DNA from: a phage
Length of the DNA: 64,000 bases
Strand: one strand, 5' to 3'
Assembly (NCBI GenBank): GCA_025829515.1
Contig: GCA_025829515.1_4865.1
Notes under the pieces: generated by a model
Seen by the model: the letters and a program-made list of their open reading frames with translations, nothing else
Database searches by the model: none
Told to the model about the DNA's origin: nothing
Program-made: the position numbers and the translations under genes
Part shown: positions 1 to 64,000 of the stretch, in pieces
How the letters are laid out: the number at the start of each line of letters is the position of its first letter
Numbering within the stretch: position 1 is the first letter of the stretch

Positions 1-40
1 TGCCGAGACCACTAAGAATGGTCGTAACACGGTAATTACG

Positions 41-1330
41 TTGGTAGGTAAACCCGGTAAAGGTTTCTCTGGGGAGTGCACGGTTTATTACGACCGTTTA
101 ACATTATCAGATCTATTTAAAATAGCTCCGCGCGTCTACGTACCACAAACGGCCAAGACCGTGCGGGATCTTCTCCCAGCTCTACGTGATTTATACGGTG
201 TTTGGTTATCTGATAGCAGTGTACAGTCGGTAGACGCGCCTATCAAATCGCTGGCAACGCCAACACGTATTAATTTAACCGCGTATAATAGCGTATGCTA
301 TCGCGGCTATATCCCGGTCGATTATTTGAATGAAGCCGTAGGGTACTATCCAGATTCTGGGCCAGGCAATAAATATTTGTTGGCAGGGGACAGCACAAAC
401 GGATACTTCGGTCACGTTTCTCAGCAAGAGTTATTTACCTTTGCTGAACTAAACAACCTAATTCGTCCTGATGTTTCCCCAACGAAAATGACTTTCGAGT
501 GGTTGAAATTTTTCAAGGACGGTAAGATTGTTTATCTACCGACTACCGGAACGTTAACAGCAACCTGGACGGCCCTTTATCAAGCGGGTGCCATTTTCGG
601 TACAGGTGACGCTGGTCCGTATCCAGACGGTATCGAACCTGTTGACCAGGCTTTGATTGTCACGAAAACTGAGAATAACAAGACGCATTATTACCGTGTC
701 TCCGTTCCGGTTAGCCCTGATTTATCAAAGGCCACGCCGTTGTGGCTTATTTCACAACTCGGTGACGGTTCTACGGGTGGCGACTGGGCAAATGACACCA
801 CGTTAACCAGAACCACCGTCTTCTTCACGCAACAACTGTTAACCGGGGGTAACCCTGTTAAAGTACAACGTTGCAATATGCGCGGTGGCTCAGTTGAATG
901 GGTAACCCTTGCAGATACCACTTACTGGTGGCCTGTTTTAGAGGAAATCAATAAGGACGACATCGTCTTACCTTTAGCTGATGTGGAAGGGGATGTTGTG
1001 TGGCGCGTTAGGGTTATTCCTAATGTACCATCACCACAACCTGATAGCATTCGCCCTCTTGCAGTCGAGGTTGCGACAACAGATGCGCCGAGACCTCTAG
1101 CAACAACTGCGGAACAGGTGGAAGAACCTATCAGCCCGATTGTGGTGGGTGAACCAAACGTCGATACTGCGCTGCCGTTATCGACAGTGTCGAAGAGCGT
1201 AGGTACAGTTAGGCCGATGGTTGTACTTGAACCACACGTCGACGCACCGCGTCCACTACCGCCTACTCAGGCAGAACCTCCACTTAAAACAGATTTAGCA
1301 ACCGCGAACGGTGAGTTGAACGGCTTCTAA
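41..1330 (+). CDS. putative tail fiber / receptor-binding protein, paralog family member (429 aa)
   Basis: ORF track; TTG start (all three frames hit stops within the first 35 nt, so nothing reads in from upstream). Shares GECT[IV]YYD[RK]L block with ORFs 3257 and 3563 and an AELNxLI...F[KE]...K[IG]...[LI]P block with ORF 2343. Pro-rich C-terminal repeats (VDAPRPL); terminal KTDLxTxNGELxGF motif shared with ORF 9967. Confidence 0.5.
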   Translation: MVGKPGKGFSGECTVYYDRLTLSDLFKIAPRVYVPQTAKTVRDLLPALRDLYGVWLSDSSVQSVDAPIKSLATPTRINLTAYNSVCYRGYIPVDYLNEAVGYYPDSGPGNKYLLAGDSTNGYFGHVSQQELFTFAELNNLIRPDVSPTKMTFEWLKFFKDGKIVYLPTTGTLTATWTALYQAGAIFGTGDAGPYPDGIEPVDQALIVTKTENNKTHYYRVSVPVSPDLSKATPLWLISQLGDGSTGGDWANDTTLTRTTVFFTQQLLTGGNPVKVQRCNMRGGSVEWVTLADTTYWWPVLEEINKDDIVLPLADVEGDVVWRVRVIPNVPSPQPDSIRPLAVEVATTDAPRPLATTAEQVEEPISPIVVGEPNVDTALPLSTVSKSVGTVRPMVVLEPHVDAPRPLPPTQAEPPLKTDLATANGELNGF

Positions 1331-1340
1331 GGAGTAACAG

Positions 1341-2339
1341 ATGGCTTTCACACTACGCTGGAAAAATGAAAATCCGGCAGGTTCAATTGTTAACATTTAT
1401 CGGGGCACGGCTAAAATAAATACAGCCGCATTACCAGCCCCTATTGCAACTTTAAGTAATGGCGAAACGGAATGGACGGACGAAACCGTTATTCTTAACA
1501 CCCGTTACTGGTATCTTTTAACAGTAACTGTTAACGGTCGTACCGTAGGTAGTCCACAAAAATCCATTGTCATTAAAAACCGTCGTGGTGTGGGTGGCGT
1601 CGACCAGATTAACTATTCCGATACTGACGACTTGGCGTTTCTGGGGCAGTTGCCGTTCGAAGAACAGATGACCTATGACGCGTTGCCTGCAGGCTTTCGT
1701 GCATTAACAGGGATATCGGGCACGGGCACGCTAATCATGAACAAGTTTTATCGTCATGGTAAAGTTTACTACATGATGAACAGCGGCGGACGATTTAACT
1801 CTACACTTTACTCGTGGAATGACATTTATAACGCGGGGCTTGTGTACGGTGTTGATGGATTTGGTCCTGATAACGGACGTGGGGATTTGGCAGGTGTTGA
1901 CCAGAGTGGGTTGTTTGAATGGCAAGGCGACACCTATCGGATGCGATTGCTGCGCGGTTTAACCGACGGGGACGAACCGACAGTAATGACATTGGATGAA
2001 TCGTTGCGAAACGCAGACCATGATGACTTGGAATATGGTCGCTGCGAATATAACGATTTTGTTTATCCGTTCGGAGAATGTATCCCTAACAAACAAATGC
2101 TCCCTAACTGGACTAATATTAGTCCAGCGTCCATTTATGGGAGCGGTAGCGCTTACCAAGGCAAAGGTTTCTTGTGCCAAGAACGTGATCCTGAATCGGG
2201 ATTAGTTCTGGTTCGCGGGTCTGCGCCTATCGATTCAAGCATAACCAATACGTCGAAACGTAACCTCTCCCAAGTTACGTTAGTTGATAGTGCTGAGAAG
2301 GTCGGTTTGTACGCATTCGTTATCGAGTTAGTGGAGTAA
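1341..2339 (+). CDS. putative tail fiber / adhesin paralog with Ig/FN3-like N-terminal module (332 aa)
   Basis: ATG with AAGGAG RBS. N-terminus (LRWKNEN...IVNIYRG...WYLLTVTVNG) is paralogous to ORF 2343 (LNWKQQ...IEIYRY...YQYRIVAVKG), and both end in IELV; beta-sandwich-like pattern is an inference. Confidence 0.5.
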   Translation: MAFTLRWKNENPAGSIVNIYRGTAKINTAALPAPIATLSNGETEWTDETVILNTRYWYLLTVTVNGRTVGSPQKSIVIKNRRGVGGVDQINYSDTDDLAFLGQLPFEEQMTYDALPAGFRALTGISGTGTLIMNKFYRHGKVYYMMNSGGRFNSTLYSWNDIYNAGLVYGVDGFGPDNGRGDLAGVDQSGLFEWQGDTYRMRLLRGLTDGDEPTVMTLDESLRNADHDDLEYGRCEYNDFVYPFGECIPNKQMLPNWTNISPASIYGSGSAYQGKGFLCQERDPESGLVLVRGSAPIDSSITNTSKRNLSQVTLVDSAEKVGLYAFVIELVE

Positions 2340-2342
2340 AAC

Positions 2343-3245
2343 ATGTCGATTATCTTAAACTGGAAACAACAGTCAGGTCAGACTTTAGATTCCATTGAAA
2401 TCTATCGTTACGACAACCCTAGACAAAGTGTTAACCCAGTAGCACCGGGGGAACCCATTGTAACACTACCAGGTAACACAACGACGTACGAGGACAAGAC
2501 CACCGAAGCGTATAAAACGTATCAATATCGCATCGTGGCGGTAAAGGGCACTGAAAAGGTTATGGGGCTGCCGATTGTACAGGGCGACTTTCCAATGACA
2601 GGGCCCGGCCCACAGGAACTTATTCGTGGCGATTGGCATCGTGGCTACTTTGGCACACTGACAAACAAAGAATTTATTCTTAACCATGCCGAGCTGAATG
2701 GTTTAATTGGCTTTAATGCCTGGAACCAAGCTCCAACATTGTTCCATAAATTCGTTTTCAAAGGACGCATTCTGTTCATTCCTGACACGGTGACCCGTTT
2801 AGGGACGTCGTGGGAAGAACAATACCGGCAAGGTCTGGCCTGGGGAACAGATGACTACGGTTTCCCGCCAGGGGGCGTCACTACCACTAACCAGCGTCGG
2901 ACATTTAATAAAGACGGTTACGAGTATGTGGTACGCTTGCCTCGACTCGGAGACTACAGTTATGGGCACAGCACCTACCTAAGCAGCGGTGGTTATTTTC
3001 AAGACGGCGAGTGGCACAACACGTTCGCAAGCTTGTTCCGGTACGCGGGCGTCGTAAGACGTTTTGGCGACTTACCGATGCGCTCCGGCGGTAGTCCAAC
3101 CGATTCAAGCGCAACATTGTTTGCCAACGGTCGTGACATCTACAACGCCTGGTACTATCGCAGCAACTCACCAGACTCACCATCGTATACCTATTCGACC
3201 GATAGCGCGTCGGTAGTCCACGTTATCGAATTGGTTCTTAGCTAA
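2343..3245 (+). CDS. putative tail fiber / adhesin paralog with Ig/FN3-like N-terminal module (300 aa)
   Basis: ATG 3 nt after the previous stop, GGAG RBS. Paralog of ORF 1341; central block shared with ORF 41. Confidence 0.5.
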   Translation: MSIILNWKQQSGQTLDSIEIYRYDNPRQSVNPVAPGEPIVTLPGNTTTYEDKTTEAYKTYQYRIVAVKGTEKVMGLPIVQGDFPMTGPGPQELIRGDWHRGYFGTLTNKEFILNHAELNGLIGFNAWNQAPTLFHKFVFKGRILFIPDTVTRLGTSWEEQYRQGLAWGTDDYGFPPGGVTTTNQRRTFNKDGYEYVVRLPRLGDYSYGHSTYLSSGGYFQDGEWHNTFASLFRYAGVVRRFGDLPMRSGGSPTDSSATLFANGRDIYNAWYYRSNSPDSPSYTYSTDSASVVHVIELVLS

Positions 3246-3256
3246 CAGGAGCTAAT

Positions 3257-3553
3257 ATGGGGTTTTACTCATCCACTGCACTTGAGCTGTTGTGTCGGCT
3301 CATTCAGCGGGATAATCCCCAACACGCAGGTCGAATCAGCGCAGATTCAATTGGGGAGTGTACGATCTATTACGATAAGTCGTTAAGCAGTAACACAGTG
3401 GCCGATGTTACCACCGCATCCAACTCGTTCGCTAATAAAGCGTACGGCCGCGCGGTTATCCAAACTGACGTCGAAGCAGCTGGAGTTAAAGGGATAGCGT
3501 ACTTCACCATAACAGCTAAAAATAGGCCCCGAAGGGCCTATTTTCTTTTTTAG
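3257..3553 (+). CDS. short N-terminal-module paralog of the receptor-binding family (98 aa), possibly a truncated remnant
   Basis: ATG with AGGAG RBS. Contains the RDNPQ and GECTIYYD motifs found at the N-termini of ORFs 3563 and 41. Its last codons overlap a strong terminator hairpin. Confidence 0.35.
   Translation: MGFYSSTALELLCRLIQRDNPQHAGRISADSIGECTIYYDKSLSSNTVADVTTASNSFANKAYGRAVIQTDVEAAGVKGIAYFTITAKNRPRRAYFLF
3523..3551 (+). terminator. rho-independent terminator (stem TAGGCCC / GGGCCTA, T-run)
   Basis: 7-bp GC-rich stem, CGAA loop, followed by TTTTCTTTTTT. Confidence 0.6.
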
Positions 3554-3562
3554 GACGTTGCA

Positions 3563-4882
3563 ATGATCAACTATAACAAACCTGTCATGCAGCTGGTTTG
3601 GGATCAGATTAATCGTGATAACCCGCAGCTCAAGAAACCACTCAACGCAACCAACGTGGCGTTATTACAAGGTCCTTTAACCAATGCCTTGCGCGATGGC
3701 CGCAACAGCCGTATAGTGGTAAACGGATTACAGGGTGGCGGTTACAGCGGTAAGATGGACATCTACTACGACCGCTTAAACCTTTCGCAGTATTTTAAAG
3801 GCGTCAGCGTACCGGTTAAAGTACCTTATCGGGCGACGTCCTACCGCGACATCATCGACCGGATTTCCGCAGCTTGTGGGCTGGTGCTTACTGCTGACGA
3901 TTTAACGTATCCTGACAGCCAGTTTGCAATGATCACTGTGGCAACGGGCGATCGGACGGTGGCGATTAAATCGGATAACCCCGCATTCACGGGTCACATT
4001 CCTATTAGCTTTATTCGTGAAGAGCCCAGCTTTGCCGACTTGTACCACACCACCGAAACCGGAGCTTGGGAACCCATGGATGTTTACAGCACGGTCTATC
4101 GACTCGACTGGAGCATGTACACCCAACAGATAATCAATATTCCAATGGGTACCCCGCTGCGACTAAACAGTAACTCGTACATGACCCAGTTCATCGCGGC
4201 GCTGTCGGCATGGTCGGGCATCCCGTTCACTATCGGTAATGCTGCTACCGATAACCCGTATGACCTCTATGGGTATGTCGCTACACGCAATAACAACCCA
4301 GGCTTAGACCCTGATATGCGTGGGGAGTACAATTACTGCGTGAAGTTGACGCCACCTGAGGATATGGGTAATCTCCGTCGTCCGTTCTTCTTGCACTTTG
4401 GTCCGAAAAATAACGTGGCCTATTTGGCGCAGGAAAAGGACGTCGAACGTTATGCGCGTTACATGAGGTTCCGGGAAACCAGCTCAAATTCGATGAGCGT
4501 CACGTTGTATCAAAACGAGTACGTGTTGACTCGGGCAGAATCGCCTGAAACTGCGGATGATTTAACGGGTTCCCCGTATGGCACTCGATACTGTACCGGG
4601 AGTATTCGACGGCTGATGCAACACGCGTTTCCGACCGAAGAGATGTTCCAAGAAAGTATTGCTAACCGACGTCGGGTACTGTACCACACTGCTTACACCA
4701 CCACGACATCAGCTATTACTTACCAGGGACTATACCGTAACGGATACCAATCCAAACAAATGACGAGCCTCTACTCGAATTACTGTAACTATTTCATCTA
4801 TTACGACCCAAGCAAAGGCGGCTATATGGTCTACAGTCCATATAGCAAAACCGCCCCGGTCCCTTGGTATCCAGCGCTATAG
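3563..4882 (+). CDS. putative tail fiber / receptor-binding protein (439 aa)
   Basis: ATG with RBS. N-terminal RDNPQ...YYDRLNLSQYF module; C-terminal YYDPSKGGYMVYSPYSKTAPVPW module shared with ORF 4897. Confidence 0.5.
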   Translation: MINYNKPVMQLVWDQINRDNPQLKKPLNATNVALLQGPLTNALRDGRNSRIVVNGLQGGGYSGKMDIYYDRLNLSQYFKGVSVPVKVPYRATSYRDIIDRISAACGLVLTADDLTYPDSQFAMITVATGDRTVAIKSDNPAFTGHIPISFIREEPSFADLYHTTETGAWEPMDVYSTVYRLDWSMYTQQIINIPMGTPLRLNSNSYMTQFIAALSAWSGIPFTIGNAATDNPYDLYGYVATRNNNPGLDPDMRGEYNYCVKLTPPEDMGNLRRPFFLHFGPKNNVAYLAQEKDVERYARYMRFRETSSNSMSVTLYQNEYVLTRAESPETADDLTGSPYGTRYCTGSIRRLMQHAFPTEEMFQESIANRRRVLYHTAYTTTTSAITYQGLYRNGYQSKQMTSLYSNYCNYFIYYDPSKGGYMVYSPYSKTAPVPWYPAL

Positions 4883-4896
4883 ACTAAGGTGTCACC

Positions 4897-7074
4897 ATGT
4901 CCTACACTCCTGATTTAGTGGCGACCGTGATTCGGTCGCTCAACCGTAAAAACGCGGTCGCCAAAGCAGTAGACCCCGCTAACGTACGCCTGGTGTCCGT
5001 GGCGCATCGTGACGAAAAAACCCTAGACGTCACACTGACAGGGGGTCCGGGGTATTCAAGTTACGGTCAAATTACGGCCCAAGTCACGAAGCAAAATATT
5101 GCTGATTATTTCGCCAAGGTTAAGTTGGATGCCATTCCCACTTGTGCGTCCATCCACGAACTGTTGCCGCATTTAGACACTCTACTAGGGATTACCTTTT
5201 TAACTGACGACTTTGAAGACCTGCCTATCACTTGGACAAACAATGCTGCGTGTATCACGTTCCAGGCGAAACAGACAAGTCTTATCTGGTACGGCAGCCA
5301 AACGCTAGATGTGATAAACGGTGACGTGGATATCAACACCGTCTACACTGTTACCAACATCATTCTCACGCTAAAGGCTGCGAATAAACAGCAGTGGATT
5401 AACTTCTACTCTAATGCAACCAAACGGATCGTGGATCTTGATAAAGTCGATGTCAGCTCCCCGATGTCCCCGGAGGATATAGGCCAAACCTCTGCGTATA
5501 ACAGCGTCGTAGCTTTGACCGCTAGACCGGGGAGCGGGATGTTTGGAACGAAGTATGTGTTCTTTTCACGTAACAAACTCGAGACATATGCAGGCAAAAC
5601 CACATACGTCCCGGATGATTTCACCGGTAGCCTGCACGATGCTCTGGCCATCGAGACACTCGGCATTCGGAGTGTTTTTGATGTAAACGAAATTGCTCCT
5701 GTAGAGAACCTGGCAGGCGAGTGGCCGAGACAAGTGCAATTGGCACCCGTAGAGGGTTCGTACAAAGTCATGGGCAGTGCCACGTTGAATGTGGCACGCT
5801 ATCAAGATAACGAGCAAACCCTTAACCTGAACTACACAACTACGTCGCAACTTTCGGACAGCTACTGGGCCACAACGTTGACCAACCATGCGGCGTGCGG
5901 GCGTTTGTTTGTTAACGTGACCGTAGATGCGGGGGCTTTCGTTTATCGCGACAGCAACCTGAAACCGACGTTCGTTATCGACGAATTGCCGCAAATTGGC
6001 GAGGTGGTTTGGAACTTCGTTAACCGGGGAACCATTCTTGGTCGTGGTGGTTCGGGTATGGTCTACTCTATGCCTGCGAACACATCAGCGGACGGAGCTG
6101 ACGCAATCCACATTACCGATGCCTTCCGCGGCAAAGTCACCATCGAAAACTACGGCACCATCGCCGGAGGTGGGGGCGGGGGCGACTACTATGCGTTTAG
6201 CACCACCAAGATCGGTGGAGCTGGTGGTGCGCCACTCGGGACAGGCGCGGTGGTGCCCAGCGGCACCAATAACCGTAACGGCTTAGCTGGGTCCCGTGAC
6301 AAAGGCGGTGCTACTCAGTTAGTCGTCGCACAATTTACCGGCTACCAGAGTCGCTACTATGGCGGTCCGGGTGGGGATTGGGGCCAGCCGGGACGATATA
6401 CAGCGTTCGAGCAATGGAACACCCCGGCTACCGGCTCGCCGATCTATGTCTACGGTCGTGAAGACGGGATGTCATGGACTCGCCCTGGGATGGCAGGCGA
6501 AGCCGTCGGTGGGAATAAAAGTATCGTCAACTGGGTATCCGTCGGAACGGTGAAACCGAATGTCACCAACGAGTACCAAGAGTTCCTCGACTACCTCGCA
6601 GATTTAGATGCCAACCGATTGGCCAGTGCGGATGGGATAGATAAAGTCACCGACCCAACCAAGCCTGTAGTTGTGGAGTTCTTAGGTACGATTATTTCAG
6701 GTACGCTGTTCCAAAAGCAAAACATACCCGGCGGTTTGGTGGGAACACCATACGGCGATGCTGTAGCCAACTTACCAGCCACCACATTGTTTGGTATCAT
6801 GGCACACTGTGTATCGGAGTTTGATATTGTGCACGACACTTGGCGTTACAACCGCGCGGTGATGTTCACGCTAAAACCCGCACCTACCGGGGCGATTAGC
6901 CTCGCTGTGGAACGCAACCGGGTGAAATCGGCTACCAGTAGTGCACCGGTGGAGAAGTTCTACGTCGATCGCTTCGTGTATTACGATGCGTATCTCGGTA
7001 AAATGATGGAATGTAATCCGTATACCAAATCTGCCCCTAAACCGTGGGTGCGGCCAACGATACCGTTATCGTAA
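4897..7074 (+). CDS. putative tail fiber protein with Gly-rich segment (725 aa)
   Basis: ATG with AAGGTG RBS. Gly-rich stretch (GGGGGGDYY...GGAGGAPLGTG); C-terminal YYDAYLGKMMECNPYTKSAPKPW module paralogous to the end of ORF 3563. Confidence 0.5.
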   Translation: MSYTPDLVATVIRSLNRKNAVAKAVDPANVRLVSVAHRDEKTLDVTLTGGPGYSSYGQITAQVTKQNIADYFAKVKLDAIPTCASIHELLPHLDTLLGITFLTDDFEDLPITWTNNAACITFQAKQTSLIWYGSQTLDVINGDVDINTVYTVTNIILTLKAANKQQWINFYSNATKRIVDLDKVDVSSPMSPEDIGQTSAYNSVVALTARPGSGMFGTKYVFFSRNKLETYAGKTTYVPDDFTGSLHDALAIETLGIRSVFDVNEIAPVENLAGEWPRQVQLAPVEGSYKVMGSATLNVARYQDNEQTLNLNYTTTSQLSDSYWATTLTNHAACGRLFVNVTVDAGAFVYRDSNLKPTFVIDELPQIGEVVWNFVNRGTILGRGGSGMVYSMPANTSADGADAIHITDAFRGKVTIENYGTIAGGGGGGDYYAFSTTKIGGAGGAPLGTGAVVPSGTNNRNGLAGSRDKGGATQLVVAQFTGYQSRYYGGPGGDWGQPGRYTAFEQWNTPATGSPIYVYGREDGMSWTRPGMAGEAVGGNKSIVNWVSVGTVKPNVTNEYQEFLDYLADLDANRLASADGIDKVTDPTKPVVVEFLGTIISGTLFQKQNIPGGLVGTPYGDAVANLPATTLFGIMAHCVSEFDIVHDTWRYNRAVMFTLKPAPTGAISLAVERNRVKSATSSAPVEKFYVDRFVYYDAYLGKMMECNPYTKSAPKPWVRPTIPLS

Positions 7075-7118
7075 TTTAACGAGGAACTTGACGGGTTTAA
7101 AGCCTGAAGATAATCCAT

Positions 7119-7152
7119 GCCCTCTTCCCCACGGGGAAGAGGCTTTCTTTTT
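7119..7152 (+). terminator. rho-independent terminator (CCTCTTCC...GGAAGAGG, T-run)
   Basis: GC-rich hairpin followed by CTTTCTTTTT; lies inside the 5' end of the track ORF 7117, which argues against that start. Confidence 0.6.
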
Positions 7153-7179
7153 ATGACCCTATCAACTCAGGAGGTTATC

Positions 7180-7770
7180 GTGGTCGATCGTTGGAGTAAA
7201 GAGGGCATTATTCGTGCCAAAGTAAACATCGAAGCCGGTTACGTTAATAACCCGAAAGATTTGGGCAAAGCAACGAACCGCGGTGTCACCGAACTCACTG
7301 CGCGCGAATATGGCTATAAAGGGGATATGCGTGACCTGAGCTTAGAAATCGCGTTAGACATTTACAACAAGCTCTGGTGGCAGCGGATGCGTTTAGACCA
7401 GATTATGAAAATGAATGTCCTGCTAGCTGACCGAATGTTTGATTTCGGCATTAACGCAGGACGCGGTAACTGTATCAAGTCCCTGCAACGTATTCTGAAC
7501 GTATTAAACCGTCAGGGTAAACTATACGATGATATCGATGCCGATGGTGGTATCGGGCCACGTACGTTAACAGCGTTAGAAGGCTTCATCAAAGCCCGTG
7601 GGGAAGAGGGCCTGAATCGACTGATGTTCGCTTTAACCTGTCATCAGGTTGCGTACTACACGGAAATCAGTGAAGGGCGTGAGGATAACGAAGAGTTTAC
7701 TTACGGCTGGTATGGCCGCGTCTATCAGGAAATGCCAGACTACGTGGCTAAGTTGGGGATGTGCAAATGA
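7180..7770 (+). CDS. GH108-family lysozyme-like protein with probable C-terminal peptidoglycan-binding domain
   Basis: Start revised to GTG at 7180 (AGGAGG RBS 5 nt upstream; the track start at 7117 would include the terminator). N-terminal EAGYVNNPKDLGKATNRGVT...GDMRDL...IY...LWW matches the conserved GH108 N-terminal signature from established knowledge of that family. Confidence 0.6.
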   Translation: MVDRWSKEGIIRAKVNIEAGYVNNPKDLGKATNRGVTELTAREYGYKGDMRDLSLEIALDIYNKLWWQRMRLDQIMKMNVLLADRMFDFGINAGRGNCIKSLQRILNVLNRQGKLYDDIDADGGIGPRTLTALEGFIKARGEEGLNRLMFALTCHQVAYYTEISEGREDNEEFTYGWYGRVYQEMPDYVAKLGMCK

Positions 7771-7958
7771 AACAGAATTGGTTTGCTGCCTTAATGAAAG
7801 CTATCTGGCGCGCCCTTGTTTTTGCCGCAAGGAGAAAACGTAATGACCCACCGTCCAACTCCGCCTAAGTTCCCCGAAGTACAAACCGTTCCGGAAACGT
7901 ATTACGATTCTGGGTTCTTCAAACTATTACGCGCGATCTTCTGTCGGAGGGTAAAGCC

Positions 7959-8051
7959 ATGCAATACGACAACGACGACTGGCCGAAAGGCTTAATGCCC
8001 ATTTTACTGGGATTAATGGTCCTCACGATGCTCGTGCGTTATATGACGTGA
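7959..8051 (+). CDS. tiny predicted membrane peptide (30 aa), holin-like candidate
   Basis: ATG with GGAGGG RBS; MQYDNDDWPKGLMPILLGLMVLTMLVRYMT has a single hydrophobic helix. Not in the ORF track (too short). An alternative 50-aa ORF at 7843-7995 in another frame competes. Confidence 0.2.
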   Translation: MQYDNDDWPKGLMPILLGLMVLTMLVRYMT

Positions 8052-8058
8052 GGTCAGT

Positions 8059-8700
8059 ATGGAAGCACTTAAGTATAAGTTGTTAGAGAAGCCGTGGTTT
8101 ATCCTCACGGATGATTTCCATTTCGAGTTTACGTTGCGCAGCCTCTATCGTGAACACGCCGGAATGGATGCGATGGTAGCATTAGCAGGTCTGCATCCGG
8201 ATACCCCGTTATGGGTAACGGTACCGAAAGGATTTGTGACGGACCTGGCAAGCATTCCAGAAGCGTTACGTCCTATCCTGCATCCGGATGGGCCTTGGGC
8301 TGCTGCCGCTTGTGTGCATGATTTGTTTTACCAGAAACGTTCATCGGTAGGCTTTTACCCTGACACTGTCGAAGGTAATCTATCTCGTGCATGTGACAAA
8401 ACATTCGCTGACCTGATGTTCTTACGTATCATGGAGGCATTAGGCGTTGACACCTTTATTCGTAAGTCCTTCTACCATGCCGTTCACGAGTTTGGTTGGC
8501 CGTCCTATGTAGACGATAACTCTAAGGTGGTTTATAGCCGGCCGGTAGAAAAGACGTTGTCCTATAATCGCAACTACCTGTTCTTTAGAACGTCGCGTAC
8601 GTTAGCGATTCCTGAACACGAACGTGTTGACATTACTAATGGGCAACCGGTAAACGTGCAGTATTTGAATATCAAACGTGCGTTCCTGACTACCCCTTAA
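8059..8700 (+). CDS. DUF1353-like phage protein (213 aa)
   Basis: VPKGFVTDLASIP...AAAACVHDLFY resembles the DUF1353 signature (VPxGFxTDGASIP...HD); GAGG RBS. Confidence 0.5.
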   Translation: MEALKYKLLEKPWFILTDDFHFEFTLRSLYREHAGMDAMVALAGLHPDTPLWVTVPKGFVTDLASIPEALRPILHPDGPWAAAACVHDLFYQKRSSVGFYPDTVEGNLSRACDKTFADLMFLRIMEALGVDTFIRKSFYHAVHEFGWPSYVDDNSKVVYSRPVEKTLSYNRNYLFFRTSRTLAIPEHERVDITNGQPVNVQYLNIKRAFLTTP

Positions 8701-8709
8701 GGAGAGAAA

Positions 8710-9225
8710 ATGTTTCATCCGAATCCTGCCAACTTCGCGTTAAAAGAGTTGATGCCGCAGGAGTACATCGCGAAATACGGTGAAGGTGCTATTCGTTTCC
8801 TTAATCCGTTACTGCTAATCTCGCTCCAACAGATTCGTAATCGTTTTGGGCGGATGGTGATTTTAACCAGTTCCCAGCAACAGCGTAGTCTGCGTACCCT
8901 GCAGTTCTTTATTAATCAAGAGAAACCAAAGGGTGGAGATTGGCAAACTCGTGCAAACAAACTGTACGCCGAATCAGGCAGTATGCATAAATTCGGTAAT
9001 GCGTTTGATGCAACAATGCTTGATACTCCGTTGCAGAAAGTACACGACTATATTGCCGCGAACCCTAACGAGTTTCCGTTTATTCACTTTATCGAGTGCG
9101 ATATTACCTGGCTGCATGTTGACGTACGCAACCAGCCTGATATCACCTTCTGGTCACCGACACGTGGTACCGTTAAAGTGGTTAAGCAACAACCCATCGA
9201 TTGGAGCAAGCTAGTTAAAATCTAA
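8710..9225 (+). CDS. peptidase M15-family (VanY / L-alanoyl-D-glutamate peptidase-like) cell-wall hydrolase
   Basis: HKFGNAFDAT and WLHVDVRN motifs match the H-x-x-G-x-A-x-D and H-V-D/E zinc-ligand motifs of M15 phage endolysins; AAGGAGAG RBS. Confidence 0.6.
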   Translation: MFHPNPANFALKELMPQEYIAKYGEGAIRFLNPLLLISLQQIRNRFGRMVILTSSQQQRSLRTLQFFINQEKPKGGDWQTRANKLYAESGSMHKFGNAFDATMLDTPLQKVHDYIAANPNEFPFIHFIECDITWLHVDVRNQPDITFWSPTRGTVKVVKQQPIDWSKLVKI

Positions 9226-9317
9226 GCCACTTTAATCAAAAGTAATATCATTTATCATTTGATACGTTTAATGCGCTTAGAGAGCGTTACAGAGCGTTTT
9301 AGAGGGTAAATAAAGCC

Positions 9318-9348
9318 CTTACCCACTCCCCTTACGGGAGTGGGTAAG
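9318..9348. terminator. bidirectional terminator hairpin (CTTACCCACTCCC / GGGAGTGGGTAAG)
   Basis: Perfect 13-bp stem, 5-nt loop, flanked by A-rich 5' and T-rich 3' tracts; sits between convergent genes 8710(+) and 9351(-). Confidence 0.6.
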
Positions 9349-9350
9349 CA

Positions 9351-9842
9351 TTATTTATTTTCTTCTAACGGAACAATCGTAATCGGAGTAGGAACTTCAC
9401 CGATAAACCCGCTGCTGCAGCGAAAGAATGTCATCCCTTTACCTTCGCCGGTATACGGGTTCACATCCGAAAAAGAGTAAGTGGGGCTATCGTTTACGGT
9501 TTTATTAATACGGTAATAACGCTCACCTGTGGTGGTGTTAACATTCCCGTCGATTTTGCCAATTGTATCTTTAAACATCATCGGTGACTCTAGTTTGCCA
9601 CCGTCCCACGTTGCTACCCAGTTTGCACCCACATCCATTACTGTTACTGACCGCGGCATCATCTGTAGATTGTCCAGAACCGGACGGTAGTCTATAAACT
9701 TCTCCTGCGTCCCTGTGCATGTATAAATCACCAAGTCGTGATTCTTTACTGGTGTGGCGCTAAATTGTCCTATGTTGCTTGGCGACTGAACACAACCGGC
9801 CAACAGGTTTATAATCGCGAGTACGATAAATAGACGTTTCAT
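9351..9842 (-). CDS. putative lipoprotein (163 aa)
   Basis: N-terminal signal peptide with lipobox LAGC (MKRLFIVLAIINLLAGCVQS); RBS present. Confidence 0.55.
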   Translation of the reverse strand: MKRLFIVLAIINLLAGCVQSPSNIGQFSATPVKNHDLVIYTCTGTQEKFIDYRPVLDNLQMMPRSVTVMDVGANWVATWDGGKLESPMMFKDTIGKIDGNVNTTTGERYYRINKTVNDSPTYSFSDVNPYTGEGKGMTFFRCSSGFIGEVPTPITIVPLEENK

Positions 9843-9966
9843 AGAGTACCTTTCAGTGGTAAAAAAATTTCTCGTTTAACAGCCAACTTTACTGTCATAT
9901 TAAGCCCACTATGTTGTTTTTAGAACGATTTAGTATGCACCACAAACCTACTATAAGGAAACAACC

Positions 9967-10494
9967 ATGGCAGTCATCTCTGCAAAAGACCAACTCGTCG
10001 CGCTGTTTAATGCTGCAAACAGCGGACTGTCTAGTCCGTTAACTTCTGCTGACGTTACATTCGGCGCTGTTGCTGACTATTCACCAGCAGATTCTGGAGA
10101 CACCCGCAACTCCAAACTCACCATCACTGCCACCGCGGAATCCGCTAACTTTACTGGCGAGAAAGAGCTGCATTATACCCGCCTCGATTCATTGAACATC
10201 ATCGGTGCGAAAGCAGTTACCGCTGACCAGGCAGAATGGGATACCGATGAAGAAGTGCTTGCTTTTGTCAACGCAGATCTAATTGCCGCCGGTAAAACGG
10301 AAGATGCGTTTGCATTGTCTGAACTCACCATTTCACGCGAGGACGGCGACAGTGGTGAGAAAATCATCACTGTTATGGTGAAAGAAGGCCACATTAAATA
10401 CCAGCCTGCCAGCCTTGCAGTTTATACTGTAACGCAGCCAATCGTTAAAACTGACCTGAGCACCACCAACGGTGAACTGGACGGATTCGTTTAA
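9967..10494 (+). CDS. hypothetical protein, possible virion component (175 aa)
   Basis: AAGGAA RBS; C-terminal VKTDLSTTNGELDGFV is near-identical in pattern to the C-terminus of ORF 41. Confidence 0.5.
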   Translation: MAVISAKDQLVALFNAANSGLSSPLTSADVTFGAVADYSPADSGDTRNSKLTITATAESANFTGEKELHYTRLDSLNIIGAKAVTADQAEWDTDEEVLAFVNADLIAAGKTEDAFALSELTISREDGDSGEKIITVMVKEGHIKYQPASLAVYTVTQPIVKTDLSTTNGELDGFV

Positions 10495-10534
10495 CAAAAC
10501 AACTTAGTAGTTTCTAAGAAATAAATAAAAGGTA

Positions 10535-10558
10535 CCTACCTCCCTTCGGGGAGGTAGG
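10535..10558. terminator. bidirectional terminator hairpin (CCTACCTCCC-TTCG-GGGAGGTAGG)
   Basis: 10-bp stem, TTCG tetraloop, A-run upstream and T-run downstream; between convergent genes. Confidence 0.6.
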
Positions 10559-10575
10559 GCCTTTATTTTCTTTGC

Positions 10576-11247
10576 TTACATGCCGAGTGACTCGGACAAT
10601 GTTTTTAATCCAGTGTAATCGCGCTTTTCAGCTAACTCACGGATTTGGCGTTTGTTATCTGCCATTGCTGAGTGCAACACCTGGTCACGTGCAACAATAG
10701 CGGCCAGCAACGCTTTACATTGGGCTACTGTAAACGGACTGTGCTTAGTATTCAGCGTATCGAGCCAGTATTCTGGTGCGGTATCTGCCTGAATGTATTG
10801 ACCGAGGATGGTACGCGACGATTCATCGGCTTGAAAGTGGCTACCTTCAAACTCGATATAACCATGGCGCTCATCTTCGTAGCGGTGGTCGAGTTCCAAC
10901 AGCATCTTCTGCACGTCTTCGTAAATGTAACGCGCGGTAGATTTCAGATTCCCGCGAATTTCGTCGAGGTCAATCTCCAGCACATTAGCAATAAACTCTT
11001 TCGTGCGTTTCAATGTGAAGTTAGCTTCAATCTCCGACATCTCATACAGCTTCATGCGTGCCAGGGCTTCTTTATCAGACATCCCTTCGATGAGATGGTA
11101 ATGGAGTAATGCACAAAATCCGGTACGGCCCTGATCCTGCGCACCGATTCGTTCCATGAAATTACCGTGACGATCAATCGGCAAATCACGCTGGAAATAA
11201 CGGGCGCGGATCTCTTCGTTCGTTAAGCTTTTGTCAGTAACAGACAT
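10576..11247 (-). CDS. hypothetical protein, last gene of the rSAM/Cys-rich module (223 aa)
   Basis: ATG with GAGGAGG RBS; 25-nt overlap with the upstream gene suggests translational coupling. No recognisable motif. Confidence 0.5.
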   Translation of the reverse strand: MSVTDKSLTNEEIRARYFQRDLPIDRHGNFMERIGAQDQGRTGFCALLHYHLIEGMSDKEALARMKLYEMSEIEANFTLKRTKEFIANVLEIDLDEIRGNLKSTARYIYEDVQKMLLELDHRYEDERHGYIEFEGSHFQADESSRTILGQYIQADTAPEYWLDTLNTKHSPFTVAQCKALLAAIVARDQVLHSAMADNKRQIRELAEKRDYTGLKTLSESLGM

Positions 11248-11789
11248 TCGTCCTCCTCAATCAGGCCAAGTTCTAACAACAAACCGAAGTCCAGCATCTG
11301 GAAGTCCTGATCGAGGTTACCGGCCCACAACAGAGAAATGTTGTGTTGCTCTTCTTCTTCCAACTGCGGGAGCAGGTGTTCTTCGAAGATTTGACGCTCT
11401 GTGTAATAAGCGTCAACCGGGTTATTGGAGCGTAAGTTACGAATACGCATCCGCGGGAAAGACAAGCCCAAAGCCACTAAACTTTCAGGACTGGCTTCAT
11501 CAATAGAGTGACGTAGCAGTTCGATTTTGTGGCGTGGGTATGCAAGCAGTCGCTTCTCAAAGCCAGGGTTGCGCTTTTCGATTTCCGCGACAGACTCGTG
11601 TCCTTTCTCAACGCAGTAGACCGGGATCATCACGTTCAGCCCGTATTTAATCAACAGGCTTTGGATTTCATCAGTGAAGTCTTCCCCTGCCACAATTGCG
11701 TGCACATTGTACAGCTTGCTTTTGCGCAGGAAGCGATCGACCAAGTGCAGTTTACGCTTCGTAAAATTGTGAATCAGTATTGACTTCAT
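11223..11789 (-). CDS. hypothetical protein in rSAM module (about 189 aa from ATG 11789)
   Basis: Start chosen at the internal ATG with ACGGAG RBS; the track start at 11867 would overlap the rSAM gene by about 116 nt. Confidence 0.4.
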   Translation of the reverse strand: MKSILIHNFTKRKLHLVDRFLRKSKLYNVHAIVAGEDFTDEIQSLLIKYGLNVMIPVYCVEKGHESVAEIEKRNPGFEKRLLAYPRHKIELLRHSIDEASPESLVALGLSFPRMRIRNLRSNNPVDAYYTERQIFEEHLLPQLEEEEQHNISLLWAGNLDQDFQMLDFGLLLELGLIEEDECLLLTKA

Positions 11790-13080
11790 TCTGGGCTCCG
11801 TTTTGTAATTTTTCTGCTTCGGCACGTTGGCGTACACAACGTGAACAATAGCACATGGATTTATCATGCAAATCTGATGCGCGAGTCGTACCAGTTTTCT
11901 GATACCAATATTCCGCCGCCATCAGCTTCGCAGTAGTCCAACCACACTGACGACGCTCGGCGTGATACGCTTTACGGTCTTCCAGTGTACCTTCACCGTT
12001 TTCGTACGATGCTGCTGCGCAGCTACCGCAGCTGTGTTTCATCGGACACCCTAAACAGGTTTCTGGGTAGTTGGTGTACTGCGTTTGAATCTCTTCTAAC
12101 AGCTTACCGCCGTCCAGGCTCACAAACTCACGACCAACCAGTTCCGCTACAGCAGAGCGGGAAGTTACCGTGGACATGAAACGGTTACAACCGTAAATCT
12201 TGCGATCAAAGCCGAGACAGGTCATGTGCGTCAACGTACCGCAGTACGGTTTCAGGCGTTCTGGGTCGAGACGAACAGAGTCGTCATGTAAGAGTTTGTC
12301 ACGCCAATCCGGGTCCCAAGTTGCCATAAAGTTCAGGCCATCCGGGATGATGTGTGTAATCGTGTTACGCGGGTTGGTGTGCAGACCCTTCTCAATCCAG
12401 TAGTCCATCACGTCCATCATCTGGTTCGCGATATCCAACGCCATATGGCGCGGCAGGATATCTTCGTACGTTACGTTACCAGAGATGGTACCACCGCCGG
12501 ACATGTCAATTAACGATTTCATGCTGGCGGCATAGTGCGGCAATGTATCGATCGTAAACGTCGCCTTTACGCCCAGCTCAGCGATGCCAACACTCTTCAG
12601 ATAATTGTAACCGCGTACCGCAGCTTCGTACGACCCTTCACGCGTCGTGGTAAAGATACGATATTTGTCATGGACTTCAGGTAAACCATCGATGGAGACC
12701 CCAATAGACAGTTTGTCTTTCCAGCGCTCGATAATTTCTTTGTTCAGCGGACGGTCCAGAAGCGTACCGTTCGTGGAGATACTGAACATATACGGGCGAT
12801 TGTGTTCTGCGCATAACTTCTCTGCGGTTTCAAAGGCCGCCAAAAGAAGTTTAGGCTGCATGAACGGCTCACCACCGATGATATCGATGATGACTTCAAC
12901 GTTCGGGATATCTTTATCACGCTCGAAACAAGCGTGGATAAAATCAATCACGTCTGCTACTTTGTTGTTACGCGGATATTTACGCTCGTAGCAGTATTCG
13001 CAGTCCAGGTTACATGACAGGTTAGTCACAACCTGATACGTGCGTGGTGTGTACTGGATTTGCTGTTCGCTATTACTCAT
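11752..13080 (-). CDS. radical SAM enzyme with Cys-rich C-terminal SPASM-like domain (442 aa), putative peptide/protein maturase
   Basis: N-terminal CNLDCEYCY (CxxxCxxC radical-SAM cluster motif); C-terminal Cys cluster (CLGCPMKHSCGSCAA...CGW...CYCSRC) typical of SPASM auxiliary Fe-S domains (anSME / sacti- / ranthipeptide maturase type). Confidence 0.7.
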   Translation of the reverse strand: MSNSEQQIQYTPRTYQVVTNLSCNLDCEYCYERKYPRNNKVADVIDFIHACFERDKDIPNVEVIIDIIGGEPFMQPKLLLAAFETAEKLCAEHNRPYMFSISTNGTLLDRPLNKEIIERWKDKLSIGVSIDGLPEVHDKYRIFTTTREGSYEAAVRGYNYLKSVGIAELGVKATFTIDTLPHYAASMKSLIDMSGGGTISGNVTYEDILPRHMALDIANQMMDVMDYWIEKGLHTNPRNTITHIIPDGLNFMATWDPDWRDKLLHDDSVRLDPERLKPYCGTLTHMTCLGFDRKIYGCNRFMSTVTSRSAVAELVGREFVSLDGGKLLEEIQTQYTNYPETCLGCPMKHSCGSCAAASYENGEGTLEDRKAYHAERRQCGWTTAKLMAAEYWYQKTGTTRASDLHDKSMCYCSRCVRQRAEAEKLQNGAQNEVNTDSQFYEA

Positions 13081-13987
13081 TGTTCGCCGCCCGTTTACGC
13101 TTAGCAGAAATTACACGGTTGATGTAGTTATACGCATCAACGCCGATAGAACGCGCCAGGCGATTACAGCCGACTTCCAATATCTCTGGGGCGTTCTGAA
13201 TTTGCTCCTGCGTACCGTCGGCGTTAAGCCACAGCACTTCACTGCACGTGTTGCACTCGGTATCGAACATTTTACTGATCGCAAGCCCACATTCAGAATC
13301 GTTCTGCATGTTAAGGCGTTCGATATTGTCGAGTATTTTCCAATACCCGTACATGAAGTTCATGACGTGGTCTGGCGATAACGGTTTCGGCATCATCGCA
13401 TCAAACAACAACGACACACCACCTGGACGGTAATGATAGATTGCTCGGTGCAGCTCGATGAAATCTTCGTACCAGCGTTTATCACCTAACTGGTCACGCG
13501 TCATCACACCCCAGGTGTAATAGTTGTCCAGCTCGTACAGCACTTCCAGCGCTTCGTGATTACCACCGTTTACAAAGTTCATAAACGGACGTTCCGACTT
13601 CTTGTAGCCGTCAATGGACACAAAGATAAGGTCGAACTGTTTCAGCAACGGCAGATGTGACTTACGCATCTTTAAACCGTTGGTGTACATGTGATGACGG
13701 AGGTTCGGATGAGACTCCTTCAACTCGTTCACGAAGTCTTCAATCTTACGCTGCGCTAACAGCGGCTCACCGCCCGTCCAATGAATCTCACCGATATCCG
13801 GATTCTTCTCTAAAATAGAGAGAATCTCTTCACGTTGAAACTCACGAGAAGTATCTTCTCTATCCATGTAATAAGCCCCTCCACAGAAGCTACAGTCTAA
13901 GTTACACTTAGAAGTTGCGACAACCGACAGAATTGACGGTTTGTCGTACAGTTCAGACGAGATCCTGGATTCTACTTGATCTGTCAT
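13073..13987 (-). CDS. radical SAM enzyme (second maturase-like, about 304 aa from ATG 13987)
   Basis: SKCNLDCSFCGG (CxxxCxxC) near the N-terminus; C-terminal ECGLAIS...ECNTCSE...GCN partial auxiliary-cluster (twitch-like) pattern. The track TTG start at 14023 is an alternative. Confidence 0.65.
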   Translation of the reverse strand: MTDQVESRISSELYDKPSILSVVATSKCNLDCSFCGGAYYMDREDTSREFQREEILSILEKNPDIGEIHWTGGEPLLAQRKIEDFVNELKESHPNLRHHMYTNGLKMRKSHLPLLKQFDLIFVSIDGYKKSERPFMNFVNGGNHEALEVLYELDNYYTWGVMTRDQLGDKRWYEDFIELHRAIYHYRPGGVSLLFDAMMPKPLSPDHVMNFMYGYWKILDNIERLNMQNDSECGLAISKMFDTECNTCSEVLWLNADGTQEQIQNAPEILEVGCNRLARSIGVDAYNYINRVISAKRKRAANNE

Positions 13988-14009
13988 TGCAGGTTGCTCC
14001 AGTATATTT

Positions 14010-14897
14010 TTAAATATAATCAATGGCGAATAAAGGATCTTCGTCTACATTAGCGCCGGGCACCAGTAACATCGGGTCGTGATAGGCAGCTAAAATTTTG
14101 TTCAGGTCGGCGTGTCTTTCGTTCAGGCGTTTCAAATCGGCCAACGTTACCGAACGACCACGAATCTCAGAAACAGCTTCTGCTTCTTCTTTCGTTAAAT
14201 CCACCTTCGTTAAGAGGAAACTTACCAGCTTACTCAAATCCGCTTCCGTCGCCGGATAATCCCCATATCGGGTTTGAACCAGATGTTGCATCCACGGTTT
14301 ACGAATACGTTTGGTGATTTCAAAATCGTCAGTCAACGCATACCAGACAGAACGCTTTTTATCCCACACGAACTTATAGCTATACGCCATCATGTCCGCT
14401 AAACGGGTGATGCCAAGTTCTTTATACCCCTCGATATCGATGTATGGTTCGGTGTCGAAATACGTTTCCGTATCGGCAGGTACCAGTACAAAGTAGTAAG
14501 GGAACGAGCCCAGATAGTCCGGACTCCACCAACGGCGCGCCATCGGTTTTGCTTCAAGTTCGTCAAACGGTGTAAACATCAGTTCTAAATCGACGCTGTT
14601 GTTCAAAATCCCTTCACTGAAGAAATACTTACCGTCGACTAACACGCCACGAGAGTTACCATCGCCGTTAAAGATAACGATGGCCTCTGCAACCATATCA
14701 CGGATCTTAAACGTATTTTCTACGGTGTAGTTCTTCTTGTCGGTCAAGAAGCGACCACGAACCTTTGGCCACTCACCAGGAATCTGTGCAATCAGTCTGA
14801 CTTTGTCAGCAAGGTGCGCACGCACTGAATCTGGGGAAGATAGATGCAGCGGGTGGTTGAATGTGGTTTTATACGCAAGATGCAAATCGTTTTTCAT
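14010..14897 (-). CDS. hypothetical protein between Cys-rich genes and rSAM genes (295 aa)
   Basis: ATG with GGAG RBS; no recognisable motif; candidate leader-recognition or accessory protein by position only. Confidence 0.5.
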   Translation of the reverse strand: MKNDLHLAYKTTFNHPLHLSSPDSVRAHLADKVRLIAQIPGEWPKVRGRFLTDKKNYTVENTFKIRDMVAEAIVIFNGDGNSRGVLVDGKYFFSEGILNNSVDLELMFTPFDELEAKPMARRWWSPDYLGSFPYYFVLVPADTETYFDTEPYIDIEGYKELGITRLADMMAYSYKFVWDKKRSVWYALTDDFEITKRIRKPWMQHLVQTRYGDYPATEADLSKLVSFLLTKVDLTKEEAEAVSEIRGRSVTLADLKRLNERHADLNKILAAYHDPMLLVPGANVDEDPLFAIDYI

Positions 14898-14919
14898 TTA
14901 ATACTCCGAACGTTTTCTG

Positions 14920-15126
14920 TTATCGATTCCCCGCTCCACGGCTACAGCTTCCGCTGCAGGACCAGCTACACCCACCATTACAGTTATAGTGAGAAAGCGG
15001 TAAGCCAGCCAGGTTATTTGTGGTCGACACGGTGCCCTGGTTAGCGATATAGTTGTTTGCCTGTGCGGTTGTAATGTAACCTTCTGCCGTAACGAGACGG
15101 TTTCGAATAGTCTTGAGACTGATCAC
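14920..15126 (-). CDS. Cys-rich precursor-like small protein 3 (68 aa)
   Basis: GTG start with GGAGG RBS. N-terminal region (ISLKTIRNRL...ANNYI) is paralogous to the N-termini of ORFs 15142 and 15557; short C-terminal core HYNCNGGCSWSCSGSCS. Confidence 0.5.
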   Translation of the reverse strand: MISLKTIRNRLVTAEGYITTAQANNYIANQGTVSTTNNLAGLPLSHYNCNGGCSWSCSGSCSRGAGNR

Positions 15127-15141
15127 ATAAGCCTCCGTCAG

Positions 15142-15546
15142 TTAGGAGTTAGGACCTGAACAACCACCAGAGCACGCACCTGAGCAGTTTGCGGAGCAGG
15201 ATTTACCACAACCCCCAGAACAGCTGCCTGTGCACGTGCCGCTACAACCACCAGAGCACGAAGAGCTACAGCCCGTGCAGCTGCTGCTACAGCCTGATAC
15301 ACAGTTTGCCGAGCAAGTCGACCCACAACCACCTGTCGCGGACCCTGTGCAGCCGCCAGAGCAACTTGAGCAGCTAAAAGAGCATGTCCCACCACAGTCA
15401 TAGTGCGAACGGCCTTGACCTGCGAACAAGTCGGCGTTATTCGTAGCTTTATTGCGAATGTAGTTTTGCACATTCGTGGTGTTCTTTAAAGCGTTTGCAT
15501 CGATCGTGTTTAATCGGTTATTCAGTTCTTTTAATCCAATTGCCAT
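15142..15546 (-). CDS. Cys-rich precursor-like protein 2 (134 aa), (C-x-x-x)n Ser/Gly/Thr core
   Basis: ATG with AAGGGGG RBS. Leader-like N-terminal ~50 aa, then HYDCGGTCSFSCSS... with about 20 Cys, mostly one every fourth residue. Confidence 0.55.
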   Translation of the reverse strand: MAIGLKELNNRLNTIDANALKNTTNVQNYIRNKATNNADLFAGQGRSHYDCGGTCSFSCSSCSGGCTGSATGGCGSTCSANCVSGCSSSCTGCSSSCSGGCSGTCTGSCSGGCGKSCSANCSGACSGGCSGPNS

Positions 15547-15556
15547 TTAATCCCCC

Positions 15557-15949
15557 TTAGCGACCTGAACAGCCGCCGGAGCAGGCCCCGGAACAACTGG
15601 AAGAACATGAGCCACCGCAACCACCAGTGCAGTTACCGGTACAGCTACTACTGCAACCACCAGAACAACCAGAGCAACCAGAACAGTTACCGCCACACGT
15701 CGAAGAACAGCTACCGATGCAAGAAGCAGAACAGCTTCCTGAACAGCTCGAACAACCGTGAGAACAGCCATTCGAACACGTCCAAGAACATGTCCCGCCG
15801 CAATCTAGCTGTGCTTTCGTCCAACCCCCAAATCGGTCTGCCGCATTATGGGCTTTAGAGGCCACTTGCGCGTCGATGCGGGGGCCTGTCGCCATGTTAG
15901 CTTCGACTATCTGGACGCGGTTTCTGACGTCTTTAATAGATATCGCCAT
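15557..15949 (-). CDS. Cys-rich precursor-like protein 1 (130 aa), (C-x-x-x)n Ser/Gly/Thr core
   Basis: ATG with AAGGAAG RBS. Leader-like N-terminus (IKDVRNRVQIVEAN...), then QLDCGGTCSWTCSNGCSHGCSSCSGSC... with about 21 Cys. Confidence 0.55.
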   Translation of the reverse strand: MAISIKDVRNRVQIVEANMATGPRIDAQVASKAHNAADRFGGWTKAQLDCGGTCSWTCSNGCSHGCSSCSGSCSASCIGSCSSTCGGNCSGCSGCSGGCSSSCTGNCTGGCGGSCSSSCSGACSGGCSGR

Positions 15950-15970
15950 TACGCTTCCTTAAAAAGTAGA

Positions 15971-16007
15971 ACGAGCGGACTATGTCCATAAACATAGTCC
16001 GGCTCGT
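15971..16007 (-). promoter_or_regulatory. intergenic stem-loop upstream of the Cys-rich genes (attenuator / processing-site candidate)
   Basis: CGGACTATG / CATAGTCCG 9-bp stem, extended by ACGAG/CTCGT; on the minus strand it is followed by CTTTTT and then the RBS of gene 15949. Confidence 0.4.
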
Positions 16008-16014
16008 AAACAAA

Positions 16015-17217
16015 TTACTTAGTACCCGCTTCAGCTTGAACATCGTCGCGCGTGGTGAGGTTGTTGTTGACGTGAACAGCAGCCTGCACAACACCTCCAT
16101 ACTGTTTATGGAGGTAATTCGGGTGTGGGTTATCCGCAGCCGCATGGTTCGCCAGATTCTGGTTTGCCTGCGAAATTGCGTTGGTGTTGTTTATAACCTG
16201 AGTTTTAAGACTGTTGATTTGTCCTTGCAGGTTATCAATTTGCTGTTGGAAGTCCTTGCCCTGATTCTCAAGATCCGTGACGCGCTGATTTGTTTCATTC
16301 AGTGCAGACTGCAGATCGTTAACCATCTTCTGTAATTGCAACACCAGAGAATTAAGGTTAGCTAATGCTAACGACATTTTCTGGTAATTTTGAGCAACCA
16401 CATTAAGCTGGTCGTTCCACGCGGCTAACGAAGCCACAATTGCATCGATGCGTTTCCCCAACGCCGTGTCTGCTGCTCTTAAGTCGCCGATATCGTTGAT
16501 AGTGGCGTCAATGGCAGTCTGTACACTTTGAATCAGGGCACGAATCTCCGTCTCCGTCAGGCCATTAACCTGATGAATGTCGAGATTGTGTACGTTACCT
16601 TCGGCGTTGATGTGTGTATTTAAGGCGTCGAGGAAGTCGTTTCTCAGACCGTCCAGAATACCTTTAATTTCTTCCAGCTGTACTGCAGAGCCGGAGTTAA
16701 TCGCATCTTTAATCCCCGCGAGTACGGTAATGATATACTCAAAACCGTAGATATCGCCAAGGTCTTTATACGTCGGGGCGGACGGGAACGTATCGGGTAC
16801 GTTTCGAAGATCCTTGAAGTCCACCACACGGTCTTCAATTTTCAACGACGCAATCGCTTGTCGGATACCTTCGACGTTCGCGGACTGAAAACCACCAACG
16901 ACTTGCGCAGAGACTTCGATATCAGTAGGAATGGCCGAGTTAGTTACCACCACACCCATGACCACTTCGCGGTTCTTGGTCATTTTCTGATATGCAGTAT
17001 GTGCAAAAATCAGTTCGTAGTCTGTGCCGCGTTTGTACGGGTAGACACCTGGTTTATTCGCAGCTGCCAAGCGGAAGGTATCCGCGTAGAAAGCTCCGTC
17101 AGGAAAAGCAAAAGCCCGGTTAACTTTACCAGAACCTAACGTAATACGCCGTGTAACGGCGTTCGACGTTAATGTCCCGGTAAGGTCGAGCGGGTACTGA
17201 TGAATGATTTCGGCCAT
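16015..17217 (-). CDS. putative short tail fiber with coiled-coil shaft (about 400 aa)
   Basis: Start chosen at ATG 17217 (AAAGGAG RBS). N-terminal FYADTFRL...GTDYELIF block shared with the three giant fibre proteins; long heptad-like region (LQLQKMVNDLQSALNETNQRVTDLENQ...). Confidence 0.55.
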   Translation of the reverse strand: MAEIIHQYPLDLTGTLTSNAVTRRITLGSGKVNRAFAFPDGAFYADTFRLAAANKPGVYPYKRGTDYELIFAHTAYQKMTKNREVVMGVVVTNSAIPTDIEVSAQVVGGFQSANVEGIRQAIASLKIEDRVVDFKDLRNVPDTFPSAPTYKDLGDIYGFEYIITVLAGIKDAINSGSAVQLEEIKGILDGLRNDFLDALNTHINAEGNVHNLDIHQVNGLTETEIRALIQSVQTAIDATINDIGDLRAADTALGKRIDAIVASLAAWNDQLNVVAQNYQKMSLALANLNSLVLQLQKMVNDLQSALNETNQRVTDLENQGKDFQQQIDNLQGQINSLKTQVINNTNAISQANQNLANHAAADNPHPNYLHKQYGGVVQAAVHVNNNLTTRDDVQAEAGTK

Positions 17218-17264
17218 TGCCAAACTCCTTTGATTGGGGCTTCCTTGCCCCATAGCGCTATCTG

Positions 17265-20200
17265 TTAGGTACGGAACATAAGATTGACCTGGATAATATC
17301 AGGCTGTTGACGTCCTCTCTCGTTCACCCAATCGTGCGCAATCGTTAACGTAAGATCATCGCCATCCCACGCCACGATCGGTGGTGGGAATAAACCCTGA
17401 GCGCCCGTGGTAACAACCGGGATTGCACCCGTCACATTCGTAAACGTGTAGCTACGACTGTTCAGAACAACTGGTGTGCCGTTGGTCTCTCCCGGCTGTG
17501 GTAAGATTTGAATCTTACTATCCGAAAGATCGGTGGTGATTGGTAGACCCCCAGCGTCCGTGAAAAGCCAAGAGCAAATATGCTGGTTAGCTGTTTCGAG
17601 CGCTGAAGAACTTACCGCCGCGACAAATGTAAAGGTGCACGGCACGCCTGCTGGCAGAGAGTGCTGTTTGTGGTGCACGGTATGTGGTGACGGCAATAAC
17701 ACTTCTGGATTTTCATCAATGTTAACATCCGTACCTTCCGCCTCGACGTTGTAGAAAAAGCCATCCACCGCCTCCCATGGGGCAACGTGAACATTAAAGG
17801 TCGTTTCTACTCCCGGTGTACCTGGGACGACGAATTTACTTTGCACCACCACCATCAAGTTCGTTGAGGTCGGTGAGAAAGCGGGCGTTGGAATACCTAC
17901 CCACTCCATGCCCAACGATGTCGCTTCACTGTTCTCATCGGCCGTTACCGTCGCAATTGTTGTAGGATGTTTCCAAAACGCCCCCGACTTGTTTGCCTGA
18001 GTAAACGCCGGCAAAGTTTTCAAGCCTTCGAAACGTTTGGACACCATCGCTTTACCGCGACGCTGTGCGTCAGATACGGTATAAAGCAACTGACTATCCA
18101 GATAGCCTTTCGTAGCATCGATCGACAAAGGACCCATCGCTTCTTTACGCAATGGTGCCAGTCTGCCCGTTGCTGCATCCCTTCCCACCTCCACATCATG
18201 CTTATTCTCAACCGCCGCATGTTCCAACAGTTGTTTCACCGCCCCTAATCGCTTAGCATGTTCGACGTTAGTCTCGACGACTCGCGACGAGCCCGTTTTA
18301 ACATACCCGATATAGAGTTCCGTTTCAGTGTCTGGATGTTGAATCACGTCCATTACGTACTTCGGTGTACCATTTTCTACCTTGGCGTGCAGGTAGAATG
18401 TCCGGTTCTGATGGTTTGTTGGAAATGCTGCGCTGAGGTCAATATACCACGTAGGCAGTTTATAAGTGCTCGAGCCGAAACGCAGGTTAACTTCCTCAGT
18501 CACATATACCAGCCAACCTTCGGCTGTTTCCACACCAGCAATGACAACCGATTCAGTCGGGCCACTAAAATTAGGAGCCGCGACAAAATCACTCGACGAC
18601 ATTGCGATACCACCACAATAGACGTAGTCGAGAGATGAGTTGTGTAGCATCACCTGATCACGATGAGCCAGATAAGCTGGGCTGACTGGGGTGTGGGATG
18701 GTGCCATACGTCCAATGCCGTGTGGAGCAGAAGAACGCGTCCAGGTACCGTTAGACAGCGTAAGACCAACACCGTAGTTAAGCGCACCCAAGTCGCCAAT
18801 TTGGCGCAAGGTTAACGTGTGTGGAAGATACAACCCGAACTGAGTACCATCTACTGACACCAGTGTAGGTTGTCCCGGCCGGCGTGTTTTTCCTCCCGTT
18901 ATCTCGCCCAACGTAGCATAACTCAAGCCATAGTCGAGGTTGTTATAGAAGTCAAACAGTGCCAATATCGCTGCGGGGAATGTTACCTGCCCGTTGCTGA
19001 TCGTTGGTTTCAGTGTAAAGTAGTAGATATCCAACACATTAACATTGTTCACAGTACGCATACATGCTACTTGTGCTAACGTGAGCGGTGTGGCCGTACC
19101 AATGCCGATGAACCAAATGGAGAACAGTGCCTTTCCGGCGTTATTTGCGGCAAGGATAAATTCCGAAGCATAACCATTCGCAGCGCCAGCCGGTGCACCG
19201 TCGATGATCATCTGCTTCATCTTATCCCATTCGGCTTGTGACAGCGTCAACCGATCGGCATGAATCGTGAAAGTGCCAGAAACGTTGTGGTAAGGGAATG
19301 TTTCTGGTCCTGTGCAATACCAGCCGTTTAACTCTGTACCAGGCGACGCCGGTGTAACAATGTGGCACATCTGCGACAGATTCTCGTACGTGGTAGAATC
19401 TACTACACGACGATTGTTAGTTGGGCCATACCCCGCCTTACCTGAGTAAGTGGTGTTCGGATCAAACTCAACTTCAATTGCCAAACGGGTACGCGGCTGT
19501 GACAACCAGATAAGTCTGGAATTCGCTCCCAGAGTCAGCGGATACGCCATACCTAGCTCGTAGATAGAACCACGACCTTGGTTTAACATTACCGCACTAA
19601 AACTTCTGGCAGTGAAGTTGTAGTCGCACGACAGGTACTCGTACCAACTCACACCGTCGTCTAACGTTGTAATCGTGACATAAGGCATTAGGTCGCGATC
19701 GTTTGCATGTCCTTGCGAAACGATATACTTGTCTTGCGATGTTGCAAAGGTTCGGTTATTAGCTTGACCTTCGCCCCACTTCCGGCTCGGAATCCCAATC
19801 TCAGCGCCACCGTTATAACGAACCGTGGTAAGATCGGCCACGATAGGGAATCGATCGGCACCTTCCAGCGTTACCGTCATTGAACCGCAATCAACAACAA
19901 AGCTTGACACCCATTGTTTAAAGTTAATAGTTTGCCCTGTAGTAGAAGCAAACCAGACTGTTGGCGTTAAACCAACACGAAAGTTCAGCCCATCCACAGC
20001 AATCGCGTGATTACATTCCGGACCATGGACGAAATTTCGCGCACTATTCCACTTCGCCGATGCGTCTGCGTAGATTTGTGTTACTGGCGCTACCAACACA
20101 TCTGTATCAGAACGTTTCTGACCCTGACGCAAGTAGATATTATCTCCCGACGTTAACATCCCACCTGTTAACACATCCGCCACAAACGTGTTGCTACCAC

Positions 20201-22448
20201 CCAGATTAAGTTCGTTGAGTGCGATGCTACGCATACTCACGAAATAGTCACCGGAGGTAAGCACAGTACGGAGCAGATAAACCCGCTCGTTGCAAACGAT
20301 CAAATCGTTTGTTGATGGATCAGCAACCCATGGAGCGGTTGTAATCACACCGGCCGCGTTACCATTTCGGTAATCGCCCAACTGAACTTTAACAACACGA
20401 TGATGTTTTGCATGGTCAATGGTTCCGTCAAAGATGACCAGGTAGTACGCACCGTCACTGCCTAAGCAGATCATTGCATCTGTACCGGTAATCACAATAG
20501 CAACCAGATTCACCCCAGGATACGCCGACATTCCAGCGGGGTGATAACGTACGGACGTCTGCTGCATATTTTCCAGCGTATTGCTTGGCGACACATCAGC
20601 ATAGGCGTAATAGATAGCCCAGTCACCTGGTGGATTCCCGTTAGAACCGTTACGGAGCGAGTAAACCTTACCAGACTCGTAACGCGCCAAACCTTTCTGC
20701 CAGGTTTGGTTTTTGGTATACCCTTCGTAGTTCCCCTGGACAGGTATAGGCAAGAAGTTATTGTTGCCGTACGATGATCCGCCGACAGTCCATGCGGGCA
20801 ACAGCGTAGCAATCTTGTCATTCAGTGTGTCAATCTTTTGTTCAAGCAAGAAGCCCTGACGCGAAGTGACCATCTTATCCGAGGTAGTGTCGATTGCATC
20901 CCACAGTTTAGCCAAACCTGTAACAGACGTGGATGCGTACGGCACGTTATCGAGATCTGCAATGGTGTGGGTGTGCGTTGTAAGCGCTTTGCCTGATAGC
21001 ACGGTGCGCAACGCATTAGTAACCGGTTTCTCCAGCGGCCCGGTATTGTTCATCTTCTCAATACCGAAATCTGCCGCGGTTAAGGTCAGATGCATCTGCC
21101 CGTTTGAATCTAATACAAACCCTTTACCATTGACTGTATACGTGTCGTCCACATATCCGTCGAGTTTGTTCTTCAAGTCAGTAACAGCTTTTTGGGAAAT
21201 CGCTGTGGACGCCGCAGCGGACGCCGAAAGGTTAGTAATCGCAAACAAACCCTGCACAGTTGTGGTTGCTGCAGGCAGCTCCGCATTCATGTAAACTTTG
21301 TTTGTTTCTTTACCAGAGCCGTAAATCTTCAACGTGTCGCTGGACTTGAAGTAGGCGTTTGCTGGAAGTATCTTCACCGAGGTCAAGTACATCTTAACCA
21401 TATCCGGTGTAACGAGATACACGCTGTTATACACAGGTGCAAGCACACCTGCATCATAAGCGCCCCACTTGTCACCTGCTTTACCCGAGTGAACCCAAAG
21501 CGTGTTCAGACCAGCACTGAACTCCGTAGCGATACCCGGTTCGTTGTTATCCTGGTCAGCTTTTAATACCAGCGGTTTTGTCGAGGTGATAATGAACTTC
21601 TCACCCTTCATGCTGATAACGTGACCAGACGTTGTTTGGAACGTAATCGCGTCGTTATTCAGAACACGCATACGGCCCAGTAAATCGCCCAGGGTATTAT
21701 CCAGAAGCATGTCAACGTGTTTCTGTTGGATGCCACTGGTAGACATTAACGTCACTAACTCTGCCAGTGTACGTCCAAACGCTTTAGTCGCATCCACGGC
21801 CTTACCGAGCACAGGGAGTGCGCCAATGTCACCGCAGGTGTAACCATGTGCATTTTTAATCAGGTGGTGTTGATACATTTCGTCATCAAACACCTGTTTA
21901 CCGTTCTGATAAATCAAATCGGTAACTTCGGCAAATGCCTCATCCAGTTCGTGGGCGCGCTCTAAAATGCCCAGACGGATATCTTCCAACGCCTTTACGA
22001 TTTCATCGCGAAGAATCGCTTCTTCGAGATCTTTTGGCGGGTCGATTGGCGAGATAATCGGTGGATATTTCATCAGCTCAGACCAATCGCAGTTGCGCGG
22101 GTCTTTCATATCCGTCTTAACCAGATACTTGCCGATTTCAGAAGCAGGGATGCGATACTGTCGACCAACCGACAACAACTCGTATTCTACCTCTGTGGCG
22201 TTCAGCAGCATTATGCTGCCGTATATTGCATCGTTCTCAGCCTCGGCTAATTCCTGGAAGTAATGTCCTAAGAAATAATCAAGACCTTCTATTAACTTGC
22301 GTTTGGTTCCGGTTGTTTTATCGGTAACGGTTAACGTTAACCCGATGCGATAGAACGGTGCTTCGACGGGAATGACCGTCGAATAACGGTTCGGGTAAGT
22401 AGCGGTACTGAGGGTACCGTTAAACTGCGCCGCATCTTCTCTCGGCAT
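17265..22448 (-). CDS. giant tail fiber / tailspike protein (about 1727 aa)
   Basis: Start chosen at ATG 22448 (AGGAGTG RBS; the track start is TTG at 22493). N-terminal APFYRIGLTLTV...GLDYFL anchor-like block shared with ORFs 22544, 26687 and 16015. Confidence 0.55.
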   Translation of the reverse strand: MPREDAAQFNGTLSTATYPNRYSTVIPVEAPFYRIGLTLTVTDKTTGTKRKLIEGLDYFLGHYFQELAEAENDAIYGSIMLLNATEVEYELLSVGRQYRIPASEIGKYLVKTDMKDPRNCDWSELMKYPPIISPIDPPKDLEEAILRDEIVKALEDIRLGILERAHELDEAFAEVTDLIYQNGKQVFDDEMYQHHLIKNAHGYTCGDIGALPVLGKAVDATKAFGRTLAELVTLMSTSGIQQKHVDMLLDNTLGDLLGRMRVLNNDAITFQTTSGHVISMKGEKFIITSTKPLVLKADQDNNEPGIATEFSAGLNTLWVHSGKAGDKWGAYDAGVLAPVYNSVYLVTPDMVKMYLTSVKILPANAYFKSSDTLKIYGSGKETNKVYMNAELPAATTTVQGLFAITNLSASAAASTAISQKAVTDLKNKLDGYVDDTYTVNGKGFVLDSNGQMHLTLTAADFGIEKMNNTGPLEKPVTNALRTVLSGKALTTHTHTIADLDNVPYASTSVTGLAKLWDAIDTTSDKMVTSRQGFLLEQKIDTLNDKIATLLPAWTVGGSSYGNNNFLPIPVQGNYEGYTKNQTWQKGLARYESGKVYSLRNGSNGNPPGDWAIYYAYADVSPSNTLENMQQTSVRYHPAGMSAYPGVNLVAIVITGTDAMICLGSDGAYYLVIFDGTIDHAKHHRVVKVQLGDYRNGNAAGVITTAPWVADPSTNDLIVCNERVYLLRTVLTSGDYFVSMRSIALNELNLGGSNTFVADVLTGGMLTSGDNIYLRQGQKRSDTDVLVAPVTQIYADASAKWNSARNFVHGPECNHAIAVDGLNFRVGLTPTVWFASTTGQTINFKQWVSSFVVDCGSMTVTLEGADRFPIVADLTTVRYNGGAEIGIPSRKWGEGQANNRTFATSQDKYIVSQGHANDRDLMPYVTITTLDDGVSWYEYLSCDYNFTARSFSAVMLNQGRGSIYELGMAYPLTLGANSRLIWLSQPRTRLAIEVEFDPNTTYSGKAGYGPTNNRRVVDSTTYENLSQMCHIVTPASPGTELNGWYCTGPETFPYHNVSGTFTIHADRLTLSQAEWDKMKQMIIDGAPAGAANGYASEFILAANNAGKALFSIWFIGIGTATPLTLAQVACMRTVNNVNVLDIYYFTLKPTISNGQVTFPAAILALFDFYNNLDYGLSYATLGEITGGKTRRPGQPTLVSVDGTQFGLYLPHTLTLRQIGDLGALNYGVGLTLSNGTWTRSSAPHGIGRMAPSHTPVSPAYLAHRDQVMLHNSSLDYVYCGGIAMSSSDFVAAPNFSGPTESVVIAGVETAEGWLVYVTEEVNLRFGSSTYKLPTWYIDLSAAFPTNHQNRTFYLHAKVENGTPKYVMDVIQHPDTETELYIGYVKTGSSRVVETNVEHAKRLGAVKQLLEHAAVENKHDVEVGRDAATGRLAPLRKEAMGPLSIDATKGYLDSQLLYTVSDAQRRGKAMVSKRFEGLKTLPAFTQANKSGAFWKHPTTIATVTADENSEATSLGMEWVGIPTPAFSPTSTNLMVVVQSKFVVPGTPGVETTFNVHVAPWEAVDGFFYNVEAEGTDVNIDENPEVLLPSPHTVHHKQHSLPAGVPCTFTFVAAVSSSALETANQHICSWLFTDAGGLPITTDLSDSKIQILPQPGETNGTPVVLNSRSYTFTNVTGAIPVVTTGAQGLFPPPIVAWDGDDLTLTIAHDWVNERGRQQPDIIQVNLMFRT

Positions 22449-22481
22449 TGCAAACACTCCTAATCTGTAATAAAACGGAGA

Positions 22482-22542
22482 CCGCCCTCCCAATAACGGA
22501 AGGGCGGTTTACCTACGGACTACCCGCCCGTAGGCAGTCCGT
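22482..22542 (-). promoter_or_regulatory. paired intergenic hairpins between the fibre genes (partial terminator / RNA processing candidate)
   Basis: CCGCCCT...AGGGCGG and ACGGACT...AGTCCGT stems (with alternative CCTACGG/CCGTAGG pairing); in the minus sense they are followed by a U-rich tract just before the RBS of gene 22448. Confidence 0.35.
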
Positions 22543-22543
22543 C

Positions 22544-25500
22544 CTAAGAGGCCCACTCACCCGAGTTGTTGCCTTCGTTTCTACGTTCAGTATCCAACGT
22601 TTGTAAAATCCAATCCCATGTCCTGGTGGGGATGTGGAATGGATTACGCTTCTCAATGAGAATCGTCTCGCCACCCGTGCGAAGTTCCACCGGTGTCGTT
22701 TCAGTAATCACGAACATCGGATTACCACTACTGCCCACGCCATTAATAGTGAACTTCGCTTGCAGCGGCGGCACAGAACCTTCCGGAGGCACGAACACGA
22801 TGTGAATTGGCTGCATCGGTTTCGTGCGGGCAAGTGTCCCAGATATCTGAACAGCTGTTGTCGATGCACTGAAAGGTATAACATTACCCGGAATTTTCTC
22901 ACTACCCACGATGATATATCCAGGGTAGTTAGAGAGCATTGTCCCATTTACCGACACAAAACGCTCATTTTGAGTTGGGCGATAAGCCCGCATAAAGCCG
23001 TACTTCCATTCACCACCGTTAGACGTATAGTCTGCAGGAGCCGACTCAAGTAGCGGAGCACCACGTTTCTGCAGCCCTTTGTAAAACGGCGCTGGGAGTT
23101 TACCGTTCGGTGCAAGTTCCGGATAACCCTCACTTGCAGCAGACATCGTGATGTATTCCGTAACCGGGTTATCGACGTTATCTCCAAAGTTCGCGAACGC
23201 GACGGTTGATATCGACATCTCCTCATGCCCAGAAGACTGGCTGTCCGGAGAACGCTCAATATACGACTCAAATAGCGAGCGTAGATAATGGAAACGATTT
23301 AAATCTACTTCTGTTGTGGAAGGGTCCATCAAACCGTGGTTGATAGTGACACCTTCACCAGTTTCGAGGCCAGTAACACTAATCGATAAAGCGCCGCCTT
23401 TAAAATAATCAATCGCGTCAAACGGAATGTCGTATTCTATCTCACGAACAGTCGCCGAAGCCTGCCCACCTATCTTACTAATCGACGATATTCGCAGTAT
23501 CTGCGTATCAACAATATAGCGATAACGAATAAGCCAGCGCGAACCAATGGCTGCGAACTCGCTAGCGATTGAAACCGGGAGATAGTCTAAACAGTCAGGC
23601 GACTGAACATCCACGCTCTTGATTACACGAGGAGCATCAACCAGCGTATTAGTAACGCTGGATTGTGTGCTGGCAATTCTTCCGGTTGGTTTATCGTACG
23701 GCGCGGCAATAAAGCCACAATTTAAACTGGTCTTGGAGTTACTCCACCGCAGGACTCTGGTTTTACCTTTCTCATCAGCAGAAGGGGCCATGAAGTTTAA
23801 TGAAACTTCGACGTCCGAGGTTTTTGGGACTTCAGGATAATCAGTGTCGATTACCACCGAACCCTCGAATGTCGCCATTCCGTTTTCTTTCGGGTTGCTT
23901 GGTGTAAACCAGCAATACGGGGACGCGTTTTCAGTAGAAACAACCGCCGCAAGAAGAATCCTGAGCGAGGTGGCACTTACGAATTTATAATCAAATAACC
24001 CACGGTCTAAACGAACGAGGTTATCCCCAGAAACAGACGGGTTAGTTGGATACGCGTACAGCCATTGTTTAGGTAACGGATCAACCTTATTCAACGGCAG
24101 CATTTTCGGGTTATCCGTCAATGACCAGTCGGTGTTACTCACCCCGTGTGCCAGACGTGTTTCGAAGTGCCGTTTAAGTTCGGACGCCATGCCAAAATCA
24201 AACGTCGTTTCAAACTCGTAAGTCGTGCCTGCAACCAATCCCGCGTCAGGGACATCGATGTGTCCGATATAGCCGCGTTCCAAGTTAATACCTTCCGTGT
24301 CCACAATAGGTTCGGCGCGCGAATATAACGCATCGGTTATCATGTTCACATAGAGGTAATGCCTTAAACCGTTCGGCGTCTTAACAAACTCCTGCAGGCG
24401 GGCAACTTTAGTGTTTTTATCCGAGGCCCCAACCGCAAAGTCACCGTCGTAAACTGTGAAACGAATTGCGGCTGCTTTAGCGCTATCGTTACACTCGGCA
24501 CGGAATGCTAAGCAATGTTGCTTCCACCCCTTCTTGACAGTCGCCTCCAGATACCCCGCTTCTGTAATACCCGCACCGATAATTTCACCGTCCAGATAAA
24601 CAGAAACAGCACCACCGCCACGAACCCAAATCCGCAGCTTACCAGAGTCGCAACGAACCCATGTTTTCGCCAAGAGGTTAACGACCGACAAATCACCCAT
24701 TCCGGTTGTCGTTAAACCAATCTGCGCACCGTAGTTCGTTTCCGGGACGGCAACCTCAAACCCACTAAAATCAATACCGGCACCGGTATTGATTACCGCG
24801 TTCTGCCACGTTCTTTCCATACGGTTATCTGGAGAGAACCACTGGAACATCGGCGTGGTTTGCAGGTCTATCGAACCAGATACCGTCCCCTCTTTACGTG
24901 CACCATTTAACAGATAGAAATAATTCAAATCCGTTACGGCGAGTGTGGTACGTGTAGATCCCACAGTCCAAGTCTTGCCGCGCACCGCGGCAAAATCGGT
25001 CACGGAGTCCTCTTTCGCGTTTGCTAGCGCAGCTGCAACTACGTCTAAACGTTTTGACAAATCGTTCAGAACGTTTGGGGTAACGCCGCGATTATCCGAC
25101 AAGCCATTTAGGTTGGTAGAATATCGAGCGATACCGGGCACTGTTTGAGAAGCCGTTGGGATCTGTAAATCGGCGAAGTTGTGATGGTGGCCTTTATCAC
25201 TAAGACCAGTAACTGCTTCTGCCAACGCATCAGAAAGTGGTTTATCGACGTCAGCTGTGTTATCAGCCAAGTCCAGACCCAAATCCTTTTTCGTTAGCGT
25301 TCGGCTACCAGTGTCCATCGGCTGGTTATTCAGCAGCGTTGTCTTCCTGACGTACGAAGACAGATCACCCTCGTACGGTAAGAGCGAAGCTGGGGTGGCT
25401 GCTTGTCCCTTGACTACATCGCTCGGCTTATCAGTCAGCGTCACAACGCCGGGTTCAGAGGTCGTCGCGGGTTTGGCTGTGACCTTCCCGGTGACGGGAT

Positions 25501-26674
25501 CGGCTTTTGACCCTTTACCCGTGAAAGTAATGCCGTTCACCCCGCTAATGTACAGTTTGTTGTCATCCGGGTCAACGGTACCACCGCCGGTACCAGGGTC
25601 TTGTTGATAGCCCATGAGAGCAGTTGTGGTCAGTAACGTCGTACCATTAAGCGTCAGCTTATCCATCCCCAAGGCACTGCCAGTCGACTCAATACGTAAT
25701 GTATTGATGCCTGCTTTCCACTCCATAAACCGGACGGTTCCAGTAGTGTCGGCATACCCACACGCCAACACAACAGAGCCATTAGATTTAAGAGTGAATG
25801 CCTCAGCAGAGAACACAATTTCGGATTCACCAGCAGGAGAACGGAACAGGGCACGAGTACCGGATATCGTCGCATTAAACACCCCTCTGGATTCTTTCGA
25901 TACCCATTTAGAAATGTACTTGTCGATATCCGATTGTTGCAGACCCAGTGCACGGACCTCGCTGGTTAACTGACGCAACGTCTTTCCATACGCCAGGAAA
26001 GTATCTGGCGTTTTCAGGTTGACAGGATGCGCACCGGCCTGCGCCGCGGTAGTCCCATGAGGGTTAGTCGACGCAATGTGTCCGGGGTAGTTAAATGTGG
26101 CGATTTCAGTTCCTAAGCCCAAAACCGCATCTTTCAGCTCAGTAAGCTTTTCACGAATCTGCTCGTTGGCCGCCCCGGCATCTAACTCCACATCATGCAC
26201 TGCAGAGGCAACATACTTTTTATTCAGCATGTCTGACCAAGCTACCGCTGCAGGGGTGGCTGGGTACAGGGAAGGTCGATTACCTAAAAGCAGCCAATCT
26301 GCAGCCGTTGGATTGTTGAGTGCCTTAATTAGCTCATCCAACATCTCAATCAAACCACTGTAAAACGTACCCCCGAGCATCTGGCCTTCAAAGACCACCG
26401 CACCACGCAGTTTAGGGTTAATAAGATGCACCCCGCAAAACACCGGGGTCGTCACCGAGTCGTCCAACGGTGTTAAAGCATACTCCAGCTCATAGTCCGT
26501 CCCGCGGGTAAGCGGTATGGACGAGCCGGCGAGCCTTACCACCAATCCTTCGAAAAACGGGCGATGATCTAGCATCACCACCCGATCGTTAGGATTGTCG
26601 GAGTCGATGATACGTTCCTCGATGAAGTGACACTCGGGATTCACACCCCGAGGATCGTAAGGATACGTTTTCAT
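22544..26674 (-). CDS. giant tail fiber / tailspike protein (1376 aa)
   Basis: ATG with AAGGAGA RBS; N-terminal RPFFEGLVVRL...GTDYELEYA anchor-like block shared with the other fibre genes. Confidence 0.55.
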   Translation of the reverse strand: MKTYPYDPRGVNPECHFIEERIIDSDNPNDRVVMLDHRPFFEGLVVRLAGSSIPLTRGTDYELEYALTPLDDSVTTPVFCGVHLINPKLRGAVVFEGQMLGGTFYSGLIEMLDELIKALNNPTAADWLLLGNRPSLYPATPAAVAWSDMLNKKYVASAVHDVELDAGAANEQIREKLTELKDAVLGLGTEIATFNYPGHIASTNPHGTTAAQAGAHPVNLKTPDTFLAYGKTLRQLTSEVRALGLQQSDIDKYISKWVSKESRGVFNATISGTRALFRSPAGESEIVFSAEAFTLKSNGSVVLACGYADTTGTVRFMEWKAGINTLRIESTGSALGMDKLTLNGTTLLTTTALMGYQQDPGTGGGTVDPDDNKLYISGVNGITFTGKGSKADPVTGKVTAKPATTSEPGVVTLTDKPSDVVKGQAATPASLLPYEGDLSSYVRKTTLLNNQPMDTGSRTLTKKDLGLDLADNTADVDKPLSDALAEAVTGLSDKGHHHNFADLQIPTASQTVPGIARYSTNLNGLSDNRGVTPNVLNDLSKRLDVVAAALANAKEDSVTDFAAVRGKTWTVGSTRTTLAVTDLNYFYLLNGARKEGTVSGSIDLQTTPMFQWFSPDNRMERTWQNAVINTGAGIDFSGFEVAVPETNYGAQIGLTTTGMGDLSVVNLLAKTWVRCDSGKLRIWVRGGGAVSVYLDGEIIGAGITEAGYLEATVKKGWKQHCLAFRAECNDSAKAAAIRFTVYDGDFAVGASDKNTKVARLQEFVKTPNGLRHYLYVNMITDALYSRAEPIVDTEGINLERGYIGHIDVPDAGLVAGTTYEFETTFDFGMASELKRHFETRLAHGVSNTDWSLTDNPKMLPLNKVDPLPKQWLYAYPTNPSVSGDNLVRLDRGLFDYKFVSATSLRILLAAVVSTENASPYCWFTPSNPKENGMATFEGSVVIDTDYPEVPKTSDVEVSLNFMAPSADEKGKTRVLRWSNSKTSLNCGFIAAPYDKPTGRIASTQSSVTNTLVDAPRVIKSVDVQSPDCLDYLPVSIASEFAAIGSRWLIRYRYIVDTQILRISSISKIGGQASATVREIEYDIPFDAIDYFKGGALSISVTGLETGEGVTINHGLMDPSTTEVDLNRFHYLRSLFESYIERSPDSQSSGHEEMSISTVAFANFGDNVDNPVTEYITMSAASEGYPELAPNGKLPAPFYKGLQKRGAPLLESAPADYTSNGGEWKYGFMRAYRPTQNERFVSVNGTMLSNYPGYIIVGSEKIPGNVIPFSASTTAVQISGTLARTKPMQPIHIVFVPPEGSVPPLQAKFTINGVGSSGNPMFVITETTPVELRTGGETILIEKRNPFHIPTRTWDWILQTLDTERRNEGNNSGEWAS

Positions 26675-26686
26675 TCAAAAATCTCC

Positions 26687-29600
26687 TTAATCACGAATAA
26701 TAAGTGTTCGAGCTGACGTGTTTTTCGGATTGAACGTCATCATCTTGGATGGGTGTGCCGCCAGTGGAATTTTACCTGCATCCACTGGTCGGAACGAACT
26801 GTATGAATAGTTGCACATCGCGCTGTTCATCTCATTAATCGTTGAACCTGCATCCACCACGCCAGTAAAGAATCTTGCGCGGTTTAAGCCGGAATAGTTA
26901 ATCGCATAGTCAAGGAACGTGGCGTAATAACGATTCTTTGTCGGCATCGTGTTCAGGTTAGCGTAAGTCAAACGCGCTTCTGTGTCGGAACTAAACAAAC
27001 CACCCACGCCGTGATAAATCGGCGTACTCGGATCGGTAATCAGTTTCGTCAAGTCGATATAGTCAGGACGGAGACGGGTAGACAAATCCTCAGTCCACGA
27101 CTCGCCGGTCGACTGCAAGGTGTATTTCAGCGTCTTTGTTGTCGCGGTTAGCGTCAGCTCAAAGTTGATCGTTTTAGAATCGATGTTAATCGTTCCCACG
27201 AACGAAATACCGTCCGCTGTTCGCGCGTGGCTGAAACGCACCGATGGATTAAGTGCCGTCCAGTCATGGCCGGAACCAGTAACGCCGTTCAAGCCAATAA
27301 CAACCTGTGCAGCACGTCCGTAGTTAACCGCGATTCCCGCATACGTGCTCACGCCGCCTGGAGTGGTAATACGCCCTGCGGTGCGTGCGACGAGTACAGA
27401 AATACGGTGCATGAACGTGGCCGAGTGATGGCAACACCCAATTACCGTTTCTAGCACACTGTCCGCTGTTGCGGTTAAAGGTGTCCACGTTGCGGTAATG
27501 CCGTTATTCTGGAACATCGGGAATGTGTTGTGGACAAAACGATAGTCGGTTACAGATAAACTGGTTGTTTTAAACGTCCATTTATCAGCAGCCGGATCGT
27601 AGTCCGCTTTCAACATAGGCGTATAGCTGCTAGCCTGCGCGTAACGCCAATCGGCATCTATACGTTTTGTACCTGGTGCACCCGTGGACCACACAGGCCC
27701 GCCCGTACCGTAAGTAAATCCGAAATCAGCTTGCGTCATACCCCGACGAATATGGGCGTTATCATCCTCGATATGCTCGCCTAATTCACGGAACTCACCT
27801 AAACGCGTCACGTTGCGGATTTCTACAAAAACCACACCGGTTTCACTGGTGATGATGGAACCTATTTTGGTCATCGTCTCAGTTTCTGCCGTGTTTGGAT
27901 TTTCGTAGATAATGTACTTGCCGTCATCGCCCGCCGCGTCAACATACACGCCAAACTCAGCATCTTCGTGCGTCGCTGGGAATAGCTCCGCCAAGTTAAA
28001 TGTGGAGAGAGGTACTTTGTACTCGCGACCAACGAAATAATCGTTCGCTTTAATAGTAACCATCCAGTCGGTGTAAGTGATGCCGTTTTCAATGGTATCC
28101 GTGCCGGGTAAACCGTAACGAATAATGTTGATTGAAGCACCAGAGTCGACTGTCTTCGCAACCTTCTCTATCTCTGTGATAGCGTCCGCCTGTCGGATGA
28201 CCTCACCGCCGTCTAATGCCAGCGTGGCATCGTCAACCGCGGTGCCGAACTGTACTAAACCGAACTCCGTCGTTGTTGCACGCTTAATCCCGAGCGCAGC
28301 AGGAGCGTGTGTGTGACCGACGACTGCATACTTGTCCAGCTCAGCTCGTTGGAGCGGGGAAATCGGCAATTGCACGTCTGGGATGTTCTGTACGTTCGAT
28401 AAGCCGAAGTTAGTTTTATCGATGTAAATAGAACTCGTCAGTGGCATGTCGTTGATGTACGATTTAACGGCAACCAACTTGCCCGTAAACTGCTGATCCA
28501 ATTTCTTGATGAGTGCCGGCGTTGCGGCCAAGTCCTCACGATCACCGAATTCAGTAGCCAACAAACGGACAGCCATCAGGCCAAGGTCGTCGGACTCCGG
28601 TGGAACAAAAGTACAAATGAACGGAACAGACTGAATACCGTTGCCGTTAATGGTTACAGTAGCTGTGGATGTTCCGTAAAACAGTCCATCACCACCTGAC
28701 TCGTTACCCGGCAGGTACGGTCCGACCGTAGTAGGGTCCAATAGTTTCTTACCGTTGAACTCCAATCCACGGGAATCCGGATAAAGGATGAGTTGGTTAG
28801 CCCCACCTTGCCATGTAATCGGGTTATTCCCGGCGTTAACGGTTTGCGAATCGCGGCCAATAAAACGGATAACCCTCGGGTCAACCGTGAATTGTGCACC
28901 CACGCCTTCAGACTCATCGGTACCCACTGCTGACGTTATCGAAGTCAGGCCAGGCTTCATACCGAAAGTGCCGTTGATAGACTGTGCAGCCGCCGGTAAA
29001 CGTAAAAGCTTATTCGCCAGCGTTGACAGTTTCGGCAACAGATTGTTAACGTAATCTGTCAGCTGCGGTTGCGTTTTTCCGTATACCAGTGTCGCGTCCG
29101 AAGCAATACCGTTATTCTCCAAAGCACGGATTGCGCCCCACGAATCGCGATGTGGGTTATCCTTGCGCGGCACGTGCGTATGTGCTGGTGCATCACGGTA
29201 CAGCTTATCGACAATCTGGTGATATTTTACCAGCAGCTGGTACACGTCGTTGTTAACGTCAGGTGCCGGTGCGCCTGGTAATGAACGAATCTGGACGTAA
29301 TCGTTCTCACCTGCCCACCAGTTTAGGTTGACGCCCGATTTAAACTTCAACCATTTTGCGACATCAGTTTTCTGATACCCTGGTGCAAATTCGCTCGGTG
29401 GGTTGTCAACGTTAAAGCTGTAGTTAACGGTTTGCTTGCTTGTTTTAACGGTAATGTCGTAAACGCCGTTACCTTCGCGTCTGACCACGCTAAGCTCAAT
29501 ATCACCCGCCAACTCGGTATCGGTCAGGCCAGTCGTCAACGTATAGCTGTAATTAGACGAACCAGAACCAATCGCCGTCGTTAAGGTAAGATAAATCGCG

Positions 29601-30400
29601 CGTTGCTTCAACTGAAGACGCAGGATACTTGTCCCACCGTTTGCGTAACAGAGCATCCAATCGATCAACTCGCCTGGGTTCAACGTTGTTTCCGGTGGAA
29701 TGCTCGGTAAACGGTATTTTGCCGCTAACGAATACGCACCGAACGTCGTGTTCTGGTAAGATAACGAATAACGACGACGCGACGCGTTATACGTGTAGCC
29801 GCCAGTACCGTCGTACGTCGCATACTGCTCGGATGTGATAAGCGTGACACCGGCGCGATATTGAAGGTCTAACGTGTTACGAGCAATCGGGTCAACGCGA
29901 CTGATCGCTTCACCGAGCTTAGCACCAACCGCAACAATGGCTTCCATCAACTCGGATTCGCCACGCCAGTTTTCCCAGTCGAACTTAATATCGACCGGTG
30001 GGAAATATAAATCCCCAATGACGTTATCCCATTGGCAGTCTACGGGATAGCGATCTTTATTCGCTTCTCGTTCTGCGGCGATCATTTCTGCAGTGGCTTC
30101 ACCGATGCCAATTGCGTGGTAATCGAGTGTAAAGCCACTCTGATATTTCGGGTTGGTAATCCACACACCGCCGTGACAAACATGGCCAGTGCGTGCCATG
30201 CCCGTAACGTATGCATGGGTGATGACGTAATCATCACCTAATGTTAATTTCTTGCCGCCACTCTTGACCACCAGGGATGTGGTATAAAAGGGGGCGTGTG
30301 CGGGGAACAGCATCCGGTACTTAGTACCGATCGGCGTTACCGCTTCACCGGTCTGCATATTCCCCGGTTCTTGATAGTGCGGGTCAGGGACGACAGCCAT
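26687..30400 (-). CDS. giant tail fiber / tailspike protein (1237 aa), first gene of the minus-strand structural operon
   Basis: ATG with GGAGTG RBS; N-terminal APFYTTSLVV...GDDYVITHAY anchor-like block. Confidence 0.55.
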   Translation of the reverse strand: MAVVPDPHYQEPGNMQTGEAVTPIGTKYRMLFPAHAPFYTTSLVVKSGGKKLTLGDDYVITHAYVTGMARTGHVCHGGVWITNPKYQSGFTLDYHAIGIGEATAEMIAAEREANKDRYPVDCQWDNVIGDLYFPPVDIKFDWENWRGESELMEAIVAVGAKLGEAISRVDPIARNTLDLQYRAGVTLITSEQYATYDGTGGYTYNASRRRYSLSYQNTTFGAYSLAAKYRLPSIPPETTLNPGELIDWMLCYANGGTSILRLQLKQRAIYLTLTTAIGSGSSNYSYTLTTGLTDTELAGDIELSVVRREGNGVYDITVKTSKQTVNYSFNVDNPPSEFAPGYQKTDVAKWLKFKSGVNLNWWAGENDYVQIRSLPGAPAPDVNNDVYQLLVKYHQIVDKLYRDAPAHTHVPRKDNPHRDSWGAIRALENNGIASDATLVYGKTQPQLTDYVNNLLPKLSTLANKLLRLPAAAQSINGTFGMKPGLTSITSAVGTDESEGVGAQFTVDPRVIRFIGRDSQTVNAGNNPITWQGGANQLILYPDSRGLEFNGKKLLDPTTVGPYLPGNESGGDGLFYGTSTATVTINGNGIQSVPFICTFVPPESDDLGLMAVRLLATEFGDREDLAATPALIKKLDQQFTGKLVAVKSYINDMPLTSSIYIDKTNFGLSNVQNIPDVQLPISPLQRAELDKYAVVGHTHAPAALGIKRATTTEFGLVQFGTAVDDATLALDGGEVIRQADAITEIEKVAKTVDSGASINIIRYGLPGTDTIENGITYTDWMVTIKANDYFVGREYKVPLSTFNLAELFPATHEDAEFGVYVDAAGDDGKYIIYENPNTAETETMTKIGSIITSETGVVFVEIRNVTRLGEFRELGEHIEDDNAHIRRGMTQADFGFTYGTGGPVWSTGAPGTKRIDADWRYAQASSYTPMLKADYDPAADKWTFKTTSLSVTDYRFVHNTFPMFQNNGITATWTPLTATADSVLETVIGCCHHSATFMHRISVLVARTAGRITTPGGVSTYAGIAVNYGRAAQVVIGLNGVTGSGHDWTALNPSVRFSHARTADGISFVGTINIDSKTINFELTLTATTKTLKYTLQSTGESWTEDLSTRLRPDYIDLTKLITDPSTPIYHGVGGLFSSDTEARLTYANLNTMPTKNRYYATFLDYAINYSGLNRARFFTGVVDAGSTINEMNSAMCNYSYSSFRPVDAGKIPLAAHPSKMMTFNPKNTSARTLIIRD

Positions 30401-30467
30401 TTTACACTCCTTTTCTCTGAGGGCGTCGAGTTCATACTATGACCCGAATCCTTAGAGGAAACAGCCA

Positions 30468-31730
30468 GTGACTACTGCTTATCAAGTGCGGGCCGACAGC
30501 GCTTTTGGCTTCTCTCGAGACACCCGAACTTGGGGAACCATCGATGTCACGCAGCCCTTAAATACCCTTTGTGCTAACTACCACTTTTTCGAAGTAGGAC
30601 TAGAAGCACTAGGTGCTGAATATACCTTCTATAGCCAGTATCACCTGGCTGATTTACAAAACCGTACGGACACGTTGCAAGATTGGTTAAACACCAAGTC
30701 AGGAATCGCGATTCCAACGCTTGGGAAGGGCCTACCGAAGCTCGAATTCGTTGAGGCACATTACCAGTCTATTAATGCAGATGTGCCCGTAGAAACGCAC
30801 CTGTGCCCTCCTGGGTACCACTACACCCAGGACTTCAATCCTGATGATGCACACGACGTTGTTGTAGTCTGCGACGATGAGTGGAAAGAGAAATACCGTA
30901 CTGGAGTGCTGTACAACATCAACGGCCAGTGGGTACCTCACCAATCTGACCCAGTGGGCGTTCGCTTAACCGGCGCTGGTAATATCGTGCGGCGTGCCAA
31001 TACGCCAGACATTGGCTGTCTGGTGATGGCAAATATCGGTAAAGTAAAGACCTACCCCATATCCGGTTTAACGATGAACAAACTCGATACTACGCGAGAT
31101 TACTATTCTTCGTTAATGCTGACCTTACCCGATTCCATTACAGGGAAAACCGTTGGGTTCGTCATCGGAGGTATTCTGCATTGGTTGCCGCCGCAGGGCT
31201 ATTTCAGCGACCGTGCGATTATGCTGAGTCTGCCAAACCTTAGCGTGGCGAAGATTGTATTGGAAACCCGTCGCTATTACGATTGGGACGCCATCGGTGT
31301 AGGTGATTTAAGTACGCCTACGTCCGTTCAACGTATTCGTAACTCAGAAACGTTAAAAGCGTTGCTGACGCACGAATCCTCGTTTATCTTTACGATAGAC
31401 AACCCGTATCTCGAAAAAGAGATTCACGGAATAAGCCACAACGCTATCTGGGGCCGGTTCTATTTAAAAGACCCGACTGACCCAGATGGGAAGAAGACGC
31501 TAGGTCCTATCTTTAACCGTATTGGTAAATGTGTAGGGTACTGGCCGACCTGGGAAGAAGGGGAGTGGGTCTTTAATACCACATTCTTCGACCGGGAAAA
31601 CTTTTTGTTGGGGAACGCGCGTTGGTATAACCAGAATTTGGTAAACGACGCGCAGGCAATCGTCGGGCCTTTCGGGGCTTGGGGTAAGCCGTTTGTTGAA
31701 ATGCATCGCTACAAAGCAAGAAAAAAATAA
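30468..31730 (+). CDS. hypothetical protein (420 aa)
   Basis: GTG start with AGAGGAA RBS; long ORF; transcribed divergently from the fibre operon. Confidence 0.45.
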   Translation: MTTAYQVRADSAFGFSRDTRTWGTIDVTQPLNTLCANYHFFEVGLEALGAEYTFYSQYHLADLQNRTDTLQDWLNTKSGIAIPTLGKGLPKLEFVEAHYQSINADVPVETHLCPPGYHYTQDFNPDDAHDVVVVCDDEWKEKYRTGVLYNINGQWVPHQSDPVGVRLTGAGNIVRRANTPDIGCLVMANIGKVKTYPISGLTMNKLDTTRDYYSSLMLTLPDSITGKTVGFVIGGILHWLPPQGYFSDRAIMLSLPNLSVAKIVLETRRYYDWDAIGVGDLSTPTSVQRIRNSETLKALLTHESSFIFTIDNPYLEKEIHGISHNAIWGRFYLKDPTDPDGKKTLGPIFNRIGKCVGYWPTWEEGEWVFNTTFFDRENFLLGNARWYNQNLVNDAQAIVGPFGAWGKPFVEMHRYKARKK

Positions 31731-31738
31731 AAGGTAAA

Positions 31739-31761
31739 CCCTACTCCCATTGGGAGTAGGG
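31739..31761. terminator. bidirectional terminator hairpin (CCCTACTCCC-ATT-GGGAGTAGGG)
   Basis: 10-bp perfect stem; A7-rich tract upstream and T6 downstream; between convergent genes 30468(+) and 31791(-). Confidence 0.6.
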
Positions 31762-31790
31762 TACCTATATCTTTTTTGCCCGCAGGCCGA

Positions 31791-32000
31791 TTACGCGTTT
31801 ACGTAATAGATGGCGTTGCCGAACATTTTGTTGTTGCCGCCACAAGCGGTAACTTTGAATGCTACGCCGCCTTCAGCTTCAGCTTTTTTAGCCAGCGCTT
31901 CGGTAACTTCGGTAACGGTGCTCAGTCCAGAAACCTGAACAGTGCCTGCTTCTACCAGACCAGAAACGTCGCTGCCTGCGGTGATTTCACGAATGCTCAT
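31791..32000 (-). CDS. DUF1471 (YdgH/BhsA/McbA-like) domain protein without signal peptide (69 aa)
   Basis: GTVQVSG...ALAKKAEAEGG.AFKVTA.GGNNKMFGNAIYY matches the DUF1471 consensus (GT[IV]S..G...[LA]A.KA.E.GA..[FY][RK][IV]T[SA]....N...G.A..Y) known from enterobacterial stress proteins; GGAGA RBS. Confidence 0.55.
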   Translation of the reverse strand: MSIREITAGSDVSGLVEAGTVQVSGLSTVTEVTEALAKKAEAEGGVAFKVTACGGNNKMFGNAIYYVNA

Positions 32001-32208
32001 TTACTTATCTCCATTAACAAATGATAGCAGAAGAACCCTATGTCCAACTACTTGTACTTCGAGGCATATTAACTGCCCCGTCTCGTAAATTAGTTGACAA
32101 TAAACCGGCTTTTGTGCGAAAAAAGTGGCTAACCGTGTACAAGCGATTTGGGTTATCGTTACAGTTAGGAGGTTTATTGTCACAATATACAGCTCACACG
32201 TAATTAAA

Positions 32209-33141
32209 TTAGTGCGGTGTGCTAGTGTCGTTGCCCGGACCATGGCCAGTATGCAAGTGAAGACTAAAGGTAATGCCGCCGATAACCGATTCGGTAACTG
32301 TGAATGTGCCCTTACCTTCACCCTTGCCGTTATAGAGGAAATCCTTACCTACTTCCAGGTTACCGGTAAATAGATTCGTTGGGCATGTGGTCTTCCAGTC
32401 TTCAGTCGTCCATGCCATGTTTTTCGACGCTGTAGAGTTGCGAGTTTCGCACTTCTCGTTAATCGTCTTTGTCTCGAGATTAATAGAACGTTTAGCATAA
32501 ATGAAAGCGTCCTCTTTATTAATATTAATCTTCGACCGGCAGGCGTTTTCAAACCCTAAGTCATCCTCTGGGGAGTTAAGGTAGAACTTACGCCCTTCGT
32601 CATCTACTAACTGGAAAAACCCATCGCGCGTGTTCAATTGAAATAGATACGCATTTTTCTCACCGTTAGTCATACTGGTACGTAAAGTAACGTGACCATC
32701 CATCGGGGAGATATTCAGTACGTAGGCGTTAGAGAGGTCATCGGCCATCTGGTTTACTGGGTCAGCAGACCAGGCGTATACCCCATCTTCCAGTCGCTTA
32801 ACGTTACTGTTGTTTAAATCTTCCCAGAAGTACATATCGGTTTCACCGATACGCCAGATTCTTACGTAATCTTCTTTTTTCACATCCGGAGGGTTAACCC
32901 GGTTGCTGTTGGACTTCATCCATTTTGCAGTGATGGCATTACCTTGCTTTACAGTAAGGTTGTCAGTACCACTTAAACTGTTGTGTTGCTTCTCTACAGG
33001 TGTCTCTGTTGCATCGACAGCTGTTGGATTAATAAAGTTAACTTCGATAGGGATGACTTTAACTCGAGTGGCACCACGAGGTTTATCTTCCGCGACGATA
33101 CCTATCGAGAAGATGTGCAACCCTGACTTAGATTTATTCAT
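32209..33141 (-). CDS. hypothetical protein (310 aa)
   Basis: ATG with AGGAGGG RBS; Lys/Asn-rich; no recognised motif. Confidence 0.5.
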   Translation of the reverse strand: MNKSKSGLHIFSIGIVAEDKPRGATRVKVIPIEVNFINPTAVDATETPVEKQHNSLSGTDNLTVKQGNAITAKWMKSNSNRVNPPDVKKEDYVRIWRIGETDMYFWEDLNNSNVKRLEDGVYAWSADPVNQMADDLSNAYVLNISPMDGHVTLRTSMTNGEKNAYLFQLNTRDGFFQLVDDEGRKFYLNSPEDDLGFENACRSKININKEDAFIYAKRSINLETKTINEKCETRNSTASKNMAWTTEDWKTTCPTNLFTGNLEVGKDFLYNGKGEGKGTFTVTESVIGGITFSLHLHTGHGPGNDTSTPH

Positions 33142-33321
33142 ACCACCCTCCTCTCATACTACACTTTTTTACGTTTCGATCTCATCGTTTGACAATCGAG
33201 GAGTGTACGGGGGTAAGGGGGTTTATGTATTGGATGCGAACATAAACGGAGGTATCCGTAGGATACCGACATCCTTTTTGTAGTTGACCTTGACTTTTAA
33301 CCTAACGAGGAGTGCAGTACC

Positions 33322-33639
33322 ATGTCTTTATTTCAAACCATTAAAAGTGCATTAGAGCGTAATGATGCAGACAGTGCCTTTACTGCGTTGCAGAAAGCCA
33401 GTAACGGGAAGCTAGACAGCGTCTTTGCTAACAATCAAAGAATGCGCTTTTACAAAGTCGGGGAAGTAGACCAGTTCTACGACGAACTGTTTACGGGGGT
33501 AGTGCAAAGCGCGGTATACGCCATGCCGACTGAACAATTAAGTCAGTTTGAAAAAGGGATGCGTTACCAGCGGTTAAGTAACGACTACGCATTACTGAAT
33601 CTGGCTATCGATGACTGCATCGTACTGGTTGTATACTAA
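33322..33639 (+). CDS. hypothetical protein (105 aa)
   Basis: ATG with GAGGAG RBS. Confidence 0.45.
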   Translation: MSLFQTIKSALERNDADSAFTALQKASNGKLDSVFANNQRMRFYKVGEVDQFYDELFTGVVQSAVYAMPTEQLSQFEKGMRYQRLSNDYALLNLAIDDCIVLVVY

Positions 33640-33759
33640 GTTTTTACAGATAGATGTCATCTTAGTGAGCATTGTGTATAAACCCACAGTCGCTTAAACA
33701 CCAACTGTTCTTTAGTAACAGTTTTTGGTCACTTTAGTGTACTTTAAAGGAAATACCGA

Positions 33760-34998
33760 ATGTATAACGAATACGAATTAGTTTACCAGACACCGAAAGA
33801 AGCATTCTTTAATGCAGTAATTACTAACTCAATTGTACTGTTGGGAATGCAGTTCAGTGTTCGGAGTATGGCTTACAGCGATGTAACGTGGCAGGATTGT
33901 GCGTACCTGCCACAAAAGCTCTCAACCGTTGTCGAAAAGCGGCTGCTTGACAAAGGGGAAGTAAAGTGCCGTTTAGGCCACCACGTCTCTGACTTAGCGC
34001 CGTGGGTTGAGTTAACCATGACGTTCGAAGGGGATTCGCGGGTAGTTTACCTATCAGGTAATCAAAACATCGGACGCGCCATTGCTGAGGGTAACACAAT
34101 GTGGGTGCACTACATTCTTACTCTGCTGACCGGTAAACCGGTGTTCGAGTTAACACCTGACATGCCGGCACTAAGCGATAGCAATTGGTGGACTGGCGGA
34201 GAGCTGAATACAGGGTTTAATGAGAAATTACAAAACTTTAATTCAGAGCGACTCGATGTTGATGCGGAAGTGTTGGTGCAGCAGTTCCCCGAATTCACTG
34301 CGTACCAAATTACTACCGTATGGAATAGAGCGGTAAGCAAGCGCAGATTCTACACAAAAAATGCACCGCGTGAAGCAGCCAAACCTGTGGAAATTGACGA
34401 AGACACCAAAGAAGCACTGCGTGATCTAGCCACCATAGCCAATGATGGCAATACGATGTTCTGGACATCTGATGAAAACGCTAACCGTTATTTCGGTGAG
34501 ATGTTAGACGCCGATGTTTGGTCAGTAATGCCGATAGCAGAGCCTGGAAACCTTAAAGATTACTATAAGGTCGAAAAGGATGAGGTGGTTAATGAGAAAG
34601 TCGTCGCTCTTCTTGCTGTTTTCCGCGAAGTTATCCAGTCAGAAATACTGTTAAGCATCTATAAACGCAAGACCCCGGCCAGTGAAAATGACACGGCGTG
34701 GGTATTTGACTGTCGACCAACAAATACAACATCGCCCGCGTTCTGGATACAGGTGTCAGGAACGCTGCAGCGCGTGAACAGTTCCGTTGTTTCTCGCCTG
34801 CCGGATTCTGAAATGCGCTCCGTTGCCGAACCTGCTTATTTGATGTCGGCGAAGGCGGTACGGGACGCGTGGGGTACCAGCGAACTGAAACAGTGGCACT
34901 ACGACGCCATCATCAAATGGGGTGTTAACAATGGCTGGAAAGAAGTGACTAAGTACGGCCGTCAACTGTTGTTTGTCGCAGATTTGCGTTTACTGTAA
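33760..34998 (+). CDS. hypothetical protein (412 aa)
   Basis: ATG with AAAGGAA RBS; followed by a terminator. Confidence 0.5.
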   Translation: MYNEYELVYQTPKEAFFNAVITNSIVLLGMQFSVRSMAYSDVTWQDCAYLPQKLSTVVEKRLLDKGEVKCRLGHHVSDLAPWVELTMTFEGDSRVVYLSGNQNIGRAIAEGNTMWVHYILTLLTGKPVFELTPDMPALSDSNWWTGGELNTGFNEKLQNFNSERLDVDAEVLVQQFPEFTAYQITTVWNRAVSKRRFYTKNAPREAAKPVEIDEDTKEALRDLATIANDGNTMFWTSDENANRYFGEMLDADVWSVMPIAEPGNLKDYYKVEKDEVVNEKVVALLAVFREVIQSEILLSIYKRKTPASENDTAWVFDCRPTNTTSPAFWIQVSGTLQRVNSSVVSRLPDSEMRSVAEPAYLMSAKAVRDAWGTSELKQWHYDAIIKWGVNNGWKEVTKYGRQLLFVADLRLL

Positions 34999-35004
34999 TC
35001 TCGT

Positions 35005-35037
35005 CATCGGGGGTCTTGTACCCCCTTCTTATTTTTT
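35005..35037 (+). terminator. rho-independent terminator (GGGGG-TCTTGTA-CCCCC, T-run)
   Basis: GC stem followed by TTCTTATTTTTT. Confidence 0.55.
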
Positions 35038-35058
35038 AACCGTAAAGAGTATTTAACC

Positions 35059-35640
35059 ATGCCACAACCAATTATTGAACAACATGAAATGAACTACGAA
35101 GAACTGACCCGCCGCTATCGCGTGAAAGCCCCACGGGTAGTAGAAGGTTGCGAGAAATACAAAGAAGCAGACTTCGTGGTATTCCAACGCGAAGGTGTTC
35201 CGATGATGGTGTTCGTAAAACACGTCACCACCGATAACGACGCCCGTCTAGTGATGTTGTATAACGTAATGGCTACCGTACTAGATACCGATATTGGACT
35301 GTTACGTCGTTATAAATCATCCTACGAACAGAAAGCGAAGGTAGTTGCTTTTGACTTACCACGCACGGTACTAGTAGATGGTTCCCGTCCGGCTATTCTT
35401 CGTTTTACGAAAAGCGAAGACGACAGTAACCCAGCGCATATTGTTCAGCCACTAACGCTGTCGCAAGATACGTTACAGCAGAACGGCGGGATGGATTGGC
35501 TAAACGTCATGTTACCGGGCCTAGCTGAAGGTCAGGAATTGCATCTGGTTTGCTACACCCCATCCGTCGAGCACACCTATGCGCGTTACCTTACCGAAGA
35601 ACACGGTTTCCGTAACCACCGCGGTATTTACATTGCGTAA
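35059..35640 (+). CDS. hypothetical protein (193 aa)
   Basis: ORF track; ATG; codon usage consistent with neighbours. Confidence 0.45.
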   Translation: MPQPIIEQHEMNYEELTRRYRVKAPRVVEGCEKYKEADFVVFQREGVPMMVFVKHVTTDNDARLVMLYNVMATVLDTDIGLLRRYKSSYEQKAKVVAFDLPRTVLVDGSRPAILRFTKSEDDSNPAHIVQPLTLSQDTLQQNGGMDWLNVMLPGLAEGQELHLVCYTPSVEHTYARYLTEEHGFRNHRGIYIA

Positions 35641-35649
35641 GGTGAATGT

Positions 35650-36213
35650 ATGTTCCGTTTACTAGAAATTCGAAACGATATCTGGCAAGAGCACATCCGC
35701 AACGATCCGGAGTGGGAAGGAGTTGAACGTGATTTACCGGATAACCCCGACCAGCTGCTGGTATTCCTTTATAGCGATAAGGCTAAACAGATCAAGGGGA
35801 TATTTGAACGTAAAACGACAAGCTTGTCGACCTTACTGAGCTGCATTTGCTGCGGCGTCAGTGAGCTTGATCCCAATCTATTCACCAACTATCTTGCGCG
35901 TAAAGTCCGTACACCGCTACTGGAGGTTACACTCCCGCCAGATATTCGTATCAGTAAAACCGTACCGACCGTTTTGCGTTTACAGGATGTGTCTGGTAGT
36001 AGCGACGACGGGGAAACAACGATTACCCTTTCCTCGTCAGAGAGTGAACTCGCAACCGAATCGTTTCTTAGCGAAGTCGAGGCCGGATTAAAGCAGGACG
36101 TAATCGTCTATAATCTCGGCGGTGTGCCCATTGATCCCATTTTACACTTCTTTGAAAGCCAAACCTGCCATCTCGTAGAAAGCTTAACATACCACTTTAA
36201 AGGAGCTTTATGA
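35650..36213 (+). CDS. hypothetical protein (187 aa)
   Basis: ATG with AAGGTG RBS. Confidence 0.45.
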   Translation: MFRLLEIRNDIWQEHIRNDPEWEGVERDLPDNPDQLLVFLYSDKAKQIKGIFERKTTSLSTLLSCICCGVSELDPNLFTNYLARKVRTPLLEVTLPPDIRISKTVPTVLRLQDVSGSSDDGETTITLSSSESELATESFLSEVEAGLKQDVIVYNLGGVPIDPILHFFESQTCHLVESLTYHFKGAL

Positions 36214-36740
36214 TGAAACTCGAAGGCTACGTTGTTACTGATAAACCTTTTGCTGAAGCCAACCTGTCGCGTTCACAGGTTGTTTATAAAGACATCGATG
36301 TGCCTGCCGAAATCGTTAAAGCGAATCCCAGCTGGCTAATCAACCACGTTTCTTTGGAAATCACCAATCCGTTTATCAACGATCCAACCGACCCATTTGT
36401 CGACATGGGTAATTTCCGCGATATTCTTTCCCCACATCAATACCAGACAGTGGCACAGAAGAAAGGGAAGCTGCTCACTGAAACGAATGAGTGGGAGCGT
36501 ATCCAAGAGCGTCATCCTGAAAAGGGTTTGATGGAAATTTATCACCAACACCCTAAAGAGTTTGACAAATTACCTCTGTGGGCATCGGTGGCGTATAACT
36601 GCAGTGGGATATATGACCATCTGTTGCTGAGCGGATACGATGGCGCAATACACGCAGCCGAAGGCCCGCACACGCCGGTAACTGTTTATCACACATTTCA
36701 CCCAGCGCGCATCACTTTCATCGAAACGTTGAGTGTGTAG
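36210..36740 (+). CDS. hypothetical protein (176 aa)
   Basis: ATGA start/stop overlap with the upstream gene; AAGGAG RBS. Confidence 0.5.
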   Translation: MMKLEGYVVTDKPFAEANLSRSQVVYKDIDVPAEIVKANPSWLINHVSLEITNPFINDPTDPFVDMGNFRDILSPHQYQTVAQKKGKLLTETNEWERIQERHPEKGLMEIYHQHPKEFDKLPLWASVAYNCSGIYDHLLLSGYDGAIHAAEGPHTPVTVYHTFHPARITFIETLSV

Positions 36741-36747
36741 TTTATCT

Positions 36748-36786
36748 CCAGTAACCACGAGGGTTACTGGAGTCCTCTTATTTTTT
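36748..36786 (+). terminator. rho-independent terminator (CCAGTAACC...GGTTACTGG, T-run)
   Basis: 9-bp stem followed by CTCTTATTTTTT. Confidence 0.55.
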
Positions 36787-36819
36787 ACACTTAACTCAAA
36801 TTAATTTGAGGTGTGGTAT

Positions 36820-37407
36820 ATGACAGAACGTATTTTACGACTGCAAGAGAACAGGTTAGAAGACCTGCACGTAATGCGTAGTCGTGGCTTGTTCCCAGTG
36901 GGGCTTGACGTAAGTGGGTTAATAACTTCTGCGCAGCACGGGGACAAGGTCATTACAATGCATTCACGTGGGAACGAAGTGGTCTCTGCGATTTTCATCG
37001 ATAAGGTTATTCCGGACTCGGAAAGTGGTAAGGCGGCGGGACACATCATTTACGAATACTTTCGCAGCATTCTATACGAGGAAAAGATAAACGTCAAAAC
37101 GTTTATGGAATACGCTAAGCGAAATAACTACATCGATGCGCGGCTGATGGTCACGGAAGGCACTCCAACTATAAACGGTAAAGTCCACCATCGTTTACTT
37201 GGAGCACAGTTGCCGAGACTAGGCGAGATACCAACGACGATAGAGCTGCACCAAAAAACAGATTGGCGACACAAAATCGAAGTGCTTCACAAGCTTTACG
37301 ATTTATCGATCGTTCAAATCAAACTGGTGGACTTTACGCCTGCAAATATGCAAATCGCTAAGCGCGCGTTGGGTTTTCGTATTCTTAACACAACCTTCAC
37401 ATTGTAA
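36820..37407 (+). CDS. hypothetical protein (about 195 aa)
   Basis: Start chosen at ATG 36820 (GAGGTG RBS); the track begins at GTG 36811. Confidence 0.45.
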   Translation: MTERILRLQENRLEDLHVMRSRGLFPVGLDVSGLITSAQHGDKVITMHSRGNEVVSAIFIDKVIPDSESGKAAGHIIYEYFRSILYEEKINVKTFMEYAKRNNYIDARLMVTEGTPTINGKVHHRLLGAQLPRLGEIPTTIELHQKTDWRHKIEVLHKLYDLSIVQIKLVDFTPANMQIAKRALGFRILNTTFTL

Positions 37408-37457
37408 AATATCTCAGATATATATTACCTAGGTGAGAGTTAAGAGATTAACTCAAT

Positions 37458-37486
37458 GGCTACCTTCGGGTAGCCTATTCTTTTTT
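37458..37486 (+). terminator. rho-independent terminator (GGCTACC-TTCG-GGTAGCC, T-run)
   Basis: 7-bp stem, TTCG loop, followed by TATTCTTTTTT. Confidence 0.6.
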
Positions 37487-37511
37487 AAACCAATCGACTA
37501 TAGAGCAAAAC

Positions 37512-37913
37512 ATGACTATCAAGAAGTTCTTACAAACAGTAGTAGTTCTGGCCGCATGTGGTATCGCAGCAACTTATGCTTTCGATAAGCCAGACGTGAC
37601 TGAATACACATCAGCTGATTCGGATTATGGCATTGCGCCGAATGAAAAACCGGAACTGATGCGTGAGGTCGAACAGTTACAAATCTACAGACTGACGGAC
37701 GGTAAGAACTGCACAGGGCTGGTTATCGCTGATAAGAAATTGAAAATGTATCAGCGGTTAATCGACATATCGTGCAATCAACCAAAAGTCACCTCGGTCA
37801 GTGTATCGCCACTGGAATTACCGAATTTGGTTGCTGTGAGCTTTTATCACAACGATGTGCTCGTCGGTCGCATCACCCTCAATCGTGGAGATATCAAAAA
37901 TGAAATGCAATAA
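37512..37913 (+). CDS. small secreted protein / lipoprotein, Cys-containing family member 1 (133 aa)
   Basis: N-terminal signal sequence with possible lipobox LAAC; first of four tandem secreted small proteins. Confidence 0.45.
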   Translation: MTIKKFLQTVVVLAACGIAATYAFDKPDVTEYTSADSDYGIAPNEKPELMREVEQLQIYRLTDGKNCTGLVIADKKLKMYQRLIDISCNQPKVTSVSVSPLELPNLVAVSFYHNDVLVGRITLNRGDIKNEMQ

Positions 37914-38391
37914 CGTTAATCGCCACTTGGCCAAAGTGGTGCTTTTTACTGTGCTGTTGATGGCAGTTGTTGTTGGGCTACGGATTTCTAAGGCGCACGC
38001 TGACGAATTCAGCGGGTTCCAGGGCAGTATTAACGGCAGCATTCCAGCATATACCCGCACCATCAATCTTAATGATAAGCCGTTCTGGTGCAATGCGCGT
38101 AAGCTGCTTAAGAAACAGTGTCGTGTAGTTGACATATCCTTCAACGGACGTGTCGCTATCGTACACCGTCCGGGCGATAAAGATTGCCCAGGTGGTTGGT
38201 GGGGTGCAGTCGACCGTCACAACGGTGACGCGTTATGGCTTATCCCTAATCGTGATGAACTATCAGTGGAGAAAATTTGCAGCAAAGATTTCAGGGCCGG
38301 TTTTGTACAGCGACCGGATACCAAAACTCTGGCATCCATCGCTATGTACTACGGTATGGAAACCATCAAAACAATCGACTATTCAGAATAA
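37900..38391 (+). CDS. small secreted protein, Cys-containing family member 2 (about 163 aa)
   Basis: Start chosen at ATG 37900 (MKCNNVNRHLAKVVLFTVLLMAVVVG signal peptide). PFWCNA...C..V...DCPGGWW motifs are similar to ORF 38414. Confidence 0.5.
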   Translation: MKCNNVNRHLAKVVLFTVLLMAVVVGLRISKAHADEFSGFQGSINGSIPAYTRTINLNDKPFWCNARKLLKKQCRVVDISFNGRVAIVHRPGDKDCPGGWWGAVDRHNGDALWLIPNRDELSVEKICSKDFRAGFVQRPDTKTLASIAMYYGMETIKTIDYSE

Positions 38392-38413
38392 CTCAAAAAA
38401 TTGAGGTACTATT

Positions 38414-38824
38414 ATGAAACATTTTTTATTACCAGTTTTACTTGCTACTCTGGCCATTAGCTTCTTCGCTCGCGCTGGAAGTATCGAGTTACCAAAAGTT
38501 GTTAACGATCACGAATACGGCGGGCCGTTCTGGTGCCAGAACTCTGACGTACAAGGCGGTAGCTGTCAGATCGTTGCGATGTCCGATAACAACCGTTACC
38601 TGTTAGTGAAAACGATGGGCGGTGTCGCATGTGGCGACCCTGAATACGGGGTTATTAACATGGCAACAGGTCAGGCCGAATCCATGAACTACAATGATAA
38701 CCAAGCCTGTAGCGGTGAAGCCGTTGCTGAGTTTACTCGCGACCCAGGTGATAATGCCCTGACGGTTATCATGTACGACCCTACGATTAAGAAAAACGTA
38801 GGCATCAATAAACTCGACTTTTAA
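38414..38824 (+). CDS. small secreted protein, Cys-containing family member 3 (136 aa)
   Basis: Signal peptide MKHFLLPVLLATLAISFFARA; GPFWCQN...C..V...CGDPEYG; GAGG RBS. Confidence 0.5.
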   Translation: MKHFLLPVLLATLAISFFARAGSIELPKVVNDHEYGGPFWCQNSDVQGGSCQIVAMSDNNRYLLVKTMGGVACGDPEYGVINMATGQAESMNYNDNQACSGEAVAEFTRDPGDNALTVIMYDPTIKKNVGINKLDF

Positions 38825-38837
38825 GTAAGGAAACAAC

Positions 38838-39221
38838 ATGCGTGGATTTATGGGTATTATCGCGGCGGTGTTCTTGACCGCTTCTGCTTCAGCTACAACC
38901 AGCGTAGAAGATTTACTGCCAGGCACACCGTATCAGTACAACCCGCCTTCATTCGAAGTCTGTACTGGCGACGATGGCAGATGTGAAGAAGTCAGCCGTC
39001 ACGACGAGTATATCCTGGTCCACGCAAAGGGCGAGGAAACTTGTCCGGCTGGTTACTACTTCTTGTTGAACTCAAAGGCACAAGAGATTGTGCCGGTAGA
39101 GACAATAACGTGCGACCCGACGCTTCGCGCGTCGCTCGCTTACAATACGAAAACCAAACAACGCCTCCTGGTTATTGAACAGCAAGGGGTGGTGCGTGGT
39201 TCAGTAGCGCTCGACCAGTAA
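38838..39221 (+). CDS. small secreted protein, Cys-containing family member 4 (127 aa)
   Basis: Signal peptide MRGFMGIIAAVFLTASASA; Cys spacing similar to the neighbours; AAGGAA RBS. Confidence 0.5.
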   Translation: MRGFMGIIAAVFLTASASATTSVEDLLPGTPYQYNPPSFEVCTGDDGRCEEVSRHDEYILVHAKGEETCPAGYYFLLNSKAQEIVPVETITCDPTLRASLAYNTKTKQRLLVIEQQGVVRGSVALDQ

Positions 39222-39350
39222 CCGAAAAGTTTTCAGACAGATGTTATAACGTGAGATGACGACCCATCTCACTTTGGCCCTGCGGTGATTTCCCCAACAC
39301 TTAGCCGCAGGGTCCTTTTTAATCGACTATTACTCGTAAGGATTAAGCAA

Positions 39351-39851
39351 ATGAACATGAACATTCTCGACGATACCCGTTCTTCTTTCTTTACTCAGAT
39401 GAACGTCAATCCCGAACGTACCCGTGCCATTCTTTCCACTGGCTGGAAGTTAAAGCTGTTAGGCGAGTTAACCCTAAACCGCACCGACTGGCCAGAAGAA
39501 GCGACCGTATTGATTAACAGCATTCACAGCGAGTGGCTAGATGCTGCGTTGAATGCCCCACAACTACGTCCGTACTATCGGATGCTTCATGCGGGTTATG
39601 AAGTATACCGCAAAGGTTGGTACGCTGCAGCCACTTATTGCAAAACCCCTGAAGGTCGTGAAGACAACACTGTCGACCACGTATTAGTAAACAATTTCTG
39701 GGGCGACCAAATCGAAGTCTTACAACTTTCCACCGGTGACCGTATTCCGGCCTGTGAGTTATTCGAAACTAACGCACAAATGTACGAACCATATGCAATG
39801 ATTCGTGGCCGTAAGGTCCCAATCATTTCCCTTATGCATATGGGGCTGTAA
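39351..39851 (+). CDS. hypothetical protein (about 166 aa)
   Basis: Start chosen at ATG 39351 (AAGGA RBS) rather than the upstream track start. Confidence 0.45.
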   Translation: MNMNILDDTRSSFFTQMNVNPERTRAILSTGWKLKLLGELTLNRTDWPEEATVLINSIHSEWLDAALNAPQLRPYYRMLHAGYEVYRKGWYAAATYCKTPEGREDNTVDHVLVNNFWGDQIEVLQLSTGDRIPACELFETNAQMYEPYAMIRGRKVPIISLMHMGL

Positions 39852-39858
39852 ATACGAG

Positions 39859-39890
39859 AGGTAGCCTACGGGCTACCTTCTTTTTTTGTT
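39859..39890 (+). terminator. rho-independent terminator (AGGTAGCC-TACG-GGCTACCT, T7 run)
   Basis: 8-bp stem followed by TCTTTTTTTGTT. Confidence 0.6.
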
Positions 39891-39905
39891 GAAGAAGGAT
39901 TAAAC

Positions 39906-40532
39906 ATGAACGAGATTACCCTGATTCGTTTCATCGACGACATGGTGACGTGTCAGAAAGCGAATCGTCAGGATACCAAACTACGTATCAATCTGATGGA
40001 AGAAGAGGTAGAAGGGTTTCTGGAATACCCGCGATTGGTGAAGTGGTTTAAAGAAGCACTGCCGCGTAGCTGGGAACAGCTCGAAGCGTGGTTTGCTCTA
40101 CCTATTGCAGAACGTAATCCCAATAATACGATCTTCACCGGAACTACTGCATTAGATTTGGCTGGTTCGGTGGAGCAACCTAAACGTTTAGTTTTCTTCT
40201 ACGTCAATGGCGATTCAATAATGGCTGATACAGTTAACTGGATTTCCGATGAGTTAACTGTAAACACCACTTTGGTCGGTAGCGCTGCTGATGCCTGGGT
40301 TGTTGGTCAGCACCAATCGCAACCGTACGAAGAAATCAAAACCGGTTATTTAATCCCGATATATCTCGACGGCGTGGCACCCGGTCGTAGTGCCGAACTG
40401 TTCAAATTCCTGCTTACTGAAACGTTAAAGGTTGTCGATTCTGATGCCGGACGTGCGTGGTACGAATTAACCAAAGAGCGCACCGATAGTTTTTGGGAAT
40501 CACTCGGACACCGTAAGTTTATTCCGCAATAA
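39906..40532 (+). CDS. hypothetical protein (208 aa)
   Basis: ATG with GAAGGA RBS; followed by a terminator. Confidence 0.5.
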   Translation: MNEITLIRFIDDMVTCQKANRQDTKLRINLMEEEVEGFLEYPRLVKWFKEALPRSWEQLEAWFALPIAERNPNNTIFTGTTALDLAGSVEQPKRLVFFYVNGDSIMADTVNWISDELTVNTTLVGSAADAWVVGQHQSQPYEEIKTGYLIPIYLDGVAPGRSAELFKFLLTETLKVVDSDAGRAWYELTKERTDSFWESLGHRKFIPQ

Positions 40533-40543
40533 CTCTCCTCTCT

Positions 40544-40575
40544 GGAACCCTTCGGGGTTCCATTTCTTCTTTTTT
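40544..40575 (+). terminator. rho-independent terminator (GGAACCC-TTCG-GGGTTCC, T-run)
   Basis: 7-bp stem, TTCG loop, followed by ATTTCTTCTTTTTT. Confidence 0.6.
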
Positions 40576-40628
40576 ACGCATGACCTTTTGGATATGAACG
40601 ACTAATACTTTCTCATTAGAAGGCAAAC

Positions 40629-43139
40629 ATGCTCAAGGTCGAACGTATCATTTTGAAAGGATTTACCGGCATGGGGTTACATGAAATCGAAACGTTTGAT
40701 TTCACCCTTAAGTCAACCGTTACCATCATCCTCGGTGGCAACGGCTGCGGTAAAACAAGCCTCCTATCTGTTTTTCTCCCCTTAGCTCCAGCAAAATCTG
40801 AATTCCGTGAAGGTGGTTCTTACACTAACTACGCGTTAGTCGGGGACGACCGTCTTAAGTTTGAAGTCCTGCGACGTGGGTCTTCTTTGTCTTGTAGTAT
40901 TTTCAATATCACTAAAGGTGTCTCCATCGTAGACTCGGTAAACGCCAAAGTTTACAACTCCATGGTGGAGCAATTAACCGGAATCACCAAAGAAATCAAA
41001 GAGTTAATTAATGGTGAGACCTTATTAACTGACGCCACTACCGAAGTTCGTCGTAAATGGTTTACGTTAATGTCAGAATCTGATCTGACGTACGTTGTTG
41101 GTTGCTATCGACGTTTGCGTAAACTCGCTTCCAGTTTAAGTGGGGCCATTGAGCACACCGGCCGTAAAATCGGTGAGGCAAAAATGCGCGTGGTGGACGA
41201 TGAAGAAGATCGTGCACGTTTGGAAGTTCGTTTGAAAGAACTCGATGCTGAGCTTCAGGAATTAAACCGCACAATTGAAGCGAGACCCGGTTTAGATAAT
41301 GCCGTTTCGGTTGATAGTATCCGGAAACGCATTGCTTCGTTGCAACCGGCTGTAAAACTCATTATGGAACGTTATGGCGTTCTGCCTTCTGACGAACTGA
41401 TTAACGAGTTTCAAAGTCGTGTGGTTGCCTGGCGTGAGCAAGCTGCCTCTGCTGAAACTGAATGCAACATGTACAATAAAGAGTTGTCACAGCTACTGGA
41501 TGAGGAGTCGCGTCAAGCGTATCTGATGCGCAACCATACCGGTCTAAAACAAACAATCGACAGCTTAAAACAGGAACTGGCAACGTTCCAACAGAACTGG
41601 ATGTTCCCGGCTCTGTTTGAAGGTACCCGCATTGATGTGGATAGCATTCAGAACGCGTTAAACGATGCCTGTAACTGGAATTTACCGTTGTCCATGCATC
41701 TGGACCAGTTAAAGACAACAGATCGCCTGGGAGCGTTAGAGAAGCGTTTACAGGGTATGGATTTAACCTCTGCGGGTCTATCTGAAAAGCTGCAACGTTG
41801 TGAGAATGTGCTACACGGTTTATACCACGACCGTCAACACTTCTTAGAAACTGCAGAAGTTGATTGTCCACAGTGTAACCACCGTTTCCGTCCTGGGATT
41901 CGTAAGTCGTTACCTGAAATTGAAAAGGCCATCAACGATAATGAAGGTTGGAAGAAGCAGCTGAAAGACGAAATGGATAGTCTTTTGCGTGACCGCAAAG
42001 AGATTGAAGAGGACGTCCGTAGCTTACGTACGATTCGCGAAATCGTCATGTCGTATTCCAACCATCCTGTTGTCGGTTTGTTTTTCCGTAAACTGCAGGA
42101 GCTGGATATCTTCACCACGGCGCGGGATCGTTATGGTGCCATTGCACGTGCCTTTACCGAAGAGTTAGATTCGGCCATGATGTATCTGCGTCAATCAGCG
42201 AAGCTTGCAACAGCGGAACGGGAATGGCAAGAGGCTGTTGCCGCAGTAGGTAATGTTGATGGTGCGCTGAGCCAGAAAATTGAACATATCCGTTCACAAC
42301 TGGACGGGGCTAACCGTCGACTGATAGAATACCGCAGACAAGCCAATGAGCTGGAACGCGAAACCACCCAACTGCAACAAACCAAAGAAGCAATCGAACG
42401 TTTCCAAAAAGGCTACGAACATCTGGTATCGGAAATGAACATCTCCGTTAACAACGTCGTGGTTCGCGAGTTGTTAAACCGACGCGAAGCGAAGCTCGAT
42501 GCGTACACTTCCGCTCGTGAACGGTTTCGTCAAATGGAAGGGGCTATTGCACGTTTAGCGGAATTGGAAAAAGAGCAAGCTGAGTTGCTCAAAGAACACC
42601 ATCATGCCAGATTGATTATCAATGCCGTCTCACCCGAAAAAGGATTATTGCGTCGTTACTTTTATGCTGCGATTACCCGCATCATGGATTTAATGAATCG
42701 GTATATCGAAATGGTGTGGGCATATCCGATGCAGGTTATTCCATGCGATCTAACCGACGGGGATTTGGATTATACTTTCCCGGTGCGATTAAAAGACCAT
42801 GAAGAACTGGTGCCGGATGTGAAGAAAGGTTCAAAAGCACAGCGTATCATTTTCAACATGATGTTTCGTTTAACGGCGTATAAAGCACTTGGTTTACAAA
42901 ATTATCCTTTGTTATTGGATGAACCATCTGAAGGCATGGATGAAGAACACAAAAACCGATTAGTTAACTTCATTAAATCGTTGGCGTTGTCGGGAGAGTT
43001 TTCTCAATTGCTGGTCGTTTCGCATGAAGCGGAAGTTCATTCTAAACTTAACGAAGCCACCTACTGTGTCGTAGAACCAGAAGGTGTAACGCTTCCACCG
43101 GTGTATAACGAAGGGGTAATAATCAAATATGCATCATAA
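40629..43139 (+). CDS. Rad50/SbcC-like recombination/repair ATPase with zinc hook (836 aa)
   Basis: N-terminal Walker A GGNGCGKTS; long coiled-coil middle containing CPQCNHRF (CxxC zinc-hook); C-terminal LLLDEPSEGMDEEH (Walker B / D-loop) and VVSHE (H-loop). Confidence 0.7.
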   Translation: MLKVERIILKGFTGMGLHEIETFDFTLKSTVTIILGGNGCGKTSLLSVFLPLAPAKSEFREGGSYTNYALVGDDRLKFEVLRRGSSLSCSIFNITKGVSIVDSVNAKVYNSMVEQLTGITKEIKELINGETLLTDATTEVRRKWFTLMSESDLTYVVGCYRRLRKLASSLSGAIEHTGRKIGEAKMRVVDDEEDRARLEVRLKELDAELQELNRTIEARPGLDNAVSVDSIRKRIASLQPAVKLIMERYGVLPSDELINEFQSRVVAWREQAASAETECNMYNKELSQLLDEESRQAYLMRNHTGLKQTIDSLKQELATFQQNWMFPALFEGTRIDVDSIQNALNDACNWNLPLSMHLDQLKTTDRLGALEKRLQGMDLTSAGLSEKLQRCENVLHGLYHDRQHFLETAEVDCPQCNHRFRPGIRKSLPEIEKAINDNEGWKKQLKDEMDSLLRDRKEIEEDVRSLRTIREIVMSYSNHPVVGLFFRKLQELDIFTTARDRYGAIARAFTEELDSAMMYLRQSAKLATAEREWQEAVAAVGNVDGALSQKIEHIRSQLDGANRRLIEYRRQANELERETTQLQQTKEAIERFQKGYEHLVSEMNISVNNVVVRELLNRREAKLDAYTSARERFRQMEGAIARLAELEKEQAELLKEHHHARLIINAVSPEKGLLRRYFYAAITRIMDLMNRYIEMVWAYPMQVIPCDLTDGDLDYTFPVRLKDHEELVPDVKKGSKAQRIIFNMMFRLTAYKALGLQNYPLLLDEPSEGMDEEHKNRLVNFIKSLALSGEFSQLLVVSHEAEVHSKLNEATYCVVEPEGVTLPPVYNEGVIIKYAS

Positions 43140-43320
43140 AGGTTGGCGCTTATGGGCTTGGTGGGGTTTTCAGTTCCTTCAGTTTGTTGTGATGGTACTG
43201 TACCTCTCCTTTTGTGCAACCGTAGTGGTTATCGCTGCGGTCGTTTATTTAGCTGCTGCTCTTAAAGAACGTCTGTTCGACACGCGTTGTGAGTGGCGAG
43301 ATATAGGGGAACGGACATGA
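43129..43320 (+). CDS. small hydrophobic membrane protein (63 aa)
   Basis: Trp-rich N-terminus and two predicted TM helices; start overlaps the end of the Rad50-like gene. Confidence 0.4.
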   Translation: MHHKGWRLWAWWGFQFLQFVVMVLYLSFCATVVVIAAVVYLAAALKERLFDTRCEWRDIGERT

Positions 43321-43421
43321 TTGAAGGTATCGTATTAACCGGTATTGCACTGTGGTTGATTCGTGGTGCCTGGGGTTGGATTATCCGCACGAAAGGATGG
43401 GCGTTCCATGGCAACACGTAA
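43317..43421 (+). CDS. tiny hydrophobic peptide (34 aa)
   Basis: ATGA overlap with the upstream stop; MIEGIVLTGIALWLIRGAWGWIIR is a single TM-like helix. Not in the track. Confidence 0.25.
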   Translation: MIEGIVLTGIALWLIRGAWGWIIRTKGWAFHGNT

Positions 43422-43611
43422 ACCACGTCGCTTAAAATCTTGGGCGGTTGTGATAATGCACACTGTAGTGTTGCTGGGTATTTTCTTGTCTCGTGCCACG
43501 CCTGCCTTTTGGGGCTTAGTTGTTTTGGTGTTCTTAGAAGGGGTTTACTTCGGTAATCTGTGGAGCAAGCCCCCGCGTTTAAGGGACCCGGCTTATGACA
43601 GTCGTGAATAG
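43408..43611 (+). CDS. small membrane protein (about 67 aa)
   Basis: Start chosen at ATG 43408 (AAAGGATGG RBS); two hydrophobic helices. Confidence 0.35.
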   Translation: MATRKPRRLKSWAVVIMHTVVLLGIFLSRATPAFWGLVVLVFLEGVYFGNLWSKPPRLRDPAYDSRE

Positions 43612-43726
43612 TGTCAACGCGGCGATGATTGCAACGGGTGCGTATGACGGTGCCACATGGACAGATGTTGGTATCACGCTTATCATTTGCGCAATCGGAG
43701 CGTTTGTAGCAACATGGTTATTTTAG
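43595..43726 (+). CDS. tiny hydrophobic peptide (43 aa)
   Basis: ATG overlapping the end of the previous ORF; GITLIICAIGAFVATWLF TM-like segment. Not in the track. Confidence 0.25.
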   Translation: MTVVNSVNAAMIATGAYDGATWTDVGITLIICAIGAFVATWLF

Positions 43727-43839
43727 TGAAATGGGTTGGGTGTATCGTCTGTAGCCTGATACTAGGAGCGGGCGCATACGCCCTAGGCGCAATCCTTGCA
43801 TTGACGCAAGGTTGGTTTTAACAGGAGGGTAATTACGAA

Positions 43840-44118
43840 GTGGGAGAAACGTCATGTAACAGTGAAACAGTCTCTGATCCCGTGGTCGTGGGTTCAGGGG
43901 CGGCCGAGCCAACCCGGCGTATCGTTCTTTCGGGCGTGGGGATGGCTATAGGGTCTTCAAAGAACCTTCTAGCAGACATCGCGGAAGTCTGCGGGCCGGA
44001 TGATTTTGCAGTTTCACGTACAGTCGGGGAAGACTGGCGTGGTAATCAGAAGCGCCATGAGCGAATGTGGCGACGGAAGGTTACCTCAGCATCGCAGCGT
44101 TTTCAACGACGTTGTTGA
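43840..44118 (+). CDS. hypothetical protein (92 aa)
   Basis: GTG start with AGGAGGG RBS. Confidence 0.35.
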   Translation: MGETSCNSETVSDPVVVGSGAAEPTRRIVLSGVGMAIGSSKNLLADIAEVCGPDDFAVSRTVGEDWRGNQKRHERMWRRKVTSASQRFQRRC

Positions 44119-44237
44119 TCAAAGACACGGTTCCGATAGAGAACTGGTCTTTACCTGCAGCGGTATACACCGCTAAGCTTTACCGGTAAACTTAAGAAAA
44201 CACAAACGCAATTCTTCGTTACTCGCTTTCATCGCAG

Positions 44238-44753
44238 GTGAAAGCTCACTTAGGAATTCAGCTCATGGCCGAAATTGTCATTCTTTCCTCATCCTCAGAT
44301 TTAACGGAAGCACAAAATAAACAGCTGTTGGGGCTGCATTATAAATTTCTGAACCACCAACGTACCATACTCCATATCGAAAAAGGTGAGATTCCGAACC
44401 TCACTCTGGAGAAACTGTTGGCGGGGAACCGTGCCTGCGTTGCTCTGGAAGGGGGCACCCCTGTTGGTTACTGTTTGTATCGCGTAATCGCTGGGGTTCT
44501 GAAGATTCGTACGATGTTCGTGTCCGAAATGGCACGCCGTCGCAAAACGATGACGCAGATTTTTGATGCGCTTGATGTGAATGAGCAGTTCACCAGTGCG
44601 CATGGGGGAATATACGCTTGCCAGGAAGCTGGTATTGCGTTCTTTACCGCTCGCGGTTTTGACAAGACCGTCTCTACAGACGGACAATGGCTTGAATTTA
44701 AGAAGCAGGTTCCTGCGGAAGCAGATGAACCTTTAAGGACTGCGGTAGCATAG
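44238..44753 (+). CDS. hypothetical protein (up to 171 aa; an ATG at 44265 is an alternative start)
   Basis: ORF track; weak RBS; no confident motif (an acetyltransferase-like fold was considered but is not supported). Confidence 0.4.
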   Translation: MKAHLGIQLMAEIVILSSSSDLTEAQNKQLLGLHYKFLNHQRTILHIEKGEIPNLTLEKLLAGNRACVALEGGTPVGYCLYRVIAGVLKIRTMFVSEMARRRKTMTQIFDALDVNEQFTSAHGGIYACQEAGIAFFTARGFDKTVSTDGQWLEFKKQVPAEADEPLRTAVA

Positions 44754-44823
44754 TCCTGTTTTAGCACTCCTTACGATTATGCCTCACTATGAGTGGGGTA
44801 TTTTTACGCGAGGAGTGCTATTT

Positions 44824-45042
44824 ATGTTTCACCGTCCTGGGTTTTCAGCTTTAAACACCGATGTCTGTTGGGCTGAGTACGAGCGGGTGAAGGAGTTCTT
44901 ACCCGTAAATCCTAAACACATCAACGTGGGTACTATCGGGCGTGTTGCGTTCGATGATACTCCGCTGAGTACGTGTATTAAAGCAGCGCTTGGTACGCTG
45001 CCTGAGCCTCACCACCACGACTGGGAGGCAACTTTACCCTAA
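44824..45042 (+). CDS. hypothetical small protein (about 72 aa)
   Basis: Start chosen at ATG 44824 with GAGGAG RBS; that RBS can pair with an upstream complement (see findings). Confidence 0.3.
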   Translation: MFHRPGFSALNTDVCWAEYERVKEFLPVNPKHINVGTIGRVAFDDTPLSTCIKAALGTLPEPHHHDWEATLP

Positions 45043-45053
45043 GGAGCATTAAA

Positions 45054-45476
45054 ATGGTTACCGCTATTCGCGAAACAAAATCACTATACGATCATTTATC
45101 AGAAGAAGAAACAGCCTTATTCTACGACCTGTTACCTGAAACCAAAGCAAACGTTCAGTGGTGGTTACGTTTAGCGCTACGTGATAAAGTTGGGGAAACG
45201 CCGGTTAGTATTCTCGCGCACACGTTGGACATGACGCCCATGATTGAAATCGCGATTACCCGCCCTAAATTCTGGCGGCCTGGTATGGTGCGTGAGGCGT
45301 ATCTACTCCAACGCTTAGGTGTTGACCCGGAGAAGTGTTGGCGTAAGATGGACGACCATCGCTACCGTGAAGAAATTACGAATAGCCTCAACACTATGTT
45401 GGCAATGAAACGGCTCGGTATCGAACACGAAGGTTTCGAGTCAGCGGTAAAAGCCTGGGTGAAAAGGAATAGCTAA
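45054..45476 (+). CDS. hypothetical protein (140 aa)
   Basis: ATG with AAGGAG RBS. Confidence 0.45.
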   Translation: MVTAIRETKSLYDHLSEEETALFYDLLPETKANVQWWLRLALRDKVGETPVSILAHTLDMTPMIEIAITRPKFWRPGMVREAYLLQRLGVDPEKCWRKMDDHRYREEITNSLNTMLAMKRLGIEHEGFESAVKAWVKRNS

Positions 45477-45725
45477 ATGCAAAAAACAATCATCGGAATA
45501 ACGGTTGGTTCTTTCTGTGGCTTCCCTACCCCACAAACAGAACCCCAATATTTGGGCGCAGGCAAACCTGACCCGGAAGTCCGTAAGTTGCGCGAAGAAG
45601 CAAAAGCCAGAGTTCTTACTGAGCTGGAATCGTTGCTTCAGTCTCCGGTTATTTCACAATGGGGTATGGCAATAGATGTCACTCGAACTGATCGACGAGG
45701 CCGTTATCTCCCACGACTTGTTTAA
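45477..45725 (+). CDS. hypothetical small protein (82 aa)
   Basis: TAAATG stop/start junction with AAAGGAA RBS; its 3' end overlaps the next gene by 50 nt. Confidence 0.3.
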   Translation: MQKTIIGITVGSFCGFPTPQTEPQYLGAGKPDPEVRKLREEAKARVLTELESLLQSPVISQWGMAIDVTRTDRRGRYLPRLV

Positions 45726-46176
45726 CGCGCCTGAGCGCTTCAAGGTCGTTACAGTTAACTGCGTTGGTGCAATGGGAAGGGGCATTGCCTTGGCGTGCCG
45801 AGAACGCTTCCCATCGCTTTATAATGACTATCGCCAGAAATGCCGTAAAGAGCAAATCGTTATCGGTGAGGTCTATTGTTATCCTGAGGAAGGGGTAATA
45901 CTCCTTCCTACTAAAACCCATTTTCGCTATAAATCGCAGATTTACTATGTCACGTCCGGCATTGATGCGCTGGCGCGACTAGGGGAAGACTTAGAAGGAG
46001 GGATTGCGATACCACCCCTAGGGATGGCTAACGGTTGGTTACGTTACCATGAGCGATTGGAAATCTTTATACACTTACAGAAACGACTACAGCACACGGA
46101 GCAGACTTATCGATTCTATTTACCGGACACCTTGCTGAGGGAAGCAGAGAAAATCATCCCAAATAGTTTCAAATAG
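45676..46176 (+). CDS. macro-domain-like protein (putative ADP-ribose binding / processing), 166 aa
   Basis: VNCVGAMGRGIA (compare macro-domain NAAN..L..GGGV.GAI) and IAIPPLGMANGW (compare IAFPAISTGVYG) match the two hallmark macro-domain motifs by eye. Confidence 0.45.
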   Translation: MSLELIDEAVISHDLFNAPERFKVVTVNCVGAMGRGIALACRERFPSLYNDYRQKCRKEQIVIGEVYCYPEEGVILLPTKTHFRYKSQIYYVTSGIDALARLGEDLEGGIAIPPLGMANGWLRYHERLEIFIHLQKRLQHTEQTYRFYLPDTLLREAEKIIPNSFK

Positions 46177-46186
46177 ATATTATCAT
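46174..46186 (+). promoter_or_regulatory. recurring AGATATTATC element (copy A)
   Basis: TAGATATTATCAT overlapping the stop of gene 45676; upstream of gene 46276. Confidence 0.3.
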
Positions 46187-46275
46187 CAGGGCACATTACA
46201 AAGGAGCACAATGCCGTCCGCGCCGTCTTCCCGGATTGGGAACGGAAAAGTATAAATCCGTTTGGAGATACATCC

Positions 46276-46998
46276 ATGTTTCGCACCATTTTATTTCTTC
46301 TGGTAGCAATGACTACGTTCAACAGCAACGCTTCTTACCAGACCACCAGTAACAAACACCAAAAAGAATTCGTCCTTATCCAGGACCAGTTCAATGAGAT
46401 TAAACCTCTCATCGTCACCGCATCTCGAAAACAAGGCGTACATGCCGGGATGCTCGCGACCACCATTTATCGTGAATCCCGTTTTAATAAAAACGTGGGT
46501 AAGAATAAATCGAGCAGTGCTAGTAGTGTTGTCCAAATGACGACAGGCACTAAACGCTCCATGATACGTCTGTATGGGAAACAACTTAACATCCCAAAGA
46601 ATGCGGACCTTAATAAACCGAAGTATGCTGTACAGCTTGCTGCCGTTTACATGAAACACATCGAGGATCATCTGACAAAACAACTCAAACGCAAGCCGAG
46701 CACAGCCGAAATCGCTTTAGGCTACCGCTTCGGTGAGGGTGCTGCTGTTGCGATGATTAAAAAGAAATCACCGGTCGGGAAACGCTGGATGGCCAGCTAC
46801 CGAAAAGACGCAGCATTCTACGGTGCGAAAATGACACCACCGAAAGCTGAAACACGTCAGCTTGCTTTTGCGAAGGAAGACCGCGACCAACGCGTCGCTG
46901 AGCTTCAGAAAATCTGGGATACGCTGTACACCAAAATATCACCTGCGGCCGGTACATTACTGGCAAATAACACTATCATGAAAGGAGCATTGCTTTGA
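46276..46998 (+). CDS. secreted lytic transglycosylase-like (SLT-domain) protein, 240 aa
   Basis: Signal peptide MFRTILFLLVAMTTFNSNA; RESRFN (catalytic E-S), VVQMT (compare GLMQ) and LGYRFGEGAA (compare AYNAG) resemble the SLT domain motif order. Confidence 0.4.
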   Translation: MFRTILFLLVAMTTFNSNASYQTTSNKHQKEFVLIQDQFNEIKPLIVTASRKQGVHAGMLATTIYRESRFNKNVGKNKSSSASSVVQMTTGTKRSMIRLYGKQLNIPKNADLNKPKYAVQLAAVYMKHIEDHLTKQLKRKPSTAEIALGYRFGEGAAVAMIKKKSPVGKRWMASYRKDAAFYGAKMTPPKAETRQLAFAKEDRDQRVAELQKIWDTLYTKISPAAGTLLANNTIMKGALL

Positions 46999-47588
46999 CA
47001 CTCGTAACACGCCCCTGGTATCCAGGTCTTAAAACAGCCGCACAAATCACCGCCAAAGACGTTTACGAACTGATTCGCGCGGGTGCGGAACACGTTCAAA
47101 CCAATCCGAACTACGTTGAGCGTCCTATCGGTGAAGTCGATGGGGAAGCTGTCGAAGCACCTGTCTACGTTGAGTACGGCGAATGGTTCGCAGAGAACCA
47201 CGGTTTCTACGACGCGTTAAACGCGGCGTTTGGTGATGACGAAGACGAAGGTATCGAATTCGACTGGAACGTTAATCTGGCGCTGATGTGGATTTGTGGT
47301 TTACGTCCAGCAATTAACGAAACCGAAGCAGGCTTCGTGCTGACGTGGCGACAGTCGGCGGGTTACGATAAAGAACTCGACTTCAAACAGGCGTATATGG
47401 ATGTGTCGATTGCACTGCAGAAACTGTTCTTCGGCGATCGTGCTTTCTGCCAGCTCAGCTGGTTGACCATCCTGGAAAAACTGGCAACGTGCCACAAACT
47501 GTGGCGAGCAGAAGATGCCCCAGAACATCTTTTCGTGCTCGAATATGCAGTGGTACCGAACCAGCCGTTCTTTGAGGCCGAAGCGTAA
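46995..47588 (+). CDS. hypothetical acidic protein (197 aa)
   Basis: ORF track; start overlaps the upstream stop; followed by a terminator. Confidence 0.45.
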   Translation: MTLVTRPWYPGLKTAAQITAKDVYELIRAGAEHVQTNPNYVERPIGEVDGEAVEAPVYVEYGEWFAENHGFYDALNAAFGDDEDEGIEFDWNVNLALMWICGLRPAINETEAGFVLTWRQSAGYDKELDFKQAYMDVSIALQKLFFGDRAFCQLSWLTILEKLATCHKLWRAEDAPEHLFVLEYAVVPNQPFFEAEA

Positions 47589-47593
47589 TTAAC

Positions 47594-47630
47594 GGTCAGA
47601 CCTTCGGGTCTGACCACCTTTTATTTAATT
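47594..47630 (+). terminator. rho-independent terminator (GGTCAGACC-TTCG-GGTCTGACC, T-run)
   Basis: Perfect 9-bp stem, TTCG loop, followed by ACCTTTTATTT. Confidence 0.6.
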
Positions 47631-47639
47631 CTTGGGTGT

Positions 47640-47906
47640 GTGTTCGTGAAACGTTTAATAAATTTTCTCTACTGGATGGAGAAACGCTATAGCCACAACA
47701 TTCCGATGATGTATAGTTTGTTATTCTCCACGGTAATGTTGGTAATCGGTGCGATCGTCGCACATCTGATGGAACTCACGTCCCCATGGGCGCAACTCTT
47801 TCTTACCATCTGGATGTTGTTCTCAGGCTACCACATACGTGGTTTCATAACCCGATTCTTTCGCTGGCGGAGTACCTGGCACGTCTTTAATTCCGACCGT
47901 AACTAG
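47640..47906 (+). CDS. small membrane protein (88 aa)
   Basis: Two hydrophobic helices (LLFSTVMLVIGAIVAHLM; LFLTIWMLFSGY). Confidence 0.4.
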   Translation: MFVKRLINFLYWMEKRYSHNIPMMYSLLFSTVMLVIGAIVAHLMELTSPWAQLFLTIWMLFSGYHIRGFITRFFRWRSTWHVFNSDRN

Positions 47907-47966
47907 TTTTTTACAGCAGTAACTAATCATCTGAAAATACCATTGACTTTTATAAGGACTATTAAC

Positions 47967-49100
47967 ATGCAATTTCCAATTTCCGTAATCGAAGATATGG
48001 CTCGTGTAGTACGTGACCGTGCGTATGTGCTTAGCTACGAAGGTATTCGTGCATATTCAGAAGCTCTGATTGCACAACACGTCACTGGCACCGGTGTTAT
48101 CAACCCGGATCTTTACAATGCGCTGGTCGATAACAATGTGGAGGCTTATCTGCCGCTGCCGCACCTGCGTAATAAGTTGTGCCTTTCTTCTCAAACTCTT
48201 CAGTTTGATAACCTGCCGCCACTGAAATATTCGCCAGATGACCGTTGGGGAAGTATGCTGGGCGTAGCTTTCCAAAATTGCCACGCGCCTTATAACTGGT
48301 CTATTCTCGTTGAAGGTGTTGATGGCGTCTGGTATGCCATTGCACATTCTGACGGATTCTTCTTCGAACCAGGTGAGTTGATTAAACCAGTAAGTGCCCC
48401 ACAAGGCCGTGCTAAGGTTGGGCATTGTTACATTGAATTGACTCATGTCCAGTGGACTATCGAAGACTGGCGTGCTGCCTCCGTTATCTTCGGTGACGGT
48501 AAACCACACTCAGTTACTTTCGAGCGTTGTGAAGCAGAGCATGTTGAAGAGACTGACAATGACGAAGTGGGAGATCGTTACGCGCCGCTGGAAGAGTGCC
48601 GTAACATCGCGAACATCGACTGGGTGAAAGTCTTTACGGCCAACCCCGGTTTCCGTGGCCAGACTATCAACCCCGGCGAAGTAACCTGGGAAGGTTTCGT
48701 ACAACTCGCAGATAAACTCGGTTATGACGTGTGGGATTACACCTACAAACGTCCATACCCGAATGCGTCGGAAGATGAAGACCACGATGAAATCATTCTG
48801 GAAAACCTGGCTGATATCGAAAACGTGTTCATCGATGATGAAATCTTCATCACCCTCGGCATTGAGCGTCCGAAATCAACCGCATATCCGGTATCGGTTG
48901 CCAACGTTATTCAGGAACTGGGCAAGATGCAGGAGCAGACCGTCGAAGTGAAAATCGACGAAGAGCAAATGCATATCGCTGCACAGGTACAGAAAACTCT
49001 GAACCTGGATAAGCTGTACGCGGAAATCCGCAAGCAGCCGAAAAAGAAACGTACTGCTGCCACAATCAAAGCAATGATGCGTGAAATTATCGGCAAGTAA
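47967..49100 (+). CDS. hypothetical protein (about 377 aa)
   Basis: Start chosen at ATG 47967 (AAGGA RBS); the track start is TTG at 47943. Confidence 0.5.
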   Translation: MQFPISVIEDMARVVRDRAYVLSYEGIRAYSEALIAQHVTGTGVINPDLYNALVDNNVEAYLPLPHLRNKLCLSSQTLQFDNLPPLKYSPDDRWGSMLGVAFQNCHAPYNWSILVEGVDGVWYAIAHSDGFFFEPGELIKPVSAPQGRAKVGHCYIELTHVQWTIEDWRAASVIFGDGKPHSVTFERCEAEHVEETDNDEVGDRYAPLEECRNIANIDWVKVFTANPGFRGQTINPGEVTWEGFVQLADKLGYDVWDYTYKRPYPNASEDEDHDEIILENLADIENVFIDDEIFITLGIERPKSTAYPVSVANVIQELGKMQEQTVEVKIDEEQMHIAAQVQKTLNLDKLYAEIRKQPKKKRTAATIKAMMREIIGK

Positions 49101-49119
49101 TGCGATAAAAAATAAAAGC

Positions 49120-49145
49120 CTACCTACTCCCTTGGGAGTAGGTAG
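49120..49145. terminator. bidirectional terminator hairpin (CTACCTACTCCC / GGGAGTAGGTAG)
   Basis: Stem of about 11 bp flanked by AAAAAATAAAAG upstream and TTCTTTTTTTCTTT downstream; between convergent genes. Confidence 0.6.
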
Positions 49146-49157
49146 TTCTTTTTTTCT

Positions 49158-49781
49158 TTAATTTGTTAACCCGTTATCTTTCAGGATTTTCAACATCGCA
49201 TCATTCAACGCCTGCAGTTCTTGATTCTGCTTAGTGAGTGTTGCAACTTGTTCTGTCAGAGGAACCTGCTCACGGATTTTGGCTTTACGCACCGCTTCCA
49301 TTTGCAAGTGTTCTTCTTCCGTCACCGTCCCTTCGTAATCCATCGATGTGATGTCCACACGTGCATCGATTCCTAAACCGCGTTCTAAGATGCTTTTCAG
49401 GTCGTTCGTTAGCAGTGTGACATCGACGTATTCGGGTATTAATGCCAGGTCAATAACCACCACATTGCGTCTATAATTTAACCCATTCAGTCCAGGATAC
49501 GTCTCAATGTACGTATCAGGCAACTCGTAGACTTGACCGTCCCTCGACTTTAATGTTACAATCGAGGCTTCGACATTAGCGTCGCTGATATAGTCGTCAC
49601 GAGTTAGGCCGACAGGTTTATAATACTTGTTATAAACGTCAATATTATTACGTTGGAGTTTCGGAAAGTTCTGTACCGCGTCAACACGGTAAATCACTTT
49701 ATCTGGCAACGTATAAGGTGCCTTAACCTTGAACAACCCCTCAAGGTTAACCTGAGGCGTGTTAGGCAACAGTTGTGCCAT
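49158..49781 (-). CDS. hypothetical protein (207 aa)
   Basis: ORF track; C-terminal coiled-coil-like region; co-oriented with the next gene. Confidence 0.45.
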   Translation of the reverse strand: MAQLLPNTPQVNLEGLFKVKAPYTLPDKVIYRVDAVQNFPKLQRNNIDVYNKYYKPVGLTRDDYISDANVEASIVTLKSRDGQVYELPDTYIETYPGLNGLNYRRNVVVIDLALIPEYVDVTLLTNDLKSILERGLGIDARVDITSMDYEGTVTEEEHLQMEAVRKAKIREQVPLTEQVATLTKQNQELQALNDAMLKILKDNGLTN

Positions 49782-49791
49782 TTAACCCTCC

Positions 49792-51171
49792 TTAGGCTTC
49801 TGGCTCTGCCGCAGGGACATCCCAAACAGCTTTGCGGGCCAAGACACGATACTCCACGTTATCGAATTCGAAGACGTAGAAGTAAACGTTAGGATCGACG
49901 TCGTCTACGAGCTTCACGATATCCAGCGGGGTGGAATGTGGGTGATACTCTTCCGCTGCGATTAACGCCTGGAAGAACAAGTCCAGCCACTCGGTGGTTT
50001 TCTTCGACATTCTCGCAATATCTGCATTGTTAGTGCCGATTAATGCGTAGTCGGGAATCGTATCGTGCAGGGTCGTTTTGCGTGAATCGTTTTCAGGGCC
50101 TGCGATAACTACAGCGTTTAGTGATTTATAGATGGACGGTAAATCCGTTACATCGGTAGTTGGAGTTGAGATTGCTCCACTATTTTTTTCCGTAATGGTT
50201 TGAACAGTCCACTCCCCAAATCGGGAGATTGCTTTGACCCAGAAATCATATGGGAGAATCGGCGAGTATAATGCCGCAACGTCTTCCTCATTTGGAATCC
50301 CACGAATTGACCAACCGGGAACAATTGTGAACTTGGTGGTCGTAAAGATTTCTGGGAACACCTTGACACCCAACGCCACAGTAAAACTGGAGTTTGCCAA
50401 AATGTAATCACGCAACGCTTGTTTAATCCTGCTCGGGTTACGACCCGCGCGTCCGTAGATGATAGCCGACATCGGTATCGGTAAGGTGGAATCAAAGTCT
50501 TCCTGGTCGTGCCAAGTATAGATGTTAGTAATCAGGCTAGTGTACGGATAACCGTCAGCTAATTCGTTAATCTTATTATGGTGATCCGGAAGGTTGAACC
50601 CTTCCATTGCCTTTTCGACTACAGATTTCACAGCCAAGAAAGTATCAACCGGTAATATCGGCATTTGGACTTCAATTTCAAATCCGGTATAGTCCTGATT
50701 GAAATCTTCATCAGCAAACCAGAGAATAATCTGGTTATTCACATCAGATGGGTCTTCGACTTTATCTGCTGTGGTTTCAAGTTTCCAACTGACCCAACGT
50801 GGGAACCAGTTACTGTTAGTCTGAATCATCGCGCCAGACTGAACACCGCTGATGACACTATTAAATTGCCCCAACAGCAAACGCTGGAATTCAACTTCGT
50901 CGTTTCTTAAGTTGCCCAGGATAGACTGTTGGTAGATCCATTGGGAAACAGTAAGAACGTGGTCGCTAAAGACGGCCGGGGTCTTAATAGGCAACTCGTC
51001 ACGTTTAGAAGTAAAAGCAACCAGTTCCACCTGCAGATTTTCTTTAGTAAAATACTGCTTGCTTTTAGCGAACGAATATGACAGCTCAGACAACTCACCT
51101 ACCGGAGCGGTGTTGCCAGGGCCATTATCAATCAGAGCCGCTATTTGAATAAAGCCTTGTAAATCATACAT
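49792..51171 (-). CDS. hypothetical protein (459 aa)
   Basis: ATG with GGAGAG RBS; long ORF. Confidence 0.5.
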   Translation of the reverse strand: MYDLQGFIQIAALIDNGPGNTAPVGELSELSYSFAKSKQYFTKENLQVELVAFTSKRDELPIKTPAVFSDHVLTVSQWIYQQSILGNLRNDEVEFQRLLLGQFNSVISGVQSGAMIQTNSNWFPRWVSWKLETTADKVEDPSDVNNQIILWFADEDFNQDYTGFEIEVQMPILPVDTFLAVKSVVEKAMEGFNLPDHHNKINELADGYPYTSLITNIYTWHDQEDFDSTLPIPMSAIIYGRAGRNPSRIKQALRDYILANSSFTVALGVKVFPEIFTTTKFTIVPGWSIRGIPNEEDVAALYSPILPYDFWVKAISRFGEWTVQTITEKNSGAISTPTTDVTDLPSIYKSLNAVVIAGPENDSRKTTLHDTIPDYALIGTNNADIARMSKKTTEWLDLFFQALIAAEEYHPHSTPLDIVKLVDDVDPNVYFYVFEFDNVEYRVLARKAVWDVPAAEPEA

Positions 51172-51189
51172 AATTAAAAACTCTCCGAG

Positions 51190-51705
51190 GTGAGCATGAT
51201 AGCATCAGTTTTCAAACTGCTTCCATTCTTACAGATGCTGTGGGAAGCATTTAAACCGGGCGAGGGGGAGAAAGTAACACGAGCCGGGAAAATAGTGACA
51301 CTAGTGATAGTGGCACTGATCGCGTTCTCTGCATTTGTCTCATATGCCTATATTGTTCAATACCACACACTGGTTAGCGTTCAATCGCGTACTCAGTATC
51401 TGGAGATATCCTATAAGGAGCTAAAAGAGAAGTCCGATCATAGCGAAGTGGAGAACAATAAGTTGTACGATCGTCTCTTCACGTGCCTGGGTTCTCGACC
51501 GCCATATGATGGTACCAAATCTCCAACAGGAACAGGCACTGAGGCCGCGGTTCCGCCTGTAGATCTCAAGCCGGTAACACCGCCGGCACCGTTAAATCCG
51601 TCTAGCCCACCTGCCAAGAAATACCAGGCCGCTTCTCGCCCGGTAGGGTCGCAGGAGGCAAATGATTTCCGACAGGAGATTATCAGTACGCTTAATAATC
51701 CATGA
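51190..51705 (+). CDS. membrane-anchored coiled-coil protein, i-spanin-like candidate (171 aa)
   Basis: N-terminal TM helix (IVTLVIVALIAFSAFVSYAYIV), then a charged coiled-coil-like region and a Pro-rich tail; immediately followed by a lipoprotein gene. The start is GTG 51190 or ATG 51196. Confidence 0.3.
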   Translation: MSMIASVFKLLPFLQMLWEAFKPGEGEKVTRAGKIVTLVIVALIAFSAFVSYAYIVQYHTLVSVQSRTQYLEISYKELKEKSDHSEVENNKLYDRLFTCLGSRPPYDGTKSPTGTGTEAAVPPVDLKPVTPPAPLNPSSPPAKKYQAASRPVGSQEANDFRQEIISTLNNP

Positions 51706-51714
51706 GGAGTATAC

Positions 51715-52194
51715 ATGAAGTTATTTTTGGTGGCGATACTGGTGCTATTGTTGACAGGATGCCCTGGAGCCATCCGTCACGTAGACCCAGATTACTCCTC
51801 AACCGGAGATTGGCCTTTTCGTCCTTTAGAACACCCACCAGTTTATGCTGGTGGGAACAGTCCTGAGGTGAAAAAGCTGGCAGGGAAAATGTTTGTTGCG
51901 GATGTGAACGCTTATGCTTATTACGTTTATCTGTACGCTAAGTCGTTGAACAATTACGCAGAAGCTAAGGGGTGGCGCACCCCGATGGCCGCACCGCTTT
52001 GTGAAGAGTTTATTCGCCCCACTCTTCATGATATACCCTCCGGGATATATCTCGACCCTGGTTCTCGTAGCCCTCAAGACATTAGTCGTGATTTGTCACG
52101 ACAGATTAAGTCTCTCATTCGCAGCTATCGCGAAGACAGAGAGTCTTTTAATCATGCCTACGAACGGCACAAAAGTAGTTGCCTTGTGCAATGA
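51715..52194 (+). CDS. lipoprotein, o-spanin-like candidate (159 aa)
   Basis: Signal peptide with lipobox LTGC; GAGGAG RBS. Longer than typical o-spanins, so the assignment is tentative. Confidence 0.35.
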   Translation: MKLFLVAILVLLLTGCPGAIRHVDPDYSSTGDWPFRPLEHPPVYAGGNSPEVKKLAGKMFVADVNAYAYYVYLYAKSLNNYAEAKGWRTPMAAPLCEEFIRPTLHDIPSGIYLDPGSRSPQDISRDLSRQIKSLIRSYREDRESFNHAYERHKSSCLVQ

Positions 52195-52198
52195 AAAC

Positions 52199-52237
52199 TC
52201 CCTCTTACCTTCGGGTAAGAGGGGATTTCCTTTTTTT
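52199..52237 (+). terminator. rho-independent terminator (CCCTCTTACC-TTCG-GGTAAGAGGG, T7 run)
   Basis: 10-bp stem, TTCG loop, followed by GATTTCCTTTTTTT. Confidence 0.6.
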
Positions 52238-52239
52238 AC

Positions 52240-52270
52240 GTTAATAGTCAATAGTGTGATATATAATCTC
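52240..52270 (+). promoter_or_regulatory. promoter-like element (TGTGATATATAATC) immediately after a terminator
   Basis: TATAAT hexamer at 52262-52267 with TG a few nt upstream, 17 nt before the ATG of gene 52284; no clear -35. Confidence 0.3.
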
Positions 52271-52283
52271 GTGGAGAGTTGAA

Positions 52284-53003
52284 ATGACATATCCTAAAAT
52301 TCTGCCTGTTTTAACACCAACCGTGGTTGTTGGGACGGACTTAGAAACTCTGGCCTTGCGTCCAGATGCCTACATCTTAACGTTGGCAAACGTGGCATTC
52401 GATGTTCCGACAATGAAAATGATCGGTTCATGTTACCACAAAATCGACCCCAACGATGCAAAAGCAAAAGAAATCTTCTACATCGATCCACAAACGGTCG
52501 GTTATTGGGAAGGTAAAGGCGACCCCGAATACGCACCGAGCGAGAAAGCACGTATTGAAGCGTTTTCTGGGACCACTCCACTGCCAGAAGCACTGTGGGC
52601 GGCCAAAAAATGGTTGGATGATCTGGGCAACGTGAAAATGGTTATCACCATGCGCGGTCCCGATTTCGATGCTCCAATTCTGATGAACGCATTCGCGCAG
52701 TGCGATATCCCGCCGGGCAAGTACCGCAAGTTTTCTATATTGGACTCTGACCGGACTGCAGAACGTATTGCATATGCGTTTGGCCTGGAACCGAACTGGC
52801 ACGCAGAAGCGCACCACTGGACCCGTGGCAAAGAAGCGTACGAGCATAACGCTAACTTTGATGCTGCGAAGGAAGCGTATTCTACGGCACGCATCTATCA
52901 TTTGGCCCTGGTCGCGCGTACGTACGGCTTCGAACGCATGTTAGAAGCCCACCGCGAAATGTGCACAGGTGAATACATTCCACCGCAGTTGCGAGGAGAA
53001 TAA
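52284..53003 (+). CDS. DEDDh-type 3'-5' exonuclease (DnaQ-like fold), 239 aa
   Basis: Exo I GTDLET (D-x-E), Exo II GPDFDAPIL, Exo III HNANFDA (H-x4-D) in the canonical order; GGAGAG RBS. Confidence 0.55.
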   Translation: MTYPKILPVLTPTVVVGTDLETLALRPDAYILTLANVAFDVPTMKMIGSCYHKIDPNDAKAKEIFYIDPQTVGYWEGKGDPEYAPSEKARIEAFSGTTPLPEALWAAKKWLDDLGNVKMVITMRGPDFDAPILMNAFAQCDIPPGKYRKFSILDSDRTAERIAYAFGLEPNWHAEAHHWTRGKEAYEHNANFDAAKEAYSTARIYHLALVARTYGFERMLEAHREMCTGEYIPPQLRGE

Positions 53004-54517
53004 TGAAAGACGTCGACGTAGCGGTTATTTATACCGATGGTAGTCATACTGAGTCCCCGAAAGGTTCGGGGGCTGGTATTCATGGTTATTTATTCAACAA
53101 CGGAGATTTGGAAGACAGTCAGGCTTATAGCCATCCGGGTGTTTCAGAACGGATTACCACTGTTGGATACAAAAAAGTGCCGCAGGATGTGAAGTGTCCG
53201 GAGTTGCCGGACACCGTTCAATTTGTCGACGCCGTTATTCCCGTTCCGAAAGAGTTCTACTCAGATGTGGGCGAGTTAATCGCCTTCATCACGTTGTTTG
53301 AGAACGCGCCCTTCCGCGCGAAGAACTATATCATCTACGTGGATGCCAGTTACGTTGTAAACACTTTTAACGAGTGGATAGACGGGTGGCATAAACGTGG
53401 TTGGGTTCGTGCTGACGGTACTCCGCTGGCGAACAAAGAACTTATTGTTCGTATCTGGGAAATCAAACAGCAGATGAAAAAAGAAGGACGGGGTGTTAAG
53501 GTTATCAAAATCAAAGGACACTCCGGCCACTACGGTAACGACCGGGCGGACGAATTGGCTAGAAAAGGTTCAGCCATCACAGCGACCAACGACGGCGTTC
53601 CATATCAGCCGTACTGGTCGAAGGATGAGTTGCCTGCATCCGCGGAACCCGAGCCCATCGCCGCTGGGATGAACCTTGCGGCATATCCGCCGGTTTGTAC
53701 GGTTAAATATTGCTATCCGTTGGTGAACGAGGACCATCCTACTGTAAAAGTGAAAGATGAAACTTTCTATTACATGTTTGGTGGCAACCATGCAAAGAAC
53801 AAGGACGACTTGGTGTTTATTGGGAAAATGATTCCTGATGCACACTTTTCCGTAATGTTCACTAAACAACCGTGGGATAACATCTACACGATTGTAAACA
53901 ACCACGCCGCCCTGGCATGGAAAGATACACCGAAGATGCGGCAGTATGATCCAATCGGTGTTGTTAACAATGAGTTCGTTAAACGTAAGAAGTTCGTTGA
54001 CGTGGCAGGTGATGGATTACCGGCAGACAAGATGCATTTCAGTGGAGAAGATTCCAATGTCTGGTTCTTTGAAGACCTGGCCATCTCCAGAATGCTTCGC
54101 CCGCCCTTATTGTCGTACCGTGCGCTGGATATTCGTGACGAACTCGCTACAACGTTGAGAGATGTTCTGCATCAGGAAAAGGGTTATGTCTTAAATGATA
54201 TTACTGACTTGTTGTTCGATGACAAAGGTAAGCCTGTTAAGGAATACTACCGTAGCGTCGATAAGTCAATAACGTTAAAGATTGACTTTCCGATGGGTAA
54301 ACGACCTGTCTCGGTTATTTTGACGCGTGGTATTGATATTCCATCGCGTACGGAAATCAACCGTATTAAAGAACCCGAAGGCCGTTATTACATCGCGGTG
54401 TGTCGTCCTGAAAAATACTACATCCGTTACTTCTTAATCTATATCGGTAAAGAGTATCATGGGTTGTGGTGTGCGTATTACGCAAACCGTCGCATACTGC
54501 GAGAAGAAGAGGTGTAA
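53003..54517 (+). CDS. RNase H (type 1) domain protein with about 300-aa C-terminal extension (504 aa)
   Basis: N-terminal VIYTDGS...GAGIHGY, and KIKGHSGHYGNDRADELARKG matching the RNase H1 catalytic C-terminal motif (H..G..N..AD.LA); TAATG overlap with the upstream gene. Confidence 0.6.
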   Translation: MKDVDVAVIYTDGSHTESPKGSGAGIHGYLFNNGDLEDSQAYSHPGVSERITTVGYKKVPQDVKCPELPDTVQFVDAVIPVPKEFYSDVGELIAFITLFENAPFRAKNYIIYVDASYVVNTFNEWIDGWHKRGWVRADGTPLANKELIVRIWEIKQQMKKEGRGVKVIKIKGHSGHYGNDRADELARKGSAITATNDGVPYQPYWSKDELPASAEPEPIAAGMNLAAYPPVCTVKYCYPLVNEDHPTVKVKDETFYYMFGGNHAKNKDDLVFIGKMIPDAHFSVMFTKQPWDNIYTIVNNHAALAWKDTPKMRQYDPIGVVNNEFVKRKKFVDVAGDGLPADKMHFSGEDSNVWFFEDLAISRMLRPPLLSYRALDIRDELATTLRDVLHQEKGYVLNDITDLLFDDKGKPVKEYYRSVDKSITLKIDFPMGKRPVSVILTRGIDIPSRTEINRIKEPEGRYYIAVCRPEKYYIRYFLIYIGKEYHGLWCAYYANRRILREEEV

Positions 54518-54518
54518 C

Positions 54519-55259
54519 ATGTTGCGAGTCGTGAGTGAATCGCTCACGCTCCACACACAAAGTCTGATTAACTGTGTGGAGCAATACGGATGGATGTCGT
54601 GGATGGCAACGAACCGTGAGTTTGGTGCTGCGCCCATGGAAGATTACGACGTGTTGTACAAGTGGGGATTTGAAGCGGCTTGTGATGTTGTGGCAGAGCT
54701 GGTTACCGAAACAATTGCGCGTTACAACGCAAGATGTGATGAACCGATGCCTAAACAAGTCCCGCCGCAAATACCTCCGCTACCGACAATCGATCGTGAG
54801 CATTGTCGAATCTGGACAATGGAAGAGTTGTACGACGAACACGTTAGAATGCTGAAACCGAACGAGCTAATAACCGGTGCGTTGAACTGGTTCTTACATC
54901 GGTTCTGGACAGAGTTGGTCGATGTGGCGGGTGACGAAGATAATTGTTCTCAGGTTATTTGGTACGATCGAGCGATGTTTCATCGCAGTCTTAAAGATCG
55001 TAGTCTCTGCAACCTGTATATTGTTGACCCGTGTGAAGACATTGTAAAGGTAGCAGAAGGTAACTCTTATTCCGACTTGGTGATGCCCGTGGTAGAAAAA
55101 CCGATGGGTATTTTCCTGCAGGGAGACGCTTGGGTTTTAACGGATGATATCTCGGGCTACCTGCTGGACCCGGATGACATTCACTCGGACGAACCTGATA
55201 CCATCGAGTATTTTCACTTTACAGAACAGGCAGCACGCTTCTTGCATCTCTTAAAGTAA
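54519..55259 (+). CDS. hypothetical protein (about 246 aa)
   Basis: Start chosen at ATG 54519 (GAGG RBS), 2 nt after the RNase H stop; the track start at 54459 would overlap it. Confidence 0.45.
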   Translation: MLRVVSESLTLHTQSLINCVEQYGWMSWMATNREFGAAPMEDYDVLYKWGFEAACDVVAELVTETIARYNARCDEPMPKQVPPQIPPLPTIDREHCRIWTMEELYDEHVRMLKPNELITGALNWFLHRFWTELVDVAGDEDNCSQVIWYDRAMFHRSLKDRSLCNLYIVDPCEDIVKVAEGNSYSDLVMPVVEKPMGIFLQGDAWVLTDDISGYLLDPDDIHSDEPDTIEYFHFTEQAARFLHLLK

Positions 55260-55262
55260 TCT

Positions 55263-55286
55263 GAGATAGATATTATCTACAGGGAC
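55263..55286 (+). promoter_or_regulatory. recurring AGATATTATC element (copy B), promoter/operator candidate
   Basis: GAGATAGATATTATCTACAGGGAC; the motif ends 36 nt before ATG 55313. Confidence 0.35.
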
Positions 55287-55312
55287 GTAACCTTAAGGAG
55301 AATTTATTCACG

Positions 55313-56047
55313 ATGCTTAAAGTCGAAGTGCCAGTGCTTTTAAACCTCACGCCCCAGTTCTTTGAAGCGTTGTTCGAAAAGCATTGGCCCGCGTTCGCGA
55401 AGAACGAACTAAAGGATAACCCACAGTGGTATCCACTGCGCGATGAATTCAAGTACACAGCCATCAACGTCTGTATAGAAGTCTTCACTGCGTGGTTACA
55501 AGAGATGTACGACTGCATCAACACCGAACGGTTGTTCACGCTAGAACATGTAGAGATTAATGTTGTTGACGTCTACGAAGGTTACACCTACGAAGAAGGC
55601 ATTACTGCCACGGGGTTAAGCCAACAAGACGTTGAAGAACAAATCTTTGCGTGGATCGAGTGGTTTACGGAAAAGTTGATGCTGGCTGATTTTGTCACGC
55701 AGGTGGAAGATGTATTCATCCCAATGTACGAGCGGTTAGCTGAGATACGTCGTAACCATCGTCTGCTCGGTTACTGGTATGACACTTATACCACCTCCTC
55801 AACACTGTGGTCTTCCGCTACTGCCGCATTTGGCATAACTGATGGCGATTACGATGTCGTTCATTCCGGCCCTTGGCAGTATGGTTTCGGCACCCTGTGG
55901 CACGAGCTGACCGATGCCATGTGTCTGGACTTTTATCTGTGTGAAGGTAAGTTTTACACGGATAACTGCGTGAGCCAAATTCCGAATGGTGCGATGGTGG
56001 TGATGTGTCGCATCCGTAAAGAAGTCGCTGAGAAACTAAACTACTGA
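55313..56047 (+). CDS. hypothetical protein (244 aa)
   Basis: ATG with AAGGAG RBS; preceded by a GATATTATC motif. Confidence 0.5.
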   Translation: MLKVEVPVLLNLTPQFFEALFEKHWPAFAKNELKDNPQWYPLRDEFKYTAINVCIEVFTAWLQEMYDCINTERLFTLEHVEINVVDVYEGYTYEEGITATGLSQQDVEEQIFAWIEWFTEKLMLADFVTQVEDVFIPMYERLAEIRRNHRLLGYWYDTYTTSSTLWSSATAAFGITDGDYDVVHSGPWQYGFGTLWHELTDAMCLDFYLCEGKFYTDNCVSQIPNGAMVVMCRIRKEVAEKLNY

Positions 56048-56060
56048 AGGAGTATTTAAA

Positions 56061-56438
56061 ATGACGCAAGACGAATTTGAAACGATGGTAAAACAGTATT
56101 ACAAAGAAGGTGTGATTCTCTATATTGTCGAACCGGGACAAGAAGCCTGGTTAAATAAAGCAACGCTGAGTGTCGCTATTCGTGGAGAAGTGACAGTAGA
56201 GATGCGCAATATGGCACGTCTTATTCGCGATACTGCGATTACTGGCGGTAAACTGGTGTCTCTTGCGCATTTCAGAACACAGGGTCGCGATCAGGTATCG
56301 CTGGATGCTGAAGTTGATGTCGTTGCTACTGTTGGTTTTGATTTAGATGGTCTTCCAGGCTCGAACCTTGTCACGATTAAGAAATGGCGTGGATACGATG
56401 CAATCCCATCGCCAGGGGTGTGGCCGGCAACCAACTAG
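56061..56438 (+). CDS. hypothetical protein (125 aa)
   Basis: ATG with AAGGAG RBS. Confidence 0.45.
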   Translation: MTQDEFETMVKQYYKEGVILYIVEPGQEAWLNKATLSVAIRGEVTVEMRNMARLIRDTAITGGKLVSLAHFRTQGRDQVSLDAEVDVVATVGFDLDGLPGSNLVTIKKWRGYDAIPSPGVWPATN

Positions 56439-56449
56439 AGGTGGTCGCT

Positions 56450-56857
56450 ATGTTAAAGGTGTATAGCGAGTCATTGATGGACTTGCAAGAGTATCTAAAG
56501 CATGTGGAAATTAACGGCAACCGTGGAATGATATACTCCATGGTTGTCGAGATTTTAATTAAAATCGTGCTTGTTTCATTCCACGTAGCAGAAAACGGCA
56601 CTGCTGTACCAGGAGATGTTTATAAAGGCGTTATTAAGCATCTTAGCGAGCGCTACAGTTGTTTACGTGAACCGGATATCTTTAATGAGGTGCAGCGTGT
56701 TGTGTTGCTTATCCTCGACAACCGTGAAGACTTGGCGTACAAACTTGCGCATGAATTGGCAGACACGTCACAGCACGGTGGACAACTGAAATATAACGTT
56801 GTGGATCTCGTAGCGTGCAGATACTGGTATACGCAGCCCGAGGTAAGTAACTTTTAA
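56450..56857 (+). CDS. hypothetical protein (about 135 aa)
   Basis: Start chosen at ATG 56450 (AGAGGTGG RBS) to avoid the overlap implied by the track start at 56384. Confidence 0.4.
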   Translation: MLKVYSESLMDLQEYLKHVEINGNRGMIYSMVVEILIKIVLVSFHVAENGTAVPGDVYKGVIKHLSERYSCLREPDIFNEVQRVVLLILDNREDLAYKLAHELADTSQHGGQLKYNVVDLVACRYWYTQPEVSNF

Positions 56858-56867
56858 GGAGCATTAG

Positions 56868-57407
56868 ATGCAAATCGTAATTGACTTCGCTCTGTCGGAG
56901 TCGAGACGTCAGCTGGATGAAATTCTGTTAGGATTAAAACGTGACGTGGAATTTGAACTTCACGATGCGTTGGCCGTCCACGAAAATCGTTTGTCTGACG
57001 AAATAGGTTCGGGTGTAGATGTGGCTATCTGTGACACTGGGGATATGGTAAATCAGCTTATTGAACGTATGTTCACGCGGCTGCGTAACATTCTGAACTA
57101 TCCCCATCGTTTTGAACTGGTAGAAGGGACGGACCAAATCACCGACTTATTGAGTGAAGCCTTTGATAAGGTTGGTGAATCTCTGGCGGGGTTACATCAA
57201 GAGAACCTGGGCGAGACATATGTTGCTGTGGTCATTAACGGGCAAACGTCGAACGTTACGGACACGGTAACATGGTCCGATATCGTTGACCAGCCAATCA
57301 TTGACAAAATCACCAAGTTGTATCGTGAAGCAGAAATGAAAGTGCTGGCTATCTGTCGCCGTGAGTTGTTATACCTCGGTGAGAAATACGGGAAACCTAT
57401 TGAATGA
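56868..57407 (+). CDS. hypothetical protein (179 aa)
   Basis: ATG with AAGGAG RBS. Confidence 0.5.
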   Translation: MQIVIDFALSESRRQLDEILLGLKRDVEFELHDALAVHENRLSDEIGSGVDVAICDTGDMVNQLIERMFTRLRNILNYPHRFELVEGTDQITDLLSEAFDKVGESLAGLHQENLGETYVAVVINGQTSNVTDTVTWSDIVDQPIIDKITKLYREAEMKVLAICRRELLYLGEKYGKPIE

Positions 57408-57946
57408 AAATATTCATTGATTTACTCGATGACGAATTTCGTGAAATATTTCCAGCGGCGTTGTTCGAGTTTAAACGCAAGTGTGAAGACTATCTGATAC
57501 CGAAGAATATCGATCGTCAGCACCTCGCTGGGCTTATCTCTGCAGCGTATGTCAATATCGCGGTAAATGAAGTTCATCAACTCGCGCAACGTATTGCGTG
57601 TTTCGAATACAACGACGAAGACATTGAAGACGGTTTCCTGCAGTCTAAGATGGGTCGCTTCTCACTCGAACTCAAGACCGATGAAGTTATTGATAAGGTC
57701 GGTAAAGCGTTTGATGAAATGAAAGACATCGAAATGATGATTAAGATGTCTGGACCGGAAGCAGGCCCATTGAAAGAAGCGTGGGAACATCTCAACCGCG
57801 ACGAGTATAAAGAGATGTACATGGGTGAGTTCACCACCATGCTACGTCACCTCGAAGCACAGGTCTGGGAGCATATCGTTTCACGTCTGAAAGAAATACT
57901 GATTGTGGTCGAGCCAATGCAGCCTCTTGCTATCAGTAAATTCTAA
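57404..57946 (+). CDS. hypothetical protein (180 aa)
   Basis: ATGA overlap with the upstream gene; acidic protein. Confidence 0.5.
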   Translation: MKIFIDLLDDEFREIFPAALFEFKRKCEDYLIPKNIDRQHLAGLISAAYVNIAVNEVHQLAQRIACFEYNDEDIEDGFLQSKMGRFSLELKTDEVIDKVGKAFDEMKDIEMMIKMSGPEAGPLKEAWEHLNRDEYKEMYMGEFTTMLRHLEAQVWEHIVSRLKEILIVVEPMQPLAISKF

Positions 57947-57969
57947 ATCGGTCCGAAATAAAATAAAGC

Positions 57970-57998
57970 CTACCCACTCCCGTAAGGGGAGTGGGTAC
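57970..57998. terminator. bidirectional terminator hairpin (TACCCACTCCC-GTAA-GGGGAGTGGGTA)
   Basis: Stem nearly identical to the hairpin at 9318; flanked by AAATAAAATAAAG upstream and CTTACTTTTTATTTTTTG downstream. Confidence 0.6.
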
Positions 57999-58008
57999 TG
58001 CTTACTTT

Positions 58009-58764
58009 TTATTTTTTGTTTGCTTTCAGGGTCTTGAGGCGATCACCGGTTACGTTCAGGCATTCTGTCAGTTCATTAATCTGTTTCATAAACAGTCCGA
58101 ACAGCTCAACCCAGTCAGCACCCATGTCAGCCATTTTCACTAACTCTGCCGCCACATTAGGATGGACTTGTGAATTAGAGATAATGTCTACAGAGACGTT
58201 GATGCTTTCAACTGTACGGTCAATACCTTTCTGGAGTTTCTTAGTCACTTCCAGGTTCAGCGCTTTGGCACGATTAAACGCAACGTCAATCTCACCTGCA
58301 CTGTGGTAGGTCTTTTCAATCGCACGCTGGTCGATCACGTTGTTGGTATACGACTTCGCCAGTTTCTCAACCAGATCTTTTGGATTGATATTTTTCAGCG
58401 GGTAGTTCAGGTCTTTGAACTTAAACCCAATCGGCAGAGTTAACATGCCCAGGTCATGGGTCATCGCACCGAAACGTTTATCGATGGGTGTTAAAACCCC
58501 TTCCTGAATCTTCTGGAGCACAGCCCATACAGATTCCAACCGTTCTATGTGGTCCATCACATACGTGTTGAAGCCCGGAGGTACGGGTACAAGCATTCCG
58601 GTAAAGTTTAAAAACTTCTCTTGCTGCATCCACTTGGACACATCAGACATGTCGTCATAGGTGGTCAGCGCGAGTTCCTGTTGAGAGCCGCTAAAGGCTT
58701 TAGGCAGAATCGTGGATGCTTTGGCAACAAAGCCCGACAACGCTGCAAGTGGATTAACATTCAT
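58009..58764 (-). CDS. hypothetical protein (251 aa)
   Basis: ORF track; a single minus-strand gene between the terminator and a divergent intergenic region. Confidence 0.5.
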   Translation of the reverse strand: MNVNPLAALSGFVAKASTILPKAFSGSQQELALTTYDDMSDVSKWMQQEKFLNFTGMLVPVPPGFNTYVMDHIERLESVWAVLQKIQEGVLTPIDKRFGAMTHDLGMLTLPIGFKFKDLNYPLKNINPKDLVEKLAKSYTNNVIDQRAIEKTYHSAGEIDVAFNRAKALNLEVTKKLQKGIDRTVESINVSVDIISNSQVHPNVAAELVKMADMGADWVELFGLFMKQINELTECLNVTGDRLKTLKANKK

Positions 58765-58862
58765 TCTATCAACCTCGAATATATAAGGGATTGGGCTACA
58801 TAGTAAGTCTTTTACGTATCACCCAAACCTTATGTACGAGAACTGCATAAAGGTAACATCTG

Positions 58863-59162
58863 ATGAGAATCAAATTACTGACTCGCGCTTTAACCTCTCG
58901 TATCGAACCTGAGATTTACACCACCCCGACGAAGAAGAATACCGATGGTAGTCCGATCGTGGTTGGTAAAATCCTGAACGTGACCACTCGTGCTGATGGT
59001 CAGCGCGTTCTGGAAATCGAAATCGACGAACGTAACCGTAACCGCTTCAAGGGCATTTCTAATATCAACCCTAAAGATGACAGTCAAGTCACCGAGTGGG
59101 CAGAAATGCATTTCGAAGTTTGGCATAAACGTCGTCTGTTACTCCCACTGAAAAAACGCTAA
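58863..59162 (+). CDS. hypothetical protein (99 aa)
   Basis: ORF track; basic small protein. Confidence 0.4.
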   Translation: MRIKLLTRALTSRIEPEIYTTPTKKNTDGSPIVVGKILNVTTRADGQRVLEIEIDERNRNRFKGISNINPKDDSQVTEWAEMHFEVWHKRRLLLPLKKR

Positions 59163-59177
59163 TTGACGGAGCGCTAA

Positions 59178-60671
59178 ATGGCAGGTCCAGCTAAACAAGT
59201 CATGGGTGAAGTGATTCGCCCTCGTTTTAACGTATATACCATCATGGACCACGCTCTCGGTAACTACGAGCGCGGGGAAGATGGCTTGTACTACCTCAAC
59301 GGTGGTTTTGCCCACATCATGGGCTTCGCAGGTCGTGGGAACACTTTTAAGTCTACCTTATTAGACTTCTGCATTTTCATGATTCTGCAACGTTATAATG
59401 CAGCCTGGGGATCGAAATACGATACCGAAGTTACGGCAGCATTAAGTCGTCTGGAAACAGGGTACATTTCCGCAGCGAAAGCAAACGGATTAGAAGTATC
59501 ACCAACGGGCGGCGTGCTGGACCTGATCCACGAAGGTCGTTACAACATGGTTGGCTCGGATATCATGGCAGGTGAAGAATATTACTCTGCCTATATCCGT
59601 GACGAAGTCGAAAAACGTTTCAAAGAGTATATGGCTGGTAAGGCACGCGAAACACCATTCCCTGACCCAATCCGTCGCTCTGCGAAAAAGATTCTCGACC
59701 CGTGGTTGTACTCGATTGACTCCCTGTCCGAATGGCACACTTCTTCCCTGGAAGAGAAACATGCCAAATCAGAAGTCGGTGATTCTGAACAGAACATCCT
59801 GAACGCCCACGATGCCCTGCAGAAATCGAATATGATGAGCCGTTGGCCGTCTGCGTTTGCGCGTGGTGGTTTCTATATGGGCTTCGTTGCTCAGTTGGCC
59901 GACGATGCGGGTAAAGCAATGGCGGCAGGTGGCCGTGGTGGACCGAAGGCGAACGGTAAACTGTTGGACGATGCAGGCGATGATCTGAAGTTTGCGGGTA
60001 TCCCGCGCCGTCAGTTGTCGTTCTTAACTAACTCCCTGCTGGTTGCAACCAAGTCTGGTGAGTTGAAGCAGGATCAGACTTACAACGCGAAGACCGGTGT
60101 AAACGAAGAGAAATACCCGACTGCGCGTTCGAAAGCAATGAATGCTTCGGTGAACGACCTGAAAGAAATTGTTTTCACGCAGTACCGTGCGAAGGGTGGT
60201 CACACAGGCGTTAAGTTCAAAATGGTCTTCTCGCAGGAGATGGGTCTGCTTTATCACCTCTCTCTGTGGCATTACCTGAGCGACACACTGAAAGATGAAT
60301 GGGGCTACAAACGTAGTGGTGCTAACTATACCCTCGATTTGCTACCTGGTACATCTTTCATGCGTACCACGATTCGCGACATGTGTGACAGCAACCCGCG
60401 TTTGCGCCGGGCGTTGGAAATCACCGCCGCACTAGCGTACATGCAGAATAACTACCACCGACTGGAAATGAAGTACCATCTCTCACCGGCGGAGCTTTAT
60501 AAAGTTATCGACGAAAAGTGGGACTGGAATGAAATTCTGGACAATACAGTGGAATACTGGATGTTCAAGGATCAGGAAGTCAAAGGTGGTAAGCGTTGCT
60601 TAACAGCAATGTCATTACTGGCGATGGCCGTGGATGGTCTGGAACCTAAGTTCTTGACTAAGAAGAAATAA
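59178..60671 (+). CDS. hypothetical protein (497 aa)
   Basis: ORF track; long ORF followed by a terminator; no confident motif. Confidence 0.5.
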   Translation: MAGPAKQVMGEVIRPRFNVYTIMDHALGNYERGEDGLYYLNGGFAHIMGFAGRGNTFKSTLLDFCIFMILQRYNAAWGSKYDTEVTAALSRLETGYISAAKANGLEVSPTGGVLDLIHEGRYNMVGSDIMAGEEYYSAYIRDEVEKRFKEYMAGKARETPFPDPIRRSAKKILDPWLYSIDSLSEWHTSSLEEKHAKSEVGDSEQNILNAHDALQKSNMMSRWPSAFARGGFYMGFVAQLADDAGKAMAAGGRGGPKANGKLLDDAGDDLKFAGIPRRQLSFLTNSLLVATKSGELKQDQTYNAKTGVNEEKYPTARSKAMNASVNDLKEIVFTQYRAKGGHTGVKFKMVFSQEMGLLYHLSLWHYLSDTLKDEWGYKRSGANYTLDLLPGTSFMRTTIRDMCDSNPRLRRALEITAALAYMQNNYHRLEMKYHLSPAELYKVIDEKWDWNEILDNTVEYWMFKDQEVKGGKRCLTAMSLLAMAVDGLEPKFLTKKK

Positions 60672-60675
60672 GCAT

Positions 60676-60700
60676 GGGCGGGGCAACCCGCCTGTTTTTT
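60676..60700 (+). terminator. rho-independent terminator (GGCGGG-GCAA-CCCGCC, T6)
   Basis: GC stem followed by TGTTTTTT. Confidence 0.55.
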
Positions 60701-60716
60701 CCCCTGAGGATTAGCG

Positions 60717-60992
60717 ATGCGTTATCAGAAAGATATTGTAGAGCGTCTGTGTCTGGGTCTCGCTGGTATTAGCCAGGAACTTAGCACCGCGTTCCATAAC
60801 GAGTTCTCAGCACCGCGACATGCACTGTCTGAATTTAGTCATCAGGTAAATGCCCATTACGGCAACCTGATTAATGATAAACCGAAGGTTGATGCGGTCG
60901 GTGTGCCTGAACACAATGAAGATATCCCGTACTGGATTGAAGACCTGGAACGTGTGGTTCTTCCAGTGCTCCGTGAGAGGATGAAAAAATGA
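60717..60992 (+). CDS. hypothetical protein (91 aa)
   Basis: ATG with TGAGGA RBS. Confidence 0.45.
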   Translation: MRYQKDIVERLCLGLAGISQELSTAFHNEFSAPRHALSEFSHQVNAHYGNLINDKPKVDAVGVPEHNEDIPYWIEDLERVVLPVLRERMKK

Positions 60993-61657
60993 GATTAGAC
61001 CCGGCACGGCGAAAAAAAGCAGAAGCTTATGCTTTACAGTTACTGAACTTAGTTGACCCGACCGGGATTAACGCGGAAGCTGCCAAGCGCGCTTTCTCAC
61101 GAATGTCTGACGAAGAGTTCAATCGTCTGCGCGAAGGGTTGCCTGTTTACAACCCAACTGGTGGCAAGGTCAAAATTGACCATATGCGCAATATTAAAAT
61201 TTGCGAAGCGATGGGACTGAACTTGTGTCAGCGCCTGTGGCTCACGGAACCGAAAACCGGTATCCTACAGCGTACCCGTTACCCCCATTTAGTCTTCCGG
61301 CTACCTGCACGTCGCCAGACGCAGATGCAAGAGAAGAAAATGGCGGTGGCGAAGAACGATAAAGTCCGCGATAAACTCTCGGGTCAGGTAGTAGGGCCTT
61401 CCAAAGCTTCGGGTGTTTCGTTTCCAGAAGCGTACATCATGTACTCGGATGGACACGACTCAACGCTCCAGGAGTTCCTGTGGGCGCGTGGTGGTAACGA
61501 TACGTTACAACGTGCGTTCTATCAATCGCTACGGCAAACCGGTAAAGGTCGCATCAACCTGGAAGGGGCTGAGCGTACCAGTTCAAAAGCGCCGCGTACA
61601 TGGTCTTCGTACTTTAAAGCAATGCACATCGGTAACAACTTAGGACGCCCGGAATGA
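60989..61657 (+). CDS. hypothetical protein (222 aa)
   Basis: ATGA overlap with the upstream gene. Confidence 0.5.
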   Translation: MRLDPARRKKAEAYALQLLNLVDPTGINAEAAKRAFSRMSDEEFNRLREGLPVYNPTGGKVKIDHMRNIKICEAMGLNLCQRLWLTEPKTGILQRTRYPHLVFRLPARRQTQMQEKKMAVAKNDKVRDKLSGQVVGPSKASGVSFPEAYIMYSDGHDSTLQEFLWARGGNDTLQRAFYQSLRQTGKGRINLEGAERTSSKAPRTWSSYFKAMHIGNNLGRPE

Positions 61658-62382
61658 GATTAGGACGCCGTTTCTTAGTCGATATCGACACAATCTTCGA
61701 TACACGAATTGGTTGGGCGAAAGTGCTGCAGCCTGATGTATTAGAGAAGCTTGATTTAGAAGTGTATCGGATGCGGTTCACAGATGCGTGGGCCGAAGTG
61801 GTAGGAATTCAGGACTGGAATAAAAAGTTCGCGGAGCGTGATAAACGCGCGTTGCAGAACGCGCAGCCAACAGAAATGTTGCTTACGCTAAAGAACGAAG
61901 TACAGGCAATGTTAATGACGATACAGATGCACGCTCCTATTGAGCGACCTGTCTTAACGTTTAACCTGTGGCCATACGCTGATCTCGATGATGAAGAACG
62001 TCATGCGTTTTTGGAAGAACTGCGTTACTACTATAACGAAGTGCAAGTAGACGTCGTTGTTATTCCTCACAGCGATCTTACACCAGGACGACTTGCTTCT
62101 GCATGGGACGGTTGGATAATGTACGATTGGTATCCGTGGATAGAACAACACGCGAACCATTTCCAGAAACCGATTCCGGATTTCACCATTACCCGACCGA
62201 GTATGCTGACCAGCGAATTAACGGAAGAAGCCATCGCGCAAATAAAAAGAGATAAGGTGAACCCCTTTAAGGAGTCCACCCGTTTTCTTGCTCAATACGT
62301 CGGTACTGACGTAAAGGACACTGCGCTGTTTAGTCTTCGTCGTCATCAGCAGGACGACGACTCGCAAACGCAGACGCCATGA
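61654..62382 (+). CDS. hypothetical protein (242 aa)
   Basis: ATGA overlap with the upstream gene. Confidence 0.5.
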   Translation: MRLGRRFLVDIDTIFDTRIGWAKVLQPDVLEKLDLEVYRMRFTDAWAEVVGIQDWNKKFAERDKRALQNAQPTEMLLTLKNEVQAMLMTIQMHAPIERPVLTFNLWPYADLDDEERHAFLEELRYYYNEVQVDVVVIPHSDLTPGRLASAWDGWIMYDWYPWIEQHANHFQKPIPDFTITRPSMLTSELTEEAIAQIKRDKVNPFKESTRFLAQYVGTDVKDTALFSLRRHQQDDDSQTQTP

Positions 62383-62800
62383 TCTGGTCAACGTCAATCT
62401 TTTCGCCTACTGGTGCCAACTCACCTTCTTTCGGAGGCCGTACTGCGGCAATCTGTGGGACGGTGGGTTGGTATCCATTATTTAAATCTTCTTCATCGTC
62501 GTGACGTTTGATACCAACGCCAGCACGGGTCATTAAGAAGCCGTTTAAACTGTTGGCCAAATCTTGAGTCGCCTCAGCGCCTTTCTCAGCAGCTTTAATT
62601 TTCCGCTTCGTCATGACCTGTTTGTCGATGCCGTTGATTAGGCGTTCGATTCGGTCGACGGCTTTTAAGTCTTTGTGTACTTCACCGTCGTTCACCATAT
62701 CTGTGACGAGCTTAACGCGTAGCTGTTGTGTTTGGCGGAGAAGCGAATCTTCGTTGTCCACATCTCCGTCGAACGCTTGGTATTTCACTTCTTCGCTCAT
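62330..62800 (-). CDS. hypothetical acidic protein (156 aa)
   Basis: ATG with TGAGG RBS; its 3' end overlaps convergent gene 61654-62382 by 53 nt. Confidence 0.45.
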   Translation of the reverse strand: MSEEVKYQAFDGDVDNEDSLLRQTQQLRVKLVTDMVNDGEVHKDLKAVDRIERLINGIDKQVMTKRKIKAAEKGAEATQDLANSLNGFLMTRAGVGIKRHDDEEDLNNGYQPTVPQIAAVRPPKEGELAPVGEKIDVDQIMASAFASRRPADDDED

Positions 62801-62827
62801 GGGATAACCTCATCTCAAAAAGAACTC

Positions 62828-62850
62828 AGACAGATATTATCTATCCGAGA
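62828..62850 (+). promoter_or_regulatory. recurring AGATATTATC element (copy C), promoter/operator candidate
   Basis: AGACAGATATTATCTATCCGAGA; the motif ends 36 nt before ATG 62877, the same spacing as copy B. Confidence 0.35.
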
Positions 62851-62876
62851 CAACATCTCATAATAGGATAACACCT

Positions 62877-63407
62877 ATGCTTTTTAAATGGCTTTCAACA
62901 CTCCTGCGTCGTAAGGCTGTAGAAGCTCGCAGACGCTCTTTGGAGGCTGAGTTTCATAAGAATACCCATAACACCCTGCACAGAGTGATGGTGGGCTTAG
63001 AACTCATTACAGAGCCTCTGGAATATAATGGGAAAGAATACCTTCCTTTTTCATTGCGTGGACAACTCGAATTACGTATTCGAGATTTTGACACGTTGGT
63101 GGAGCGATTGGAATTCTTCATTTCTGAGTATAACCGTGTATCCAGTAGCAACATTCCCAATCAACGTTGGTTAGAGTTGCCTGAGGCAATCGATAGAAAA
63201 GGAGAGAGTTCAGAACCACGATGGCTTGATCATTATTTCGGTGCATCCGATCCTGAAGTCGCGCGCGATAAACTGCGCACAGTCTTCGCTATGTTAGAAC
63301 TGTATCAGCGTGCATTTGATAAACAAACACCCGAACAGGATACGCTGTTTAATCAAACCGCACATATCTTCCGCGAGTTAGAAGTGATAGTGGAACACTA
63401 TCTCTAA
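62877..63407 (+). CDS. hypothetical protein (176 aa)
   Basis: ATG; preceded by a GATATTATC motif 36 nt upstream. Confidence 0.5.
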   Translation: MLFKWLSTLLRRKAVEARRRSLEAEFHKNTHNTLHRVMVGLELITEPLEYNGKEYLPFSLRGQLELRIRDFDTLVERLEFFISEYNRVSSSNIPNQRWLELPEAIDRKGESSEPRWLDHYFGASDPEVARDKLRTVFAMLELYQRAFDKQTPEQDTLFNQTAHIFRELEVIVEHYL

Positions 63408-63440
63408 CTTTTAATCTATTCCCTTGTAACAAGGTGATGT

Positions 63441-64000
63441 ATGGATGATGAGAAAAAGCCGCCGCTGAATAGCACACGCGAGCAAATTTGGCACGGTACG
63501 CCACCGGCGTCAGATTCCAGCTACCCGTTAAGGAAAGCTTATTGGAATCTGGTTAAGTTGATGGGTATTAGCGACGGGATATGGAAAGACCTTATCCGTC
63601 AACATGTCAACGACCCGGAGTATCTGAAACAGTTTCGTGACAGCAAACTGACCACGATGACCGACCGCGTTAACCGGCTGAACACCTCACTTACGGGTGG
63701 TTCGGTACGTAACCTGACAGTCGATTTTACGTGGAAACGTTTCATCGAGGGATTAGTTATCCTGGAGATGCAAACGCTAACAGTCACCCTGCTGACTAAG
63801 CGGGGAAGCTTTGACACGAAGTGTTTTGTATTCGACAGTACGTTTGTGCGTGAGGACTTCATTAAGAACTTACGTAATGAGAACAGGAAGAAACGTAAAG
63901 AGCGTTTCGAGCATCCTGCATCTTACGACGTTAACGAGTATGTCGCGAACATCGACCACACTATCGAACATGTGATGAAGCACATTCTCCTGCGTTTAAT
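63441..64000 (+). CDS. hypothetical protein, 3'-truncated at the window end
   Basis: ATG with AAGGTG RBS; open frame with no stop to the window edge (I translated it by eye). Not in the ORF track because no stop is present. Confidence 0.45.
   Translation, partial: MDDEKKPPLNSTREQIWHGTPPASDSSYPLRKAYWNLVKLMGISDGIWKDLIRQHVNDPEYLKQFRDSKLTTMTDRVNRLNTSLTGGSVRNLTVDFTWKRFIEGLVILEMQTLTVTLLTKRGSFDTKCFVFDSTFVREDFIKNLRNENRKKRKERFEHPASYDVNEYVANIDHTIEHVMKHILLRL

What the first reader, a model, noticed from the sequence alone, without database searches (positions are those of the whole stretch)
15971..16007. Stable hairpin placed between the fibre genes and the first Cys-rich gene
A stem of about 9-14 bp followed (in the minus sense) by a short U-tract sits in the 65-nt gap just upstream of the RBS of gene 15949. 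It could act as a partial terminator or attenuator, or as an RNase-processing / stabilising element setting the stoichiometry of the Cys-rich products relative to the upstream fibre genes; RiPP precursor genes are often flanked by such structures.
Basis: partly seen in the sequence, partly recalled or inferred. Interest (0 to 1): 0.4.

Follow-up and report, generated by a model that had tools for sequence, protein, structure and literature searches.

The report
Promoter nested inside a terminator-like hairpin
The hairpin is real and conserved in related giant phages, and it most likely does two jobs: it ends or stabilises the tail-fibre messages, and it carries in its loop the start signal of a phage-polymerase promoter for the Cys-rich/radical-SAM genes.

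Summary
The window comes from an SPN3US-like jumbo phage (Seoulvirus). It has 16 bp with one bulge, a UAUG loop and a folding energy of about -23 to -26 kcal/mol.

It fills the 65-nt gap between the gp167 fibre-like gene and the first CXXX-repeat Cys-rich gene. A hairpin sits at this junction in all 23 distinct versions of the gap, from isolates of five named genera plus unclassified IMG/VR contigs. The stem sequences differ but still pair (10 of 16 pairs carry compensatory changes).

Only three elements are invariant:
- "AC" of a TTAC box
- TATG at the hairpin apex, 15 nt after the box (16 in four sequences)
- the ribosome-binding site

TTAC-N15-TATG is also the geometry of the mapped phiKZ middle promoter P78M. 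In phiKZ late promoters the G of TATG is the start site. The motif is enriched here, recurs at orthologous intergenic sites, and TATG is otherwise avoided genome-wide.

My best reading is a phage-RNAP promoter nested in a hairpin. Read-through fibre RNA folds into the hairpin plus a U-rich tail, which acts as terminator or stabiliser. RNA started in the loop lacks the 5' arm and stays unstructured. All of this is computational, and no transcript ends are available.

The parts
16006..16014 (-). T-rich stretch ending in the TTAC box (TTAC = 16009-16006). I propose it as the upstream promoter element, with C at -19 relative to G15987.
   Evidence: 'AC' is invariant in 20 distinct relatives. TTAC-N15-TATG occurs 8 times in the window against 2.09 +/- 1.42 in shuffles. 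Spacer 15 gives 21 sites, against about 1-13 for the other spacers, across four genome blocks. phiKZ P78M has the same TTAC-N15-TATG geometry.
15991..16007 (-). 5' arm of the hairpin (ACGAGC-C-GGACUAUGUU). In the promoter reading it is the spacer, positions -20 to -4.
   Evidence: Folds. Covariation.
15987..15990 (-). Loop UAUG, which is an invariant TATG. By analogy with phiKZ, G15987 is the presumptive transcription start (+1).
   Evidence: TATG is invariant in all 23 versions even though loop size and stem sequence change. In phiKZ, TATG is required and its G is +1 (PMC4666361). TATG/CATA is the most avoided non-palindromic 4-mer in this phage group, with O/E 0.57-0.67.
15971..15986 (-). 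3' arm of the hairpin (GACAUAGUCC-GCUCGU). In the promoter reading it is the initially transcribed region, +2 to +17.
   Evidence: RNA starting at G15987 has no significant structure (z = -0.35).
15961..15970 (-). U-rich tail UCUACUUUUU following the stem.
   Evidence: Sequence. It resembles the tails of this phage's other terminators, such as ...TTCTTCTTTTTT and CTTCTTATTTTTT. By my reading of the sequences, TTAT lies within about 12 nt of the stem in 15 of 23 relatives. The tail is absent in Derbicusvirus.
15947..15960 (-). RBS AAGGAAG (15960-15954) and start codon ATG (15949-15947) of the first CXXX-repeat Cys-rich gene (15557-15949).
   Evidence: AAGG is invariant. ORF. Weak match to TIGR04114.
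16015..17217 (-). Upstream gene, the gp167 homologue ('virion structural protein 20' / 'viral fiber protein'). Its read-through RNA would form the hairpin.
10577..15949 (-). Proposed transcription unit served by the promoter: three Cys-rich ORFs, gp165, two radical-SAM genes, gp162 and gp161. It runs up to the bidirectional terminator at 10535-10558.
   Evidence: ORFs. SPN3US annotation. rSAM best match TIGR04115 at 3e-36, below the curated cut-off. Terminator.

Best explanation
The 65-nt gap holds a compact promoter-in-terminator module.

(1) DNA level. T-rich/TTAC (16009-16006), 15 nt, then TATG (15990-15987) is a phiKZ-type promoter of the 'middle' class for the phage's own multisubunit RNA polymerase. 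Transcription would start at or near G15987 and read the three CXXX-repeat Cys-rich genes, gp165 and the two radical-SAM genes.

(2) RNA level. The promoter spacer (-20..-4) and the first transcribed bases (+2..+17) are an inverted repeat. RNA arriving from the fibre genes (gp168/gp167) therefore folds into a 16-bp hairpin followed by a U-rich tail. This would terminate part of that transcription and/or protect its 3' end.

RNA started in the loop carries only the 3' arm, cannot form the hairpin, and leaves the RBS free. The effect would be to uncouple the timing and amount of the Cys-rich/rSAM products from the fibre genes.

Shown here: the structure, its conservation and covariation, the invariant motifs and their spacing, the motif enrichment, and the identical geometry in phiKZ P78M.

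Inferred: the actual start site, the polymerase involved, and any termination.
For: Origin and hairpin:
- The window is 97-99% identical to SPN3US-group phages.
- The hairpin folds at -25.7 kcal/mol, z = -3.0.
- It is present at the same junction in 23 distinct intergenic sequences. The named isolates belong to Seoulvirus, Erskinevirus, Machinavirus, Wellingtonvirus and Derbicusvirus; the rest are unclassified IMG/VR contigs.

Covariation:
- Native arm pairs fold at a mean of -18.9 kcal/mol, against -9.9 for chimeric 5'/3' arms taken from different phages.
- On a covariance-model alignment of 19 sequences, 82.8% of cells are paired against 69.6% in shuffles.
- In that alignment 10 of 16 pairs carry changes on both sides (0 of 500 shuffles reach this).
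- The covariation score is 0.377, against at most 0.094 when the partners are slid.

Invariant columns and spacing:
- The invariant columns of the region cluster in 'AC' of the box, TATG and AAGG.
- The spacing is 15 nt in most sequences and 16 nt in four (SNUABM_11, Kwan, L029, L030), by my count on the sequences.

Promoter motif:
- In phiKZ late promoters TATG is required and its G is +1. Middle promoters carry AAanTTACc at about -24, and some also have TATG (PMC4666361).
- phiKZ P78M reads AAAATTACC...: TTAC, 15 nt, TATG.
- The motif occurs 8 times in the window against 2.09 +/- 1.42 expected.
- Spacer 15 gives 21 sites across four blocks, while other spacers give 1-13.
- TTAC-N15/16-TATG is conserved in 3 of 4 genera at the orthologous gaps upstream of the SMC-like gene and upstream of a small DUF1471 gene, while the spacers diverge.
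- A further site lies in a divergent gap with no terminator upstream.
- TATG/CATA is the most under-represented non-palindromic tetramer in all four blocks, with O/E 0.57-0.67.

RNA-level role:
- Sense RNA is more stable than antisense in 20 of 23 versions, by a mean of 3.75 kcal/mol, through G.U pairs.
- The tail resembles this phage's other terminator tails.
- Read-through RNA folds at -30.6 kcal/mol (z = -4.5). RNA from G15987 is unstructured (z = -0.35).
Against: - No 5'- or 3'-end data for SPN3US or its relatives were found. The start site and any termination are inferences.
- Purified phiKZ nvRNAP did not transcribe P78M-type promoters efficiently in vitro, and the enzyme form that uses them is unknown (PMC4666361).
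- Two of the 8 motif matches in the window (9840 and 44826) have TATG overlapping a start codon, with an RBS in the spacer. The enrichment is therefore partly inflated.
- In Asesino and Derbicusvirus the box is AAAC or TAAC rather than TTAC.
- The other TTAC-N15-TATG sites and P78M show little or no pairing across the start, apart from a modest stem at the DUF1471 site (-12.1 kcal/mol). The hairpin is not part of the promoter class.
- The U-run is separated from the stem by UCUAC. The tail is missing in Derbicusvirus, which nevertheless keeps the hairpin.
- The covariation counts come from an alignment fitted to the model, and the model did not retrieve the three Derbicusvirus sequences.
- Most of the G.U pairs involve the conserved GG after TAT, so they are not independent events.
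Confidence: 0.5

Rival explanations
1. It is only an RNA element: an intrinsic (partial) terminator or attenuator, or a 3'-end stabilising hairpin, for the fibre-gene transcript. The Cys-rich genes are then expressed by read-through, and the TTAC and TATG conservation is incidental.
For: - The stem covaries.
- There is a sense-strand G.U bias.
- The T-rich tail resembles the phage's own terminator tails.
- phiKZ terminators are stem-loops followed by a TTAT region (PMC10914365).
- Another small covarying hairpin lies between gp168 and gp167, so intercistronic hairpins are common in this operon.
Against: - Apart from the RBS, the invariant bases are the loop TATG and the upstream AC, not the stem or the tail.
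- TATG is retained although the predicted loop varies from 3 to 6 nt, which argues for sequence-specific recognition rather than loop geometry.
- The spacing to the box is fixed and equals that of phiKZ P78M.
- The T-tail is absent in Derbicusvirus.
- TATG is otherwise avoided in these genomes.
Confidence: 0.2
2. It is a structure-dependent promoter or operator acting at the DNA level. The inverted repeat either extrudes as a cruciform that presents the non-template TATG single-stranded to the phage RNAP, or it is the binding site of a dimeric regulator. The RNA hairpin is then a by-product.
For: - TATG always sits at the apex.
- phiKZ nvRNAP binds the non-template TATG in single-stranded form. 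The additional specificity determinants are unknown and are suggested to be ease of strand separation (PMC12809450).
- Derbicusvirus keeps the hairpin without a T-tail.
- Both DNA strands fold well, with z = -7.3 and -8.3.
- It is the strongest TATG-apex hairpin in three of the four genome blocks.
Against: - TATG-apex hairpins are not a general feature: 179 per 1000 TATG sites against 109-152 for control tetramers.
- Sense RNA is more stable than antisense through G.U pairs, which would be A.C mismatches on the other DNA strand.
- Bulges and mismatches disfavour cruciform extrusion.
- In my judgement, stem sequences that differ this freely between genera are unusual for a protein operator.
Confidence: 0.15
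3. It is a processing site, such as an RNase III-type cleavage site, that separates the fibre and Cys-rich parts of one long mRNA and sets their different stabilities.
For: It is a long (16 bp) bulged stem in an intercistronic gap of a long operon. To my knowledge, T7-like phages use such sites.
Against: This does not explain the invariant TATG and AC or their spacing. Stem length ranges from 9 to 17 bp among relatives, which is short for RNase III. Nothing was found in Rfam.
Confidence: 0.08
4. The loop ATG starts a small upstream ORF, and the hairpin regulates its translation.
For: An ORF of 8-18 codons opens at the loop ATG in the sequences I translated by hand (sequences). In some relatives a GAGG or AGGAGG lies about 10 nt upstream.
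Against: By my own reading of those sequences:
- The peptides are unrelated.
- The reading frame relative to the main ATG changes (distance mod 3 is 1 in most sequences and 0 in ChrisDB).
- No Shine-Dalgarno sequence is present in the window or in Wellingtonvirus.
- The ATG would be sequestered in or next to the stem.
Confidence: 0.02

Closest known systems
phiKZ middle promoter P78M (AAAATTACC box plus TATG; Ceyssens 2014, Yakunina 2015, PMC4666361)
   Same: Both have an AT-rich stretch ending in TTAC, exactly 15 nt, then TATG. Both lie in an intergenic gap directly upstream of a gene. Both phages are jumbo phages that encode phiKZ-type multisubunit RNAP subunits (one search lists an 'RNA polymerase beta subunit' in this window's region).
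   Different: In P78M the spacer and initial transcribed region do not pair (-1.6 kcal/mol). Here they form a 16-bp hairpin with TATG as the loop. The start site here is not mapped. The upstream 'AAan' part is T-rich here (TTTG).
phiKZ / 201phi2-1 intrinsic terminators (stem-loop followed by a TTAT region; PMC10914365, PMC11512511)
   Same: It is a stable stem-loop downstream of a gene, followed by a T-rich tail. TTAT occurs in the tail of 15 of 23 relatives. Other terminators in this window fit the phiKZ type, for example CCTACCTCCC-TTCG-GGGAGGTAGG at 10535-10558.
   Different: - It has no CCYCCCC/GGGRRGG arms.
- The stem is longer, bulged and A/U-rich in its inner part.
- The loop carries TATG.
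- The U-run starts 5 nt after the stem.
- The tail is absent in one genus.
Hairpin promoters of phage N4 virion RNA polymerase (from my own knowledge)
   Same: It is a phage-polymerase promoter associated with a DNA inverted repeat.
   Different: N4 uses a single-subunit RNAP, a 5-7 bp stem with a 3-nt loop located upstream of the start, and needs supercoiling plus SSB. Here the start would lie inside the loop, the polymerase is multisubunit, and other promoters of the class lack the repeat.
Attenuator hairpins in RiPP operons, between precursor and modification genes (for example lantibiotic clusters; from my own knowledge)
   Same: It is a hairpin in a precursor-plus-radical-SAM cluster that could set the relative amounts of the products.
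   Different: It lies upstream of the first precursor-like gene, not between precursors and maturases. The 22-nt gap after the last Cys-rich gene shows no obvious hairpin by eye (not folded).

Membership tests
phiKZ-type middle/late promoter of the jumbo-phage multisubunit RNAP | TATG motif whose G is the start site | tested here: met
   The motif is present at 15990-15987 and is invariant in 23 versions. Its use as a start site is not shown.
phiKZ-type middle/late promoter of the jumbo-phage multisubunit RNAP | AAanTTACc box about 24 nt upstream, at the spacing seen in P78M | tested here: met
   TTAC lies at 16009-16006 and is followed by 15 nt before TATG, identical to P78M. 'AC' is invariant. 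The TT is replaced by AA or TA in two clades.
phiKZ-type middle/late promoter of the jumbo-phage multisubunit RNAP | Primary (triphosphate) 5' end at the G, with transcription by the phage RNAP | not testable with these tools
   No transcriptome for this phage group was found in the library.
phiKZ-type middle/late promoter of the jumbo-phage multisubunit RNAP | The motif recurs at other intergenic sites of the genome and is conserved there | tested here: met
   Enrichment is 8 against 2.09 expected. There is a spike at spacer 15. Orthologous sites are conserved upstream of the SMC-like and DUF1471 genes. TATG is avoided elsewhere.
Intrinsic (factor-independent) terminator | Stable G+C-rich stem-loop | tested here: met
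   The stem has 16 bp and folds at -23 to -25.7 kcal/mol, with a G+C-rich outer part.
Intrinsic (factor-independent) terminator | Uninterrupted U-tract directly after the stem | tested here: inconclusive
   The tail is UCUACUUUUU. Five of the first 8 bases are U, but the run starts 5 nt after the stem. The site is not listed by the consensus scan. The tail is T-rich in most relatives and absent in Derbicusvirus.
Intrinsic (factor-independent) terminator | RNA 3' ends at the tail | not testable with these tools
   No term-seq or ONT data are available.
phiKZ conserved terminator motif (BCCYCCCC-HWWD-GGGRRGGB-YTTATKYYGT) | CCYCCCC / GGGRRGG arms | tested here: not met
   The arms are ACGAGCCGGACUAUGUU / GACAUAGUCCGCUCGU. 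Other hairpins in the window do fit the motif.
RiPP-operon attenuator | Hairpin located between the precursor gene(s) and the modification genes | tested here: not met
   The hairpin is upstream of the first Cys-rich gene. The gap 14898-14919 between the last Cys-rich gene and gp165 is 22 nt and shows no obvious hairpin by eye (not folded).
Any Rfam family | Match at the gathering score | tested here: not met
   There are no matches in the whole window. Only chance-level hits (E 0.65-5) occur around the site.

The most novel reading that the evidence does not exclude
The hairpin is itself part of promoter recognition. The inverted repeat extrudes, or simply lowers the cost of opening, so that the non-template TATG is offered single-stranded to the beta-lobe pocket of the phage multisubunit RNAP. 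That would make it a structure-assisted promoter, functionally like N4 hairpin promoters but for a multisubunit enzyme. The same sequence would serve as the terminator of the upstream operon. It would also give a concrete example of the unknown 'extra determinant' that makes some TATG sites promoters.
Probability: 0.1. Interest if true: 0.8.

Novelty: new variant of a known kind. Interest (0 to 1): 0.4.

Why it matters
[quoted passage not shown] What makes a TATG a promoter is also described as an open question (PMC7598289, PMC12809450).

Comparison of five genera here gives four things:
- a conserved TTAC-N15-TATG architecture, identical in geometry to a mapped phiKZ promoter
- genome-wide avoidance of TATG
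- a case in which the presumptive start site sits in the loop of a covarying hairpin
- a likely separate transcription unit for an unannotated CXXX-repeat / radical-SAM module next to the tail-fibre genes

The architecture offers a testable way to predict promoters in SPN3US-like phages. The hairpin case is a natural construct for asking whether local structure helps promoter choice. The operon boundary is useful to anyone studying that module.

If only the ordinary reading holds, this is a routine intercistronic regulatory hairpin.

Tried and rejected
- A MAFFT alignment of the 20 intergenic sequences, passed to RNAalifold, gave no consensus structure. Bulges and insertions shift the register between clades. 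I replaced it with a chimeric-arm energy test and a covariance-model alignment. The model did not retrieve the three Derbicusvirus sequences, and the first run picked up three reverse-strand hits that had to be excluded.
- I tested whether TATG-in-a-loop hairpins are a general feature of the genome. They are not. Only two perfect examples exist in the window, and the second, at 51834-51855, lies inside a gene. With a relaxed, constrained fold the rate is barely above control tetramers.
- The upstream-ORF reading of the loop ATG was rejected. The peptide, the frame and a Shine-Dalgarno sequence are all not conserved (my own reading of the sequences).
- Rfam gave nothing.
- A literature search for SPN3US or Seoulvirus transcriptomes or promoter maps found nothing. 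Ceyssens 2014 (PMC4178840) is not held. The phiKZ promoter table of PMC10914365 is not held. I therefore read P78M directly from the phiKZ genome.
- Vibrio phage pVa-21, the next most distant gp167 relative at 29% identity, has no annotated Cys-rich or rSAM genes at the junction, so it was not used.

Full report
**What the window is**

The region 14800-17300 is 97-99% identical to Salmonella phage SPN3US and about 35 close relatives (genus Seoulvirus, 240-kb jumbo phages). On the minus strand the order is:
- gp168, a 1742-aa giant fibre-like protein, ORF 17265-22493 (annotated start 22448)
- gp167, 16015-17217, annotated 'virion structural protein 20' or 'viral fiber protein'
- a 65-nt gap
- three Cys-rich ORFs: 15557-15949, 15142-15546 and 14920-15126
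- gp165
- two radical-SAM genes

. The larger rSAM protein matches best the 'CXXX-repeat target' maturase family TIGR04115 (3e-36, below the curated cut-off). Two Cys-rich ORFs touch the CXXX-repeat target model TIGR04114 just under its cut-off. The Cys-rich ORFs are unannotated in SPN3US. Its 'gp166' is the same DNA read in another frame.

**Checking the observation**

On the minus strand, A16007..T15971 read ACGAGC-C-GGACUAUGUU-[UAUG]-GACAUAGUCC-GCUCGU. That is 6 + 10 bp with a one-C bulge and a four-base loop.
- RNA folding of an 86-nt context gives -25.7 kcal/mol, z = -3.0.
- The 48-nt core folded with DNA parameters gives z = -7.3 on the minus strand and -8.3 on the plus strand.
- The tail is UCUACUUUUU, followed by the RBS AAGGAAG and the ATG at 15949.
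- The built-in terminator scan does not list the site, in my reading because that scan allows no bulge.

The coordinates and the description are therefore right. The stem is somewhat longer than stated.

**Conservation**

I collected the same junction (stop codon of the gp167 homologue to the start of the first Cys-rich gene) from GenBank phages and from IMG/VR contigs. This gave 23 distinct sequences. The named isolates belong to Seoulvirus, Erskinevirus, Machinavirus, Wellingtonvirus and Derbicusvirus. Their gp167 identity to the window falls as low as 46%.

Every one has a hairpin at this place, and the stem sequences differ between clades. Examples are GGACUAUGUU/GACAUAGUCC, GAGGACCUGUC/GGCAG-GUCCUC, CGGGCCUCGUC/GGCGAG-GCCCG and GGGCG..ACUC/GAGU.CGCCC.

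Three tests show that the arms co-evolve:
- Native 5' and 3' arms fold at a mean of -18.9 kcal/mol. Chimeras that combine arms from different phages fold at -9.9.
- A covariance model built from five sequences aligned 19 of them. On that alignment 82.8% of cells pair (shuffles 69.6 +/- 1.4). Ten of 16 pairs carry changes on both sides (shuffles 5.2). The covariation score is 0.377, against 0.184 in shuffles and at most 0.094 with slid partners.
- Close relatives show single compensatory exchanges by inspection of the sequences. One example is GGGCG/CGCCC against GGGUG/CACCC in Derbicusvirus.

Two caveats apply. The alignment is fitted to the model, and the Derbicusvirus sequences were not retrieved by it.

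**What is invariant**

In the MAFFT alignment of 20 distinct sequences, the invariant columns cluster in three elements: 'AC' at the end of a T/A-rich box (TTAC in most), TATG at the hairpin apex, and AAGG of the RBS.

TATG is kept although the predicted loop varies from 3 to 6 nt between phages. By my count on the sequences, the distance from the box to TATG is 15 nt in most sequences and 16 nt in four (SNUABM_11, Kwan, L029, L030).

This pattern points to recognition of sequence at fixed spacing, which is what a promoter looks like, rather than to a loop of a given shape.

**Link to known promoters**

- In phiKZ, late promoters consist of 5'-TATG-3' whose G is the start site. All four bases are required in vitro.
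- phiKZ middle promoters carry 5'-AAanTTACc-3' centred near -24, and two of them (P62M, P78M) also have a correctly placed TATG (PMC4666361).
- The phiKZ polymerase binds the non-template TATG under the beta-lobe. What else defines a promoter is unknown (PMC12809450).
- I read P78M from the phiKZ genome. It is GTGTAAAATTACC AAATGTGTTAAATA TATG, that is TTAC, 15 nt, TATG. This is the same geometry as here.

**Is the motif used elsewhere in this phage group?**

- TTAC-N15-TATG occurs 8 times in the window, against 2.09 +/- 1.42 in dinucleotide shuffles (0 of 100 shuffles reach 8).
- Summed over the window and 50-kb syntenic blocks of Asesino, Huxley and EarlPhillipIV, spacer 15 gives 21 sites. 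Spacers 6-30 otherwise give 1-13.
- Upstream of the SMC-like gene (window 40574-40596) and of a small DUF1471 gene (about window 32065), TTAC-N15/16-TATG is kept in three of four genera while the spacer diverges.
- A further site at 58812-58834 lies in a divergent gap.
- TATG/CATA is the most under-represented non-palindromic tetranucleotide in all four blocks (O/E 0.57-0.67; only GATC and CTAG are lower). This is as expected if stray TATG is harmful.

One caveat is that two of the eight window matches (9840 and 44826) have TATG overlapping a start codon, with an RBS in the spacer. Not every match is a promoter.

**Is the hairpin also an RNA element?**

- The sense-strand RNA hairpin is more stable than the antisense one in 20 of 23 versions, by a mean of 3.75 kcal/mol, because of G.U pairs. 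Many of these involve the conserved GG after TAT.
- This phage's other terminators are G+C-rich stems followed by tails such as AUUUCUUCUUUUUU or CUUCUUAUUUUUU, often running into a TTAC box. The tail here, UUCUACUUUUU, fits that style.
- By my reading of the sequences, 15 of 23 relatives have TTAT in the tail. phiKZ terminators also have a TTAT region after the stem (PMC10914365).
- The usual layout in this phage is [terminator][T-tail/TTAC]-N15-TATG. Here no hairpin precedes the box, because the gp167 stop codon abuts it. Instead the hairpin arms flank the TATG.
- RNA arriving from gp167 therefore folds (95-nt context: -30.6 kcal/mol, z = -4.5). RNA begun at G15987 has only the 3' arm and no significant structure (z = -0.35).
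- Against a pure terminator reading, the Derbicusvirus relatives keep the hairpin and TATG but have no T-tail.

**Is the hairpin a general part of such promoters?**

No. P78M, the SMC-gene site and the 58834 site show little or no pairing across the start; only the DUF1471 site has a modest stem (-12.1 kcal/mol). TATG-apex hairpins are barely more frequent than for control tetramers. This one is, however, the strongest such hairpin in three of the four blocks, and the covariance model finds it only once in the window.

**Conclusion**

The most likely account (about 0.5) is a nested module. A phiKZ-type promoter for the Cys-rich/rSAM operon has a spacer and initial transcribed region that double as the terminator or stabiliser hairpin of the fibre transcripts.

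The rivals are:
- an RNA-only terminator or attenuator (0.2)
- a DNA-level structure-assisted promoter or operator (0.15)
- a processing site (0.08)
- an upstream ORF (0.02)

Nothing here is experimental. Mapping of 5' and 3' RNA ends would settle it.

Noticed in passing
window 14920-15949 (-): Three ORFs share a conserved N-terminal region (MAISxK...R...) followed by long C-x-x-x repeats (CSGGCSGTCTGSC...). They are unannotated in SPN3US, where 'gp166' (window 15138-15473) is the same DNA in another frame. Several relatives annotate spurious plus-strand ORFs here instead. Two of the ORFs score just under the TIGR04114 (CXXX-repeat rSAM target) cut-off.
   Followed up: partly
window 11752-14023 (-): There are two radical-SAM genes. 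The 442-aa SPASM-type protein matches best TIGR04115, 'radical SAM peptide maturase, CXXX-repeat target family' (3e-36, 125.6 bits against a cut-off of 350). A phage-borne CXXX-repeat modification system therefore sits next to the tail-fibre genes, and it is conserved in at least five genera.
   Followed up: partly
window 17236-17251 (-): A second small intercistronic hairpin, GGGGC-AAGGAA-GCCCC, lies between gp168 and gp167. In relatives it has different but still pairing stems (GGGGC/GCCCC in Asesino, GAGAC/GUCUC in Huxley, a longer one in EarlPhillipIV). It has no T-tail. In the window a TATG abuts it, but that TATG is not conserved.
   Followed up: partly
window 30400-30468 (both strands): In the divergent gap between the 3.7-kb structural gene and the gene at 30468, the palindrome TCATA-G-TATGA places a TATG on each strand. 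It is conserved in all four genera compared and looks like a pair of back-to-back TATG promoters without a TTAC box.
   Followed up: partly
window 40574-40596 (+), 58812-58834 (+), about 32065-32088 (-): These are further intergenic TTAC-N15/16-TATG sites. They lie upstream of the SMC-like gene, of a 99-aa ORF in a divergent gap, and of a small DUF1471 gene. The first and third are conserved across genera and usually follow a terminator directly.
   Followed up: partly
whole window and loci L037-L039: Tetranucleotide avoidance under a second-order Markov model is strong: GATC has O/E 0.17-0.40, CTAG 0.13-0.52 and TATG/CATA 0.57-0.67. The two palindromes suggest avoidance of restriction or methylation sites.
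   Followed up: no
window about 33150-33180 (-), upstream of the baseplate gene 32209-33141: A conserved ACGTAAAAAAG, a few bases, then TATG lies just upstream of the RBS in all four genera. It is possibly another promoter class.
   Followed up: no
window 10535-10558: A perfect 10-bp hairpin, CCTACCTCCC-TTCG-GGGAGGTAGG, has T-rich tails on both strands. It is a bidirectional terminator of the phiKZ CCYCCCC type and probably marks the end of the operon that starts at the hairpin studied here.
   Followed up: no
window 51834-51855 (+): This is the only other perfect TATG-in-loop hairpin in the window (8-bp stem, CCCACCAG-TTTATG-CTGGTGGG). It lies inside a 159-aa ORF and has no T-tail.
   Followed up: no

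What the first reader, a model, noticed from the sequence alone, without database searches (positions are those of the whole stretch)
31791..33141. Reverse-oriented two-gene island with a signal-less DUF1471 (BhsA/YdgH-like) protein
Within an otherwise plus-strand region, two minus-strand genes are bounded by a bidirectional terminator and a divergent intergenic region. One encodes a 69-aa DUF1471-like domain, a family known from enterobacterial periplasmic stress/biofilm proteins, but here without a signal peptide. This looks like a moron-like acquisition and hints at an enterobacterial host.
Basis: partly seen in the sequence, partly recalled or inferred. Interest (0 to 1): 0.45.

Follow-up and report, generated by a model that had tools for sequence, protein, structure and literature searches.

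The report
Signal-less DUF1471 gene beside phage spike
The window comes from an SPN3US-type giant Salmonella phage, and the flagged pair is its core tail-spike gene plus an old, conserved, already annotated small gene: a host periplasmic DUF1471 domain that has lost its export signal, so this is not a recent foreign island.

Summary
**Observation.** It is real. ORFs 31791-32000(-) and 32209-33141(-) exist. The 69-aa product matches Pfam PF07338 (E=3.3e-11, 43.5 bits against a cut-off of 27). It has the DUF1471 fold and cannot carry a signal peptide.

**Interpretation.** It is mostly wrong.
- The window is 97-98% identical to Salmonella jumbo phage SPN3US. The ORFs are gp172, which RefSeq already names 'DUF1471 domain-containing protein', and gp173.
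- gp173 is the core central tail spike: a phiKZ gp164 homologue with a Mu gp45-like HxH apex. It is not cargo.
- The spike, spacer, DUF1471 order is conserved across five jumbo-phage genera.
- The gene's composition is phage-like, it is under purifying selection, and it carries a phage-type TATG promoter motif.
- It is therefore an ancient, clade-specific insertion.

**Published proteomics.** gp172 is 'unusually abundant in the cell'. It is seen only in lightly purified particles and is absent from double-gradient virions and tails.

**Best reading (function inferred).** It is an abundant, cytoplasmically made mature DUF1471 domain. It could reach the enterobacterial envelope only by a Sec-independent route.

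**New details.** Two allelic types are shuffled among lineages, and the gene sits where phiKZ encodes its PAAR spike tip.

Interest is modest.

The parts
31738..31762 (.). G+C-rich hairpin (ACCCTACTCCC-AAT-GGGAGTAGGGT) between the convergent genes gp171 (+) and gp172 (-). It is the likely terminator of the DUF1471 transcription unit.
   Evidence: The terminator scan calls it on the minus strand: 11 pairs, 7 G-C, loop of 3, tail TTACCTTTTA. On the plus strand the T-run is displaced by 9 nt and was not called.
31791..32000 (-). CDS of 69 aa, the homologue of SPN3US gp172 (100% amino-acid identity). It is a DUF1471 (YdgH/BhsA/McbA-like) domain that corresponds to the mature periplasmic form and has no signal peptide.
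   Evidence: Pfam PF07338 E=3.3e-11. phrog_8068 E=3e-33. AF2 model pLDDT 84.6 with strand-strand-helix-strand-strand topology. The top PDB fold matches are SrfN, YdgH and YahO. RefSeq YP_009153466.1 is named 'DUF1471 domain-containing protein'. dN/dS within allele types is 0.10-0.40.
32001..32208 (-). A 208-bp spacer between the spike and DUF1471 genes. It holds GGAG (32012-32009) 8 nt before the ATG, an in-frame TAA (32003-32001), a candidate phage promoter with TTTAC at 32089-32085 and TATG at 32068-32065 (putative +1 G at 32065, 65-nt leader), and conserved blocks such as GCCACTTTTTTCG.
   Evidence: The nine-phage spacer alignment shows a conserved TTAnTATGC, a conserved TTTAC, and a GACATAGGGTCTT leader. 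TA[N]TATG occurs 14 times in the window; 10 of these fall in the 9% that is intergenic, and 7 lie 20-71 nt upstream of same-strand genes. The phiKZ late consensus is TATG with G as +1, and the middle element AAanTTACc lies near -24 (PMC4666361). The RNA fold of the spacer is not exceptional (z=-1.24).
32209..33141 (-). CDS of 310 aa, the homologue of SPN3US gp173. It is the central baseplate spike (cell-puncturing device), with an N-terminal OB-fold part like phiKZ gp164 and a C-terminal self-sharpening HxH apex like Mu gp45.
   Evidence: phrog_3216 'baseplate assembly protein' E=6e-123. PDB 6orj/9xph (PHIKZ164) E=5.9e-27 over residues 6-223. Mu gp45 (3vtn, 3vto, 9ki1) E=4e-4, with query HLH aligned to target HIH. 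TIGR01644 P2 gpV match is weak, E=0.006. The H-x-H motif is conserved in all 10 phages compared.
33142..33321 (.). Divergent intergenic region between gp173 (-) and gp174 (+). It contains a TAGTATG motif at 33161-33155 (-), 13 nt upstream of the spike ATG, which is the candidate spike promoter.
   Evidence: Motif positions; sequence.
30468..31730 (+). Context gene: the homologue of SPN3US gp171, an essential tail/baseplate protein (phiKZ ORF130 homologue). It converges on the DUF1471 gene.
   Evidence: phrog_3337 E=5e-149. Thomas et al. 2016 report gene 171 as essential, tail-associated and an ORF130 homologue (PMC5105663). In the phiKZ baseplate, gp130 links the star-lobe complexes (PMC13250141).

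Best explanation
**What it is (identity, about 0.95 sure)**
- The window is an SPN3US-type (Seoulvirus) nucleus-forming jumbo phage.
- 32209-33141(-) is the core central tail spike, gp173.
- 31791-32000(-) is gp172: a host-derived DUF1471 domain cut back to exactly the mature periplasmic form, that is, Met plus the domain with no Sec leader.
- An ancestor of the SPN3US / phiEaH2 / Machina / Wellington / CR5 group inserted it just downstream of the spike gene, as its own transcription unit running from a phage TATG-type promoter to a hairpin terminator. It has been kept under purifying selection since.
- It exists as at least two divergent alleles that have been swapped between lineages.

**How it most likely works (inferred, about 0.35)**
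- It is not a stable virion part.
- The phage's own RNA polymerase expresses it in the middle or late phase, and it accumulates to unusually high levels in the cytoplasm.
- It keeps the family's fold and signature residues, and occurs only in phages of DUF1471-bearing hosts. It therefore probably still binds the envelope partner of host DUF1471 proteins.
- It can meet that partner only by a Sec-independent route. The route I favour is entry into the periplasm once holin lesions or lysis breach the inner membrane, in the way signal-less endolysins get there. There it would act as a mimic or competitor of host envelope-stress DUF1471 proteins. Loose carriage on particles is the second route.

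**Shown**: domain, fold, lack of leader, synteny, selection, allele shuffling, promoter motif, and published abundance and particle data.
**Inferred**: promoter class and timing, site of action, and partner.
For: **Identity**
- 97-98% nucleotide identity to SPN3US; gp172 is 100% identical at the protein level.
- Domain and fold.

**No leader**
- This holds in all phage versions. In contrast, nearly all full-length bacterial representatives in an exhaustive search of 1.84 billion proteins carry a leader.
- The phage N-terminus aligns with the first residues after the bacterial cleavage site.

**Conserved position**
- Conserved synteny in five genera.
- The gene is absent in sister clades that have the same self-sharpened spike.

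**Native to the phage**
- Purifying selection.
- Phage-like GC content and the best codon adaptation among neighbouring genes.
- Own promoter motif of the class found upstream of gp170, gp171 and gp173, with a phiKZ precedent.

**Abundant, and not a stable virion part (Reilly 2020, Table S2)**
- Peptide-spectrum matches (PSMs) were 6 and 3 in CsCl-step-only particles and 13 in a crude pellet.
- PSMs were 0 in step-plus-buoyant-density tailed virions.
- They were also 0 in three purified prohead-plus-tail preparations, where gp173 gave 3, 27 and 26 and gp171 gave 23, 39 and 39.
- gp172 has no row in the 2023 virion mass-spectrometry table.

**Host family**
- DUF1471 is confined to Enterobacterales and is periplasmic, and YdgH needs periplasmic localisation to function (PMC11705850).
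Against: - No experiment places gp172 in the periplasm or links it to lysis.
- The gene sits in a baseplate module, not beside lysis genes.
- Ali et al. 2017 identified it in CsCl-step virions with 4 unique peptides and 81% coverage, and later tables label it 'Tail'. A loosely bound virion role is therefore not excluded.
- A 7-kDa protein can also be lost from gels, which would explain some of the zero counts.
- Other jumbo phages of Enterobacterales (RisingSun, Serratia 2050HW) lack the gene, so it is not required for infecting such hosts.
- The promoter class is inferred from motifs and from phiKZ, not mapped in SPN3US.
Confidence: 0.35

Rival explanations
1. gp172 is a genuine low-copy tail or baseplate accessory, bound at or near the spike. 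Tail contraction would carry it through the outer membrane, placing a folded DUF1471 domain in the periplasm at the start of infection. That route would make a signal peptide unnecessary.
For: - The gene lies directly downstream of the spike gene, at the position where phiKZ encodes its cryo-EM-resolved spike-tip protein gp163.1.
- It was detected in CsCl-step virions with 81% coverage, and was not found in tailless particles, hence the 'Tail' label.
- It has a late-type TATG motif like the neighbouring tail genes.
Against: - Spectral counts run opposite to those of tail proteins. They are 0 in double-gradient tailed virions and purified tails, where gp173 and gp171 are abundant, and highest in the crude pellet. 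Two PSMs were found in tailless heads.
- gp173 already has its own Mu gp45-type HxH apex, so there is no blunt end for a tip protein to cap.
- Sister phages with the same spike have no gene at this position.
- The gp172 allele type does not co-vary with spike or gp171 sequence.
- The protein is not PAAR-like.
Confidence: 0.2
2. gp172 has been neofunctionalised and acts in the cytoplasm. It might be an abundant binder or 'sponge' of a host or phage factor, or a helper of spike or baseplate assembly. Its periplasmic ancestry would then be irrelevant.
For: - It is made without a leader and is very abundant in the cell.
- It has high codon adaptation.
- Shuffling of allele cassettes between lineages is typical of host-interaction accessory genes.
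- It is adjacent to tail genes.
Against: - Family signature positions are retained (L36, G44, A45, G55, N57 and A63 are conserved in at least 90% of 61 sequences). The fold is unchanged. Both suggest that the ancestral binding activity is kept.
- Homologous spikes assemble without it in sister clades.
- There is no co-variation with neighbouring proteins.
- DUF1471 has no known cytoplasmic partner or chaperone activity.
Confidence: 0.25
3. The pair is a recently acquired moron-like island, and its DUF1471 gene confers a BhsA-like stress or biofilm phenotype on the host.
For: - The gene is a self-contained unit between core genes, and its nearest named relative is BhsA.
- Some GenBank records label it 'bhsA'.
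Against: - gp173 is a core structural gene.
- The DUF1471 gene is fixed across five genera, with synonymous divergence (dS) of 0.4-1.0 within alleles.
- Composition is native.
- There is no sigma-70 promoter.
- There is no export signal, which bacterial family members need to function in the periplasm.
- The phage is a virulent jumbo phage, and scores fall below every NCBIfam equivalog cut-off (39-60 bits against 90).
Confidence: 0.03

Closest known systems
Bacterial DUF1471 / YhcN family (PF07338): BhsA/YcfR, McbA, YbiJ, YahO, SrfN, YdgH
   Same: - Significant profile match.
- Same beta-alpha-beta-beta fold, with TM 0.70-0.79 to the SrfN, YdgH and YahO structures.
- 44-56% identity to the nearest bacterial mature domains.
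- Hosts are Enterobacterales, the only order that has the family.
   Different: - No Sec signal peptide in any phage copy.
- Phage-encoded and made in the cytoplasm under a phage promoter.
- Below the curated cut-off of every named paralogue.
- No function is known for it, and the function of the bacterial proteins is itself poorly defined.
SPN3US gp172 (YP_009153466.1 / AEP84005.1) and phrog_8068
   Same: - 100% amino-acid identity, same locus and same neighbours.
- RefSeq already names it 'DUF1471 domain-containing protein'.
- Ali et al. 2017 call it the smallest SPN3US virion protein.
   Different: Nothing substantive differs. The window is a close relative (97-98% nucleotide identity) of the published phage.
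phiKZ gp164 spike plus gp163.1 PAAR tip
   Same: gp173 is homologous to gp164 (E=6e-27). A small gene lies directly downstream of the spike gene on the same strand in both phages.
   Different: - The phiKZ small gene is a PAAR protein (PF05488) lying 9 nt after the spike gene, and it caps a blunt beta-helix.
- Here the small gene is a DUF1471 domain, separated by a 208-bp spacer with its own promoter.
- Here the spike carries its own HxH apex.
- No PAAR homologue was found in Salmonella, Erwinia or Cronobacter jumbo phages.
Phage morons (for example lambda bor/lom, HK97-type morons)
   Same: A single accessory gene of host origin, flanked by its own promoter-like and terminator-like signals, inserted between two core structural genes and absent from sister clades.
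   Different: - Not recent and not variable among close relatives.
- Native composition.
- Phage-RNAP-type promoter motif rather than a sigma-70 promoter.
- The phage is virulent, so there is no lysogen to benefit.
Signal-less canonical endolysins (functional analogy only)
   Same: A protein whose substrate or partner is beyond the inner membrane, yet which is made late, without a leader, and accumulates in the cytoplasm.
   Different: - No enzymatic domain.
- No demonstrated holin dependence.
- Not encoded in a lysis cassette.
- The analogy is an inference, not a tested property.

Membership tests
DUF1471 / YdgH_BhsA-like (PF07338) | Profile-HMM match above Pfam's gathering score | tested here: met
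   43.5 bits against a cut-off of 27, E=3.3e-11, profile positions 2-54 of 55. Homologues in other phages score 46-68 bits.
DUF1471 / YdgH_BhsA-like (PF07338) | Compact beta-alpha-beta-beta DUF1471 fold | tested here: met
   AF2 pLDDT 84.6 with elements E4-6, E15-26, H29-43, E47-54, E59-68. Foldseek top hits are 2jna/2ma8 (SrfN), 4evu/2m2j (YdgH) and 2noc/2ma4 (YahO), with TMq 0.67-0.75.
DUF1471 / YdgH_BhsA-like (PF07338) | N-terminal Sec signal peptide and periplasmic location, as in all characterised bacterial members | tested here: not met
   An in-frame stop lies directly before the ATG. N-terminal hydropathy is 1.24, against at least 1.9 in nearly all full-length bacterial representatives. 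The literature reports that family members have periplasmic signals and that YdgH needs one to function. Actual localisation cannot be tested with these tools.
BhsA (NCBIfam NF047859 equivalog) | Score at or above the curated equivalog cut-off (90 bits) | tested here: not met
   39.4 bits for the window protein. Scores are 46-60 bits for the phiEaH2, CR5 and Wellington versions. The 'bhsA' labels in some GenBank records are over-annotation.
Moron (recently acquired accessory unit) | Autonomous promoter and terminator between core genes | tested here: met
   For gp172 only: a TTTAC...TATG motif at 32089-32065 and a hairpin at 31738-31762. This is evidence at motif level only.
Moron (recently acquired accessory unit) | Atypical composition, or patchy presence among close relatives | tested here: not met
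   GC z=+1.2, GC3 z=-0.4, codon adaptation z=+2.5. The gene is present at the same site in all five related genera examined.
Central spike / cell-puncturing device (phiKZ gp164, Mu gp45, P2 gpV type), tested for the 310-aa ORF | Homology to a structurally defined spike, plus a C-terminal HxH apex | tested here: met
   6orj/9xph E=5.9e-27. Mu gp45 E=4e-4, with query HLH aligned to target HIH. HxH is conserved in 10 phages.
PAAR-type spike tip (phiKZ gp163.1, T4 gp5.4), tested for the 69-aa ORF | PAAR motif or fold, capping a blunt spike beta-helix | tested here: not met
   The only shared feature is gene position. The protein is DUF1471, not PF05488, and the spike here is self-sharpened.
Virion structural protein | Reproducible presence in highly purified particles | tested here: inconclusive
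   Published mass-spectrometry data only. PSMs were 6 and 3 in step-gradient particles, 0 in double-gradient virions and tails, and 13 in a crude pellet. There is no row for it in the 2023 dataset. Its small size may bias detection.

The most novel reading that the evidence does not exclude
A virulent jumbo-phage clade has domesticated a host periplasmic envelope-stress domain, removed its export signal, and delivers the pre-folded domain to the enterobacterial envelope by a Sec-independent route. The route would be holin lesions at lysis, or loose carriage on the tail tip at infection. In the envelope it would mimic or antagonise host DUF1471 proteins. The two allelic types that move between phage lineages would then reflect an arms race with a variable host envelope partner.
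Probability: 0.25. Interest if true: 0.6.

Novelty: new member of a known kind. Interest (0 to 1): 0.3.

Why it matters
**What is already public.** The gene, its DUF1471 label and its detection by mass spectrometry are all in public records. As a discovery this is therefore minor.

**What it offers**
- It gives a clean natural experiment on a poorly understood family. DUF1471 proteins are confined to Enterobacterales, have no known biochemical function, and are thought to need the periplasm.
- A phage clade has kept the bare mature domain for a long time, makes a lot of it, and shuffles two alleles of it. Finding its partner could reveal what DUF1471 domains bind.
- SPN3US has an amber-mutant genetic system, so the question can be tested directly.

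**Corrections to the record**
- 'bhsA / multiple stress resistance protein' is an over-annotation in several phage records.
- gp172's listing as a virion or 'Tail' protein is weakly supported.

Tried and rejected
1. **gp172 as a spike tip or PAAR analogue: rejected.**
   - gp173 has its own HxH apex.
   - Sister clades have no gene at this position.
   - There is no PAAR motif.
   - Mass-spectrometry counts run opposite to those of tail proteins.
2. **Spike-assembly chaperone: judged unlikely.** The sister-clade argument applies again, and the allele type does not co-vary with gp173 or gp171.
3. **Recent horizontal acquisition: rejected** on composition and synteny.
4. **Host sigma-70 promoter for the gene.** None was found in 30300-33800 apart from an unrelated site at 33660.
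5. **Structured RNA in the 208-bp spacer.**
   - The fold is not better than shuffles (z=-1.24).
   - Nothing in the window reaches Rfam gathering scores.
   - There are no tRNAs.
6. **Single versus multiple captures from hosts: unresolved.**
   - A neighbour-joining tree of 56 columns gives phage monophyly in only 14 of 200 bootstraps.
   - The shared N-terminus (MSI[KR]E.., MKEFQS.., MQQFAKGS) and the fixed locus favour one capture.
   - However, types A and B are as far from each other (41-49% identity) as each is from bacterial domains (44-56% identity).
7. **Word-indexed protein search.** It returned only close phage relatives. The exhaustive HMM search was needed to reach bacterial homologues.
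8. **The infection time-course proteome** (Weintraub et al. 2019, PMC6384053). It would give expression timing, but the library does not hold it. No SPN3US transcriptome paper was found either.
9. **A first phylogeny script timed out**.
Full report
**1. What is at the coordinates**

- The two minus-strand ORFs exist exactly as described: 31791..32000 (69 aa) and 32209..33141 (310 aa).
- They are separated by a 208-bp spacer.
- On the right they are bounded by a 180-bp divergent intergenic region (33142-33321).
- On the left they are bounded by a strong hairpin at 31738-31762, shared with the convergent plus-strand gene 30468..31730.
  - The hairpin passes a terminator scan on the minus strand only.
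  - On the plus strand the T-run is offset by 9 nt.
- The phrase 'otherwise plus-strand region' is only half right. Immediately to the left is an 11-gene minus-strand block (10576-30400).

**2. Identity of the window**

- The 3.6 kb around the locus is 97-98% identical to Salmonella phage SPN3US and about 30 close relatives. These are 240-kb jumbo phages of the genus Seoulvirus.
- The ORFs are SPN3US gp172 and gp173 (locus tags SPN3US_0172 and SPN3US_0173).
- RefSeq already annotates them as 'DUF1471 domain-containing protein' and 'baseplate assembly protein'.
- The 69-aa protein is 100% identical to gp172.

**3. The 69-aa protein is a DUF1471 domain**

- Sequence:
  - Pfam PF07338: E=3.3e-11, 43.5 bits against a gathering score of 27, covering 53 of 55 profile positions.
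  - NCBIfam: the best matches are McbA and BhsA, far below the equivalog cut-offs (39-41 bits against 90-110).
- Structure: an AlphaFold2 model built on a 61-sequence alignment has mean pLDDT 84.6 and strand-strand-helix-strand-strand topology.
- Fold matches:
  - The best PDB matches are the solved DUF1471 structures SrfN, YdgH domains and YahO, with TM 0.67-0.75.
  - RcsF (TM 0.79) and the archaeal selenium-binding protein (TM 0.64) are more remote look-alikes.

**4. The lack of a signal peptide is robust**

- An in-frame TAA (32003-32001) abuts the ATG, and GGAG lies 8 nt upstream.
- An exhaustive HMM search of 1.84 billion representative proteins gave 73 hits.
  - The bacterial hits are 83-88 aa, with an MKK-hydrophobic leader and the domain at about residues 28-85.
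  - The only full-length leaderless clusters are the phage ones, at 67-78 aa.
- The phage N-terminus (MSIKEF.., MKEFQS..) lines up with the first residues after the bacterial cleavage site (..A|TEVQS..). The phage protein is therefore Met plus the mature form.

**5. The 310-aa protein is core machinery, not cargo**

- It matches phrog_3216 (E=6e-123).
- It is homologous to the phiKZ central spike gp164, PDB 6orj/9xph (E=5.9e-27, residues 6-223).
- Its C-terminus aligns with the apex of the Mu gp45 puncturing device, with query HLH aligned to target HIH (E=4e-4).
- The H-x-H motif is conserved in all ten related phages compared.
- Homologues occur in 296 jumbo-phage records across many host genera.
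- The adjacent plus-strand gene (gp171) is an essential, tail-associated homologue of phiKZ gp130. gp130 is a baseplate connector in the phiKZ structural atlas.

**6. Evolutionary status of the DUF1471 gene**

- The order spike, then a 200-400 bp spacer, then DUF1471, then a convergent gp171 homologue is conserved in:
  - Seoulvirus (SPN3US, SPAsTU, pEa_SNUABM_29);
  - Erskinevirus (phiEaH2);
  - Machinavirus (Caitlin, Machina);
  - Wellingtonvirus (Wellington);
  - Derbicusvirus (CR5, Phobos, Derbicus).
- gp171 identity falls to 45-50% across this set, so the arrangement is old.
- tblastn finds the gene in 60 phage records. All are jumbo phages of Enterobacterales.
- In a viral structure library, the only significant fold matches are two proteins: a 67-aa protein 41% identical to the query, and the 186-aa Wellington protein.
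- Sister jumbo phages whose spike aligns full-length, apex included, have no gene between the spike and the next convergent gene. These are Erwinia RisingSun, Serratia 2050HW and Aeromonas ZPAH34.
- phiKZ-type Pseudomonas phages instead encode a PAAR spike tip, gp163.1, 9 nt downstream of the spike. No PAAR homologue is detectable in the Salmonella, Erwinia or Cronobacter group.
- The DUF1471 gene is thus a clade-specific insertion at the site where phiKZ has its tip gene. It is not a replacement tip.
- Composition is native: GC 0.505 (z=+1.2), GC3 z=-0.4, and codon adaptation to the phage's own usage z=+2.5.
- Pairwise dN/dS within allele types is 0.10-0.40, with dS of 0.4-1.0.

**7. Two allelic types (a new detail)**

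- The 69-aa protein comes in two types:
  - type A: SPN3US/window, pEa_SNUABM_29, Caitlin (..GLVEAGTVQVSG..GGNNKMFGNA..);
  - type B: phiEaH2, SPAsTU, Machina (..NYKKIGNVTATG..SGNNQQHGSA..).
- Identity is 74-88% within a type and 41-49% between types.
- The types cut across the phylogeny given by both neighbours:
  - SPAsTU and SNUABM29 share 89% (gp171) and 82% (gp173), but only 41% in gp172.
  - Caitlin and Machina share 72% and 80%, but only 46%.
  - Caitlin and the window share 78% in gp172, but only 65% and 62% in the neighbours.
- Sliding-window nucleotide identity shows the same local discordance.
- The alleles have therefore been exchanged between lineages.
- Allele type does not track the recorded host genus or the spike C-terminus.
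- Whether all phage copies stem from one capture is unresolved.

**8. Expression signals**

- No sigma-70-like promoter precedes the gene.
- The heptamer TA[N]TATG occurs 14 times on both strands of the 64-kb window.
  - Ten of these lie in the 9% that is intergenic.
  - Seven lie 20-71 nt upstream of a same-strand gene: gp170, gp171, gp172, gp173 and three others.
  - The stricter TWANTATGM occurs only 3 times, against 8 expected, and all three are upstream of genes.
- The motif is conserved upstream of the DUF1471 gene in all nine phages aligned.
- In phiKZ, late promoters of the non-virion RNA polymerase have the consensus TATG, with G as +1. Middle promoters add AAanTTACc near -24 (PMC4666361).
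- The gp172 upstream region has both elements: TTTAC at 32089-32085 (positions -24 to -20) and TATG at 32068-32065.
- The composite pattern TTTAC-N14-20-TATG is enriched in the window: 10 found against 4.0 +/- 2.1 expected.
- I infer an autonomous middle or late phage promoter with a 65-nt leader. This is a motif-level inference, not a mapped start site.
- Most relatives have a hairpin-plus-T-run terminator in the spacer after the spike gene. The SPN3US lineage, including this window, and the CR5-type phages lack it. Read-through from the spike promoter is therefore also possible here.

**9. What published proteomics says**

- Ali et al. 2017 found gp172 in CsCl-step-purified virions with 4 unique peptides, 6 spectra and 81% coverage. 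They called it the smallest virion protein, noted its absence from a gp47 mutant, and said its status needed resolving.
- Reilly et al. 2020, Table S2, labels it 'Tail' and also notes 'Unusually high abundance in cell'. The counts are telling:

| Sample | gp172 PSMs | gp173 PSMs | gp171 PSMs |
|---|---|---|---|
| Wild type, CsCl step | 6 | 8 | 35 |
| am59-supD, CsCl step | 3 | 0 | 4 |
| Tailed virions, step + buoyant density | 0 | 17 | 36 |
| Tailless heads | 2 | 0 | 0 |
| Crude differential-centrifugation pellet | 13 | 0 | 6 |
| Purified prohead + tail preparation (a) | 0 | 3 | 23 |
| Purified prohead + tail preparation (b) | 0 | 27 | 39 |
| Purified prohead + tail preparation (am66) | 0 | 26 | 39 |

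- The 2023 virion dataset has no gp172 row.
- This is the behaviour of an abundant soluble protein that is washed off by further purification, not of a stable tail component. Loss of a 7-kDa protein from gels remains a caveat.

**10. Interpretation**

- Secure:
  - the identity of both genes;
  - the domain and fold;
  - the lack of a leader;
  - ancient fixation next to the spike gene;
  - purifying selection and allele exchange.
- Inferred: promoter class and timing.
- Function is unknown even for the bacterial family. That family is confined to Enterobacterales, is periplasmic, and is linked to envelope stress. YdgH requires export to work.
- My committed reading is about 0.35 likely.
  - The phage makes large amounts of the pre-folded mature domain in the cytoplasm.
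  - The domain acts on the host envelope after a Sec-independent entry, most plausibly when holin lesions or lysis open the inner membrane.
  - There it mimics or competes with host DUF1471 proteins.
- Rivals:
  - loosely bound tail cargo delivered at infection (0.2);
  - a neofunctionalised cytoplasmic binder or assembly helper (0.25);

**11. Verdict**

- The 'island / moron' interpretation is not.
- The feature is an already annotated, conserved accessory gene beside a core spike gene.
- It is of modest interest, mainly as a tractable handle on an uncharacterised bacterial domain family.

Noticed in passing
L008:3787-4347 (Erwinia phage Wellington gp189): Wellington carries a second, tandem DUF1471 gene directly after the first. 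The product is 186 aa, with a leaderless DUF1471 domain at residues 22-66 (PF07338, E=6.5e-7) followed by about 120 residues of acidic, low-complexity tail.
   Followed up: partly
window 32001-32208 compared with L002, L003, L005, L006, L008 (alignment A2): Relatives have a G+C hairpin with a UUCG-type loop followed by TTCTTTTTTAC between the spike and DUF1471 genes. The SPN3US lineage (this window) lacks this block; the CR5-type phages lack it too but have a different long hairpin there. A motif GCCACTTTTTTCG is conserved upstream in all SPN3US-type, Machina-type and Wellington-type phages, and I have no explanation for it.
   Followed up: partly
window, intergenic regions such as 9843-9966, 30401-30467, 33142-33321, 58765-58862: TA[N]TATG sits 20-71 nt upstream of many structural genes, often as back-to-back divergent pairs (for example 30435+ and 30439-). 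A second class, TTTACG-N-TATG, lies upstream of the genes at 15949(-), 32000(-), 40629(+) and 58863(+). These look like the late and middle promoter classes of the phage RNA polymerases.
   Followed up: partly
window 35000-35058, 36741-36810, 37408-37511, 39852-39905, 40533-40628, 52195-52283: In the plus-strand block of small genes, nearly every intergenic gap holds a strong hairpin followed by CTTnTTTTTTAC. Several gaps also hold a GATATTAT-like A/T motif (for example 37512, 55313 and 62877 upstream). These are probably terminator plus early or middle promoter modules.
   Followed up: no
public records LR535901-LR535917 (Salmonella phages SPFM1, 5-10, 12, 14, 15, 20); proteins P0009-P0011: These records match the locus only as about 40 short shuffled pieces covering 67-68% of the query. 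Their predicted 'gp172' proteins are scrambled permutations of the real sequence. This suggests assembly or consensus artefacts in those deposits.
   Followed up: no
window 33088-33141 region / C-terminus of the 310-aa ORF (32209-32262): The spike apex of the SPN3US lineage reads ..FSLHLHTGHGPGNDTSTPH. All other genera compared have ..H.H[TK]E[QL]GDG.[DN]V..P. (Caitlin carries a 2-residue C-terminal extension). This is a lineage-specific change right after the metal-binding HxH motif.
   Followed up: no
window 43140-44237, and also 47589-47942 and 62383-62876: These are long stretches without any ORF of 90 aa or more. The first holds several 40-92 aa plus-strand ORFs that may be small genes. 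No Rfam family or tRNA was found anywhere in the window.
   Followed up: partly
model m5e5407092e13 compared with PDB 2y1b: The outer-membrane stress sensor lipoprotein RcsF ranks among the DUF1471 structures as a fold match (TMq 0.79, E=3.9e-3, 10% identity). This may hint at a shared envelope-sensing scaffold.
   Followed up: no

What the first reader, a model, noticed from the sequence alone, without database searches (positions are those of the whole stretch)
37512..39221. Tandem family of four small secreted cysteine-containing proteins
Four consecutive genes encode 127-163-aa proteins with N-terminal signal peptides (one with a possible lipobox) and conserved Cys spacing (PFWC...C...V...C[PG]). 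Periplasm-targeted phage paralog families of this kind are candidates for superinfection exclusion, receptor masking or inhibition of host periplasmic enzymes.
Basis: partly seen in the sequence, partly recalled or inferred. Interest (0 to 1): 0.5.

Follow-up and report, generated by a model that had tools for sequence, protein, structure and literature searches.

The report
Tandem secreted YfjS-like jumbo-phage proteins
A giant Salmonella phage carries four neighbouring genes for small proteins that are exported to the space between the host's two membranes; they prove to be distant relatives of an uncharacterised E. coli cryptic-prophage lipoprotein (YfjS/YafY), and their function is still unknown.

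Summary
The window is an SPN3US-like jumbo phage, and the four ORFs are SPN3US gp180-gp183, all annotated as hypothetical. They form one unit between terminator-like hairpins, are under purifying selection, and each starts with a Sec-type signal peptide.

- **Family:** p2, p3 and p4 are clear paralogues with four conserved Cys. p1 is a probable distant member with only the last two Cys. Its lipobox is not conserved in orthologues.
- **Conservation:** the order p1-p3-p4 is kept across five jumbo-phage lineages; p2 is a lineage-specific extra.
- **Fold:** the p3 model is confident, all-beta and resembles two propeller blades. No solved structure matches it, and no conserved catalytic residues are present.
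- **Relatives:** the family is tiny (38 clusters among 1.84 billion representatives). The other members lie in enterobacterial CP4-57-like islands, in the slot that holds yfjS-yfjT in K-12. Profile and fold comparisons link the family to YfjS/YafY (PF20494).
- **Functional lead:** in some islands a p4-like domain is fused to an Ivy-like lysozyme/transglycosylase-inhibitor domain.

Best guess: non-enzymatic periplasmic binders, perhaps guarding against peptidoglycan-cleaving enzymes. That mechanism is inferred, not shown. Interest is moderate.

The parts
37458..37486 (+). Terminator-like hairpin (GGCTACC-ttcg-GGTAGCC) plus T-run, closing the gp179 unit upstream of the array
   Evidence: Terminator scan; RNA fold; sequence read
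37512..37913 (+). p1, the SPN3US gp180 homologue (133 aa). Signal peptide about residues 1-24, with a possible lipobox LAAC (Cys16). The mature domain has 2 Cys (67, 88), which align with Cys3/Cys4 of the family. Falls in phrog_9424.
37900..38391 (+). p2, the gp181 homologue (163 aa). Long n-region, strongly hydrophobic core, AHA|D cleavage site; 4 family Cys (64, 74, 96, 127). Overlaps the end of p1 by 14 nt. Falls in phrog_17072. It is a lineage-specific extra member and the fastest-evolving of the four.
38414..38824 (+). p3, the gp182 homologue (136 aa). Signal peptide residues 1-21 (ARA|G); Cys 41, 51, 73, 99. Falls in phrog_8968. The AlphaFold model is an all-beta domain resembling two propeller blades.
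38838..39221 (+). p4, the gp183 homologue (127 aa). Signal peptide residues 1-19 (ASA|T); Cys 42, 49, 69, 92. Falls in phrog_5248. It is the member closest to E. coli YfjS/YafY and to the C-terminal domain of the Ivy-like fusion proteins.
39251..39320 (+). Two stable hairpins (39251-39272 and 39276-39314) followed by a T-run. This is the terminator-like end of the four-gene unit.
   Evidence: RNA fold -34.5 kcal/mol, z -4.15, 0 of 200 shuffles as stable; sequence read

Best explanation
The four genes form one transcription unit. It encodes Sec-exported, disulfide-stabilised, non-enzymatic beta-proteins of about 105-130 mature residues that act in the periplasm of the infected cell. They are the jumbo-phage branch of a small superfamily that also includes the YfjS/YafY lipoprotein domain and its 4-Cys relatives in CP4-57-like integrative islands of Enterobacterales.

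The conserved trio p1-p3-p4 probably acts as a set of distinct binding modules, possibly as a complex, rather than as redundant copies.

The most likely activity is binding and neutralising peptidoglycan-cleaving enzymes in the periplasm. Candidate targets are the tail lysozymes or transglycosylases of superinfecting phages (as T4 Spackle does) and/or the phage's own exported SLT transglycosylase.

Shown: the genes are real, co-oriented and bracketed by hairpins; they have signal-peptide architecture and conserved Cys; they are paralogous; their distribution and island context are as described; a remote YfjS/YafY relation exists. Inferred: actual export, disulfide formation, binder rather than enzyme, and the target.

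My sub-confidences are: exported paralogue family 0.9; YfjS/YafY superfamily relation 0.75; peptidoglycan-hydrolase inhibition or exclusion mechanism about 0.3.
For: - **Export and disulfides:** signal peptides in all 35 members examined, a disordered N-terminus in the model, and invariant Cys with no other invariant polar residues.
- **Operon:** four co-oriented genes with short or overlapping junctions, lying between terminator-like hairpins.
- **Old, non-redundant set:** the same p1/p3/p4 order occurs in Seoulvirus, Erskinevirus, Machinavirus and Wellingtonvirus, and in a distant 223-kb jumbo-phage contig.
- **Mobile-element restriction:** only 38 clusters among 1.84 billion representatives. 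The non-phage members lie in CP4-like islands, in the yfjS slot.
- **YfjS link, sequence:** phrog_5248 (the p4 family) is the best of 38,880 PHROGs for K-12 YfjS, E 4e-5 over the full length. hhalign on mature domains, YfjS against p4: 76% probability, E 2e-5.
- **YfjS link, structure:** the YfjS model has the same strand order as p3, and its top BFVD hits are the same Erwinia jumbo-phage proteins.
- **Inhibitor lead:** in Salmonella, E. coli and Edwardsiella islands the p3-like gene is paired with a secreted protein. Its N-domain is Ivy-like (Pfam Ivy E 0.004, below cutoff; PGAP name 'inhibitor of vertebrate lysozyme family protein'). Its C-domain matches the p4 family (76% probability, E 2.4e-5, four Cys in register).
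- **Literature:** Ivy proteins inhibit lysozymes and, weakly, lytic transglycosylases (PMC10139938). T4 Spackle is a periplasmic inhibitor of the incoming tail lysozyme (PMC7677548).
- **Candidate target in the window:** the phage encodes an SLT transglycosylase with its own signal peptide 7 kb downstream.
Against: - No experiment or annotation gives a function for any member. YfjS/YafY is itself of unknown function; YafY overproduction merely activates Cpx (PMC6538781).
- The Ivy link is by fusion and neighbourhood in bacterial relatives, not in the phage. The Ivy match is below Pfam's cutoff, and the loop (CEQGNC) lacks the His of the E. coli Ivy CKPHDC motif as I recall it (from my own knowledge).
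- The remote-homology statistics are moderate (probabilities 67-83%), and they drop when signal peptides are removed from the broad alignments.
- The YfjS model is of only medium quality (pLDDT 66), and its TM-scores to the phage proteins are 0.37-0.46.
- PF20494 itself does not match p1-p4.
- Signal peptides were judged by heuristics, not by SignalP.
- The evolutionary rates of p1-p4 resemble those of their neighbours, so there is no sign of an arms race.
Confidence: 0.4

Rival explanations
1. Receptor or entry-site masking. The exported proteins bind an outer- or inner-membrane component used for adsorption or DNA entry, as T5 Llp, Cor or T4 Imm do. They would block superinfection, or inactivation of progeny on cell debris, without touching peptidoglycan enzymes.
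For: - The family is exported and found only in mobile elements.
- p1 carries a lipobox in SPN3US-like phages, and YfjS is an inner-membrane lipoprotein.
- Small disulfide-bonded beta lipoproteins such as Llp do this job (PMC9586334).
- The island slot lies among anti-restriction and establishment genes, where exclusion functions are plausible.
Against: - The lipobox is not conserved even within Seoulvirus, and p2-p4 are soluble types.
- The same family occurs in phages of Salmonella, Erwinia and a Shewanella-linked contig and in several enterobacterial genera. A single conserved receptor is therefore not obvious.
- Nothing points to a specific receptor.
Confidence: 0.2
2. Envelope-stress or physiology modulators, or a structural periplasmic assembly. 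The two-blade modules would oligomerise, for example into a heteromeric pseudo-propeller, and would remodel or signal from the envelope (Cpx-type effects) to favour phage production.
For: - The best structural matches are two-blade pieces of beta-propellers, including engineered two-blade fragments that assemble into propellers.
- Three to four distinct paralogues are kept in a fixed order.
- YafY overproduction activates Cpx (PMC6538781).
Against: - Bacterial islands often carry a single copy, so oligomerisation of different paralogues is not required.
- Cpx activation on overproduction may be non-specific.
Confidence: 0.12
3. Part of the lysis machinery in the classical sense (spanin, antiholin or holin accessory), rather than an inhibitor set.
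For: Exported or membrane-anchored small proteins, one of them with a lipobox. An exported SLT enzyme lies in the same 10-kb region.
Against: - The fold is all-beta and globular. It lacks the coiled coil of an i-spanin and the short proline-rich form of an o-spanin.
- The genes are not adjacent to the SLT gene: the SbcC-like gene and several others lie between them.
- Homologues occur in non-lytic integrative islands that lack lysis genes.
Confidence: 0.08
4. No shared function. The hydrophobic N-termini would be membrane anchors or chance features, and the genes dispensable accessory cargo with unrelated roles.
For: No function, phenotype or virion association is reported. gp180-183 are not mentioned in the main text of the SPN3US essential-gene and virion study. 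p1 is only weakly related to the others.
Against: - Purifying selection on all four genes.
- Signal-peptide architecture and Cys pattern conserved over deep divergence.
- Gene order conserved in five lineages.
- Signal-peptide ORFs are clustered far beyond the window's background rate.
Confidence: 0.08

Closest known systems
YfjS/YafY lipoprotein domain family (Pfam PF20494; E. coli K-12 cryptic prophages CP4-57 and CP4-6)
   Same: - Small exported beta-proteins carried by mobile elements.
- The same order of seven strands in the models.
- Cys3/Cys4, the CxxG-YY-L segment and the C-terminal strands align over the whole mature domain with p4.
- Bacterial p2-like and p3-like homologues occupy the yfjS slot of CP4-like islands, one of them next to a YfjT-family gene.
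   Different: - PF20494 does not detect p1-p4.
- YfjS/YafY are lipoproteins with Asp at +2 and only two domain Cys. p2-p4 are soluble types with four Cys; p1 has two Cys and a non-conserved lipobox with Gly at +2.
- The phage genes come as a tandem set of three or four, in a virulent jumbo phage.
- The function of YfjS/YafY is itself unknown (PMC6538781).
T4 Spackle (Sp, gp61.3), periplasmic superinfection-exclusion protein
   Same: A small phage-encoded protein exported to the periplasm of the infected cell. It is a model for what a periplasmic inhibitor of an incoming tail lysozyme looks like (PMC7677548).
   Different: - No sequence relation was found.
- Spackle is, as far as I recall, helical, whereas this family is all-beta.
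- Spackle is a single gene, not a paralogue array.
- Binding to a tail enzyme has not been tested here.
Ivy / MliC-PliC periplasmic lysozyme and lytic-transglycosylase inhibitors
   Same: Small periplasmic, disulfide-containing, non-enzymatic binders. An Ivy-like domain is fused to a p4-like domain and lies next to a p3-like gene in enterobacterial islands.
   Different: - p1-p4 themselves have no Ivy or MliC match.
- The fused Ivy-like domain scores below Pfam's cutoff, and its CEQGNC loop lacks the His of the CKPHDC motif.
- The fold is different.
T5 Llp and Cor-type exclusion lipoproteins
   Same: Small exported phage proteins that act at the envelope. Llp is a disulfide-bonded beta lipoprotein (PMC9586334). 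p1 has a lipobox in this window.
   Different: The lipobox is not conserved in p1 orthologues and is absent from p2-p4. There is no sequence similarity, and no receptor is implicated.
Two-blade fragments of beta-propellers (TolB/PD40- or WD40-like blades)

Membership tests
Sec (type I) signal-peptide proteins | Tripartite N-terminus: a positive n-region, a hydrophobic h-region, and small residues at -3/-1 before the cleavage site | tested here: met
   Heuristic scan: all four window proteins and all 35 relatives pass. Residues 1-21 of p3 are disordered in the model. No SignalP run and no experiment.
Bacterial lipoproteins (type II signal peptide) | Lipobox [LVI][ASTVI][GAS]C at the end of the h-region, conserved among orthologues | tested here: inconclusive
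   p1 has LAAC (Cys16, Gly at +2) in the window and in SPN3US. SPAsTU, phiEaH2, ChrisDB, Wellington, Machina and the Shewanella-linked orthologue lack it. p2-p4 have none.
Single paralogue family comprising p1-p4 | Significant sequence or profile similarity among all four, with Cys in register | tested here: met
   p2-p3 BLASTP E 7e-8 and p2-p4 E 1.5e-4. p3 against p4 profiles E 3e-11; p1 against p4 profiles 83% probability, E 9.5e-6 on mature domains. The p1 score exceeds 100 of 100 shuffles. p1 is the weakest link.
YfjS/YafY lipoprotein domain (PF20494) | Match to the Pfam model at or above its gathering score | tested here: not met
   No Pfam family at E <= 1 for any of p1-p4, whereas K-12 YfjS scores 228 bits.
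YfjS/YafY lipoprotein domain (PF20494) | Remote homology: profile-profile and fold similarity over the whole domain | tested here: met
   YfjS to phrog_5248 (the p4 family) E 4e-5, the top hit among 38,880 families. hhalign on mature domains 75-76% probability, E 2e-5. The YfjS model's top BFVD hits are the phage family, E 5e-4 to 1e-2, although TM-scores are only about 0.4 and the model pLDDT is 66.
YfjS/YafY lipoprotein domain (PF20494) | Inner-membrane lipoprotein anchor (lipobox plus Asp at +2) | tested here: not met
   YfjS has LSAC-DD. p2-p4 have type-I cleavage sites, and p1 has Gly at +2 with a non-conserved Cys.
YfjS/YafY lipoprotein domain (PF20494) | Position in CP4-57/CP4-6-like islands, between the YfjP-like GTPase or WYL regulator and the DUF932/antirestriction/RadC/CbeA-CbtA module | tested here: met
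   This is true of the bacterial p2-like and p3-like homologues P0101, P0016, P0021, P0077 and P0060, compared with K-12. It does not apply to the phage genes themselves.
Ivy (PF08816) lysozyme/transglycosylase inhibitors | Match to the Ivy model, and the CKPHDC-type inhibitory loop | tested here: not met
   p1-p4 have no match. Only the neighbouring or fused island protein matches, at E 0.004 and 17.8 bits against a cutoff of 21, with the loop CEQGNC.
T4 Spackle-type superinfection exclusion | Binds and inhibits the lysozyme or transglycosylase domain of an incoming tail | not testable with these tools
   This needs binding and inhibition assays or infection experiments. Only the predicted periplasmic location is shared.
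Spanins / holin-antiholin lysis proteins | Adjacency to the endolysin or holin, an i-spanin coiled coil or a short proline-rich o-spanin, and embedded or overlapping gene architecture | tested here: not met
   The fold is globular and all-beta. The SLT gene lies 7 kb away, with SbcC-like and other genes between. Homologues occur in islands that lack lysis genes.
Known anti-phage defence proteins (PADLOC) | Match to a defence-system model | tested here: not met
   No PADLOC hit for p1-p4 or their island homologues at E <= 0.1.

The most novel reading that the evidence does not exclude
gp180-183 would be the first described periplasmic arm of a nucleus-forming jumbo phage. In this reading the YfjS-like binding modules neutralise lytic transglycosylases. 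That would protect the infected cell against the tail enzymes of superinfecting phages and hold the phage's own signal-peptide-bearing SLT enzyme in check until lysis. The enterobacterial island relatives (YfjS/YafY, and the Ivy fusion pair) would be the same kind of exclusion device. That would also give a function to a long-standing E. coli y-gene family.
Probability: 0.2. Interest if true: 0.65.

Novelty: new variant of a known kind. Interest (0 to 1): 0.35.

Why it matters
- **An unexplored side of jumbo phages.** These phages are studied almost entirely for what they do inside the cytoplasm (nucleus, spindle, RNA polymerases). A 2026 review of their biology does not contain the words periplasm, secreted, signal peptide or superinfection.
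- **A defined entry point.** A conserved set of exported proteins offers a concrete way into how these phages deal with the cell envelope.
- **A link to E. coli y-genes.** The remote relation to YfjS/YafY connects the phage genes to an uncharacterised family and to a variable 'secreted cargo' slot of CP4-like islands. A function found in either system would inform the other.
- **Practical use.** SPN3US-like phages are candidates for Salmonella biocontrol, so exclusion or lysis-control functions would matter for designing phage cocktails.
- **Current status.** As it stands, this is a well-defined family of unknown function, not a discovery of mechanism.

Tried and rejected
- **Direct annotation.** Pfam, NCBIfam and PADLOC scans of p1-p4 found nothing. 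Sequence searches of PDB chains with the family, p1 and YfjS profiles found nothing credible; the best hit was a designed ThreeFoil protein at E 0.004.
- **Early-promoter motif.** The phiKZ-type early-promoter motif as I recall it, TATATTAC, lies upstream of p1. It occurs once in the window against 1.7 expected by chance, so I dropped it. No sigma-70-like promoter stands out.
- **Inflated statistics.** hhalign on full-length alignments is inflated by signal peptides: E 5e-5 fell to 2.4e-3 for YfjS against the broad p2-4 alignment. I redid the comparisons on mature domains, with subfamily profiles and shuffles.
- **p1 against YfjS directly.** Only E 0.04-0.08. I therefore do not claim that p1 is the YfjS orthologue, despite the suggestive FYH..VGRI / YSH..MGRL motif.
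- The single-protein scan of viral contigs returned only SPN3US itself.
- **Unavailable data.** The SPN3US infection-proteomics paper (PMC6384053), which could give expression timing, is not held.
- **Probable false hits.** The large multi-repeat proteins in the exhaustive search are probably Cys-rich repeat matches: P0072, which I read, is a T9SS-sorted repeat protein, while P0065 and P0066 were not examined.
- **Neighbouring genes.** gp176-179 and gp184-185 gave no functional context.
Full report
**Identity of the window and the genes.** A 3.8-kb stretch of the window around the array (36800-40600) is 97-98.5% identical to SPN3US-like Salmonella jumbo phages, genus Seoulvirus. The four ORFs correspond to SPN3US_0180 to 0183, all annotated as hypothetical. 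They lie upstream of gp184, gp185 and the essential SbcC-like gp186 (PMC5105663). That paper's main text never mentions gp180-183.

For p2, the 163-aa reading from 37900 is preferred over the longer ORF from 37855. It has a GGAG ribosome-binding site, matches the SPN3US annotation and matches the orthologue starts.

**Are they real genes, and one unit?** All four are under purifying selection: dN/dS is 0.03-0.19 against SPN3US, and pN is far below pS against SPAsTU and phiEaH2. They are co-oriented, with a 14-nt overlap and gaps of 22 and 13 nt. A hairpin plus T-run ends the preceding gene (37458-37486). Two strong hairpins plus a T-run follow p4 (39251-39320; z -4.15). No promoter could be identified. 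A TATATTAC motif upstream of p1 is no more than chance would give.

**Signal peptides.**
- Each protein starts with 1-3 basic residues, an uncharged hydrophobic core of 15-21 residues, and an AXA-type site: p1 TYA|F, p2 AHA|D, p3 ARA|G, p4 ASA|T.
- All 35 phage and bacterial relatives examined have the same architecture.
- The only low-confidence part of the p3 model is residues 1-21.
- In a rough scan of 62 non-overlapping ORFs in the window, six had such an N-terminus. Three of them are in this array, and p2 also passes when read from its proper start.
- p1 also has a lipobox (LAAC, Cys16, Gly at +2). It is missing from the orthologues in SPAsTU, phiEaH2, ChrisDB, Wellington, Machina and a distant contig. 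Lipidation is therefore at most a lineage-specific feature.
- These are heuristic calls; SignalP and LipoP were not available.

**Paralogy.**
- p2, p3 and p4 are plainly related: BLASTP p2-p3 E 7e-8 and p2-p4 E 1.5e-4; reciprocal PHROG cross-hits; p3 family against p4 family by hhalign on mature domains, 97% probability, E 3e-11.
- Three Cys are invariant and one nearly so across 18 sequences. No other polar residue is invariant, which argues for a binding module rather than an enzyme.
- p1 (phrog_9424) lacks the first Cys pair and the 'PFWC' segment. Its two Cys align with Cys3 and Cys4.
- The p1 family matches the p4 family at 83% probability, E 9.5e-6, without signal peptides.
- Against the whole p2-4 alignment, the real p1 score of 26.8 exceeds the maximum of 18.9 from 100 column-shuffled controls.
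- I treat p1 as a probable distant member.

**The array is old.** The order p1-like, p3-like, p4-like recurs in Erskinevirus (phiEaH2), Machinavirus (Machina, ChrisDB, SNUABM4) and Wellingtonvirus (Wellington, which adds a fourth divergent copy). It also recurs in a roughly 223-kb jumbo-phage contig binned with Shewanella, where the three genes lie directly upstream of the SbcC-like gene. p2 is present only in the SPN3US, SPAsTU and phiEaH2 lineages and evolves fastest. A fixed order of distinct paralogues over such divergence suggests non-redundant roles, possibly a complex. It does not look like recent diversifying duplication. Divergence of p1-p4 between phages is similar to that of their neighbours.

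**Distribution.** An exhaustive HMMER search of 1.84 billion cluster representatives found only 38 clusters at E <= 1e-3. Apart from jumbo phages, they come from chromosomes of E. coli, Salmonella, Klebsiella/Enterobacter/Citrobacter (one cluster with 1,037 members) and Edwardsiella, which has several copies per genome.

In every case inspected, the bacterial gene lies in a CP4-57/CP4-6-like integrative island. It sits between a YfjP-like GTPase (often with a WYL regulator) and the DUF932, antirestriction, RadC, DUF987 and CbeA/CbtA module. In E. coli K-12 that slot holds ypjK, yfjS and yfjT. The p2-like protein P0101 is followed by a YfjT-family gene.

**Relation to YfjS/YafY.**
- K-12 YfjS is the type member of Pfam PF20494, which does not detect p1-p4.
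- Against 38,880 PHROGs, the single best hit of YfjS is phrog_5248, the p4 family, at E 4e-5 over the full length. A divergent YfjS gives E 2e-5.
- On mature domains, hhalign of YfjS against the p4 family gives 75-76% probability, E 2e-5, over 100 columns. Cys3, Cys4 and the CxxG-YY-L segment are in register.
- A medium-quality YfjS model (pLDDT 66) has the same strand order as p3. Its top hits in the whole viral structure library are the same Erwinia jumbo-phage proteins (E 5e-4 to 1e-2, TM-score about 0.4).
- Together with the shared island slot, I consider a common origin likely (about 0.75). The phage proteins are not members of PF20494 as that family is defined.
- This transfers no function. 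YafY is an inner-membrane lipoprotein of unknown function whose overproduction activates Cpx (PMC6538781). I found nothing on YfjS or YfjT.

**The one functional lead.** In Salmonella, E. coli and Edwardsiella islands, the p3-like gene is paired with a secreted protein of 295-312 aa.
- Its N-terminal part resembles Ivy: Pfam E 0.004, below the cutoff. PGAP calls it 'inhibitor of vertebrate lysozyme family protein'. The loop reads CEQGNC.
- After a Pro/Ala-rich linker, its C-terminal part matches the p4 family. hhalign gives 76% probability, E 2.4e-5, with all four Cys in register. phrog_5248 is its only PHROG hit.
- A p3-type protein and a p4-type domain therefore travel together in bacteria as they do in the phage, in one case welded to a domain whose relatives inhibit lysozymes and, weakly, lytic transglycosylases (PMC10139938).
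- The window also encodes, 7 kb downstream, an SLT-domain transglycosylase with its own signal-peptide-like N-terminus. The same arrangement is seen in the distant contig. Conserved synteny is weak evidence for a functional link.

**Interpretation.** I conclude that these are exported, disulfide-stabilised binding modules that mobile elements use at the envelope. The most likely activity is neutralising peptidoglycan-cleaving enzymes. This could be Spackle-like exclusion of incoming phages (PMC7677548) and/or restraint of the phage's own exported transglycosylase. That step is inference, at about 0.3.

The rivals are:
- receptor or entry masking, as with T5 Llp (PMC9586334);
- an oligomeric or stress-modulating role;
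- classical lysis proteins, which is unlikely given the fold, the position and the island homologues;
- no common function, which is unlikely given the conservation.

**Novelty and score.** The genes are already catalogued as hypothetical proteins and as PHROGs of unknown function. In the papers I could search, I found none of the following described:
- their status as an ancient, ordered set of exported proteins;
- the remote link to YfjS/YafY;
- the Ivy-domain fusion.

A 2026 review of jumbo-phage biology does not mention periplasmic or secreted proteins at all. This is a soluble four-Cys, tandemly expanded variant of a known but uncharacterised kind. It is moderately interesting and readily testable, but no mechanism is established.

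Noticed in passing
window 46276-46998 (+): A 240-aa SLT-domain lytic transglycosylase (Pfam SLT E 2e-6; phrog_4067 'transglycosylase'). It has its own signal-peptide-like N-terminus (MFRTILFLLVAMTTFNSNA|S) and an RESRFN catalytic-Glu motif. It is therefore an exported or membrane-tethered cell-wall enzyme, and a candidate endolysin and possible partner of the array.
   Followed up: partly
L026 6657-7703 and 11611-12297 (a ~223-kb contig binned with Shewanella): A distant jumbo-phage contig keeps p1-like (113 aa), p3-like (121 aa) and p4-like (108 aa) genes in the same order, directly upstream of its SbcC-like gene. An SLT gene lies about 4 kb further on.
   Followed up: partly
L008 10477-11415; L012 10476-11414; L025 6060-6947: Enterobacterial CP4-like islands encode a secreted two-domain protein: an Ivy-like N-domain, a Pro/Ala-rich linker, and a C-terminal four-Cys domain of the p4 type. 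It always lies next to a p3-like gene. The gene order is reversed in Edwardsiella.
   Followed up: partly
window 51715-52194 (+): A 159-aa ORF with a canonical lipobox (MKLFLVAILVLLLTG|C). It falls in phrog_8165, of unknown function, and is another predicted envelope protein of this phage.
   Followed up: no
window 44238-44753 and 45676-46176 (+): A GNAT-like acetyltransferase ORF (21 bits, about at the cutoff) and a Macro-domain-like ORF (21.7 bits against a cutoff of 22). They lie between the SbcC-like gene and the SLT gene.
   Followed up: no
window 35000-40600: Terminator-like hairpins with T-runs follow almost every gene or small gene group: 16 found against 6.2 expected from shuffles. 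This suggests many short transcription units.
   Followed up: no
L002 2333-2572; L006 2345-2584; L003 2848-3099; L004 2761-3006; L007 2809-3048: A 79-83-aa ORF without a signal peptide lies between the gp179 homologue and the p1 homologue in phiEaH2, SPAsTU, ChrisDB, Wellington and SNUABM4. It is absent from the window and from SPN3US.
   Followed up: no
Salmonella phage SPFM assemblies (for example LR535903, LR535907, LR535912; proteins P0006-P0011, P0036-P0045): These records carry fragmented, frame-shifted versions of gp181-183, matching in 4-40 short pieces. They look like sequencing or assembly errors rather than biology.
   Followed up: no
L014 1944-6857; L012 85-4004: The CP4-like islands that carry the bacterial homologues also carry anti-phage systems next to the conserved module. 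One is a Qat system (qatABCD). Another is an OLD-family ATPase-nuclease with a UvrD-like helicase, which I read as Gabija-like from its domains.
   Followed up: no
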